A stretch of DNA of 53,977 nt, filler included, from Dimargaris cristalligena (lineage: Eukaryota), in the NCBI GenBank assembly GCA_003614675.1. It is 2 parts of 2 records of this genome, joined end to end, with 100 filler letters (N's around TTAATTAATTAA, not from the genome) between each part and the next. Parts side by side here need not be neighbours in the genome. Positions count along the whole stretch, not along the records: positions 27,041 to 53,977 come from ML002531.1; 1 more part is not named here. One strand, 5' to 3'. Shown here one piece after another: positions 1-53,977 of the stretch (position 1 is the first letter of the stretch; the number at the start of each line of letters is the position of its first letter). The notes under the pieces are model-generated. The model saw only the letters and a program-made list of their open reading frames with translations. It had not been told where the DNA came from and made no database searches. The position numbers were made by a program, and so were the translations under genes.

Positions 1-400
1 AAATAGCTTTCTCTTTTTCCCTTCTATAGTTTTACATTGAGTCTATTGGTTACCCGAGTATTACCTATCCTTTGTGATGACTAATACTATTGTCTGGGAA
101 CTCCCCTCCCTTTCCCTCTACTTAGTTATCCAATGTTCTGGGATCTTCTCTCCCTTTCTCTATTGTTCATCTATCTTTTCATTTAGGCTTCCCCTTTTGA
201 ATATAAATACTCCCACTTGCTGCCACCTCTTGGAACAGTAAGTCTATTATTATCTTTCCCTTCTTACTATCTTTTTTTTTTCAAATAAAGTTCAGTTTTC
301 AAGGATTTGATTTCAGTTCTTTATACCAGGGTTTCTAGTTAGCCAATAACCTGGTTGTTGTGGTTTTGAGCTATGTCACTGCTAGACATGGGTGGTATCA
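1..400 (+). mobile_element. Possible degenerate LTR-like repeat fragment (CpG-depleted)
   Basis: Imperfect tandem duplication (ctgggaactcccctccctttccctcta / ctgggatcttctctccctttctcta, ~95-160), TATAAATA at ~203, AATAAA at ~284 and TGGTATCA (PBS-iMet-like) at 393-400. Almost no CpG. No second copy in the window. Confidence 0.25.
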
Positions 401-520
401 TGTTAGTCTCAGTAGGACTGTGTTCAGTTGTTAGTATAGATGTAATAATATTTTTATCTTTTTAACCTATGCTCCTTTACCTTTAATCTACAATTAATCT
501 TGAATAATTGACCCAAAATA

Positions 521-1646
521 CATGTATATAAAATAGCCAATTTTGTTCTAGCTGTAATTTACCTAGCCTGTTCCTCTGAAGAATTCAATCATGGATTTAA
601 CCCAAATGACTATATAAACTATTCTTATGATCCTCGGGCTAGTTGAGGTGACACAGCTGCTAGTATACTCCTAGGATCCCATGCTATGGATAGGCCATTA
701 TTGGAGACCATTAATCAAATAGGACAATTCATTAACCAGTTCAAACAGACCATATGTGGGAGTGACATCATGGGACTCCTCCAAATAGAACCTGCCCTCA
801 ACATAGATTATCTTAGCAAGCAGCCCACACTAAATGAACACCTTCCCCACTCAGTGGGGGACATGGATGATCCAATTGACATATGCAGTGAGGAATACAG
901 TTACACTTTAGACCCAGTTCCATTTAATGATCCATCAGGTATGGATTGGGATCACACCACAGTAATTATAGTGGTATCTAAGGGCAGTCAGCCCCAGCAG
1001 CAGGTAGGGGAAGCAGTGGAATTCAAATCCAACAGCCTCCAATAGCCTCCATCCCCAACAACCTGGGTCTGCAGGGTCTGTTTAACATACCAAATGCTTA
1101 GCATTGCCCAACAAGAGGAAACCATCCACCAGAAATCAACATGAACACTTGATAACAGCCCAGAGGCAGCCCTGAACTGAAGTCAATTACCCTATTGAAA
1201 TGAATCCTTATCCCTATACTAAGTGTAACTATGTGTATTCCAATTGCAAATCACTCAAGGCACATATGTGATTACACACTGGGGAGAGGCTTCATCCCTG
1301 CAAGTATTATGAGAAATCTTTTTTATCTGCCAGCTCTCTTTAGAAACATATACTAATATACACCAGTGAGAAGCCATATCCCTATCAGGATTGCCCAAAA
1401 AAATTTGCATGGAAACACACTCTCAATGATCATATCTGAACACATACCAGGGAGAAGCTGTTTCCCTGCCATATTTGTACTAAATTGGTTTCTCACAAAA
1501 CCACTCTCACTGCCCATATCATGACACACACTGGGGAGATGTGTTTTATATGTGAAAATTGCCAGAAAGTGTATTTGCAGCAGGCTGACCTGGATAAACA
1601 TGAAAAGCCACTATGGAGACTGGTTAATCACTTGGGATTTATGTAA
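521..1646 (+). pseudogene. Degenerate tandem C2H2 zinc-finger gene (5 fingers with TGEKP-like linkers) and a low-complexity N-terminal part
   Basis: Frame from 1200 reads MNPYPYTKCNYVYSNCKSLKAHM*LHTGERLHPCKYYEKSFLSASSL*KHILIYTSEKPYPYQDCPKKFAWKHTLNDHI*THTREKLFPCHICTKLVSHKTTLTAHIMTHTGEMCFICENCQKVYLQQADLDKHEK. In-frame stops at 1269, 1341 and 1437. ORF 686-1045 is in another frame and is probably the frameshifted N-terminal part. The 5' boundary is uncertain. Confidence 0.8.
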
Positions 1647-2672
1647 ACATTTATTTGTGAAACATACCAGCATAAACCTTTGTTAGAAAACTTACAATTG
1701 TAGAAATTCCCTAAAAATTTGAATTTGATAAAAGTCTTTATAGATGCCATACCCATCTTAACCAAATATCTTAAAATAATTTGGTCATAATTGTTGGAAA
1801 TATAGATTGAATGGTAAACGCAAGTACCTTCAGATACAACTGAAAAGATTCAAAGAAGAGAGAAAGAACCGCAAGGGGCATAGCTAGATGCCTGCAGTTG
1901 GTTTTATTATATCGGAAATAGCAGTAATAATGATAAAAATGTTGTTCCGAGTATAGGATGATATGATCATAGATAGAGAATAGTCCCGGGTATTAGGATG
2001 GACCAATCAGAGTAAAGGATTCGGAGGGGCGGGAGAAATGAATTTCCAATAATAATTAGTTGGCTAAGTCCAGCAACTGTAAATAATGCGGACCACCAAC
2101 CACACCCTATATTGAATATGGTATATTCCTTTGGAAGTACACAGACCCATACCATACCTTGACTGAAAAATATACAACACCAATTATCAAGGTGTGTCGC
2201 TCTTTCCTGGCAATGTCACCAACAACTACCTCAGATCTCGACAATACTTATAGAGTGATATATATTAACATTCCGGATTGGAGATTAACAACTTACTATA
2301 GTGCTTCGCTAAATCATCCACGTCCCATTCACAACCAATTGCACCCGATTTGGATACCCCCACTATTAACATTCCTAAGTTTATGCATTAGCTTCACTTC
2401 AAAAAGAAAAATACAAAATTGCCATGCTGAAATATAGAGCATACAGGAGAGATAAGTACTCGAGTAAAAAGGAGGGAAATCATCAACTCGAAAGGGCAAG
2501 CGCGCAAAAACAAAGGCCAGACGTAGCACACGCCTTGGCCGCCCCCCGTATTCCAGCTATCCGGAAAACGTGCCATTAAATCAGCCGTACATCTGCTAAT
2601 GAAGGGGGTGGGGGTGGCTGAGGGGTTGGAATGCGCAAGGCAAGATATAATAATAAGCCGCACTCACGAATA

Positions 2673-4624
2673 TTACTCTTTACCGTCCTCCGACTCCCCG
2701 GCACTTTCGTACTCCTCGTCGTATTCTTCCGGTACATCACTCTCTTCGCTGGCCACCTGGAAGTCTTCATCGGGACTTTCATCATCGTCGTCTTCCCCGA
2801 AATCGGCCTGCCCAAAACTAGCCGTGGCGGCCATACTCGTTTTACGCCGTTTTTGCCCGTAATCACCGCCCGCATCCGAATCGTCGAGGTCGGATAAGGC
2901 ATCGAGGTTACTTAAATCGGCGTAGCCAGAATTACCGTCGGGTAACTCGTTCTTCATTTTGATCTTCTTTTCCCGCAAATATTGTTCCAAAACGTTGTAC
3001 TCCTCTTTGGGTATGCTGGAGAACTGGTAGTCGGTCCCTGAAAGCATGTTGAATTTCATGTCGAACGTCCGGGAAGGCCCGGCGGCGGTGGCGGCGCCTA
3101 CGCGGGAGAAGTGGACACTGCCGATTTCCGAGTGAGGGATAAACGTGGGTGGTTTGGGAATGAATAAGAAACATTTCTGGAGAGGGTAAATATAACCCTC
3201 GTTGGCCTTGAGCGAACATTTGAGGGCGGCAGTCTGGTGCAGGGAGTTAAATCCGCCCGTAACGGCTACGTTGCGACCCGTCAGGCCGCGGAATACCGAC
3301 GAAACCACCTGATAGGTAGGGTCGCTGTAGGACTTCTGCAGTTTGCCAGCGTACTTCTCCTTCAGCGTGGCCTCGTCCAGGTTGAGCTCAATATCCATCT
3401 CCTCGTCCTTGATGAACTGGAAGACCAAAAACGGGTAGCGCGTTTGACCCTGCCGGATAGGCGGGTCGAGTCCCAACACGAACACCATATGGAGATCGTC
3501 GGGCTTACTCAGCAGGAATAGCTTAATGACCGACTCGTAACTGATCTTGTAATCGTAAGTCTTGCCACGCAACCGCAGGAAACTGGGGAACATGTCGATA
3601 TCGTACCGCCCCCGGGGAGTAAGGCAGAGAATTTCTTGGAAGAGAGCGATACTCTCGCCCGTGACTTGACCCAAGTCGGCCTTGTTCTTGACCATGTCGT
3701 AGAAAACGTTGGCGGCATTTTGGGTCTCTTCCGCGTCTTCCTCCTCTTCGTCGCTGGCGTTGCTGTCTTTATCGGCCTCGACCGGCAAGTCACCTTCAGT
3801 GCCGCTGGTTTCCATGCGGGCAGCCTTGGTTGAAGTGGTCGTACCGGGAATGTAAAAACGCATCTCAACCAGTTCGTCAACCCGGGTACCCTTGGCCCGA
3901 CCCGCATCGGCCTGGTTCAGGCGGTCGGGGGGTAGGAATTCCAGGCTGACCTCGCTTTTGCCGGCTAGATTAGTATTGGCTACATCGCCCAGGGGTACTT
4001 CGAAGATGGTTTTGGTTCCGGCATTAAAGGTCAGATAGTTGCCCTGGAATTCGGTTTTGCCCCAGTTGCCCCCCTTCAGGCTGAGTTCGCGGGTTTCGAG
4101 GGTGATCCGATACAGAGACCGGATAACATGTTTGACGGAATCGAAATCCTGGAAACGGGAGACGTGGTGTGTGTAGTTTAGAGTGATGGGACAAGTAGCC
4201 AAGCGGGTTAATCATACTGGGTGGAACTAGAAATACGACCCAATTATCCCCCTACACAGCGCCGAAACAATAGACAGGACTAGCGTGGAGCAGGGGTGGG
4301 GTAACATTGGAGGGAAGGCGTATATAACGAAAACAAGGGCAATGAGACCATACCGCTGGGATATGGGGTACCTACCTCTCTGGGGAAATTGTCCAGCTTC
4401 TGCCAAGCTCCGTTCTTGAGAATAAACTTGAGGCGATACTGGCGGGCAACCCGCATCCACTGGACGCGCTTGATGTCATTGGCGGCAATGGTAATTACCT
4501 GGCCAGTCTTGCTATTTTTCCAGCCGACACCCTGTTTGGCAAATTTAAGAATGCCGGGGGTGGTATTGTACGCGTCGGGCGTGGCCAAGAAAATAGGCTC
4601 GTAGCTCGTTGGGACTTCCTCCAT
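2673..4624 (-). CDS. POB3: FACT complex subunit Pob3/SSRP1; exons 4624-4376 and 4148-2673 (~574 aa)
   Basis: Typical SSRP1 motifs (KGGNWG, ELVEMRFYIPG, LTPRGRYDIDMF, LRLRGKTYDYKI, LDPPIRQGQTRYPFLVFQF, KANEGYIYPL) and an acidic tail with no HMG box, as in fungal Pob3. GT-AG intron 4375-4149 joins the exons in frame (phase 0). Confidence 0.95.
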
Positions 4625-5821
4625 GGTATATGGCGGAAATGGATCAGTGAAGGAAAGTAATTAAGTAGTATTTGGGAGAGCAAAGGGGGGATTACCGACA
4701 CATGGGCCTTTCCTACTCTTTTTGGTGGTTTTCCCTGAACGATTGTTTTGTATTTGAATTTTCCCGCCAACTGGGCGATATTTAATTTAACCCGATTAAA
4801 TAATCCCACCTGAAATCTGTGTAAACATACAAAAGTAGTTTAGCCCAGCTAAGTTCAGGGAAAACCAATACAGTGATGGAGCTCTTCAGATCACATGACC
4901 TATGAGCAATCGGGGGGTATCATAAAGTGGGTAAGTAGTAGGGAAGAAAGGTCGTGGATAAATACATACAATTCCTTAACTGAACACACCGGTAGTAAAA
5001 GCACCTGTCGCCACTTCATATTCGAGAAATATGCTTAATAGTTAGCTAGATCACTGGAAAGAGTATTTACCCAATTCAGGTATCTAATAGTAACCTTTAA
5101 GCGCCGACTACGGATCATCGGTACCCTTCCCTACAGCGACACCAATCAAACAATGATAGTAATTGATCTTTCGGATAATATGGCTAATATGGTTAATAAG
5201 ATCAAAAATGATATACGTTTACTAGCATATTGACAATGTTCGATAGTATGGCATGGTTGTAAATCCATTGCATGTGTCCACTAACACCAATTCATCCAAC
5301 GGACCGGTAAACCATAGTGTCTGTCCAGTACGCTGTATCGCCATGGGCAGCGTTTATAGAACGATCTACATAATCCAGTGCAAATATTTATGTTTCTGGC
5401 ATTATCACTAGTATGCTCTTGGCGGTGGACTTCAAGTGTAAAGGCGGAGTATATTCCAGATAATTTGACGACAGATCCCTTTACATTTATTTTTCATACG
5501 GCTTACCTACGAGCACGGTGCATCCTCGATAATAGTATAGCACGTCTCCTCGCTTCAAAAAAAGAAATCAAATTATTCGCATTGCCTTTTCACTTCATTT
5601 TATTATACTACATGAGCTTTGAGGTCGAGTAAGGGTCCAAGACGACCCCTATTACCTTGCTAGCTGAATTCTGCTGAACTGGGATGGATTCACCAACTAT
5701 AGCGAAGCCAATGAAGCGGTGTGTAGCTAAGGGGATGGGTTAATTCCGGAGCCTTCCTTTTCCCTGGGTGGCGCTCGCGGCTTTAAATGTACACTGGCGA
5801 GCGATACCGTGAGGTGGCTAC

Positions 5822-7126
5822 TTAAACACGGGGGCGGCACTTGGGAAGAGTAGTGGCTGGGGAGGAACGGGTCGGGGGAGTGGAGACAGTGACGGCATCA
5901 GTCGAGATTGGGGCCGACCGAGACTCGCCGTTGGCCTGGTGGATGGCCGAGATGAGCTCGCCATTGTCTTGACTGAGCTCCCAAACCATAACACCGCCCA
6001 GTTGCTGCTGACGAGCATAGTCCACCTTGATGCGAAGGGAAGTCGGATCATCGTAAGAGATGAAGTTCTTGGTCTGCTCGTTGAATAACCACGGGGTTTG
6101 GCTTTTGGTATCCCAGTTGCGAGTCCAGCCGGCACCGGTAGTGTTGCCGTTGGCCAGGATACCCTCGGACCGCAGATTCTTGTACTTCCACACGGTCGAG
6201 AACTGGGCGGGATCCTTATTACAGGGGCCTTGCCAAACAGCGTCATCCTTGTCGCCCTTGACGGCCTGTTTGACCTGGGTGGTGTAGATGTCGGAACTAG
6301 TCATGGCACCCGAGGCGAGCATAGTGCGGCCGTACATGGCAAGACCGGCCACGAGTTTGTTAGGTGGGAACCCAGCAGCCAGCCAGTCAGTAATGGACTG
6401 GACATATGAGAAGGTGTTCTTTATGCCGTCGCTCTCAAAGGGGGCGTTGGGGCCGGTAGTGGCGGCCCAGGAGCCGAAAATATCGTAGGCCATGATGTTG
6501 ATGAAGTCCAGGTATTGGACGTACTCCTTGAGGTCGGTAGACGGCACCCCATTGATGTCGAAGGGCTGGACACGAACGGCCATGGTAATCAACTTTTGGC
6601 CTTCACCGAACTTTTTGTCCAGGGCCGCACGCAGCTCCTGGAGAAGGAGGAGAAGGTTGGGGGTGTCGTTGGCCTTGTCGACGATGTTACACTCGGAACC
6701 AGTGCGTCCGGGGAATTCCCAGTCCAGATCGATACCGTCAAGTTTGTAAGTATCGACGAGTTGCACCATATTGGAGATGGCCGCGGCACGGGTAGTTTTT
6801 TGGGAGGCCATGGGGGAGAAGTAGACGGATCCAGTCCAGCCACCGACGGAGAATATGACCTTGACGTCCTTTTGGTGGGCAGCAGTTACGACCTGGCTCA
6901 GGAGGGTGGCCGTGTCGAACTTGATCTGCTGGCTAGCGTCCAGCACAGCGAAGGCATAGTTGAGATGGGTTAGTTTGTCGAAGGGGATGCTCTGAACCGG
7001 CAGAGCGGTGCTGGTCCAGTCGGCGTAGTAGCCGACCACTTTGCCGCCGTAACCTTCGGAGCGGGCGGGGTTAGCTAGGGCCATCAAGGCCAGTCCGGCG
7101 AAGTAAGCAGCACGACGGAAAATCAT
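5822..7126 (-). CDS. Secreted GH18 chitinase (434 aa, intronless)
   Basis: Signal peptide (MIFRRAAYFAGLALMALANPARS), VVGYYADW, THLNYAFA, SVGGW, catalytic LDGIDLDWEFP (DxxDxDxE), FINIMAYD, ISYDD, LGGVMVWELSQD, S/T/P-rich tail. Confidence 0.95.
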   Translation of the reverse strand: MIFRRAAYFAGLALMALANPARSEGYGGKVVGYYADWTSTALPVQSIPFDKLTHLNYAFAVLDASQQIKFDTATLLSQVVTAAHQKDVKVIFSVGGWTGSVYFSPMASQKTTRAAAISNMVQLVDTYKLDGIDLDWEFPGRTGSECNIVDKANDTPNLLLLLQELRAALDKKFGEGQKLITMAVRVQPFDINGVPSTDLKEYVQYLDFINIMAYDIFGSWAATTGPNAPFESDGIKNTFSYVQSITDWLAAGFPPNKLVAGLAMYGRTMLASGAMTSSDIYTTQVKQAVKGDKDDAVWQGPCNKDPAQFSTVWKYKNLRSEGILANGNTTGAGWTRNWDTKSQTPWLFNEQTKNFISYDDPTSLRIKVDYARQQQLGGVMVWELSQDNGELISAIHQANGESRSAPISTDAVTVSTPPTRSSPATTLPKCRPRV

Positions 7127-7320
7127 GGCTATTTTTTTTTGATAAGGGGGATAAGAGAGAACGTAAAAATGATACCGAACTAGGAAATGGTAAACGCGCC
7201 AGGCGAATATGAGACGAGATGAGCGATATGCAGAGAAGACAACGGGGAGTGCCGCAACAGCGAGAGTGAGAGAATGAATCGTGATGGAATGATCTGTAAT
7301 CGAGCAGGGAAGGAGCGGGT

Positions 7321-7330
7321 GTATTTATAC
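7321..7330 (-). promoter_or_regulatory. Putative TATA box of the chitinase gene
   Basis: GTATAAATAC on the minus strand ~200 bp upstream of the ATG. Confidence 0.35.
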
Positions 7331-9929
7331 CAGATGATAAGTAAGGGAAGACCACCACATACACACGCCCTTCACTTCCCGATGGACGGCAAGAGAATTG
7401 GAAGGATGGGGGGGTTCAAGATGGCTACCAGTTGATGCGTAGAAGGTTTGCCAACGCTCGGGGTGGTTGTATGCTGTATGCTAATATTAAAATAATGATG
7501 AAAATAAGGAATGGTCAGCATACAGCCACTGGAAGGAAAGGCCCAAGTCGGTGGAAAGAACAGCCTCGGACGAGCCTGCCCGGTGACCCTGGCCCTTCGT
7601 TTGTACGCAACCTTGGTGGAACCGTCCCGCGAAGGCACTAGGGCTCTTGCATTATTTAGGCGACGCTTTGTTTCAACTGAGGCCCCTGCCCTTGTTGACC
7701 AACGCCTCGCAACCAAGGCTCCTGGATATCCGCTTTTGTTAGTATACTACTGGTGCAGGGGGAAAAGGCCGCAGGCGCCGTCCCCCTGGCTCGTATATCC
7801 TGGGCTTAGCCATGGCCCCTACTTCAAATAATAGTGGCAATCTGGACCAAGGTATGGTGAATCCTTCTGAACTTCCCAAAAATCGATGGTTCTCTTTGAA
7901 TTCCCGGGGGCCTCCTTCATTCATCATTGGGAGATCCCACTGGATCCTGAATCACCGGTAGTAGCCCCACAATGAATATTGGGTTTTTTATCCCAGTGGA
8001 ATCCAAGCCTCGTCAATTCAGGCACACCCGTAGGGAAAGGCTTATACTACTGGACAGGCGGCATATTCTTCTATATCCGGCCAATCGATCTTCACCATGG
8101 CAATGCCCCGATTCCTTCGGATTGCGGGATATAATTACCAATTTCCCGTTCATGAAGCTTCGTGGTTCGCAATGCGGGCGCCTTCACAGACCATCCCCCC
8201 CTCCCTTTTTTAAGGGCCATCTGCGTGGTAATCGAGCCGGGGGATTATACGTGACCGATTGCGCTAGTCATGCGGGCAAATCACCGCCCCCTGCTCTGTA
8301 CGCGCTGTCTCCCTTGATCCAAGGTGGATGTGTGTGGTACATTGGCCGGGACGGTTGTGCACCAGAGGCGGGAGTGGTGCTACCTTCGAGCCTAGATTTA
8401 TCCCCCTGCTTTCAGGTTTGGTGAGTAATCTGCGCTTTAGATTTCGACCCCCCTTGTAAAAAGTGGAAGACCAATTTGGTTTTAGTTAAGCCACGCTGGA
8501 TCTTTAACGCTATTACTACTGCCGCCCTACGCACAAGACTATGGACCGCTCCATTCTCTAAACCCCCCTTGTCTTGTGCACCCCCCCACGAGCCAGGCCA
8601 CCCCAGGGGACATGGGGGGGTTGGTTTAGTGCACGCAACAGAGGTTCTCGCTTCAAGACTCGGTTAAATATTTTGGCGTTTGTTGTTTAAATATTGTGAA
8701 TGTGCTTTTGAGTGCATTTGAAGGTTGGGCTTTCCTTTTTGTGCTTTAAATAAGCTGCCATTGCAAGATCTAGTGCTGGGGCGTGGCGTGGAGCCATTCG
8801 ACAATTTTAACCAATCCCATGGGCAGGCCCAATACTCAATTTTTTAAAAATCTGTCAGTGTGTCGGAAAACTTTAGTTGGCTAAGCAGGAACCATTCTCA
8901 CAACCAACAGTACCGAACTGCCCCTGGGAAGCGCCTGTTTGTACATGATGAATGGTGGCGGTTAATTTCAACTCGGACGGTACCTAAAAGATCGTACCAG
9001 TATTATGTCTATTCTTATATTCTTGACCTTCGCCTCAAACCCACATTCCACCTGTATTATTGCGGACCCTCTCCCTTCAAAATAGATATGTATCGGGGCT
9101 TCGTTTAAGCCCGATTCCGCCAATTGAGGATCGCCAGTGTATTCGAAGGTATACCATTACGCCCCGTAACCAGAATTGTCTGACCCACAGCGTAGAGCAA
9201 ATGAACTACTCCGCAAACCCACCAAGCTCATAGATGAGTGTTCCACTATTCTACAGTAACCAATGCAAGGTGGTAAAAACTATGCGTATAGCCCGGCTAA
9301 TGCATTAAAATACCGTGTCCCAGTTCGCATAGAGTCAGTGAATCTATTCTATACTATACCTATGCAACTGAGGGGAGTTGACGAAGGGACTAGATTGATG
9401 AATATGACATCATTACCGTACCTGTTAAATCACCCACAGACAGGAGTGTAAATCGAACCCTCCATTTCTATACACCTCAGTGCCCAGGAAACCCTCTAAC
9501 CCTAACCACCGAGTGCTTATTAATCGCCCCTTCAGTGGCGGTCGTAAACCGAAGCCCAGAAGACCCTGCAACGAACAGCGCCCGACAAATACCTGATAAT
9601 ATTACCCGCCGTCAAAGGAATACGTGCAAGGGAAGAAGGGATCTTCCGCCTCTATACCATGCCAACCCCGACGAAAAGCTTGGTTTGGCCCAGACACCAC
9701 CTACTTGGTCTATGCACATTTCTGTAGACTCTCTGAGGCCCTGAATCCCCCCCCTCCCACCTCCTTCACCAGCCCTATCCCTCGGTCCCATTCTATGCAT
9801 GTGGTTGGTCCAGTTAACTTTATCCATTTCCTAGTCCTAGTCCACTTGTCTTCTCCTGACTCTCTTTGATTGACACCCTCCCATTCTCCCTATTCTTTAC
9901 CCCAAGGCACCATTCCCACCTCCGCGTGT

Positions 9930-12878
9930 ATGGCCGCTCAACCCTCGCCCCCCTCTTCCAAGAGCCTGGCCGACTGGCAGGACGATGCCCTCTCACGGAT
10001 CCTCAACGTCACCCTCGACCCGAACAATGTCAAACGCCAGTCCCGGCTCTACTTGGCCGACTTGGCCGGTGAAATCGAGGCCAACCAGCTGCCCCTCAAA
10101 CTCACCCAGGACCGGATTGACGAGGCCATCCTGGCCCGCCTGTCGTACCTGGCGAATAAGCCCAAGGACCTCCCCCAGGAACCCACCATCCACCCTGACC
10201 TGCATCTCACCAGCTTCGACTACCTCTTCCAGTGTTGGCGGCGGTGCCGGGATATCGAACATGGCCTCGAAGAGCGCAGCCGGGCCTCTCTTGAACCGAA
10301 AATATTCGAGCAGCGCATGGCCACTCTACGCCGGTGCGACGATTTACTGATTTCCTACGCCGGTATTGCCATTACCATGCCCGATATGTTCGTCGACTGC
10401 GGCTATTCCGAAATCCCCCTTATTGAGTCTTTAGTTAACCGCTTGGTCAAGGAAGAACCCGCCTCCCCCGACGGTATTCCGCTCTCATTCTGGGATGCCA
10501 TTTGTGACCGGTTCGAGGGGGATGGTCTGGAGGACATCGTGGACATCGTGTTGACCGAGCTGGGTCACCAAATGGCCAAGGAGACCATATTCAGCCAATT
10601 CCGTACTTTCTATCGGGTCCTAGGCGAGTTCAGCCAGCATAAACGCCTGGCTCTCGCCATGACCCAGGCCCCCTCCTGGCTGCCGCCCGATACCGACGCC
10701 CCCCATCTACCCAGTCAAACTTTACTGGGGCCCTTCTTTAATCTCTCTGCCTTCCCCCAGGAAGTACCTTCCGTCATCACCACCTACTTTAACAACATCC
10801 GGGAGCGCAGTCGGTCCGATATCGACTCGTGTGTCGGATCCCTGCGGGGCACCAACGACGGGGTCTTCACCACCCTCTTTCAATTCACCAACGCCCTGAT
10901 CCGGACCGGGGCCGAACCTAAATCCCGCGTGCTGGGCTATATTGCCCACGTGGTTAACTTCAACGCCGCCCGGGGCAAAATGCAAGTCGATCGCCGGACC
11001 GTGTCCCCCGACGGGTTTATCCTGAACTGGTCTGCCGTGCTGCTTAGGTTATGCGAACCCTTCCTCGATCGCCAATTTTCCAAGGTTGCCCGAATTGACG
11101 ATCATTACTTCGCCAAATCGGAACTAGTGCACATTCGGGAGCTGACCCGGATCCACGCGAGCGAAGACGACGCCATTGAGTATTTAAGGCAGTCCCCGCC
11201 CACCCCGGGCCCCGCCAACTTCATCTCGGACATGTTCTTCCTGACTTTCGCTATGCAACACATCGGTCTGCTCCATAACCTCTCCGACTACCAATCGCTG
11301 GCCCGGGAACTGGTGGAGTTCCAGCGACACATGAACCGGCTCAAAGAGCAGCGCGAGGCCTGGCTCAATACCCCCGCCGCCACCCTCAACGAGCCGGCCT
11401 ACCAGCGTCACGTTGCCCATTTTGATCGCATGCTGGCCAGTAAAATGGCCCTGGAGACCCAGGTCCTCAACCCGAGCCTACTGGCGGGCAGTGTGCAATT
11501 TTATTCAATGGCCATGGCCTGGCTTCTCCGGCTCATCGACCCCCAGCACCAGTACCCCCACCAACCCCTTCCGGTCGATTTGCCTGCCCAGGCCCCTTCC
11601 ACCCTGGCCACCCTACCCGAATACTACATCGAAGACGCCACCGACTTCTTCGTCTTCCTCATGAAGTTCGATCCCCGGTGTGCCTCCCTGATTTCCCCCG
11701 CCCTGCCTACTTTGATCACCTTTGCTATTGTTTTTTTGGGCCAGTCGGGCTACGTCAAGAACCCCTACCTGCGGGCCAAACTGGTCGAAGTCCTGTACTT
11801 CCTCACCTTAGACCAGGGGGCCTTGGACCCCAACGGGATGCTCCTAACCGACGGCATGGCCATCCGGGGCCTGGCGCCCGCTCTCATGCGCTTCTACGTG
11901 GAAGTCGAACAAACCGGGGCCAGCTCCCAGTTCTACGACAAGTTCAACATCCGCTACAACATTTCCCAGGTGCTCAAGCATATCCGCCAGTCGCCCGACC
12001 ATCGCCAGCGCATCCAGGACATGAGCCAAGATACGGAATTCTTTATTAAATTCGTTAATCTGATCATGAACGACGCCACCTATTTATTGGATGAGTCCCT
12101 GACCACATTGACCGAGATTCGGAATATCCAGAACGAAATGGCCCAGGAGGCCGAATGGCAAGCGCAGCCGGACACCTACCGGTCGGAGCGCGAAGCCCTA
12201 CTCCAGCAGGACGAGCGCAAGGCCCAGTCCTACGTGGCCTTGGGTAATGATACGGTGGAGATGCTGACCTACTTAACCAAAGAAGTTTCGCAGCCGTTTG
12301 TGTCGGCCGAAATCGTGGACCGCCTAGCCGCCATGCTCAACTATAACCTCCAGGGCATGGTGGGTCCCAAATGCACGGAACTTAAGGTCAAGAACCCCGA
12401 GAAATACCAATTCCAGCCCCGTTTGTTATTATCCGATATCATCGCCATCTACCTCCACCTGGCCGATTACCCGGAATTCGTGCAGGCGGTGGCCCGCGAC
12501 GGCCGCAGCTACAACCAGAAATGGTTCCTCAAGGCCATTCATATCCTGGACCGTTACGCCCTCAAATCGGCCACCGAACTGGCCCGCCTCCAGCGGCTGC
12601 TGCACCAGGTGGAAGAAAAGGTCCAGGCGAATGCCAACGCCGAGGAGGACTTGGGCGATATTCCCGACGAATTCTTGGATCCGCTCATGTATACCCTCAT
12701 GACCGACCCCGTGGTGCTGCCCACCTCCAATGTCACGGTGGACCGAAGTACGATTAAGTCGCACTTGTTGAGTGATGGGACGGACCCGTTTAACCGGAAA
12801 CCCCTGACCATTGATATGGTCGTGCCCAATGAGGAACTCAAGGCTAAGATTGAGGCATTTATACAATCTAAGCAGTAG
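9930..12878 (+). CDS. UFD2: U-box ubiquitin conjugation factor E4 (Ufd2/UBE4B), ~982 aa, intronless
   Basis: Ufd2 core motifs (KNPYLRAKLVEVL, VEQTGASSQFYDKFNIRYNI, LMNDATYLLDESL, RLAAMLNYNL, GPKCTELKVKNPEKY) and a C-terminal U-box (IPDEFLDPLMYTLMTDPV...DRSTIKSHLLSDGTDPFNRKPL). First ATG is at 9930; the ORF track starts at a TTG. Confidence 0.95.
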   Translation: MAAQPSPPSSKSLADWQDDALSRILNVTLDPNNVKRQSRLYLADLAGEIEANQLPLKLTQDRIDEAILARLSYLANKPKDLPQEPTIHPDLHLTSFDYLFQCWRRCRDIEHGLEERSRASLEPKIFEQRMATLRRCDDLLISYAGIAITMPDMFVDCGYSEIPLIESLVNRLVKEEPASPDGIPLSFWDAICDRFEGDGLEDIVDIVLTELGHQMAKETIFSQFRTFYRVLGEFSQHKRLALAMTQAPSWLPPDTDAPHLPSQTLLGPFFNLSAFPQEVPSVITTYFNNIRERSRSDIDSCVGSLRGTNDGVFTTLFQFTNALIRTGAEPKSRVLGYIAHVVNFNAARGKMQVDRRTVSPDGFILNWSAVLLRLCEPFLDRQFSKVARIDDHYFAKSELVHIRELTRIHASEDDAIEYLRQSPPTPGPANFISDMFFLTFAMQHIGLLHNLSDYQSLARELVEFQRHMNRLKEQREAWLNTPAATLNEPAYQRHVAHFDRMLASKMALETQVLNPSLLAGSVQFYSMAMAWLLRLIDPQHQYPHQPLPVDLPAQAPSTLATLPEYYIEDATDFFVFLMKFDPRCASLISPALPTLITFAIVFLGQSGYVKNPYLRAKLVEVLYFLTLDQGALDPNGMLLTDGMAIRGLAPALMRFYVEVEQTGASSQFYDKFNIRYNISQVLKHIRQSPDHRQRIQDMSQDTEFFIKFVNLIMNDATYLLDESLTTLTEIRNIQNEMAQEAEWQAQPDTYRSEREALLQQDERKAQSYVALGNDTVEMLTYLTKEVSQPFVSAEIVDRLAAMLNYNLQGMVGPKCTELKVKNPEKYQFQPRLLLSDIIAIYLHLADYPEFVQAVARDGRSYNQKWFLKAIHILDRYALKSATELARLQRLLHQVEEKVQANANAEEDLGDIPDEFLDPLMYTLMTDPVVLPTSNVTVDRSTIKSHLLSDGTDPFNRKPLTIDMVVPNEELKAKIEAFIQSKQ

Positions 12879-13650
12879 TGGGATGGGTCAGGGAAGGGGG
12901 CGGAGAAGGGTGATGGAGGAAAGATAGGTTTGTTTCGCGAATAGTGCCGATTGTGGGCTTGGAGATTTAACTATATTATACATTAGCACTCGATAACCGG
13001 GGCTTCTTTTATTGATATTGCACCCTGAACTGTTGGCACCAAATATAAATGACATACTGTATTGCTACTGTTTGGTGGATATAATATTCGCATGGATAAC
13101 AGTACCCATGCAGATAGGGGGTGGCCCATGCATGTATTACCATGCTTTTTCCAGCAGGATTGGGGTGGGGGGATAGTAAGAGGGTGGAGAGAGATTGTTA
13201 CCACGTGAAATCGATACTGACGGAATGCGGGTGGTCTCGGGCGGGTATATGGGACAGCTATACATCACTTTGTCCTTATCAAGCACCCTTTAAATTGCCG
13301 CCTTCCTAATACCAGTTATTTTTCCGTTACGGTCAGTTAGATATATAATATTGTTAAAGTCTTTAAAAAATGCAAGAAAATTAACTAAATTAGTTTAACG
13401 GATGGACCGAACTGAGAAGAAAATAAATAAATAGGGAAATCTTGGAAGACTATTATCATCCAGTATATTGTTAACATATACTTATCATCGCCAGGCCAAC
13501 GGCCATAGTAAATAGCACCCGATGGGGTAAGCAATATCCATTGCAAGTCGGCCTTAAGCAACTATTTCTTCCTTCTCTCTTTCCCCAAAAAAAACGCTGC
13601 TGTGTAGCCAATGTAGTAGTCCATTGGAATGCCTCGCAGCGTAGTTTCCC

Positions 13651-15558
13651 CTACGTGAGCACACCTGCGATACAAGCAGTCATGAGGGTAGAGATAGTCC
13701 CGCACAGCATAGCACTCATGGCCACCTTGGCGAGGTCACTCTTACGGTTGGGGGAAATGGCGCCAATCCCGCCGATTTGGATACCAATGGACGCGAAATT
13801 AGCAAAACCGCACAGCGCGTAGGTGGTCAGCAACTGCGACCGAACGGTCATGTGTTCCTTGAGTTGGGTGGTGAAGGTATTGTAAGCCACGAACTCACTG
13901 GCGAACATTTTGGTAGCCAACAACTGGCCCACACTTTGCAGGTCCTGGTTGGGCACGCCCATGCACCAAGCTAGGGGGATAAACAGGTAGGAGGTGATGA
14001 GTTCGAGGGTAAGATCCTTGATGTTGACCAGGGACCCGAAGTAAGTCAAGAGGGTGTTGACTAGGGCCAGGAGGGAAATAACGGCCAGTAAAGTGGCGCC
14101 AATCAGTCCGGCCAGGGTCAGACCCTGGGCCGCACCGTTGGCGGCGGCGTGCAAGACGTTGGCCTCCTTGTCTTCTTCCGGGGGTACGTTGACTTCACCG
14201 CTCGTGAGGGATTCTTCCGTTTCGGGGTAGCGCAGTTTAGCAATGACCAGCGAGCAGGGCATCGACATGACACAGGCGGTAATGAGGGCCTGGGGATCCA
14301 CGCCGAGGGAAATAAATCCCGCGAGGACCGACCCGGAAATGGTGGCGAACCCGGATACCATGACCGAGTGCAGTTCCGACAGGGTCATGAATTCAATGAA
14401 TGGTTTGACCAATAAAGCGGACTCGCACTGCCCGACGATAAACGAACTCACCGCCACGACGGATTCGGCCCCGCTCGTGCCCATGAGACGGACCATGGCA
14501 AACGCGAATTTGCGGATAAACCATTGCATCCCGCCCAAGTAATACACGATTTGGATGAATGAGGCGAAAAACAAAACCACGGGCAGTACGTGCATGGCGA
14601 AATTGGCGGTACCCGCGATTTCCTTACCGAACAGGAATTCGGTACCGTACGAAGCAAAGGACAGCAAACCCGAGGCGGTTTGGGCGAGCCAGTGGAACAG
14701 GGCGTAACCCACGCTAGTCTTTAAAGTAAAGAGGGCAATCAAGAACTGGGCAAAGAGGCCCACCAGTACGGTGCGCCAGTTAATGTGCGACCGGTTCTTG
14801 GAAGTAAGCACCAGGGCCCCGATAATGAGGACCATGCCGCCGCACGACTGCGCGCGCTGGAGGCGGGTGCCGTACGCACTCGGGGGCGGCACGAACACAG
14901 CGATCAGATAGCATGCCAAAGGGATGGCCACCCCCAGGATATGGCGGACCCGGGTGGGGATACGCAGAACGGGTTCCTGAATCCCGCGGCGAATGGCCCA
15001 GCCCAACGGTTCGGAAACCCACCGCAACGGCACGTGGTAAAACAGGATTTTACCCGAGATGAACACGTAGAGGAAAGAGATGATCAGATACTCATGGGTG
15101 TTGAGCACCAGGGCGGCGATGTAATAGGCGGTCAACAACAGCCAAATGACCAAGTGAATCCAGCGGCGGTAGCGCCGGTACAGCGAAGGGGAGCGGGGAC
15201 CCTTGTCGTTATCGTCGGTATCTTCATTACTTTCTATTTGGTCTCGGTTCAAAGACGGCAGGGTGGCCTTTTCGCTGCCGGGAAAATCGACCCCGATGGT
15301 GACGGACGGGACGCTGCGGTTGTCTCGTTTCAGGTCCAGCGGGTATTCTTGGTAGGTGTGGGATGGACACTGGGACGCGAGGTCCATTTCACTATCGTCT
15401 AGTTCGTGGATGTAGCTGAGGGGGCGCTCAGTCAAGGCCATGGCCGGAGGGGTCTGACCATTCGCATGGTTGGGCGGGGTGCGGTATACAACGGTAGTTG
15501 GGAAGTGCGTTTCCTGGCTGGGCAACTGGTCCCGGGAAGTATTCGTATGTGAGTCCAT
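13651..15558 (-). CDS. Concentrative nucleoside transporter (CNT/SLC28/NupC family), 635 aa
   Basis: Multi-TM protein with INWRTVLVGLFAQF, FAMHVLPVVLFFASFIQIVYYLG, GTSGAES, SGFATISGSVLAGF, YPETEES, ANVLHAAANGA, TYALCGFANFASIGIQIGG. Confidence 0.93.
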   Translation of the reverse strand: MDSHTNTSRDQLPSQETHFPTTVVYRTPPNHANGQTPPAMALTERPLSYIHELDDSEMDLASQCPSHTYQEYPLDLKRDNRSVPSVTIGVDFPGSEKATLPSLNRDQIESNEDTDDNDKGPRSPSLYRRYRRWIHLVIWLLLTAYYIAALVLNTHEYLIISFLYVFISGKILFYHVPLRWVSEPLGWAIRRGIQEPVLRIPTRVRHILGVAIPLACYLIAVFVPPPSAYGTRLQRAQSCGGMVLIIGALVLTSKNRSHINWRTVLVGLFAQFLIALFTLKTSVGYALFHWLAQTASGLLSFASYGTEFLFGKEIAGTANFAMHVLPVVLFFASFIQIVYYLGGMQWFIRKFAFAMVRLMGTSGAESVVAVSSFIVGQCESALLVKPFIEFMTLSELHSVMVSGFATISGSVLAGFISLGVDPQALITACVMSMPCSLVIAKLRYPETEESLTSGEVNVPPEEDKEANVLHAAANGAAQGLTLAGLIGATLLAVISLLALVNTLLTYFGSLVNIKDLTLELITSYLFIPLAWCMGVPNQDLQSVGQLLATKMFASEFVAYNTFTTQLKEHMTVRSQLLTTYALCGFANFASIGIQIGGIGAISPNRKSDLAKVAMSAMLCGTISTLMTACIAGVLT

Positions 15559-16473
15559 ACTGAAAGACTAGTACTTATATATATATGTGTGTGTGTATCT
15601 ATTGGAAACCCAAAATAGTGAAGGGGGCGAAACCCGGGAGAGGAATAGGAGACACTCTACCTGACCGGGGTAGGGGCTGTAGGGGGTATCGGTATAGGGT
15701 GGTCTATCAGCTCATAAGTCGAGGGTGAATCGGCAGAATAATAATTTGAATGATTAAAAAATACGGGAATGAGGTTGGGTGATTAGGTTAATTATTAGGG
15801 AGATTGAATATATAGTAAAAAGGACATAAGGAGGTAGTAGTAGTGACAGCGGTAAGGTGTCGTCAGGGGTAATGACAATAAGCCTAAGGCCAGTTCTTTG
15901 GACCAAGAGCGGGGCGGAGAAAGAAGAAGAGGGTACACGGAATGGCTAATCGGCACGAAAAAACCAACAGTTCAGCACGGGATGGAAATGATCCTGCAGT
16001 TCGAGGCAGGGTCGCAGAAAGCGGTTCTAGTGCATGGCCAAAGGTGGCAGCGGTATGGGGGAGGAGGGGGGGGGAATGCGGTACTTTAAATGAGCCGATG
16101 AGGAATCCTCTGGTTCCGTGACGAAAGGGTGGAGCAGTAACGGCCAATGGTATTAATGGCGAGATGGATGAGCCGGGATAGAGTTAGTTAGGTCCCCCAA
16201 ACAAAAGGTGTTTGGAGAACGGAACCAGCCGGACAGGCGGGCCGCGGTCCCCCTGATTTATAGTCTCGGCCATTCAAGAGGGGAGGGGTGTCAGGTCGAA
16301 CGAGAGGATCGAGGAGAGGCGCCATGGACAGGGGGAGGGAGAGAAGACCGCCGCCCCTTTTTTTCCTCCTTCCCGCTCTGTCATCCCCACCCCGTTCGCC
16401 ACATATCCTGCATTTCGAACCAATGCGGAGTACTGAATTCAGCCTGCAATTGGTTGACCCCATCTCTCAATCG

Positions 16474-16478
<5 letters not shown>

Positions 16479-16505
<27 letters not shown>
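16479..16505. repeat. (TTA)9 microsatellite
   Basis: Perfect TTA run read directly from the sequence. Confidence 0.9.
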
Positions 16506-19094
16506 GTATATTTATATTTATACATTTTGGTGTATTTTTTTCAATAATAATATACTACACCCCGCCCTTTGGATGCCCGCTGGCACCCATTCCTTTTCGG
16601 AACCTAAAATCACAGTTGATGCTTTATATTGAGACGGCTATTTCGATGCGGGATTTGCTGGTGGGAGTCTGTACCACCTCCTCCACTGACGAGTTAACGA
16701 CACCAAAAATGGTTACAATGTAACCCCGGCGGGTGGACAGTGAAAGGGCGGGGAGGGTAGTTCGTTGGCTCCGCTTTCGCAAAAGGGGACAGTCCCGTTT
16801 TTTTAATTCAATAAAAAAAGGCACATAGGCGATATCGTAGGGGATAACTATTAATGGAGTGCGCCTGCTGCCTTCTCCTCGTCTTTCCCATTTTGAAACC
16901 CCACCGGTCTGGATATAACGAGAGGATGAGATTTAATGACCAAGTAATAGCAAAAAAAGGGAGCCAAGTTCACAGTGGAGAATTGTCCTACATCGGTCCC
17001 ACATTATCGCTATTGACTTCCGCGCCGATAAAGTTGTTTCATTGTTCCATTAGGAAGCGCGTTATAGATCATGCCGGCTCCGCAGACAGTCTACGAGCTC
17101 TCATACTTTACCGTCTACATACGACAGCAGGCGAGGCTCGATGTAATAGGCATTGGTCCGTGTTTTTTAACAAAAAAGAAAATTAAATACATACACGTAG
17201 GAAAAGGAAATGTTTATTTTCGCTTGCGTTGCTATCGTTAAACTACTTTGACCTGCTAGAAAAAGAGATGATAAGAAGGTGGTGGTGAAAGCGGAGGTAG
17301 GATTGGGGAGAACGACATAGTCAGGGGCGCCACTTTTAATTACCATACTAATATCTAGATTAACCCTTCCTCGATCGACCCACCCAGGATATCATACTGC
17401 TATTCTTTCACTCTAAACAATTAATCCTGCGAGTCACCCCCGGGCTTCGTGTTATATCAACTCGATACCCGTTTCTAGGACCGTGTCTGAGAAACTTTCG
17501 GGGAATCTTGGCCATGGACTATTCCCTACAATCCAACTCACCCCTTTCCCCTTCCTACCACACTGTCGTCGTTTCCGCAATCAATTCTATCGCACCTTGA
17601 AGTGGCTGTACCACATGGACGAGGTGCTACAGTGTCGCCCTGGTTTCCCCGCTGACCGTTTTGGCATGCGCCTCTGTATGAGCGACTGCCCCTCTATACC
17701 CTTTGGTTTTTATGGCTACTATTTGGCATGAAAGATTGTGGAGTCGGCCGCTGGACCCTACCACGACCTCTACTGGGACTGCTAATCGATGCCCTGTGAA
17801 TGCAGTTACCAAACGGGCATGCTATCATGGGTATTCAGCGGAAGGTACGCTGTATTTGTGATTCTGGATCAGGCCGCATCACAGCTGATGTAACCCACTA
17901 AGTCGCATATGGCCGAATGCAGGTCCATTATATTAAAAGGAGCAGCCTGTCAATTTGGGTATCACCACGGAAGACGGGCAATGTGGTATGTGAATTGTCC
18001 CCCAGGATGGGGATTTTAACTCGCCTGCCCTCTTCCAGCTTCCGAATGCAACATAGCCCGGAATACCCCCATTCAGGCTGTTAACAGGTTATAACCAACG
18101 GGTATTGCATATTGCCGATATTAGATGGATTCATTTTGGATATTCATATATCCTGTGGGCGAGTTGCTAGGGATTGTGTATTTAGGAATATAGCTGACGT
18201 CCGTATCGGATGATAAGTCATGGCAGGGCTAGGACTTGTACCAACTGCATGCCACTATTTTTTACCTACTTCTATTCCGTCGAAAGAATACATCTGCGAG
18301 GCGTGCTCATGATACTGCGCCTCAGAAAATAGCCATGGGCCAGTAATAAATATCCTCCACCTACGCATGTGTTTAGCATGGGGAGTCCATTCACTTGCTT
18401 CAGCACCACCTTTATTATGCCACCAAGGAATTGAGAATGTATTCAATAAATATGTTATTACTGCTACAATCATTAACGGGCTCTTATATCCAATACAAGC
18501 CGTAGTAATCCCTAGTGCTTTTCCGTTTCTCGGGCTCTATTCAGAAGCCAGCCCCATCAGCCAATCCACTAACAGGCGACGACTGCGGATGATTTTCGGG
18601 TCACGTTGACTTAACTAGGCGAGTCGTAATCACCCTAATCTAGAGTGCCCTCCCCAAGAAATATGACTGGACCAAGTGCTGAGGCAATTTAAAATCAATC
18701 AAATATTATATCCACCGGCTAAGAATACTAGCCACGGATTCGCAGCCCATTTCCTTTCCCAAGGCCTTGGACCTTCTTAGTTCGCTTTTCCTCCTACTGC
18801 CCGCTTCTCCAATTTACATCGAGTTCCGCCCATTCCACCAGTATTAATTCCCTCTCCCGTCGGGCGTCGCAGCAACCTGGGCCATTCGTCTATTCAAACC
18901 CTGCTCACAATTGACCATCGAGTGCTACACCGATCCCGCCCCCACCTCCCAAGCAGTCCTTCAAAAACCCTTCAGTTTCCTCAGATCCAAGCCCCACTAT
19001 TTCAACCCGATTCTAGGTTTCGTCTAACCGGTGGTCCCCCGAGCTAGCTCCCCTTTTTTTATATTATTCATTTACCGGCTCATTCTACTTCCTC

Positions 19095-19850
19095 ATGTCG
19101 GCCCCCAAGGTTTTAATACAGGTGATCCTGACCGGCACCCAGATCGTCGGCCGGGCTTTCGTCGAGGCCTATAAGCAGGCTGCTGCGAGTAAGTAACTAC
19201 CCCAACCCACCCCACCAGGGCCCTCTTATTCTCGAATGAGTCCACCGTAACTGTCCCAATCGTACCCTTTATGTGTGTTAGAAAATCGAGCATGTAGTAC
19301 TGGACTCTTATGTCCTTTTTTCGAAGTCGTTGGCAACCAACTGTACCCCAATTCAATAGCCGGCGGCAATTCAACACTTTAGTAGCAATGGCGCTAGAAT
19401 ATCATGGAATTTTTCACTTATTTGAATGCCCCAATTAGCCGCGCTTGTTCACAGTATTAATTGAGCTATATGAACCCGATATATATTCTAACCACGAATC
19501 CCCCTCCCCCGTTTGTCTACACTCATTTCCCCAATCTAGATTCGGCTAACCGCCACGCTGCCAACGCCGCCAAGTCCTCGGCTGATGCGGCAACCCGTCA
19601 AACGGGCATGGTCCTGGACGAGGCTTACCAAATTCTCAATGTCAATAAGGGTGCCACCAAGGAGGAGATTCTGGAACATTACGATAAACTGTTTAAGATG
19701 AACGATTCCAAAAAAGGCGGCTCGTTTTACCTGCAGTCTAAGATCGTACGGGCTAAAGAGCGACTGGAGCTAGAGATGGCCAAGAAAGAGCCCACGCCCG
19801 AGGCTGGCCCATCATCCCCACCGCCACCACCACCATCATCGTCGTCCTAG
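19095..19850 (+). CDS. PAM16: Mitochondrial import motor J-like subunit Pam16/Tim16; exons 19095-19188 and 19540-19850 (~134 aa)
   Basis: Spliced product MSAPKVLIQVILTGTQIVGRAFVEAYKQAAANS...GMVLDEAYQILNV...YDKLFKMNDSKKGGSFYLQSKIVRAKERLE. GTAAGT donor at 19189, TAG acceptor at 19539, phase 1. Confidence 0.93.
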
Positions 19851-20204
19851 CCGCTCATCTAATGAAGGGCGACCGACCAGTCTTACGGCTAGTTAAAATA
19901 GAGCATCCCGGATTTTTTCTTTATGTTTCTCTTCAGTACTCCCACAAAATCACGTATTCCTGGGCTTCTTACTTTGTTTGTGCTCATTTGTTGCGCGAGA
20001 TGGTTCGTAACCAAAGATATAGTCCAATAAAGACTCGAACTCCTCTAGAATCTGTTAAATCCTACCTTATCATACTGACAGTCTAACGAACAATTCCTGG
20101 AGTGACCCCCCACCCCTTCTCCCTTTGTAGGGTAAATAAGACCATCTGAAATAATCATTTATTATCACTGAGTCCAACTGCGCTCAACCTCGATTGGGAA
20201 ACCC

Positions 20205-21721
20205 TCAATTTTGAAATAGTTGTTGCTTGCGGTTGGCCTGCCACATATAATAGGGCATCCGCCAATTATTGTGTCGCAACCGAGGATCGAATACGTCAAA
20301 GTTGGCTTTCTCTAAGGCCCGTAAATAATGAATCGATGGGAGTGTAGAAAGCAGCGCTGTGGTATATGGTAACTGGGCATTTTCAATGTGGCTCTGGGCC
20401 GTCAGGATATGGTCGTGGGCCCGAGTGGCAATCTCAAAGACGGCATCATCTAGCCCCTCTATCCGCCCACCTCTAAACAGGCTCTCTTGGGATACTTTGT
20501 GCTAATTGGTAGGAAATCGATATAATTAAATAAGAACGGACAATTAATGATGGTGCGAGAATAGTTTAAGGGTGAGGGGATGGGCACCGCAGGTCTAGCC
20601 CTGGATATTTGTGGATATATATAAATTTGAACGAAGGAGGCCCCAGTGATTTCCTACGGGATAGGATACGTGGGCCTAATATTCTAGATATCCAATCGAC
20701 TTACCTTGGCTAAAATATCCTGCGGCAGGTATACGAGTCTTTTCTTTGCATTCGCGGGCGTGGCGCGCAAAAAAGTGGCGATCCCCACCGCTTTACCCAG
20801 GTGACTAGCCAAGTGGTCGGCCTTGACGTCCTTCACACCGAGACACTCTAGTTGTAGATACAGGAGGGCCGAGGCCGTGTTTTCGGCGTATTGCTCCACT
20901 TCGTCCAGCGAATAATAGGTCGCGTGGGCCAGGTTTTTCTCCCGCTCGGCCACGAGCCGATTCAGCCAAATTGGGTTGAGACCAAGCGAGGATATTGCGG
21001 CAGCAAGTAGTACGGCGATCGGATGTTGAGCGGATTGGGTTTTCTAGCAGACATGTACATTCGTAGTAGGGTTTGGCCAGTATTAGATCAAACTTTAACC
21101 AGGGTTGTCCTTATAATAAGTCGACCCGTCCATTTCCCATGGGCTGTATTGGTTACTGGTTGGAGTGAAAAATATTATTCTAATTTTACTAATTCGTCGG
21201 GGCTGGCTTCATAAGCAAATAATCCATATATCATCTTAGATCCATATCATCCGCCTAGCTGTTGCCAGGATCTGGATGTTAGGTTACATGCCCATACTTA
21301 CCTTGGTAATCTGCTCAAGCGCCTGCTTCCAGTAAAGAAATTTCATTTTACCCAATGTCTCGTTAGTCACGGTGTCGCGAATACTGGCCAGCTCCACATT
21401 AAGAGCCCGCAGGGCCCAAACCGCTGGGCGAACCCGCTGGGGAAAGAATAGCGACGCCAGGTACCCCTGGTAGTCACTAGTTCGTACGAGATCTTGGCAA
21501 TGCCGGGTAGCGGTTTCGAGGGAATGCTGGACATCACCGGACCGGTTCAAGGGACCATTGTGATCGGTGGAGGAGTTGGTAGAATTAGGAGCTGAATCGG
21601 AGGTTGTGGCATGGGTGCGGCGTACATGGGGGATTTGTAAAGAATGCCGTCCCTGTCGGGCCCCGATTCGGAAGACCAAAGGAACCATGGGATAAGCCCG
21701 GCGGGCCATTGCAGTGGACAT
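20205..21721 (-). CDS. NDUFAF6: Complex I assembly factor NDUFAF6-like (squalene/phytoene synthase fold); exons 21721-21302, 21043-20705, 20501-20205 (~351 aa)
   Basis: Arg-rich presequence, CQDLVRTSDYQGYLASLFFP, ALRALNVELASIRD, HPIAVLL, EQYAENTASALLY, ADHLASHLGKAVGIATFLRATP, VFEIATRAHDHI, LEKANFDVFDPRL. Two phase-0 GT-AG introns. Confidence 0.9.
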
Positions 21722-21829
21722 GGTGTACAAATTAAAAATTAATGTAAAGTTAGTTAAGAAATGGAAGCTGCTGGGTTTTTGACTGATCTGGGTTGGGGAG
21801 GGGAGGGGCCTTTGTGGGTAGAGCCTCTT

Positions 21830-21939
21830 TGTTAGCATTAAAACAAGTGTAAGGAAAGAAAAGACCAACGTTTATTGATTGACTATTGATTCACTATATA
21901 TGTCCCATATCGGGTTTACTATTGGTTAGTCCTCTAACA
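21830..21939 (-). repeat. 3' LTR (~110 bp) of the gypsy element
   Basis: Starts TGTTAG right after the PPT and ends CTAACA (6-bp terminal inverted repeat, TG...CA). Contains CATATATAG (TATA-like) and AATAAA. The end is inferred from the inverted repeat because the partner LTR is missing. Confidence 0.75.
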
Positions 21940-21952
21940 TCCCTCCTCCTCT
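21940..21952 (-). other. Polypurine tract (AGAGGAGGAGGGA)
   Basis: 13 purines on the minus strand immediately before the TG of the LTR. Confidence 0.85.
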
Positions 21953-22328
21953 AGAATGGCGCATCCCACTTCAGTTCGACTGGAATGTTATTCAGTCAGT
22001 GGTGGATTTGTGACTGTGCGCGGTTCTATTGATTTAGGGGGGGGGTTTTGTCAGAGTGTTTGATTCTATAACTATTTTATCTGAGTTGGTCGATGTCTCT
22101 TGTTACTGTTTGAATCTTTTACGCGTCAGTGTACTATAGGCTACTAATAGTCTCGAGGGGTTATACGGTGTGTCTGTTTACTAGTGTGCCATACTAGGAT
22201 GCACATCTGCTGGCTATGTTCTGTCTTGGGAGAGGGTGGTGATGACTGTTCTAAGGGGTGTGCTAGTGGGTGGTGTTCACAGCATGCTGTGCCAGGGTGT
22301 TAGTGAATTATAGTCACTATATTTAGCT

Positions 22329-25300
22329 CTAATGGGGTGCCGACTGGAATGGTTGTCTGGCTTCAGAATTGAGGGGTGTTGTATCATTCTCTTCGTCAGG
22401 TTCTATTGGGTTGTTCGCGTCATTGGGGGCGTTATTGCTTGCTGTTTGGTCTTTGATATTGTACCACCGTGCTTGGTATTCTCTTTGTCCTTTTAGGTAT
22501 AAGAGTCCTTGGGTCCGCTCCCTGTTTCTCACACCTCGTTTTCTTATTTGTAATATTTTTTCGATTTGATTATCTTCAACGCTTGTGATGTCTTCATGGT
22601 GTTGGAATGGTAAGTGTCCGATCCGAAGGATGTGTTTCTTTATATTGGATATATGGAAGACATCGTGTATTCTCCAGAGGTCAGGGGGGAGTTTTACTTT
22701 GATGGCCACTGGTGATATTCTTTTTGTAACTTGGTATGGCCCAACCCACTCATGTGCTAACTTTTTCTTTGGTCTTTGTTGATCATAGTCAGTGTTGATA
22801 TGGTCCGATTTGACTAACACCCAATCGTTTACTTCTATTTTGAGCTCTTGTCTACTACGATTTGAATACTCGGCCATGTAGTCTTGGGCTCTTGCTAGGT
22901 GATCCTTAGCCACTTGGATGGCATTAGTTCGACGACGTAGGAAGGCTTCAGCATCAGAAATTTCTGCATCAGGTTCAGTATTTGTCAGGAACGAGCTCGG
23001 TGTGCGCGGATCCCGACCCATAACGAGGAAATGTGCGGACTTTCCAGTGCTACTCTGTGTTACTGTGTTAATAGCAAATTCAACAGCTGTTAGGAGGTCT
23101 TCCCAGTTGTTTTGGTTCATGTTGAGATACCCCCGTAGTACTTGTTCAATTGTTCGGTTTCGTCGTTCCACATCACCATCACTGGATGGTCTATAGGCTG
23201 TTGTCATATTGATCGTCGTCTGGCAAAGTTTTTGGAGTTCAGTCCAGAATTCGGAAGTAAATCGTGGGTCGCGGTCAGAGATCAGTGTATTTGGGAGGCC
23301 ATGAAACCGGAAAACATGGTCAAAGAAGGTGCGTGCAATGTCTTTGGCCCCTGCTTGCATAGTTACCGGAATAAGGTAAGTAAATTTAGATAGTTTACAC
23401 ATGAATACTAATATTGCTGTGTTCCCTTTATCTGTTTGTGGTAGGTCAGTTATGAGGTCCATTGCAACAGTGTGGAATGGGTATGGAGGTATGCTATGTG
23501 GAAAAAGCAGGCCATTTTGATTTCTTGTTCGTGGTTTCGTCCTTTGGCAGGTATCACATGTTGCTATGTAGTGCCTGATTGTTTTGTCCATTCGCGGCCA
23601 GTAGTATTGCTTTCTTAGTCGCTGGAATGTGATGTCAGCTGCTAAGTGTCCAGCAATTGCACAATCATGGTTTTCCTTGATGAGGGTAGTTTGGCAATTT
23701 CGGTAGTTTGGGATACAAAGCTGGGGTTCCTCATCTTGTGTGTAGAAAAGCAGTTTGTTGTTACTAATCTGATACCGTTTTATTTTTGTGTCTTGTCCCT
23801 TTTGTGGTATAGTTGATGGGTTTAGTAGGATTTTGTAGGTTTTGCTAAAACCCGCATCTTCTATATAGCCCGATCGAAGTTGTTCTAGGTAGTTTTCACT
23901 CTGCGCAGCCATCACATCCAGTGACATTGTGTTTATTGCATGGTCCGGCTGTCTTGATAGTGCATCAGCTACTACATTATCTTTCCCCGGTTTATATGTG
24001 ATAGTATAGTTGAATTCACCAAGGAGTTCTAGCCAGCGGTGTTGCATTGAGGTAAGTTTTGCTTGTGATTTGAGGTATTGTAGTGGTCGGTGGTCAGTTT
24101 CGATTATAAATTTATCTGGACCATGGAGAAGGTGGCGCCAGCGTTGGATGGCTAGGTAGATTGCTAACATTTCCTTCATATGAACTGGATAATTGATTTG
24201 TGCTGGACTTAATTTAGTTGACATATATTCAATAGGGTGGCGGCCATCTTCGAATTCCTGTTCCAAACAGGCGCCAGTGGCGAAATTACTTGCATCGGTT
24301 GTAACATATGTTGCACGGCCAGTTTCGAAATGGCGTAGGACTGGTGCACTAAGTAGTGCTTGCTTAAGTACATTGAATGCGTTATCATGTTCGGGTGTCC
24401 AGTTAAACAGTTCTTTTGATTTAGTAAGTTCAGTAAGTGGCTGGGCTATGTTGGCATAATTGAGTATGAAACGCCTATAGTAATTGAAACTACCCAGGAT
24501 ACTTTGAAGGTCATTTGTGGTTTGCAGTGTAGGCCAGTTCTCGATTCCTGATAGTTTGTCTTTTGATGTACTAATCCCGTTTTTGTTGATTGTATGCCCC
24601 AAATACGTAATTGATCTCTGGAATAGGTATGCTTTTGATCGGCTGGCGAATAAAGAGTTTTCCCTTAGGCGTTGGAATACTTGGTGTAGATGGTCTTTAT
24701 GTTCTTCTTCATCCTTTGAGCCGATTAGGATGTCATCGAGGTACACGGAGACAAATGGCAGATCTTTGAAGATTCCATACATCATGTGGCTAAATGCTGG
24801 GGGGGATATTTTGCACCCTTGTGGGAGGGTTCTCCAGCAGAAGACTCCGAGGGGGCAGCGGAAAGCGGTGAGGTATTCAGATTCTGGTGCTATTCTCATT
24901 TGTTGGTACCCCGAGACCATATCTAGTGTTGACCAGATTTTGCAGCCTTTTGCTTTTTCCAATAGGTCCAGTGTATTTGGCATAGGCCATGATAAGTCTT
25001 CCATAGCTTCATTCATTTGGCGCATGTCAATTAGGAGGCGGCCTGTTCCATTTGGCTTTATCTTTATGAATGCTGGGGATGCAAAAGGGGCGTCACATTG
25101 GTAGATCTGGCCACGTTTTTCAAGTTCATTGATGATCTTTTGGAGGGCTTGTGTTTCTGAACTGCTAAGGCGGTATACTGGTCGGTTTTGGAGCTTTGCA
25201 TTGGGTTTGAGCCGGATTATTGGGTCATATTTTCGGAGTGGTGGGAGTGTTTCTGGTAGGTCATCTCTGATGCAGTCAGCAAATACTTTGAGGATTTCAG

Positions 25301-25799
25301 CTGCTTGGGGTTGATCATGGCCTTTGTCTTTGGTTGTGTTGGTTGAGCCTAGTGAATTGATGGTAATGATGTGGTTTTCCCAGTCAATATTTGCTTTGTT
25401 GGCTTTCATCCATGGTATTCCACATATAATATCATATGGGGTATCGATAATAAGGTATTCAAAACAGTGGGTACGGCCTGCATAGGATGTCTTGAGTGGT
25501 GTGCTTTTTCCTATTATATTGATACTTTGTCCATTTGCTAGGTTTGCTGTGCCAGTTACTTGGTTGATTTTTGTTTTGTCTGGTGGTAGAGTGGCTAGGA
25601 ATCTTGGTGACATGACCATTGCATCACAGCCTGTATCGAAAAGGGCATAGCTTGGTAGTCCAGCTATTTCAAGGTTGAATTTGATTGTCGACCCTACTTC
25701 ATTTTGCCAGTTACTGATGTTGATTCTTAGGGGCTCCACTTCAAGGTAATCATATTTATTTAGATCACAGTAAGGTAAGGGACCAGTAGTGGGAGCCAT
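22329..25799 (-). CDS. pol: Retrotransposon Pol (protease, RT, RNase H, integrase, chromodomain-like C-terminus)
   Basis: ALFDTGC (aspartic protease), LDMVSGYQQ / LPQG / YLDDILI (RT), TDASNFATGACLEQ...KEMLAI...TDHRPL (RNase H), H-H-C-C plus MDLITDLP/SDRDPRF/DGDVERRNR (integrase), WVGPY (GPY/F). The frame is open ~60 nt upstream of the ATG and overlaps gag in the -1 frame. Confidence 0.95.
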   Translation of the reverse strand: MAPTTGPLPYCDLNKYDYLEVEPLRINISNWQNEVGSTIKFNLEIAGLPSYALFDTGCDAMVMSPRFLATLPPDKTKINQVTGTANLANGQSINIIGKSTPLKTSYAGRTHCFEYLIIDTPYDIICGIPWMKANKANIDWENHIITINSLGSTNTTKDKGHDQPQAAEILKVFADCIRDDLPETLPPLRKYDPIIRLKPNAKLQNRPVYRLSSSETQALQKIINELEKRGQIYQCDAPFASPAFIKIKPNGTGRLLIDMRQMNEAMEDLSWPMPNTLDLLEKAKGCKIWSTLDMVSGYQQMRIAPESEYLTAFRCPLGVFCWRTLPQGCKISPPAFSHMMYGIFKDLPFVSVYLDDILIGSKDEEEHKDHLHQVFQRLRENSLFASRSKAYLFQRSITYLGHTINKNGISTSKDKLSGIENWPTLQTTNDLQSILGSFNYYRRFILNYANIAQPLTELTKSKELFNWTPEHDNAFNVLKQALLSAPVLRHFETGRATYVTTDASNFATGACLEQEFEDGRHPIEYMSTKLSPAQINYPVHMKEMLAIYLAIQRWRHLLHGPDKFIIETDHRPLQYLKSQAKLTSMQHRWLELLGEFNYTITYKPGKDNVVADALSRQPDHAINTMSLDVMAAQSENYLEQLRSGYIEDAGFSKTYKILLNPSTIPQKGQDTKIKRYQISNNKLLFYTQDEEPQLCIPNYRNCQTTLIKENHDCAIAGHLAADITFQRLRKQYYWPRMDKTIRHYIATCDTCQRTKPRTRNQNGLLFPHSIPPYPFHTVAMDLITDLPQTDKGNTAILVFMCKLSKFTYLIPVTMQAGAKDIARTFFDHVFRFHGLPNTLISDRDPRFTSEFWTELQKLCQTTINMTTAYRPSSDGDVERRNRTIEQVLRGYLNMNQNNWEDLLTAVEFAINTVTQSSTGKSAHFLVMGRDPRTPSSFLTNTEPDAEISDAEAFLRRRTNAIQVAKDHLARAQDYMAEYSNRSRQELKIEVNDWVLVKSDHINTDYDQQRPKKKLAHEWVGPYQVTKRISPVAIKVKLPPDLWRIHDVFHISNIKKHILRIGHLPFQHHEDITSVEDNQIEKILQIRKRGVRNRERTQGLLYLKGQREYQARWYNIKDQTASNNAPNDANNPIEPDEENDTTPLNSEARQPFQSAPH

Positions 25800-25804
25800 G
25801 TATT

Positions 25805-26803
25805 CTACTGGTCTTCCTGAAAATCCGAGGGCAGTTGTTGGGTTTCTGCAGTATTGGGGTTATTGGCACTGGGGTTGTACCCCATTTGGGGGGGGTATAC
25901 CTGCGGGAAATAGTAGGGTGCCATATGCATTGGGTTGGGGCCTGGCATATGGTAGCCATAGGGGGCCATTGGTTGTGCAGGCATGGGGCTGACTTCAAAG
26001 TTGTTGACGCGAGTACGGGATTGTAAGCGGTAGTGTTGGCGGTTTGGGTAGCCTGGCTGGTGGGGTTGCTTTTGTCTGTATTTTGGGCAGTTATCTTGGT
26101 AGTGGCCCAGTTGGCGGCAAGCAAAACATCCTCCATTTGCTCTCAGGTGTTCACGTTCTTGGGGAGTTAGTTTGGTAGGGTTCTGATTTCTGGGGTTGGG
26201 TCTTTTGAAGTGAAAAGCATCGATATCCATAGCTGTTGAGTTGTGCTGTTGTTGCTTAGGTGGGTTGGGCAGATGTCCAAATTGTGATTCAAGGACATTG
26301 GCACGGATAGTGGTGGTCTCAAAGTTAGTATCTGGTTCCATTTGGATTTTGTATTTGATTTCCGTTTTTAGGCCTCGGATATAGGTACGGCGTTTCTCAT
26401 CATCACTCATGTTGGGGATTCTGAGGCAAAGTTGTCGGAACTTCATTTCATAGTCAGCTACTCCTCCAGTTTGCTTAAGTTTTTCCAGGTCATGTTCTGC
26501 CATTTTGGAGTTGGAAGTATAGCTGAACTGGTTGGTGAGTCTATTGGCTAGGGTGGTGAAGTCAGGGAAGATGGATGATTCTTCTGCTTCTTGGGTGACC
26601 ATTTCGAACCAGTCATAGGCATTTCCAGTTAGGTTATTGACAGCACTGTCTAGTTTGGATTGTTCATTAGTGACTGCTTGGAGGCGGAAGTAGCGGTTCA
26701 TCTGGCTTATCCATCGTTTGGCATCACCAGTCCCATTGAATTGGGGGGGTTTCTCTCCATGGAGGCGGTGGGTTGGGGTCATGGTTGGGTTAGGAGTGCT
26801 CAT
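25805..26803 (-). CDS. gag: Retrotransposon Gag (capsid plus CCHC zinc knuckle), 332 aa
   Basis: EKPPQFNG, LTGNAYDWF, LKQTGGVADYEMKF, YIRGLK, AMDID, CFACRQLGHYQDNC. Confidence 0.92.
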   Translation of the reverse strand: MSTPNPTMTPTHRLHGEKPPQFNGTGDAKRWISQMNRYFRLQAVTNEQSKLDSAVNNLTGNAYDWFEMVTQEAEESSIFPDFTTLANRLTNQFSYTSNSKMAEHDLEKLKQTGGVADYEMKFRQLCLRIPNMSDDEKRRTYIRGLKTEIKYKIQMEPDTNFETTTIRANVLESQFGHLPNPPKQQQHNSTAMDIDAFHFKRPNPRNQNPTKLTPQEREHLRANGGCFACRQLGHYQDNCPKYRQKQPHQPGYPNRQHYRLQSRTRVNNFEVSPMPAQPMAPYGYHMPGPNPMHMAPYYFPQVYPPQMGYNPSANNPNTAETQQLPSDFQEDQ

Positions 26804-26940
26804 AGTTGGGGAAGGTGGGAGTGAGTAGAATCCAGTAGATTCAGTGGTGTCAGTATAGGTATCAGACTCAGTAGAGTCAAAAAGGATGCCAAAAGTCGTC
26901 AGGTTGGGTATTCAGGTAGGGGGGGGGGCAAGGTATAGTT

Positions 26941-27040
26941 NNNNNNNNNNNNNNNNNNNNNNNNNNNNNNNNNNNNNNNNNNNNTTAATTAATTAANNNN
27001 NNNNNNNNNNNNNNNNNNNNNNNNNNNNNNNNNNNNNNNN
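26941..27040. other. Artificial assembly spacer (44 N + TTAATTAATTAA + 44 N)
   Basis: TTAATTAATTAA at 26985-26996 places stop codons in all six frames and is a typical contig-joining linker. It sits at the midpoint of the window. Confidence 0.95.
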
Positions 27041-28671
27041 CCGAAGGGTATTCCAATGATACAGTGTTCATGTTCATGAATAGTCTACTCTGGCGGTGTA
27101 GTCCAATCGTTTCTGGTGCATTTTGAGTCGAGGAACGGAGCATCCAGCGCTATCACCGGTCTCGGGAACACAGCGTCGCCACTATTTGGACAAATGTCCG
27201 TATCTGCGGGCGCAATGGAGCGGGATTCCCACCATCACGACCAAACGAAAGATGCTTTGATAGGATTGGCCTATTCCCTTCGGGACTTGACCTAGTCCAG
27301 ATTACGATAGGTCCCGCCGACAAATATGCGAAGTCACTGTCATCCAATAGCTATCGAATAGCAGTCCTTATAACCCACTACAGTTTGATTTGACCGGCAC
27401 AGTTAGGACGGTCGGGACCAAATTTGGATCCAATATTACTACCACCACTGCTATTCTAATGGGACAATGGCATGTGTGCCACTAGTTGCACAGCCTAAGC
27501 CGGGTGAATCCATCCACCCTGCTATGCACTACTACACTGTGGGACAGGGGGGGGGTGGAGACGGAGGCACATGGTGAAGGCGCCGAAAAGTGACCATTTA
27601 TAGATGGGCAGCACTTTAATTAGAGCCGTTGAGATATATAAATAAACAAGAGTAAAAGGGGGAGGATTAGATCGAAGGCGGCAGCCGGCTACAGCAACCT
27701 CAACGACAATGATGTAGCAGAAGGCACGTATGACAAGTAAATACTATGGTAATTAAGGGGGATCTGATCCTGGGGTATTTATGGGCTTCGCCATCCTGGC
27801 GTGAATGAGTGCCCCTGGAGAACGGTGGGGTGGGTATGCCATTCCGGTGTATTGGCTGTGTGCGCGTGTCCTCTTGGCCCAGGGAACGGGGTAGCTATAG
27901 CCTTTGATAGACCGTGGCCATTCAGCCCCGTCCCCACCGTTACCCCGTGCCGGCCGAAAGATGGTCCGCTTGCCCCTGTACCAAGCTGCCCAGCAAGGGA
28001 GGAAAAGACAAGTGTCGTCAGGGGAGCTTAGCCGTTGGGCAGGAGTGCCATTGATTCGGTCAACACATTTCATTGATTGCACTGATTCCATAGTGACGGG
28101 GCAAACAGGCCAGCTCATGGCGTGCAGAATGGTTTAATACTTCACTGCCAGTAAATTACGTCGTTGGGCCCCACAAGTAGATGGGCGGAAAAAGTGCGGC
28201 TAATCGACCCAAATATGAGCCACGTCGATGTCGCTTGCCTAAAGATGAAGGAGTCGCTCATAACACGGATATTTATATTTAGATCTAGATTTTAGGCTGG
28301 CGGTGTAAAAGGCAGACATTAAGCCCACTTCATCGGCTTTGTGGGGAAAAGCTTCTATTCAGCAGCTTCCCACACACAAAGTTGAGTGGATGATGATGGG
28401 GGGATCCAACCACAATACTGTTCACAAGGCTTATCCGCCCCATACGGTTTGGACTATCAACCACCCATTTACTACCGAAATGCCCCCAATGGAACCAGGC
28501 TGAGACCAGTCCAGTCTGGTCTGTCCCAAGACAAACCCGCTTGGTTGGCATTTCCTCCACCCCTACCATTTGTTCCTTATTTATATACCCTACATATTTT
28601 GGTGCTATTTGAACCCCCTCCCCCCTTATAACCCCCATGGTCTAACCTCCCAGCTCCCTGAAGTAAACGAA

Positions 28672-30018
28672 ATGAGCAGCACCAATCAGTCCACCTCCCC
28701 CAGCTTTGAACACCTACTGCCCCCGCATTGGTCGACCCTAGTCACCGAATGGCTTAAGGAGGACACCCCCTCCTTTGACTACGGAGGCTTCGTTGTGGGC
28801 GAGAAAGAAGAAACCGCCGTGTTGCTGGGCAAGTCGCCGGGTGTTGTGGCTGGCAAACCCTTTTTTGACCAGGTCTTTAGCCAGCTGGGCTGTCGGTGAG
28901 TCTTCCGAATAATAATGATGGTAGAACTGCCAAACATGCTTAATAGGGCTTGCGTGACTTCTGTGTATTTAAGACACGGGTTCCTTATATTATTTACAGA
29001 ATGAGCCCTGACAAAACTGCCCACCATTTCCAGGCCCCCCAGTGTATTCACCAGATCATGCCAACCTCTTTACCGGTAACCTGTGATCCTGGGCCTGAAC
29101 CACCGATTACCCACTCTTACCTATAATACCTATGTAACATTCATTACCATACTCCCTTTTCAACTTATCCTCAGTGTCGAATGGATAGTGCCCGAAGGGG
29201 AGTCCTTTGAGCCCATCACCAAAGTGGCCTACGTCTACGGCCCCGCTCGCCAGCTTTTGATGGGCGAACGGGTGGCCCTCAACATGCTGGCCCGGTGCAG
29301 CGGGATTGCCACTCGCGCGCGTCGCCTTCGCTCCATCAAAGAGGCCCACGGCTTCCAGGGCATTATCGCCGGTACCCGCAAGACCACTCCGGGTTTCCGT
29401 ATTGTCGAAAAATACGCCATGCTGGTCGGCGGAATTGATACGCACCGCATGGACCTGTCCTCCAGTATCATGCTCAAGGATAACCACATCTGGAGCCAAG
29501 GTTCCATCACCGCGGCTGTCCACAAGGCCCGCCAGGCCGGGGGGTTCTCCATCAAAATCGAAGTGGAATGCCAGTCCGAGGCGGAGGCCGATGAGGCCAT
29601 TACCGCCGGTGCCGACATTGTCATGCTCGATAACTTCGACGGCCCCGGACTCCAGGCGGCCGCCGAAAGTCTGCGCCAGCGCTGGACCCGCCAAGGTCGC
29701 CCCGATGTCCTCATTGAGGCAAGTGGGGGTATTACCGAAGAGACCATCGCCGACTATTTCTCACCCCGTAAGTTTCACTTTTATAGTTCGTTATTTCACC
29801 GGTTTCTATTACCACCCCACCCACGACGAGGTTATTGGACTTACGAAGATATACCTGGGTCCTCACCATCTCTAATACCTTTGTATAACTTCGCTACGGC
29901 CACTATTAACCATTCACTCGCTTCCCCTGCCGAAGATATCAACATCATCAGCTTGGGGTCTGTGACACAGGGCGTTCCTCACGTTGACTTCTCCCTCAAG
30001 ATCCAGAAGAAACAGTGA
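28672..30018 (+). CDS. BNA6: Nicotinate-nucleotide pyrophosphorylase (quinolinate phosphoribosyltransferase); exons 28672-28895, 29175-29767, 29936-30018 (~299 aa)
   Basis: [117 protein letters not shown]. Both GT-AG introns keep the frame. Confidence 0.95.
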
Positions 30019-33000
30019 GGACTAGATGGGCGCTGATAACGCCCCTAAGCCCATTTCCATCAATCGAGCAAGCGGTTATATTCCCCCTGTAAATTGCGGC
30101 AACTGTGTCTATCGTATATATAAGTAGTACACTGTAAGACCTAACTATACAGGATTGCCCATAATGATATTATATACATAAATATATCTAGTGGATATGT
30201 ATTAGCATGGGGGTGCAGGCTTACAATATGTACCCATTATAATATATCAAAATACATTATTACTTTAATTCAAGGAGTACATGTGATAAGGCAAAAGGCA
30301 AGAGCGAATAGTTGTTTCCATCAACCTGATAGGTTGTGAAGAAGGCATTCCCTAACCAAGGATGGTTAGTGGCCTATCTATATACCTGGGCCAAAGTGTA
30401 GTTGGGATATTTCCTTATCTGCCGAAAACAAAGGCTCAGTGCTTTTATCCGGGTCCCGTGACCGATTTTGGGCAAGCTTAGAGGGAATATGCTAATCTGG
30501 AACTGCGCCCTTGCAAGTAATCTTTTCGTCGACATAGACCACCATTGATAAATGGATTTGTGTAACATCAAAAAGTACGGCCGGTTAATGGTACGCATAT
30601 TATTGACATTCATGTTGTCACTTCTATAATGTACACTAACTTAACGAATTGAAAACGTATAAGATAAGTTAACTGCCAACATCTAACCCTCGCTTGACTT
30701 CGCTCCGACTCTTGGAGCATGGTCCCTGTTGTATCCGCGGCGGCGAATCCTATTTAGTTTACGTTGCCAAAAGAATGAATTTACTATTGACTTAGAGGTA
30801 CCTCTGGTTGCCAGCGACGAAAGTAATTGTAGTTCTGGGGGCGTTGCATATTAAAATACCGGCCATAATTATGAAATCGGATTGTACACATGCATTCTCA
30901 TTGAGCCACTAAATCCTTGGAATAGACCGTAGTTACAGTGATTGGTTTAAAAGAGCCGCAAGATAATTGCGTAAGCCGTTTTACAAAAAAAAATAGGGAC
31001 AGTTATGTAGGATGAGAATATTATTAAGAGGCCTAAGGGAATGATTTACCTAATTATATGTACTCCTTGCAGTGGTTTTAGATGGTTGAACGAAATACAC
31101 TAGTGTAAAGGGCTTGAGTGGTAAGGATAGTACTGCCTAGGATTATGTTAGTGTGGTAGTCGATATAAAGTCAGTAATAAACTACGGAAAAAATGGGGTC
31201 ACCAATTCGTGTAAAAACTCAACCAAGTATCGGTCCAAAGTGCCAGTGCGAAGGACTCAGTAAAATAAGCCTAACTGACTGAACACCCAAGCCAAGATAA
31301 AGTTCCAATAAGGGAGTACAAGTTCATTTTTATTCAATTGAATGGTGATATTAGTGTCATTGTTTCTGATTATTTAGACATGCACACGCTGATAAGGGCC
31401 TATGCAACTTTGCATTGCTCCAGGCAATGTTCATTTTCCACTTGGTCGCTACCATAACCGGGTGATAAATCCATGCATATTTAAAGCACCAAACCAACAT
31501 TTTTCTTAATAGCTCACTTACTCGCCACAAGATACTATGACTTATAGCGCATATCAAGGCCTTATGAGGGTTATCAGCCTATCGGGACGATGTATATAGA
31601 AGTGCCTTCGATGATTCCTATTGTAAAACAAAGAATTGTCCACTTTAGTATCGCTTTTTCTCTTACGTGTTGTTCCTAGTAAATTGTTTCTTTACGCTCG
31701 GTATTATTGGCCCTTCACATGTGGTGCCCTCTCCCCATCCCTTAAGAGGTTCCCTACTTACTATTAATACATTCGATTATAGGTGTCAGGTCAGGCGGAA
31801 AGTCAAGTCTTTGGATTGGTACTGGACCCCCCGTCCCTTTTATCGATTCCGCCGCGTGGCCATCCCTGGACATATATCCCCAAATCTATTTAGTCGCTGT
31901 TTTTAGGTATTGGGGCCGCCAAGAATTCTGCTGATCCACACGCCGTTTAGAATTATGCAACTGGCCCGCTAAGGACATGGCTATTATTATTTATAAAATT
32001 TATTGCGTAGTAGAGTGGTTGGTCTATACGTGAGGATGTGTAGGTTAGATGTTATATCCTGCTGATGAAATTATTCATCTAGTGGTGTTATTGTTGATCA
32101 ATAGCCATTGCTTGTAAAATAATCGCTTACACGCTTCAATGACCATTTGGTAATTGGTAGTTATGGACAACCAGGTCTCTCAGTTTGATACTAAATTATC
32201 AATTGTCGAAAAAAAATCCTAGCCGTGGTGGTTCTGACATGCCTAGATGCTATATGATTTAAAGGATATATTATTAGAAAATAGACCTCACAGCTTGGGG
32301 CACGTTCATACTTATCTTACTCACCTGACTTCGTCTATATTCTATTATCAACTATTCAGTCATTACTCAATAAAACCAAGTGAAGAGGTTCTCCTGAATC
32401 TCTTTGCGGCTTTTCTTTCTTATTATTATTTTGATATACTCTATTAGCTTGCGAATTCTACCTAGAATACATCTCCAACATATATTACATCCACCACCCG
32501 ATGATTTACTAATTGTTGGTCATCGGCATTAAGAATCATTTCTTACCTGCTCTTCTTGGAGGCCCCCCGACCCACTCACCGACTGGGGCTGCTAGCTGCA
32601 ATCCTAAAGGGACCAGTTAAATTATTCGTTTTAAACATTATGTTAATAGAGGGGAAAGAAAAATTTTTCATCCGAAAATTGTTTTCTCTATCTTTCTCCT
32701 TCTTTTATTCCTTCCTACCATCTGACCCTATTAGTCTATTATATTTTTACTATCAAGATTTGTCTCAGCCGTGTTCTTTACATATGTGCACGACGACTTT
32801 TCGGTTATTATAGACCGTGGACTTGTCCATTGTGTGAAATAAGTATCACTAGTAAATAACAAAACGTCGACGGCATCTATTAACGATAATTCCTAGGTTG
32901 TTGATCAATCCTCTCTCTCTCTCCTCTCTCGCTCTGAGATAATCCAGTCCCTGTCATGAAGTATCTTGGCGTACGTGGTTACAAAAATACCTGACGGTTC

Positions 33001-34575
33001 ATTTGCTTCGTTTTCTATATGGCCAGTAGCCTTGGAGGATTTTACAAACGAAACTGCAAAGTGGTGCGACCGACCTACAGTGGGAAACCTCACACGCTGT
33101 TAAATGATATTTTATTTGGCTATTTTCGAGGGTGGGTCAGGCCAATGGGTTTAGATGTAAAATACCCACTAAATTATTTGCTTGCTCGTATGATCGCTTA
33201 ATTGAGACTCCGGGGTTAAAAATGTAGCCGTAAAACACAGGCATTAAGGATGATGTATTTTGTAATGGCGATAGGCTCCCCCTTTGGCAACATGTGTGGA
33301 GCCCGGCGAATGGGTGATTGCATAATAATTGTGACTGGCCGTACCGCCAAACCCTAATTAGGATAGAGCCTACTTGGTAAGTAGGAGATGTAACGGCCAT
33401 TCTAGTGTTACAGGTAGGCCGAGTTGGGCTAGGATCTACTACCTCAGCCGAGTTGGGGTTTGAGGGGGATAATAACTAAATGTATAGATATAAGTATAAG
33501 TATTTTATTAAGACATAAGGTTTGCCGGGTGGCGCAGATCATTATCTAATTTATACCTCGGGCTAATCTATTATGTTTTAATGGGGCCGGTAACCGTTCT
33601 TCGCCTTTTAGGCGTTGCTTTAGAGTAGGGAGGATCAGGTGACCTCAACATCACTAATGGGGTCGATCTCTCCTAATGGTTGCACTAGGAACCAATTTTT
33701 AAACGACCCCCTTTCTTGCAACAGCTTTGGATGATGGTGAAAATCCACACTGTGGTATGAGGTAAGTCAAGACAGCTCCTGTTGCTAATACTTTTGTATT
33801 GAGGCATATGCCGATCCCATGTGAGTATGACGCTTGCGGTTGAAGAGAGATGTTGTGCTATTGGGTGCGTGAAAAATGAGGCGGTGATTAACTAGGGGGG
33901 ATCATTATAGACAGGGTTAGAAGACGATTTGGAGAGCATTGCTGTCCGTCCAATGGGTGTTGGGTTCGACACTTCAATACAGCAGGGTATTTAGGGTAGC
34001 ACGGCCAATAGACACGCGCTGATGCATTACCATTTGAAACCAGGTCCGATGCTGGGCTATTGGCTTTTTTAGTGGGGTAAATCGCCCAGTCTAGTAATAA
34101 AGGCATGAAATAGTGTGCCACGCCCGCTGGCCTATCTGCCTGGTAACAGTGATTGACGGGCTAATTCAAGGGTAGGCGGCATTACTTCGTAGGCTGAGGC
34201 ACAGACATGTCAATGCAACATGCAATGAGGTTAATCAAAGGGGCATTATACAATGCCCACCTCACTCTCATTTGAGGGAAGTAGCAGCGTTATAGCGAAT
34301 AGATGGGTATTATATAAACCCACCCTCAAGGTCCCCTAGTGACTATATTTTATACTTATCCAACACAGCCAATGCTTTTAAGGGCGGTGTTTCATATTCC
34401 TAATTGGTCCCGTATCCGACATAATTTTCTTGGCGGAAATACCTTAATCTACTTATACCCGGTATTCTTGCACATAATTACCATTCCTCCGGCTCCTCTT
34501 ATATTTTTATAGTTAATATCGCCGCTATTCTTTCAACTGTTTTTGCCACTAGTGATTACCGCACAGTCATCAGCA

Positions 34576-37134
34576 ATGTGGTGTTTTATTCAGCTGCTTC
34601 CTCTAGCAGCTCTAGCGGCCATTTCCGTACAAGGCCAGTACGATACCGACACCGGCTCTTTAGCCGTTATCCCCAATAGCTACATTATCCGCTTCCCCGG
34701 TGATCCCGGAACGGCCGAAGCCACCAAGGGATCCGCCGCGTTTTACAGCCAAATTAAGGCCCTCAATATCCCCTACACCATCAACCAGAACTACTCGACT
34801 CTGTTTAATGCCGCTGCTCTATCGATTGGCGACGAGTACTTGGATAGCGTCGTCGGTCTGGCCAACAACAATGGCACCTGGCCTATGCGGGTAGTTAGCC
34901 TGGCCGCTCAGGTGGACTATTCCACCCGGTACTACACTCTCCCCCCTAAGAAGCAGCTAGCTCATGCCTACACCGGCGTAGATAAAGCCCAGTCCGAACT
35001 GGGGTTGACTGGAAAGGGCATCAAGATTGGGTTTTTGGACGCCGGGATTGATTACACCCACCCCGCCTTCGGTGGCTGTTTCGGACCCGGTTGTCGGGTT
35101 CAGTACGGGTACGATTTTGTCGGCGACAACTACAACGGGTACAACACGCCCCAGCCCGACGATGACCCCATCGAGGCCTGTAGTGTTCACGGTACCCATG
35201 TGACCGGTATTGCGGTGGGTAACCACGGCGAATTTAAGGGCGTGGCCCCGAACGCCACCATTGGGGCCTACCGTATTCTAGGCTGCAGCCTTAAAACGGC
35301 CACCAACGTTATTTTGGCTGGATTGGAGAAGGCCTACCTCGATGGTATGGACATTATCAATTTGTCGGTGGGTTCAGGTAGTGGCTGGTCCAACTCTTTT
35401 GAGGCCGAGGCGGTGGAGAATGCCTTCCGCCTAGGACGGTATGTCGTGACCGGGGCCGGTAACAACGGTGATGAAGGTTTGTGGACCATCACCAAACCAT
35501 CTGCGAGTCCCCACAGTATTGCCGTGGGTTCCGTGGACCTACCCCAGTACTACGCCCTCTACTTGAACGTGACCACCAGCCGTACGGTGAGTTACCAGCG
35601 CAGCGATCAGCAGCGCTTCTTGGCCCCCCTTAATTTAGTCAACGTCCCTATCGTTCAGGCCCAGAGCAGTGCGGGGGATGACTTTGCTTGCACGGCGTTA
35701 ACTGGGGTCAAGGGTGCAGTTGTGTTGGCCCAGAAGAGCGGCAGCTGTTCCCTTATCGACATGGTCAAGAATGTCTCTAGTTCCGGTGGTTTGGCCCTGG
35801 TGGTCTACAACAACGAGGCGGGTGACTTGGGCCCGCTCACGTACACCGAATACAACACCCTGCCGTCCTTTTCGATTCTCCAATCCGCTGGATTGAAACT
35901 AGTGGCCCAACTCGCCGAAGGCGGCTCACCTAAAGCCACTGTCAAGAACGACGCATTCATTTTTAAGAATAGCATGACTCAGCCCAGAGTCTCGTGGTTC
36001 TCCGCCTGGGGGTTTACCCCCGATGGCTATCTCAAGCCCGATATCGTAGCCCCGGGTAATGGGATTTACTCCACCATTCCCCAGGGCCAGGGCTCCTACG
36101 GGGTGGGGGCTGGTACTTCCTCGGCGACCCCTTATGTGGCCGGCTCCCTCGCCCTACTCTTGGAATCCAAGCGGGTGACCACCAACTTGGACGTATTCTG
36201 CTTATTGCTCAACACCGCCACCCCACTGTTGGACCGCCCCACTCGCTATGAATCCGCCGCCACGCAAGGTGGCGGGTTCCTGCAAATTTACAATGCCCTC
36301 ACCACTAATTTTACATTCACCGTCTCCTACAAGCACGAGAGTCGCTACAGCTCGGACAACTCCAAACTGGTATCCCGTACGCTGAACCTCATGAACCTGG
36401 GTTCCACCGCGGTCACCTATAATTTCGTCTATCTACCCGCTGTATCTGTGTCGGGCTTTGACAAGTCCAACGTGTCGGTTTCTACACCGCGCACTAGTGC
36501 GGTGGCGGCGGATGGTTACTTCAACGCCGACACCGTTAAGGTACCGGCCAAAGGCACCGCCAAGAACAGCGTTTCGGTTGATTTGTCGGCCATTCGACCC
36601 AACGACTTCATGGCCCATAGTGGGTACGTAATCGCCTACCCGGCCGACGGCAAGGGCTATAATCTGACGTACCCCATTGGCGGTTACGCCTACCCGTCCG
36701 CCACCATCCCTATGCTGAGCCCCCAGTTCGGTGGTATCGATCTACCCTGCACCAGGCGCCAGTCCGCCGCGACCTGCCTGACGGGTACCAATTCCTTTAC
36801 GTTTGTCGGCAATGACGTGCCCGTCATCCGTTTCCACCTCCAACACCCCGTCCGCCGTCTTCGCATTCGGATCGCTTACTCCAAGACCCCCGATTCGGCC
36901 CACGCCAGTGTTACCGAAAACCATTTTTTGTGGTTGGGTAAAAATCTTTTAAGCGACGACCAGCCCTACTACGAGTACAGCTGGAACGGCCGGGCCTACT
37001 ATTCCGATGAACCCAATGATATTTTCAATTTGTCGAATAACGACTATGTCCTAATGATGGATTTCTACGCTACTACCGGTGACGACCCACCCACGCGTTA
37101 TACCTCCAGTGTGATTCGCGTGGCCCGCAAGTAG
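34576..37134 (+). CDS. Secreted S8 subtilisin-like protease with PA domain and C-terminal Fn3/Ig-like region (~852 aa, intronless)
   Basis: Signal peptide MWCFIQLLPLAALAAISVQG, I9-like prodomain (IPNSYIIRF), triad motifs GFLDAGID, HGTHVTGI and GTSSATP, oxyanion GAGNNG, PA insert (GAVVLAQKSGSCS...LVVYNN), KPDIVAPG. Confidence 0.93.
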   Translation: MWCFIQLLPLAALAAISVQGQYDTDTGSLAVIPNSYIIRFPGDPGTAEATKGSAAFYSQIKALNIPYTINQNYSTLFNAAALSIGDEYLDSVVGLANNNGTWPMRVVSLAAQVDYSTRYYTLPPKKQLAHAYTGVDKAQSELGLTGKGIKIGFLDAGIDYTHPAFGGCFGPGCRVQYGYDFVGDNYNGYNTPQPDDDPIEACSVHGTHVTGIAVGNHGEFKGVAPNATIGAYRILGCSLKTATNVILAGLEKAYLDGMDIINLSVGSGSGWSNSFEAEAVENAFRLGRYVVTGAGNNGDEGLWTITKPSASPHSIAVGSVDLPQYYALYLNVTTSRTVSYQRSDQQRFLAPLNLVNVPIVQAQSSAGDDFACTALTGVKGAVVLAQKSGSCSLIDMVKNVSSSGGLALVVYNNEAGDLGPLTYTEYNTLPSFSILQSAGLKLVAQLAEGGSPKATVKNDAFIFKNSMTQPRVSWFSAWGFTPDGYLKPDIVAPGNGIYSTIPQGQGSYGVGAGTSSATPYVAGSLALLLESKRVTTNLDVFCLLLNTATPLLDRPTRYESAATQGGGFLQIYNALTTNFTFTVSYKHESRYSSDNSKLVSRTLNLMNLGSTAVTYNFVYLPAVSVSGFDKSNVSVSTPRTSAVAADGYFNADTVKVPAKGTAKNSVSVDLSAIRPNDFMAHSGYVIAYPADGKGYNLTYPIGGYAYPSATIPMLSPQFGGIDLPCTRRQSAATCLTGTNSFTFVGNDVPVIRFHLQHPVRRLRIRIAYSKTPDSAHASVTENHFLWLGKNLLSDDQPYYEYSWNGRAYYSDEPNDIFNLSNNDYVLMMDFYATTGDDPPTRYTSSVIRVARK

Positions 37135-38395
37135 CGATCGACGCTCCTGACCTTGTTCTACGCTGTGGTCCTTTGGCAGGTCTCTGCGAGTTCCTCTACA
37201 GGATTATATATATAGCAGCACTATGATATTGGTACCTTCCCCGACCCTTAATAAAACCTGTTTTGTCCCCTGTGTCTACCCAAGTATTAATTATCTTGTC
37301 CTATAAATTCCTAAAGCTTTCTTCGTAAATATTATGGTCCATTATTAGTAGCTGGTGGGTGGTTCTGGAATATCTGATGTCATGATGTTGTAATAGGAAA
37401 CTGGGAGAATAGTATGCTAATAAGTACATGGGCCTCAGACGGCGAGGCAGGTATTTTGTTTGGTCGTCAGCACTACTGCTGTGTTATTAGAAGGCTGGAG
37501 TGGTGTAGTACTCAGTATAGCATGGCCTCGAAGCTATGTTTTAAACATCGGGCCAGTATCTATTAGATTGTTATTAATGTGGGTTCAGCTTCAATATGGG
37601 AGAGATTCAACCGAACTGTATAACGAAAAATCCGTTAGTTGAAGCAAAAATTACTGGTTAAAAATAAATCTTCCATATATTTTCCCATATACTTATCATT
37701 TAAACCATTATACAGCTGGGCCGAATTTCACCCATATAGAGACCTGCCCACCTATATTTGATCAGCATCTTGTACCCAAAGTTCCTAGCTGCTTTTTTTT
37801 CGACTCTGGGTTCAACGGTTGATGCATTAAGACTATTCCTATCATTTGAATTAGCACAGTAACTGTCCAAGGTAGGATAAGCTTAGCCATTAGATTGCTT
37901 TAAAATGCCAGGACTTGGTACCCCATTATATCAATTAATGCACCTGTAGTGCCGTCCAGCATGGTATGATCAATGTTTGGCGGTTGATATTGAATCCCGC
38001 GCATGGATTATTATCAGTGATATACTTAGTTTTATTTGCATCATATCGATGTCTATTGTGTCGGATTTTATTTGTATCACTGCTGCGATTAATAACTCGC
38101 AATTCGTCTATTGTTGATATATCACCAACGAAAACATTCATCATAGCTTCCTACCAACTCGCTTATATCCGCTTTTGTAACATAGCTGGCATTTCCATAG
38201 TATTTCAAATTTGTATATAAAAACGATGGAATACTGCGAAGGAAACAAAAAATTGTCTACCAATTGAAGTTCCCATTTTATATTCAATATTATTACCCAT
38301 TTTTCAATAAGCTCTTATTATTTTCGCTGGTATTGTTTTTTAGCACTTCGGCAATTCTATTTTCTTGTTTTCTACTTTTATACCCAGCGTACACC

Positions 38396-38527
38396 ATGAG
38401 TTCTAGCGCCCTCGGGACCGCCCAATCCGCGTCCTTGAACATCCCCAAACCTTTCAAGTTGGAACTCTCCATTGGGACGTCGAAGCAAACTGATAAGTAT
38501 GCCCAATCTACCTCGCACCTCTCATAG
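38396..38527 (+). CDS. Possible small ORF (43 aa, MSSSALGTAQSASLNIPKPFKLELSIG...)
   Basis: GC-rich ORF island in AT-rich DNA, ACACCATG start context, TATATAAAA at ~38214. No recognised homology. Confidence 0.25.
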   Translation: MSSSALGTAQSASLNIPKPFKLELSIGTSKQTDKYAQSTSHLS

Positions 38528-38906
38528 CCTAGTACGTCGAATATGGGGCCGCCCAGCTCTACATATTTGCACTTCATTACTTGGTGATAGAAGTGCGTTG
38601 AATTGTGGTGATATGACTTTATTTAATGCGTATTATACATCGGCGACTTCATTCTACTCGAAAATCTAGGGCCATTTTTAAATATAGTAATAAATACTGA
38701 TGGCCAGGACCAGGGTTGTTGTGGCCCAAGGGGAATTCCAAGGTACCAACCTAAACCCAATAGAATTACGGCATTTAATGAGGAGTAATGGAATACAGCA
38801 ATATGGCTACATAGGTTAGGGAAAGTAAATGGTCCAAATACATAGCTGCCGTCGCAGCTAGCAGTAAATTTGATCGACGGCAGTGCTTCTGATTTGAAGG
38901 CGGATC

Positions 38907-39877
38907 TTACCTCCGAATGATCTCCATGAAGAATTCGCGGTAACCAGGGACGGTGGCCTTCACTACATAGGGTGACTGGTAGGAATGGTAGGTAGGCGTG
39001 TACATTAAACGGTCGATAAGTTAGAAGCTGGGATTACGGTCAAGTATCCGAGAGTAACCATTGCATCACACTAGTATACAGAAATCACTCTATCCACACT
39101 TACACTGTATAACCGGTTTAGATAACCGGCCTGTTTCTTCATATCCCGTAGGAGCAAAGTTTTGTTTCGAATCTTTTCGGCACGGTTCTCGATCATTTGC
39201 CGTAGGGTTATGATCATTTCCTGGTGATTGTGGTGCTATGTTGGTGAAGGTATGGTTGATAGCCACCGTGAAACGAAAGTACCATGGTTGTTAGTCCATC
39301 GGGATAAACGCAGAGAGCCGGCTGTAAAACAAATGTACAAACGTGTGCTTGCTGATAGTTATTGTTGGGGAATTGCCTACCTCACGCATTAGGCTCACTA
39401 CGGACTGCCCTAATTCTTCGTATTGCCTCTGAAATGTGATATCGTTGACCGAGCCCTGGCTATAGGTTTGCTCAAGGTCCTCACTGGTGGTGATCAAGGG
39501 ACGATGGCTCATATATACAGTTGCCATGGTGGTGAGATGAGAAGGAGAGGGTGTAGGATCTCAATAAATGCTGTATACAGATGGCTGGGCTTACCTAACT
39601 TGGACTAAACTATCTAAGGCGCCCTTCAGGTCATTGATCAAGGCGACCGATTCTCGATAGGAACCGGCCTAACTCCGCCGGCATTGGTTAAAAGGAGGGA
39701 GAGGTAAAGTTGGGTATTAGACCATGGATTCTTGTTGGACAGCTCCACTATTTCATTAGGTTAGGGTGAAGCATAGCGGGGGATTAATGGGGGGACCGCC
39801 TGGGAAGCACTTACAGGATCGTTAAGAGTCTGCGTGGAGTTACATTGGGATGTCTGAAGATCCGAGGAGGCCATCAT
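38907..39877 (-). CDS. Uncharacterised five-exon helical/coiled-coil protein (~146 aa); exons 39877-39815, 39668-39595, 39483-39381, 39235-39104, 38975-38907
   Basis: Four GT(A)-AG introns, two with CTAAC branch sites, all phase-compatible, give MMASSDLQTSQCNSTQTLNDPAGSYRESVALINDLKGALDSLVQVSEDLEQTYSQGSVNDITFQRQYEELGQSVVSLMREHHNHQEMIITLRQMIENRAEKIRNKTLLLRDMKKQAGYLNRLYSSPYVVKATVPGYREFFMEIIRR. Confidence 0.7.
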
Positions 39878-40380
39878 CTCAAAGAAGGGGAAATGCGGAG
39901 TAAGGGACTAACTAACTGACGCGGTTACAGGGCATGGGGAAACTTGAGCATGCGGTGTTGCAGTTACCCTCCATTTCTCTCTATCTGTCTACAGAGCTTC
40001 CCTCAATGGCTGTCCTCAGGAACTATTCGGCTTTTCTACTGCGCCGAGCTCGATATGCACGACAGGGACGGGGAGTGTGGTAATCCCAGGGGATTAGCGC
40101 CCTGGCCCATCTCAGCTGACCCTGGGAAGTGGTCGTTTTGCTATACTCTTAGGGCGCAATGTGACTACTAGGTGGATGGATAAGAGTTGCCACTTTCCCC
40201 ACACACTGCCGTATATTTAGGGGAGAAGGGCTCTCACTTAATACATAATTATCTATAACCTCCTATATGCCCTTGTCTCTCGTCTTTAAAGCTAAACACC
40301 TTTATCAATTTAAACTCCATAACTCTATATCGTTTCCCCGCTTTGGCCCAACCAACTCGCTCACCACCCATTTGGAACGC

Positions 40381-42618
40381 ATGTCCGCCTTGCAACCCAC
40401 GGAGAAGTCGGGCCATTACCAGGGTATGTTCAGCTGCTCCAGCAGCCTAGATGGGCAAGACTGCAAGTCCTCGGGCTAAAACTGACTGGGGTTCTTTGTC
40501 ACTAACTCTACTGCCCTGGCTTTGGTCCTTTAATTGCTATACCCTAACCATGTACAAATAAGTGAAAGTCAAGGGCTTCCCTTCGGCCCCACCAACTCAG
40601 CCCTATAGCCGAGCCCGGCGCGCTAAACGGGTGTTTATATACGCCGCCGCAGCGGCCCTCGGGACCTGGGCCACCTTTTATGCCCTGGGCGCGTATGATA
40701 CAGGTAATGAATGAGCAAGTCAGACTCTCGCAACATACCAACCGGGGTTTTCACTCTAATTTTAACCCATGGGCCATGTTGGTGTGCTTTATACCAGAGA
40801 TGGGGGTGAACCTACTCTCCGCTTCTTGGTTAAAGAAAGCCCCGCTCTGTAATGATGTGGACACCCTACTTAAATTACCCTGTTCCTTGTCAAAAACAAC
40901 CGGGTCTTCGTCATTATATATCAGATGGCTTGGAATGCAATACCACCACCACCCCTATTAACCATATTCTCTCCATACCCATTAATCGATACCTCTACCC
41001 AACTATTGGATAGATACCGCTCCGCAAACTCCCGCTGCCCGCAGCTCAGACTCTGTCACTATCATCAACGAGGACCTACTGGACCAGAAACATCTGCGCA
41101 GTCACTTGGAAACCTTCTACCACATCGCCCAAACCACCGCCAACTCCCGCTCTGTGCGCAAGGGTTTCCGGGAAACGGCCGATTATGTTTTTAATCTGCT
41201 GGAAAGTCAAAAGGCCTGCGATACCCTAGAGACCCAGTGGTTCAAGAGCCCCGTGTGGACCGAACACCGCCCCGCCCGTTTATCCATGTCCTATCCGTAC
41301 TGGGCTTCGTACCAAAATGGCGTCGATTTCAAGAGCATGCGCTACGGTGGAAGTGGATCGACTTACTTGCCCAACTCACGTGTCATTCCGGTTCGCTCCG
41401 GTGGATGTGATCCCAAGCACTACGACGCCGAAGCCAAAGGTGCCGTGGTTGTCATGCAGGAAACATCCGCGTGTACCTTTTGGGAAGCGGCTTATACGGC
41501 CGAGCAAGTCGGAGTGGCCGCCGTGCTGTTTTTCGGCCAACCCAGTCGGCGCCGTCTTTTGAACCACCGCATTCGCCTGGTCGGCTGGAAGGAAGGAGAC
41601 CCTCTGGTCAAGATTCCCGTCCTGGCCGTATCCTACGCAGTCGGTCGAATGCTTTCGTTCACCCCCAACGCCCGGGTCAATATTGTAACCTCGGCCGCCA
41701 TTAGCATCGAAAAAACCTTCAATATTCTTTGCCAGTGGGACGCGCCCCAGGTTAACGACACCATTGTTATTGGATCACACCTCGGTAAGTACCCATTATC
41801 TGGTGGCTATGTATATCGTTGCCGATTTCAATGCTAAATTGAGAATATTAGGCTCAGCGTCGTAAAGTTATGGACACACTCTAATGTTGGAATATGAACT
41901 GACTGACTGGTCTATATTGACCCCGTTGTTTGCATTAGATTCTGTCGCGGCCGGGCCCGGCATCAATGACAATGGTTCCGGTAGTGCAACCACCCTGGAA
42001 ACCCTTCTGGCCCTTCGTCGCTCGGGATTCCAACCCACCAACCGCCTCGTATTTGCTTGGTGGAGTGCGGAAGAGGATGGCCTCCTAGGCTCGCGCCACT
42101 TTGTCCGCTCCCTTCACTCAACCCCCGCCGACTCGGACCAACCCACCCCCGCTCCGGGCCATTTGAAGTTTTCCCTCACGTGGGACCAAATCTCCTTTAA
42201 CTTAAACTTTGACATGCTGGCCTCGCCCAACTATATCCCCATGGTGCATCGTGCGTCCGACGCCCCGGCCGACGTAACTATTGGTTCCTATTTTGTCCAA
42301 AAGGAATTCGAGACTTTTTTCCAAGGCCGTGGTTATCCGTATATGTTGTCCGATATGAAAGGGGGCAGCGATTTCGTGCCGTTCATGGAACACGGTGTGC
42401 CCACCGGTGGAATCTTGACGGGTGCTGCCGAAATCAAGACCGAAGCCGAACGTAAAAAATTCGGCGGGTTAGCCAACGCCCCGTTGGACCCGTGCTACCA
42501 TCAGGCCTGTGACACCGTCGATAATATCAACTGGGAGGCCCTGTATCGTATGTCTGAAGCGGCCGCCCATGTCATTCGCGTTTTCGCTGGGGCGGACGAT
42601 GTTCGCCTGCAAGCCTAG
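40381..42618 (+). CDS. M28 metallo-aminopeptidase with PA domain (aminopeptidase Y-like); exons 40381-40423, 40563-40703, 41014-41784, 41939-42618 (~544 aa)
   Basis: Splicing restores GSHL-DSV. Also GPGINDNGSGSA, WWSAEEDGLLGS, NLNFDMLASPNY, GSDFVPF, DPCYHQACDTVDN and a PA domain (KGAVVVMQ...AAVLFF). Three phase-1 GT-AG introns; the first two exons are less certain. Confidence 0.9.
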
Positions 42619-44338
42619 TATTCCGGGCTTGGGGTTCATTTAGTTTTTATACGCCGGTAGCCGGCTGATTTTATTATTATTCTGGGGCACCTCTTTAACC
42701 AAAACTGTATTCAATTTCCTCTAAGTAGTTTAGCACCTCTTTCGCCACATTACGGCAGGCCGGTCTATCGGATCTTAACTATGTGTTCATTTTACAACAA
42801 CGGGTGGTGAACTCGATCAGACGCAACCGTGTGGAACTATTGGTTTGAATTAAACTGGTAAGTTATAAATATAATGAGTATGTATGCATAATTAAGGGCG
42901 GTTGGGGCCGCAGTGTTGATATACGGGAATGAAAGTAGCCTACCAGTAAGCCCCCAAAGGGACGATGTACATATAAATTGCCATCTCGTCAATAGCCGAT
43001 ATGCGGAAGCGCGGGAATGTGACATAGCTGGCGGAGTACCATTTGCCCTTTCTAGAAGCAATTGGCTTAGGCAGGTCTGGTGAATAACTATATCATGCCG
43101 ACCAGCTATAAAAGGGTTCGTGATACCATATGCCCCCGCCTAAAAAGAGCGGAGCTGATTCCCGGCTGGACTAGGTTGCTCCATTCGGTTGATTTTAAAA
43201 GTAATCATCCCCCAAAGACCAGACACCTGGGAACCATCGGGTTGTTCAGTTAAATATTGTAGTTTGTTTTGCATAATAGTGGCATAGAAATATCTTCCAA
43301 AACCACCTTCTGGGGTGTCGCGAAAATGGCAATATAAAGTCTGCTATGACCTCCCAATTGACTATATTATTTTTTCACTTTAAAGGGCAGTCACTAGACC
43401 ATCTATCCAATAGTAGAAGCAATCCTTCGGTAGATTTTAATTGGTGCTCTCTTTGTGCTTCAATGTTTCACAAAGGAACCTCTTGAAAAGAATGGTCGAT
43501 TTTTGGGGTATCCGTTTGATTACGCTTTTCCTCGTCACCAACCCTAGCGCGGCGCCCTCTGGAGGCGACATCCCTCATACCCCAGGAAGTACGCTGTAAG
43601 GGCCCTAAAAATAATATGAATCACATCGCGCATTTCATCGCCCCTCCTCCCTGGCTTAGTTTGGAAAATATAATTCCAAAATGGATTACCGAAAAGCGTA
43701 CGAGAAGTTTTGCAAGTGGTATATCTACACCCATTGAAAAGGGCTGTCGACCACTTCCCCTTCCCTTTAAATATATACAGCTCGGTAATATAGTGAGTTA
43801 TATGCAATAGCCCCACTACAGCAATGGTCACACTTAAACTGTAAAACTGTACTCGCCGTTTAAAATGGCGAATGATGTGATCGGGCAATAACCCTTCGAA
43901 ACATATGGGCGGGAAACTGGGGATAAGGCTTTCTAAAATAACGAGTAGGACGGGTCAATATGAAGAGAAAGTACATGTCCCCGAAACTAAGCAGAGTTGC
44001 TACAGCCAAACTAACGCAATAGGTTGTAACATCACCCTCCAATAATCCGGCATCCCCTTGGCCAACTTTATATAACGACAGCCTTCCCGCCCCATATATT
44101 CCCCCTTACCCCGGTTTTAGACCCTGCCAATGGCCCTAAGTATTTTAACTCGCTGTTCCGTATTTATTCCGTCTGTTTACAGCCATTTGTTTTACCCCTT
44201 GAGCCGATAATATAGCTATATATACCCTTTTACATGGTCGATTGTCCCACCTACTGTAAGGACCAATGGTAAATCCGCAATATTCGAACCACCCACTTCG
44301 CCAGCCTATAATTTTGTTTTTTTTTAAAAAAGACTATC

Positions 44339-46220
44339 ATGCCGAACCATCGAGTTAGCCGCAATTTGGGCTGGGCCATACTTATGGGTCTAATCCTCGG
44401 ATTGTCCATTCAAAAAGCCACCGCGGCCCCTGGCCTATCCATGAGTTCCCTCAATCATGACGACTTTGATATGGAATATGACCTCCCGGTGGAAGAATTT
44501 GGATATTGGGACAATTTACCCAGAGAGCTGGAGCAGAATATCATCAAATTGTCCTCGCCATTCCAGCGCTACCAATTGTCTGGAACGTCTCAAGAATTCC
44601 AGGCTCGTGTTTTAAATGCAGAGTATGAGTTGTTAAACGTAAGTATATTTCGTGTTAATACTATTCAGTGGGAATAGGGAGTCACACCAGTCTCTCAAGT
44701 TTAGTTAGTCATATTGGTGAGGTACCCTATGTGTGTGTGGTTAAGGTAAATGCTAGCTCCACCAGTGTGCAACATATTTACCGCATGGCCCCCGCCTGAC
44801 TGATGATGGCCCAGCCAAGCTACCGGAATCCCCCCCTGCCACACCCTCCTTTTGTCTTCGTTTACCGGGACTCCCTATGCATTGCGTGTGTAGAAGGCCC
44901 TCGGACAGTTGTCCCACTCATTTTCTGATATGCATGTTTAAAATACTCCTAAACTACCTCTACCCATATCTCTCCTCCATTAAACTATGTAGCTTTGGAA
45001 CTGTGTAGGAAAATAGGAAAGCCCTATTGACGGATTCCGACCCACGCAAGGATGGTGGGTTGTCCCAACTGGAAGCGCATACTGCGTTTCAATCCTGGGC
45101 TCAACTGGTCAGCCAACCGCTAGCGGCTTTTCTGTTTCTCGTGGCCGCCGAAAGTCTGATAGAGGGGACTGAACAAATGGAGAGGTCGGCTAAGAAAAGC
45201 CACCACTATATAACGCGGCTTGTGATATTCAACTACTGGCAGTACATAAATCCCCAACAACTACCCGCATCCGTTCGGGCGGCCCGTTACCCCCTATTGG
45301 CCCAAGTGGACATCCAGAACAATGGAACGGAACTCATGGAGCTGTTAAATGCTTTGACCGATCCAGCGCGGGTCAGCCAGACTGATAGTGGAGGCTGGAC
45401 TTCGGCCCAGCGGGAGCAGATCCAGGAAATCCTATCATTTATCGAAGTAGACAGTAGCACACCCTTGTTTTCGGACACTTTAGTGAATACCTCCGATTGG
45501 ATTTTTACACTGTTCGGCGATTTAATACAATTGATCATGATTCGATTGTCCACTACTAACCGAGTGGAAGACTTTCGGAACTTTATGGTCGGTTTACAGT
45601 CCTGGAGCCAGTACGTGGGGTTAAACGACGACGCAGGTAATGAAGTTTACCGCCATCTTAACCAATTCGCCATCATTCTGTCCGCCGTCGCCCAGGAACC
45701 CCAACAACTTGCTGACCGTACGAAAGTACTCATTGACCTAACTGACCCGGAAACTAACACGGAGAATATTCATGCGGCCCAATGTAATCTGGTGCGCTTC
45801 ATGGAAAAGGTCAAGCTGCCCAAAGGTGCGGCGTTTTTGGCCATGCAATGGGAATGTCCCCCCCCAGTCGAGCGAAGATGGGGATATACCACCGGACTAA
45901 ACGGACGAAGTCGATATCGGGATTTTGTTAATATGGACGATTATAAGAGTCTCATCCCTAATTGGGCACTACTGACTGACGATAATCAAGTAGACCTGTT
46001 GACCCTCATGTCCGGATTTGAACCCGAAGAGCGCGCTCTAGTGTTCGATATGAGTTCCCAGATGGGTCACAAATTGAATTTGGACTCGTTTGTCGAGGAT
46101 TTCGAGGGCGAAGATACGCAGAAACTTAGACAGGCGCTTGACAACAATAATGAAAATTCCGTGTGCATTTATGATCAGCTGAATCCCAGCTCCCCAAAAT
46201 GGTGGTCCCGCTTTTTTTAA
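44339..46220 (+). CDS. Predicted secreted protein with N-terminal F-box-like motif; exons 44339-44638 and 45009-46220 (~503 aa)
   Basis: Signal peptide (MPNHRVSRNLGWAILMGLILGLSIQKATA|AP), then WDNLPRELEQNIIKLSSPFQRYQLSGTSQEFQARV. GTAAGT donor at 44639 and TAG acceptor at 45008 join the two ORFs in phase 0. TATATATA at ~44217. Confidence 0.75.
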
Positions 46221-47525
46221 TAGGAATAGCTTGGTATGGGGCCATATTACAGCCACTCCTCCGACTTTCGTATCTCGGCAATTAACTCAATGCATCTTTC
46301 CGGACTTTCCTAGAACACTTCCATCAGAACGACCTCACCGTATCATCCAAGCATCTAAATGCCCTACCCTGGTTCTGACCTATTAGTTATGCAGTTTATA
46401 TCCCATTCAGTTTTCCTAACAAACCCCTTATACACTCATCCCTTTGATAGTAAATGCTCATTAGTACTATTTATTGCTACCCTTGTAGTGTTATTTCCCC
46501 CGTACCTGTTGTGCAAATGAGTAGTGGTTGGAAGTATTACTGGTTCTAGACCCGATAGAAGCCAACTCACATCAATTCTTGGTGAATTAAGAGTGGTTAA
46601 TCCATGCAATACTCGATTATATAATTATTCATTTGGTTCATACAGTATATTCAAGGCTATGTTCATAAAATGTGGCAATGGCTCAGTATTCTGTATATAA
46701 ATTTTATGGGAGAAGTAAATGAGAAGGAGTCTATGTGGTGCCAGACGGCCCCAGTTAGATAATGGTATTGATTTTCAGAAATAATAGTCTATCCTACTAG
46801 GAAGATGGGCTTGGAAGCGCCCATGTTTCTCTTCGACAGGTTGTAAGAGTCGTTAACAAAAGCTCCTCGGGTCAGTAACATAACTGGCCCGCACGGTAAT
46901 TAGCGGTCAATCACAATTTTCAAGTACCGTTCAACACCAATTACAATTAACAACTCGGTCAATTAGTACCACATGGTTCCTTATACAATTTCTATACATA
47001 ACGGTATTAGCGCCCAGGTCTCGAGGATCTCTGACCGGTTAAGCAACAATCCACGGGGCTTGGTTTTCTAAGCCCTAATGCCTACTACCCTTTGGCCTGA
47101 CTAATTCGAGATATCTTGATTTTAAAATGCTCTTCAGTTAATGCATCATCACCTTTTATACTATCTACCAATATATTTGACCCCACTCATTTGTTTTTAG
47201 CTATTTTCCTTCTTCAATGATCACCCTTGGAAAGATTCCGTATTTTAATAAAAACTAAAAATCTTCATAAATTCAATAATGATATTTACTGTTAATACGA
47301 CTGGACTACCCTCACAAATGTAAGGTAATCGGCCCAATTACCCTACATCCCCCCTAATCCCGTCACCATATATGACCAGTAAACTGAAATGCCAAATAGA
47401 ATCGGTGGCGAAACGAAATGGGTGATTTGGATCCGACTTTGATGACCGAAACAGGAACCGCGGCGATTAATGGTACAGATAAAAAAAAGTAAATGGTGGG
47501 CGATTACAGGGACCAAAGAACAGCA

Positions 47526-50500
47526 CTACCCCGATCCGCTCGATGGCGCATTTGTATCTGTTCCCTTAATAAGAGACCGACGCAAGTGCCACAGCCCACT
47601 AAGTGCCGGATAATCGCGCGGTAGATTGAGTAGAAACTGGTCAAAGTAATCGGCCCACTGATGGACCAGACGAGTTCCGGTTGGAGTGGAGGTGGGTTGG
47701 TCATTGTCTGACCTACTCCCTTTAAAGATATGATTGTCAAAAATCGATCCATAAAGTAGATGGGCCAGTGCAATACACTCCTCCGGGTCCTGGTATTGAA
47801 TATAGCAAACCAAAGCATCGCTCGCGTAGGCCAACCGGAACTCTAGTGCTCGAACCGCCTCCTCTTCCTCCTCGTCTTCTTCCACTTCGGACTTGGGTTC
47901 GATTTGGGGGCTGCTTCTGGTCGGCGAGGGAAGGGGACTGCGGAGTATCATAAGGGCCGATGGACCAATTCGGTAGAAATCGTAAATCAATTCTGAAATA
48001 TGGTTCTGGAGGCCTCCAAAGCCATGCGACTGGGGGTTTCCAGGGCCCAGTTCTGCATAGTCGTCTAAATCCACCATTAACTTTAGGGGAATCCAATACC
48101 GCTCCGTAAGGTGATCGAGGTTATAAATAGCCACATATTCCTGAATGTACCGGAGCTTGTCAATGGTCTCCTTCATCCTGCCGACAGTTTGAGCGTCTAT
48201 CGCTATGGTGATGGTGGTGCGTTGGTGTGGCACAAGGGTGACGAGTTGGGTCTCAACCGTGAATAAACGGGACTTGTTGACGAACCGCAGACGAACGGGA
48301 CGGGGTGATGGATTAGTAAGAACCAGGGACTGGTTAAGTGAATGGAATCGATTCGCCGGTGGGTGTTCGCCAAGGTCAGCCAATGCTGGACGACTCAGAT
48401 GAAACGGCACATATCGGGGAATACCACTCACTGTTGGATGGAAACAGGGGGCGTGGGCAGTGAACTGCAGCTGGAAGTCCTTGACCATCCGTGAATTAAT
48501 TCGAACAGTAAATTGCTTTTGAACAGCACCCGTATGCGAAGAATCCGGGCCTGCCAGCGGTCGGTAGAGTAGGTATACGCGGACTTTACTCTTTGGCTCA
48601 ACCGGCAGCACTTTGAAAAATTTCAGATGGTTCCGCGACAAGGAAAAGAAAACCTCGCTTGGGTCATCAGTGTCGAAATAAGAGCGAACCTTGAAGGTGG
48701 CTGGGGTGTTGCCCAAGTTCTCCAACATTAGGGACCGCTGCGCATAGAGTTGGCCAAGTGTGAGAGGCTGGTAGCGAATAGTGGAGTCCCCTTTGCCGTT
48801 TTCGACTACCCAGGCTCGGAACCCACAATGGTGCGGGTTGGTGGCGGTGCCAATTACCTCGCTGGGGATATTTTGTAGTACCTCAATCCGAACCCGGACT
48901 GACCCCAGGATTTGTCCGTGATCACAGTCCTCCAAAAGGAGATAAGCAGTGTGGACGCCACAGGTGCCGGGGATTGCCGTAACCGTCACAGTCTGCTTCC
49001 CATGGTCCGTCGTCCCCGCTGGAATAAGAGCGCCCGTACTAGGGGATACGGCTAACCAAGGGCGGTTGGTGGAGGTGGCCAGGGGGAATCGGATTACATA
49101 GTTAACCGCCCGCCCGCTACATTGGCTCTGGAGTATCAGTTTGCGGGTAACCGGTTCGCTGGATACGACATGCCGACCTAAGTCAAGATCATACATAAGT
49201 GACTGGTGGTGGGGGTCGGCATTAGGGGCCAGTTTGCAGCCCTTGATGACAATGGGGTGGCGCTCAAACGAATCGGGCGTGTTCCGTTTATCGGAGGCTC
49301 CCACTGAAGCTGGCGGATGTAAAGTGGCTGTCAAATCGACTGATTCAGTGAGGTCAGCGGCCGGAGTGCGATTGTTTATCCACTGGTCCCACTGATCGTC
49401 GGATGGCGGATATGCCGCTAATGAACGGGATCCCACCGGCACCGGCGCAGGGGGAAAATCGGAGTGGGTGTACGCCACGTTCCAGTCCTCCTCGTCCGTG
49501 TTGGCATGGCTCGGCCCCCGGGTCTGGTTTTGGCTGACTGAATGGGATTGACGTCCGGATGGCTCCTGACCCGATCCCGGATCGTCCAGAACTCGGGCGG
49601 TGCGGCGAGGCTTAATTGCCACCACCACTGTTTGGCGAATCCGAGATAGAGAGTCGACATCTTCCACGTGGATTTTGACCTCAGCTGGGTAACCTGCAGG
49701 GGAGGGTGCTAGCCGAATTGCCTGTCGGAGAGTACCCAAAGGTGGGATGGCGTTCCGGGCCTCGGGTTTAAAATCAATAAACTGGAGTGGGCGGGCATTG
49801 AGAAACTCCTGGGGTCGTTCCACGTAAATTTTGAACCGCAGGGAGTGGAACTCGGATAGATTAGAAATGATCAGTTCCTGGGTGGCTGCATCCGACACAT
49901 CGGGATTCTGGGTATCCGGGAGGTAATCAAAGGTCAGCTGATGCGGGGTAAGTCGGAATATGGGCTTCTCTGTAATAACAACCCGAATAGGAATCTCGTG
50001 GGCCGGCGGTAAATCGATTCCTTCGGTAGGACTATGGGGCTGGGTAGTCATTGACTTCCCGACGCCCATTGGAACAGAGTAACGGTGGTCATGGATGACT
50101 AAAGGACGAGGTTTGCTCATTCCCTCAGCTCTGGGTGATGCCGACAGTTGGGTGTCCGGTTCATTATCCGAGTCACTGTTGACATCGGGCAGTTCTTGGC
50201 GGCTCCGAATCCAAATATGGCCCAGTCCAACCCCAGGGGGACCCAACACCAGGGGGGGAAGGGCATTAATGCCCCGGTCAGATGGCTCCCCGGGCGCTAG
50301 CCGCTGGCCCGGTCGGGAACGCACCCGTACTCGAATTTCCACCCGGCCATGTGGGCGGAGAAACACTACATCGTTTAACGGTGAGTTACTGAATCGCGAG
50401 AGTAGCTCCACGCCGATATAGCCTGCAAGCGGCGGAGACAGCGTAAAGCCAATGTCACAATTCAAGTCTTGAGCTGTCATGTTCTTGAAGGCGAACCACG

Positions 50501-53500
50501 TATCGCTAGCGCGTCCATTGGGAAGATAAGGGTGCTCCACATTAGTTAGCACAATTTGCTGATCGGGTAAATGATCGAATTCAATACCGAAGGAGGTGAC
50601 GTCGGCCTGAATCAGCACCTGGTGGGTATCTACCGGATTAATCAAATTAAGGAACCGGAGATGCCACTCGCGGGGTCCAGCACTGGAATCAGGGAGAGAC
50701 CGAGGGTCAACAGTTACGGTGAGAACATGTGAACAGGACGATTGGTCGCAACCGGGGAGGGTAGCTTGGAAGGAATCGGTTCCGGTTAAAGTCACGACAC
50801 CCGGCTCGGAGTCGGGCTGGTTCACCATTAGCCCGGGGGGGCATGCCACCCGGTAAGGGAGAGGAGCTTCGGCTTGATTAGTAATGGTAAAGCAGAACGT
50901 GACCGGTCGCCAATTGTTATTGTATCCAATGCGGCCCAGAGATACCCGCTGGGGCTTCAAGGACGCAGTAGAAAGACCGTAATGTACGCGAATGGGCACA
51001 ACCCCAAGTGTGAAACTGGCCCGAGGATTATATAAGACTAGCTGATACGTCGCCGAAAGGAGTCGCCCGGCCTCCAGTCGGTTGAACTCGGCGCGACCGA
51101 CGGGAGGGGTTGGGGGTAACTGAGTAAACAGGTAAACGGTATCGTTGGGGAGCAAATCGATGGTTGACCCACATGGGGTCCAATCTGGTAAGGGGTAGTC
51201 TATAGCAGGGCCGCTCCGACCGGGTTGTAGAGCCAGTGGGGATAATTGCACCACGGGTGACTCGGGGAGACTAGAGATAATTCCCTGGGAAGGAAAGGGG
51301 CGAGACCAAGTCACTTGGAGGGCAGCATTGGCCAGGGGGTAGAGACTCAGTATATTCGAACTGATATTCTGAACAGCCAGGGTGCGCCAAGTGTGGGGTC
51401 CTCGATCCCCGCGTAATTCGGGTGCAGGGGGGATTGGAGTGAGGGAATAGGCAGAGGTAGAGCCGGGACGGTCTTGTTCAGCCACTTGTACTGCCATAGG
51501 CTCCCATTCGAGTGCCTTAAGGGGACCTGTGGTGCCAAGGGTCGGGCCCATGCCATTGGGATTGCTCACTGTTCGGAGCATCCCACAGTCTACAAAATAC
51601 ATGACATCCACTGAGAGCACCTGGCGGGAGTTAAACCGATTGCTGATGGTGATCCGAGAGGCGAAGAACCCAAATTCCTTGCACGATACTCGAAATGGCA
51701 CAATCGCCGTCTCGTTACTGCTCGATTCCGTGACCCTGGGTACAGTAGAATTCGGTTCGCTCAACTGGGCGCCTTGGGGCGGGGCTCTCCGGGTATTTGT
51801 GGCCCCCTTCAGATGCCCCTGGTGCACGTCAAAGGCGATGTCGAGGCTGGGACATTCCAGTCGATAGGCCGCCGGAAGCTGTTCCGTTCGGTTGGTAACC
51901 CGGAGCTGGCCGTAGAGAGTGGTTCCGACACGAGCAACGGTCCCGAAGTCCATTGTAGCCGGATGAACCGCCAGGAATGATTCACCTAGATGAGCCTTCA
52001 GTTTCATAGTACGAACGAACAGCTTGCACTCCGGGGCGGGCGGTGGGGCTAGTTCCTGGGTCAAGTTACTATCATCTATCGGAATCCGGGTCGGCGGGAC
52101 TATGGACACTTGGAACTTCAGACCCCCGACTAAGGCCCGGCACTTGACGAGGTCGACGGCTAGATCCGGCCCAGTCACCGTCACTGAAGTATCCCAACGT
52201 TTACGAAGACTATCCTGTTCCGGGTCTAAAGCCGAGAGTCGGACCCGGTGGTGAGTGCGCATCCCTTCGGTGATAAGAACCGCCACCCATATCACCCCCG
52301 AACTATGAGGCGAAAGAGTCAGACGCTCTAGAGGGGGTGAATCGTCGTGCTTGTCCTGGAGGATCGCCACTTGGTGGGTCAGGTTACTAGAACAGTCAAT
52401 ATTAACCTCGAAGGGCAGGTCATTGCGAATAGTAAGAGGTGAGATTTTGGAGCAACGGCGACTAATGTCAATATAGCATTGTCAAGATCAAGTATAGAAG
52501 GCGAGGTAAGCGAGCGGTTCCCAAGCGCCGATCGGTGAGAGGAATCAACGGCCGACTCGATGGAGTCATCCAAGGGGGCAGAGTGGGAGGGGAATGATAT
52601 AGCGGTCTGGGTGAAGGCGTACACGGTGTAGGTCAGAACTGTTATGCGCTCGTTATGAAGATTGCGGACTGCCAGGGACAGCGGATAAACCCCCGGGGAT
52701 AGTGGCTTGACGACTAGGGCTGTAGAGATTGAGTCTGCAGGCCGCACAGTACCCAGGTGATCCCCCATTTCCACCTGGATATTGGCATTGTCGACTGGGA
52801 ACAAGAAGCAGTGGTATTGGACGGGTAGCTGGGCCGATGTGGGTAGCTCCGGCAGCGCCTTGTAGTGGGCGGTAAACTTCAGGCTGGCGGGCTTACCCAA
52901 CTCACATACCACGACAGCAGTCTCGGTGTTAGATATGGTCAGGTAATTAAGTGTGGCAAGAGAGGGGGTGGTAATCCCTTCATTTGGCGATGGGGGCTCG
53001 TAGGAGACGGGTGGGCTGTTCAGGGGAGGAACGGGTTCGGTAGCCAAAGTAAACCGCGGGCATGTAGCTGGGATCCGGCGAGGGGAGAAGCCGGCCCGTG
53101 GTCCCAGCGGAGAGCGAGGAAAAACACGGGGCAGTATTCCAGTTGGTAGTGCTAGAGGAGACATAACCTCGGCGGTAGGCAAAAGAGCGATGAACTGGCG
53201 GTGGGTGAAACATAATGCAGCGGTGAACCCCACGCGCTGGCGCTGGTCGGTGTTCTTGTGCTCGTGAACCAGAATTTGGCCGGTAACCGGAAAGGTGATA
53301 GGGGCGGGGGCAGGCGGTTTGACCTCGGGCACAACTGCCACCGCGAATTCCACCGTTGCTACAACCCAGGGCTGCAGCACTAGCTTGCATTGGTTGGGGA
53401 AGCGGTGGGCATTGGCTTCTAAAGTGAAGGTAGACTGGCTCTCGGAAGTTTGGAAATCGGGGGTGGTTTCAGAGGACTGGGCACAGTGGTTTAGCAGGGC

Positions 53501-53977
53501 CTCTAACTCGGCGTGACTAACGGCGGGCTGAATAGCTGATCCACTGGTCGCGTCAGAATCGGCCAGCGTAGTCAATCGGAGCCGGAGGCTATCGAGCTGC
53601 TCCTCCAGTTTCTTTACCTTGTCCAGTCGCTCTTTTCGTTTCGCAATCTTGAGTTTTTGCTCCAGCTGTTCAACACGCTCCTCCACTTCCTTTACGGTAA
53701 GTGATTCGGCTTCAGTATCTTCACCAGACTTATTTTTCTTACCCTGGGCCAATCCAGGATTAGTCCTGCCCTTCGTTTGGGTTTTGAGTACGTGGTAGAT
53801 AAGGGTGAATTTGACCCCAGCGGGCTTGTTTGCCGCGGTGGGTTCCGGGTCCAGTTTGATGATGAAAGACCGCGCTTTGGAGGTGGTGTTGCTGAGGGTG
53901 AATTGCCCGACTTTGGGACAAGCCTGTCCCAATAAGCAAGGGCCTAGGGCGATGACATCGGCTCCGCCAGACATATA
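47526..53977 (-). CDS. Very large (>2100 aa) uncharacterised protein with repeated Ig-like/ASH-MSP-type beta-sandwich modules; probably 5'-partial, 1-bp frameshift near 52482
   Basis: Recurrent [hydrophobic]-[DS]-[LF]-G...[IL]-x-N motifs (IALGPC...FTLSN, MDFGTV...LRVTN, VSLGRI...FTITN, LDLGRH...LILQS). The two ORFs (53974-52379 and 52370-47526) join when one G is restored at ~52482, giving LDLGQCYID. The frame is open to the window edge. Confidence 0.75.

Follow-up and report, generated by a model that had tools for sequence, protein, structure and literature searches.

In the mycoparasite Dimargaris cristalligena, we identified a 503-aa protein in which a signal-peptide-like N-terminus and an acidic linker precede a predicted F-box and a long helical domain. 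The protein is encoded at 44339..46220 (plus strand) of the 53,977-nucleotide stretch of DNA analyzed here (hereafter, the window). We tentatively regard it as a secretory-pathway F-box adaptor, one of a family that counts at least 22 other paralog clusters, is known from D. cristalligena only, and might be delivered into the host. Such an effector role—delivery into the host fungus and capture of the host's Skp1—fits the observations best and may explain the otherwise odd pairing of the two N-terminal modules. As the sequence-only reading had presumed, D. cristalligena is a haustorial mycoparasite (PMC9866270). The molecular means by which biotrophic mycoparasites control their fungal hosts are poorly understood. 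The literature searched describes no effector mechanism for Dimargaritales, and the term 'F-box' is absent from the main text of the comparative genomics paper that names this lifestyle (PMC9866270).

A species-restricted family of diverged paralogs

Paralogs with the same architecture, for which the sequence-only reading had suggested a search, do exist. The family comprises the protein itself and at least 22 other clusters at 50% identity, and in an exhaustive search of 1.84 billion representatives all matches (23/23) belonged to D. cristalligena. Separate homologue searches, with the single protein and with the family alignment as queries, recovered only the protein itself. The paralogs are strongly diverged, with an overall identity of 20–39%. 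Two of the family's locus tags, BJ085DRAFT_33159 and _33160, adjoin on one contig, which suggests that the family grew by tandem duplication; within the window, tblastn found no second copy of the gene. Because the members share one architecture and are restricted to one species, the family strengthens the effector reading. Further effector-like traits besides this restriction and divergence are hypervariable linkers, a low number of cysteines in the mature part (three in the protein under study, 0–7 in paralogs), and a C-terminus (..WWSRFF) devoid of an HDEL-like ER-retention end.

A conserved hydrophobic N-terminus points to the secretory pathway

Signal peptides consist of a positively charged n-region, an h-region of 7–15 residues, and a c-region with small residues at −3 and −1. 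Using a simple hydropathy and charge heuristic together with inspection by eye, we found this layout in residues 1–29 (44339..44425, plus strand): the n-region MPNHRVSRN has a net charge of +2, the h-region LGWAILMGLILGLSI contains about 15 hydrophobic residues (maximum 11-residue Kyte-Doolittle [KD] mean 2.64), and the c-region QKATA leads to a predicted cleavage site, A-T-A|A-P, with the acidic linker after it. What had first been read from the DNA, a classical signal peptide with cleavage near ATA|AP and an acidic linker, agrees with this layout. By eye, we ruled out a mitochondrial presequence, as the hydrophobic core is uninterrupted and there is no amphipathic, Arg-rich helix.

The linker, APGLSMSSLNHDDFDMEYDLPVEEF, covers residues 30–54 (44426..44500, plus strand) and is predicted to be disordered (pLDDT <50 for residues 23–50). 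It is the hypervariable part of the family (identity 0.11–0.17), its length varying between some 10 and some 90 residues, and an HDDFD-like motif within it is common to P0026, P0028, and P0022. The signal-peptide-like segment, on the other hand, is conserved despite the low overall identity of the paralogs. It is kept in 15 of the 17 family models that are N-terminally complete, representing at least 13 paralog clusters, and in each of these 15 models a hydrophobic core (11-residue KD mean 1.55–3.06) is preceded by an n-region of charge ≥0 and followed by a small-x-small motif and then Pro. The two models devoid of a hydrophobic N-terminus, P0034 and P0038, start within the post-cleavage motif (..AAPGL..) and within the F-box (at MPSE), respectively; most simply, their first exons were missed.

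These N-terminal features bear on whether the protein leaves the cytosol at all. SCF components work in the cytosol and the nucleus, and a protein that serves the parasite's SCF system as an endogenous F-box component might carry the hydrophobic segment as an uncleaved membrane anchor with a cytosolic F-box, or a cytosolic form of it might arise by initiation downstream, at Met35 or Met45, or from a shortened transcript. The family would then reflect a lineage-specific expansion of substrate receptors, as in the F-box families of many eukaryotes. Several observations agree with this explanation. The F-box fold and motif match those of ordinary cellular F-box proteins, the C-terminal core is conserved, and 2 of the 17 models lack the hydrophobic segment; Met35 is a potential alternative start that would give a cytosolic form, and P0004—the model that the second assembly gives for the closest paralog, without a signal peptide, unlike P0026—begins at the equivalent Met. 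In addition, passages of PMC8146833 describe lineage-specific F-box enrichments in non-pathogenic fungi, too. Against these stand the hydrophobic cores themselves, which are short (about 11–16 residues), have positive charge on their N-terminal side, and lead into small-x-small plus Pro with an acidic stretch beyond. Under the positive-inside and (−3,−1) rules, this layout argues for a cleaved signal that would leave the C-terminal part lumenal, rather than for a cytosol-facing anchor. Likewise, retention in 15 of 17 models of such diverged paralogs speaks for a segment that is both translated and under selection, and the truncated models are most simply annotation losses as described above. 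We therefore consider an endogenous protein unlikely, if a serious competitor.

Beyond residue 45, the highest 19-residue KD mean is 1.82, at residues 133–151. This stretch lies within model helix 135–160 (block pLDDT 55–90), and its hydrophobicity is not conserved in paralogs. Along with the Met35 alternative start and the two models lacking a hydrophobic N-terminus, we note it as an observation that weighs against the effector reading.

A putative F-box with a predicted three-helix fold

The predicted F-box domain, LPRELEQNIIKL..P....L..TS..F...V, spans residues 55–99 (44501..44635, plus strand) and was delineated by a sub-threshold Pfam match, paralog matches, and the predicted fold. The sequence-only reading had placed an F-box pattern, WDNLPRELEQNIIKLSSPFQRYQLSGTSQEFQARV, at 44507–44611; these coordinates proved exact (residues 57–91), and PF00646 was the sole Pfam family that matched exon 1, yet the protein's own score stayed below the 20.5-bit cut-off, both for exon 1 (12.8 bits, E 0.12) and for a 59-aa segment (14.1 bits, E 0.046). 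The full-length protein gave no Pfam match at E up to 10. F-boxes share a conserved Leu-Pro and a downstream core of hydrophobic or aromatic positions, and both are present here (L59-P60-x-E62-L63, I67-I68, L70, P73, L79, T82-S83, F86, and V90).

The paralogs add to this picture. P0005, at the corresponding position, scores above the PF00646 cut-off (22.0 vs 20.5 bits, E 1.4e-4), as the only one of 16 full-length paralogs to clear a Pfam cut-off. Among 11 family segments, PF00646 was matched in four (best E 2e-5), PF12937 in three, and PF15966 in one, the only other Pfam family matched being one DUF in one member; the P and E of LPxE plus a later Leu are invariant in all 11. Since PF00646 is the sole Pfam family to match exon 1 and the same clan is matched at the homologous place in paralogs, the exon-1 match goes beyond chance. 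The automatic UniRef name 'F-box domain-containing protein' is attached to 7 of the 23 family clusters, including that of P0041, the deposited model of the protein under study.

Searches of PDB sequences were less informative. Exon 1 gave one chance match only (CENP-T, E 0.61), and a profile of the 11 F-box segments, searched to E 10, failed to retrieve any F-box protein; it matched best a leucine-rich repeat (LRR) protein (LIC10831) that shares the LPxEI word only. We ruled out that LPxEI is itself part of an LRR, given the single occurrence of the motif and the helical model.

An AlphaFold2 model built from a 22-paralog alignment (pLDDT 73.9, pTM 0.74; the single-sequence model, at pLDDT 36.5, was unusable) places three helices in this region, at residues 62–71, 74–81, and 85–107 (pLDDT 91–93). 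Seven solved F-box domains, all among the best 50 of 48,161 chains, superpose on model residues 50–101 over 38–48 residues, with an rmsd of 1.4–3.1 Å and Z of 5.5–6.1, values that are middling by the tool's scale. They are FBXL17 (6w66_B; 44 residues, 2.2 Å, Z 6.1), FBXL2 (6o60_C; 40 residues, 1.4 Å, Z 5.9), Legionella AnkB (5k35_A; 47 residues, model 55–101, 2.9 Å, Z 5.8), FBXL5 (6vcd_B; 38 residues, 1.4 Å, Z 5.7), Skp2 (1fs1_C; 41/41 residues, 2.1 Å, Z 5.5), FBH1, and a Skp1-bound F-box (5ibk), the remaining two chains of the seven being 9xzj_F and 5ibk_E. A Foldseek search of the model against the PDB returned nothing at E 0.001 or better. Taken from the model, residues 55–99 are predicted to form a three-helix F-box, in keeping with the fold expected from the motif when it was first noted.

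The same data speak to a further explanation, in which the protein is secreted but the F-box-like unit only caps the helical domain structurally and does not bind Skp1. The protein would then work on the outside of the host cell, or else at the interface formed by the haustorium, and might for instance attach to a component of the host's surface or wall. The signal-peptide features would suit such a protein, as would the sub-threshold F-box score here and in most paralogs (1 of 16 above the cut-off), the continuation of helix 3 into the helical domain, and the lack of any F-box protein among the PDB sequences reached with the family profile. However, the positions conserved across paralogs (LP, E, I/L, P, L, S, and an aromatic residue) are precisely those that define an F-box, and the predicted unit superposes as a whole domain on Skp1-bound F-boxes with an rmsd of 1.4–2.2 Å. 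Moreover, a low cysteine content is unusual for extracellular fungal effectors, and the family combines it with the absence of a conserved cysteine pattern. A non-binding cap thus appears improbable.

A helical domain without a specific relative

Downstream of the F-box, residues 101–390 (45009..45878, plus strand) form an alpha-helical, repeat-like domain according to the family alignments and the model (pLDDT mostly 80–97), with four conserved family motifs: PLLALVD.Q..G, MARLATT.RF.DL..FM, FNR.AI.LAAVAQQ, and LP.GA.FL...W.C. Family alignment and model further delimit a variable acidic loop and a small alpha/beta C-terminal subdomain at residues 391–503 (45879..46217, plus strand), the latter with the motifs LTDDNQ and F.P.E and predicted strands at 420–422 and 428–433 (pLDDT 84–92 for residues 411–440, lower beyond). 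The helical region of ~400 aa that had been noticed in the translated DNA was thereby confirmed by the AlphaFold2 model.

No specific relative of this ~400-aa domain exists by sequence or by fold in our searches. Exon 2 had no match among PDB sequences, residues 101–390 had none in Pfam, the whole-family profile yielded nothing below E 0.6 against PDB sequences, and the ESM Atlas held no usable match to residues 110–503. At the level of fold, the helical domain matched generic helical repeats only (Z ≤7.6), and VIA, run on Foldseek's top 970 chains, likewise returned nothing but these. Among paralogs, the core of the C-terminal domain is well conserved (identity 0.31–0.33) rather than hypervariable, an observation that in itself counts against an effector.

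Two exons are joined in phase

The open reading frame is assembled from two exons on the plus strand. Exon 1 (44339..44638) starts with the ATG at 44339–44341, downstream of an in-frame stop at 44309–44311, and provides codons 1–100, that is, the signal-peptide-like segment, the acidic linker, F-box helices 1 and 2, and the start of helix 3. A phase-0 intron of 370 nt (GTAAGT...TAG; 44639..45008, plus strand) follows, with its donor GTAAGT at 44639 and its acceptor AG at 45007–45008. Exon 2 (45009..46220) is an open frame of 403 codons, 101–503, followed by TAA, and encodes the helical domain and the C-terminal subdomain. Readthrough of the intron in the frame of exon 1 would run into a stop after 17 codons; the next downstream acceptor (AG 45015–16) is out of frame, and use of the upstream one (AG 44991–92) leads to a stop. 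The spliced 503-aa product shows 0 differences from the deposited D. cristalligena protein P0041 (RKP37172.1), whose residues 1–100 are identical to the translation of exon 1, and differs at two residues from P0003 (KAJ1985043.1), to whose residues 101–503 exon 2 is 99.8% identical by tblastn. That the two exons are joined, as proposed at the outset, is borne out by the junction ..ELLN|ENRK.., which is common to both deposited models.

It is very improbable that the exons stem from separate mRNAs—which would detach the signal peptide and F-box from the helical domain, and for which one could invoke the 370-nt intron, long next to the neighboring M28 peptidase gene, whose two open frames lie a short distance apart—because P0003 and P0041 share the junction despite coming from different assemblies, the donor is canonical and the acceptor in phase, at least 14 paralog models join the same N-terminal module to the same C-terminal domain, the alignment with the closest paralog has no gap across the junction, and one continuous helix (85–107) spans it in the model with high confidence (pLDDT 93 and 84 in the flanking blocks).

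A possible SCF mimic and its known counterparts

Cellular F-box proteins reside in the cytosol or nucleus and carry no secretory signal peptide. A signal peptide joined to an F-box is hence at odds with a protein that never leaves the parasite, and the conserved pairing of the two in 15 of 17 models predicts delivery to the host. It is possible, though somewhat doubtful, that 20 or more signal-peptide F-box proteins, with a helical substrate-binding domain not seen before, act as SCF mimics that are translocated through haustoria into Mucorales and degrade host proteins. In this scenario, the signal peptide would direct co-translational entry into the ER, which would separate the F-box from the Skp1 of the parasite itself. 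Export would then follow at the haustorial interface, and from there the protein would reach the cytoplasm of the host, where the F-box could dock on the host's Skp1-Cul1-Rbx1 and host proteins could be brought in by the helical domain to be ubiquitinated and degraded, with different paralogs possibly addressing different targets. We know of no uptake motif for the Dimargaris lineage. Skp1 is a fungal protein in host and parasite alike, and the sequence alone does not discriminate which of the two would be bound.

If true, the effector reading would extend SCF mimicry—known from bacteria and viruses as well as a gall midge—to the parasitism of one fungus on another and provide the first ubiquitin-ligase-hijacking effector family that a fungus directs against a fungus. 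It would also offer a first fungal counterpart to SSGP-71 and the bacterial F-box effectors that is open to experiment, a new substrate-recognition fold, and, through the F-box and Skp1, a handle for finding the host proteins that the parasite must remove. Were the proteins instead endogenous F-box proteins that are membrane-anchored or translated from another start, there would still be a species-restricted expansion of a domain without a known family, albeit of modest interest.

The closest validated analogue is the SSGP-71 family of the Hessian fly (Mayetiola destructor), secreted F-box-LRR proteins whose F-box binds wheat Skp1-like proteins, as stated in passages of PMC7330099 and PMC4617103; we propose the same mechanism for the D. 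cristalligena family. Both are large, diversified, lineage-specific families of a eukaryotic parasite, and both combine a signal peptide, an N-terminal F-box, and a C-terminal protein-binding domain (the latter features being predicted in our case). In place of the LRRs of SSGP-71, however, the D. cristalligena protein has an unrelated all-helical domain without a Pfam or PDB relative, and its producer is a fungus living on another fungus. The LRR that SSGP-71 and RipG/GALA would lead one to expect after the F-box had no Pfam match at E up to 10, and the model is all-helical before ending in a small alpha/beta unit, so that the protein resembles the F-box-LRR effectors without belonging to them.

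An F-box is also common to bacterial effectors that use it for entry into the host SCF, namely Ralstonia RipG/GALA, Legionella AnkB/LegU1, and Agrobacterium VirF; RipG7, for instance, binds Arabidopsis SKP1-like proteins according to a passage of PMC4617103. These effectors are delivered through type III or type IV secretion systems and pair the F-box with LRR or ankyrin domains, whereas here an ER signal peptide is predicted. AnkB in addition has a C-terminal CaaX box, as mentioned in PMC5506055. In the D. cristalligena protein, we found no ankyrin match in Pfam, and its C-terminus, WWSRFF, has no Cys at −4. Predicted signal-peptide F-box candidates, proposed to act after translocation into the host cell, are mentioned for the secretome of Piriformospora indica in part of PMC3708536; this plant-root symbiont can be compared by class mention only, and no relative of the family was found outside D. 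cristalligena.

Finally, cellular F-box proteins of the 'FBXO' type (with a domain other than LRR or WD40) resemble the protein in having an N-terminal three-helix F-box, predicted here, with the substrate-binding domain directly after it. Skp2, FBXL2, and FBXL5 served as fold references for the cellular proteins, with which the LP, hydrophobic, and aromatic positions are conserved. What sets the protein apart from them is its C-terminal domain, which occurs in D. cristalligena only.

Gene structure and N-terminus

The candidate F-box gene consists of two exons on the plus strand (44339–44638 and 45009–46220). Its ATG at 44339 follows an upstream in-frame stop (44309–44311), and exon 1 comprises 100 open codons that end at a canonical GTAAGT donor (44639). 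Translation carried on into the 370-nt intron would hit a stop 17 codons later, and the AG at 45007–45008 is the sole acceptor that restores the long frame, which runs from 45009 through 403 open codons to a TAA at 46218–46220. The spliced product of 503 residues is 100% identical to a deposited Dimargaris cristalligena protein (RKP37172.1; P0041) and differs at two residues (V51M and K163T) from a protein of a second assembly of the species (KAJ1985043.1; P0003); the junction is therefore common to two independent gene models. Translation and comparison with these models showed that the coordinates proposed in the sequence-only reading were exact, as were its positions for the F-box-like motif (44507–44611, residues 57–91) and for cleavage at ATA|AP (residues 27–29|30–31).

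Residues 1–29 divide into a positive n-region (MPNHRVSRN, net charge +2), a hydrophobic core of ~15 residues (LGWAILMGLILGLSI; maximum 11-residue Kyte-Doolittle mean 2.64) and a c-region (QKATA), with small residues at −3 and −1 ahead of Ala-Pro. By the (−3,−1) and positive-inside rules, which serve as criteria for a cleavable signal peptide and for topology (a heuristic call rather than one from a trained predictor), the N-terminus is a predicted cleavable signal peptide and the remainder is predicted to be lumenal. The classical layout and acidic linker noticed earlier agree with this n/h/c arrangement, the hydrophobicity of the core and an acidic stretch after the cleavage site, which is predicted to be disordered (pLDDT <50 over residues 23–50 in the AlphaFold2 model).

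Directly after the predicted cleavage site, residues 30–44 (44426–44470) carry AAPGLSMS and, a few residues on, HDDFD, a stretch common to a subfamily of paralogs (P0026, P0005, P0028, and P0022) and conserved inside an otherwise hypervariable linker. The stretch could act as a signal for processing or for uptake, and a Met within it is a possible alternative start.

A predicted divergent F-box

When exon 1 was searched against Pfam (E up to 10), the F-box family PF00646 was the only one matched, with residues 57–91 aligned to profile positions 1–35 of 43 (12.8 bits, E 0.12; cut-off 20.5); a 59-residue segment scored 14.1 bits (E 0.046), and the full-length protein had no Pfam match. Taken alone, the exon 1 score is weak, and it is strengthened by the paralogs: at the homologous position P0005 reached 22.0 bits (E 1.4e-4), over the curated cut-off, and P0021, P0034, and P0035 gave weak F-box-clan matches. 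The F-box pattern read from the sequence passes the Pfam check in a paralog, but stays under the cut-off in the protein itself. Among 11 aligned family segments, PF00646 was matched by four (best E 2e-5), PF12937 by three and PF15966 by one, the non-F-box matches amounting to one DUF in one member; the invariant positions were the LPxE Pro and Glu and one Leu further on. A profile of these segments, run against PDB sequences with E up to 10, picked up no F-box protein; the best match was a leucine-rich-repeat protein with only the LPxEI word in common. In UniRef, 7 of 23 family clusters are automatically named 'F-box domain-containing protein', among them that of the protein identical to the one studied, and because the protein is deposited and has such a name, the F-box itself is not a discovery.

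AlphaFold2 gave an unusable model from the single sequence (pLDDT 36.5) and, with an alignment of 22 paralogs, a model of pLDDT 73.9 and pTM 0.74, in which residues 61–100 reach pLDDT 91–93 and helices span 62–71, 74–81, and 85–107. Foldseek found no significant match to the whole model. VIA-align, run exhaustively over 48,161 representative chains, placed seven F-box domains among the 50 matches listed, all aligned within model residues 50–101 and each onto the F-box region of the solved chain. These were FBXL17 (6w66_B; Z 6.1, rmsd 2.2 Å, 44 aligned residues), FBXL2 (6o60_C; Z 5.9, 1.4 Å, 40 residues), a Skp1-bound F-box (5ibk_E; Z 5.8, 3.1 Å, 48 residues), Legionella AnkB (5k35_A; Z 5.8, 2.9 Å, 47 residues), FBH1 (9xzj_F; Z 5.8, 1.9 Å, 41 residues), FBXL5 (6vcd_B; Z 5.7, 1.4 Å, 38 residues), and Skp2 (1fs1_C; Z 5.5, 2.1 Å, 41 of 41 residues), scores that count as middling (Z <8) in a search where a 40-residue domain cannot give a high absolute Z. 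The sequence-only reading had staked its F-box on a three-helix fold, and the predicted model contains one that superposes on all seven solved F-boxes. The weight of this model-based evidence lies in seven different F-box proteins converging on the same 45 residues, with the whole domain covered. On the joint evidence of sequence and model, residues 55–99 are taken to be a true, divergent F-box that may bind Skp1.

A helical C-terminal domain

The C-terminal ~400 residues, which had been described as helical and unrecognised, form in the model a stack of ~12 helices (120–381), followed by a variable acidic loop and a small alpha/beta unit (about 415–490). Strongly conserved motifs include PLLALVD.Q..G, MARLATT.RF.DL..FM, FNR.AI.LAAVAQQ, LP.GA.FL...W.C, and LTDDNQM. 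Searches of Pfam families, PDB sequences and Atlas clusters returned no relative, and structural matches comprised only designed helical repeats and PCI, HAT, and TPR-like solenoids at Z ≤7.6, the range of common arrangements for helical proteins according to the fold-search tool's notes. From the model, we read this region as a new alpha-solenoid-type domain; its position after the F-box, and that solely, would suggest a role in substrate binding.

A paralog family in one species

A word-indexed protein search retrieved the protein itself and no relatives; when 1.84 billion representatives of clusters at 50% identity were searched exhaustively, 22 further proteins emerged (E 5e-61 to 1e-5), and all 23, self included, come from D. 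cristalligena. Models that are short in one assembly are often longer in the other, with the N-terminus restored (P0026, P0028, P0034–P0037, P0040). Of 17 models whose N-terminus looks plausible, 15 have an N-terminal hydrophobic core (11-residue Kyte-Doolittle mean 1.55–3.06) behind an n-region of charge ≥0, and small residues and then Pro come after it (e.g., ASA|AP, VSA|P, LSA|P, ALA|P). Both exceptions look like truncated models: P0034 starts at ..AAPGL.., the post-cleavage motif of the studied protein's subfamily, and P0038 at MPSE.., inside the F-box. Paralogs of the same architecture, which the sequence-only reading had proposed to seek in the genome, were found in protein databases, at least 14 models carrying an LPxE(I/L) box between signal segment and helical domain. 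Mean pairwise identity is 0.26 in the F-box, 0.31–0.33 in two core blocks of the helical domain and 0.11–0.17 in linkers and loops.

The adjoining locus tags BJ085DRAFT_33159 and _33160 on one contig suggest tandem duplication, and BJ085DRAFT_38432 (a 55-aa signal-peptide fragment) and BJ085DRAFT_38431 (279 aa) are probably one gene split by annotation. Many deposited models are cut short at the N-terminus in one assembly but whole in the other (P0008, 374 aa, versus P0034, 501 aa; P0012, 373 aa, versus P0036, 629 aa); the family's first exon appears to be often overlooked by annotation. Six of 22 members (P0029, P0031, P0036, P0035, P0040, P0018) share a similar C-terminal motif, [IVL]-P/L-x-[DQY]-F (paralog ends include ..IPSDF, ..ILHDF, ..VPEYF, ..VPPDF, and ..IPLQF), and the protein in the window ends in ..WWSRFF. 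The conserved aromatic end of the paralogs might be a docking motif.

A possible secreted F-box effector

SCF ligases are cytosolic and nuclear, so a signal peptide joined to an F-box is contradictory for a protein that stays at home. That the pairing persists in most members of a family that is diverged, expanded and restricted to one species is best explained by export and subsequent action in another cell's cytoplasm. The hosts of D. cristalligena are Mucorales. The fungus is named as a haustorial mycoparasite in PMC9866270, from whose main text the term 'F-box' is absent. Import into the ER, which would also spare Skp1 of the parasite itself from titration by the F-box, would be followed by discharge at the haustorium and entry into the host; there the F-box would dock on host Skp1-Cul1, and host proteins bound by the helical domain would be ubiquitinated. 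A low cysteine content of the mature part (three in the studied protein, 0–7 in paralogs) agrees with action in the cytoplasm. All that goes past the signal-peptide-like N-terminus and the F-box is what we infer, and we rate this sequence of export, host uptake and host SCF docking at slightly short of an even chance.

The Hessian fly SSGP-71 family (signal peptide, F-box, and LRRs) is the validated precedent: according to PMC7330099 and PMC4617103, the F-box of these proteins binds wheat Skp1-like proteins and its deletion abolishes activity. The bacterial F-box effectors RipG/GALA and AnkB work in a like manner, and a review of the Piriformospora indica secretome names F-box proteins among predicted intracellular effector candidates (PMC3708536). 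Signal-peptide F-box proteins from Dimargaris or any mycoparasite were not found in the literature searched, mostly non-subscription papers. F-box proteins secreted to mimic the SCF receptors of a host are a known kind; the novelty of this one would come from the organism that makes it, from a host that is a fungus, from the new C-terminal domain, and from a pairing of signal peptide and F-box conserved across the family.

Alternatively, the family may be one of endogenous F-box receptors, with an N-terminus that acts as an anchor or is bypassed by a start at Met35 or Met45. The closest paralog's model in the second assembly does begin at the equivalent Met, but an anchor is disfavoured by the shortness of the h-regions, by the way charge is distributed and by the conserved cleavage-like motif, and we consider this origin rather unlikely. 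That the protein is secreted and its predicted F-box is an F-box-like cap, with no binding of Skp1, appears improbable. An artefact of the gene model is very hard to credit, given two concordant deposited models, an architecture conserved in paralogs and a confidently predicted helix that crosses the exon junction.

Genomic surroundings

The window is ordinary fungal chromosome, with no second member of the F-box family. It encodes an SSRP1/Pob3-like FACT subunit, a concentrative nucleoside transporter and a quinolinate phosphoribosyltransferase, as well as a GH18 chitinase (5822–7324, minus strand; E 1.5e-76) and a Ufd2-type U-box ubiquitin chain-elongation factor (9870–12878, plus strand; E 8e-223), from neither of which we draw a link to the F-box gene. 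Just upstream of that gene, on the plus strand, lie an S8 subtilase with PA and Fn3-like domains (34513–37134) and an M28 peptidase with a PA domain (40986–42618), the latter falling into two open frames with 28 nt between them, a layout suggestive of a short intron or a change of frame. Downstream, on the minus strand, a 1651-codon open frame (47526–52481) is continued by a 532-codon frame that runs off the window end at 53977; the 1651-codon frame gave only weak HYDIN/CFA65/ASH Ig-like matches (E 8e-6), no single stretch passing. A Ty3/gypsy-type retrotransposon with long open frames occupies 22329–26911 on the minus strand, comprising a gag-like frame of 368 codons (Ty3 capsid, Retrotrans_gag) and a pol frame of 1176 codons (RVT_1, RNase H, integrase zinc-binding and core domains, Tf2-1 SH3). 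The element coincides with a stretch (22–28 kb) in which GC skew is strongly positive and AT skew negative.
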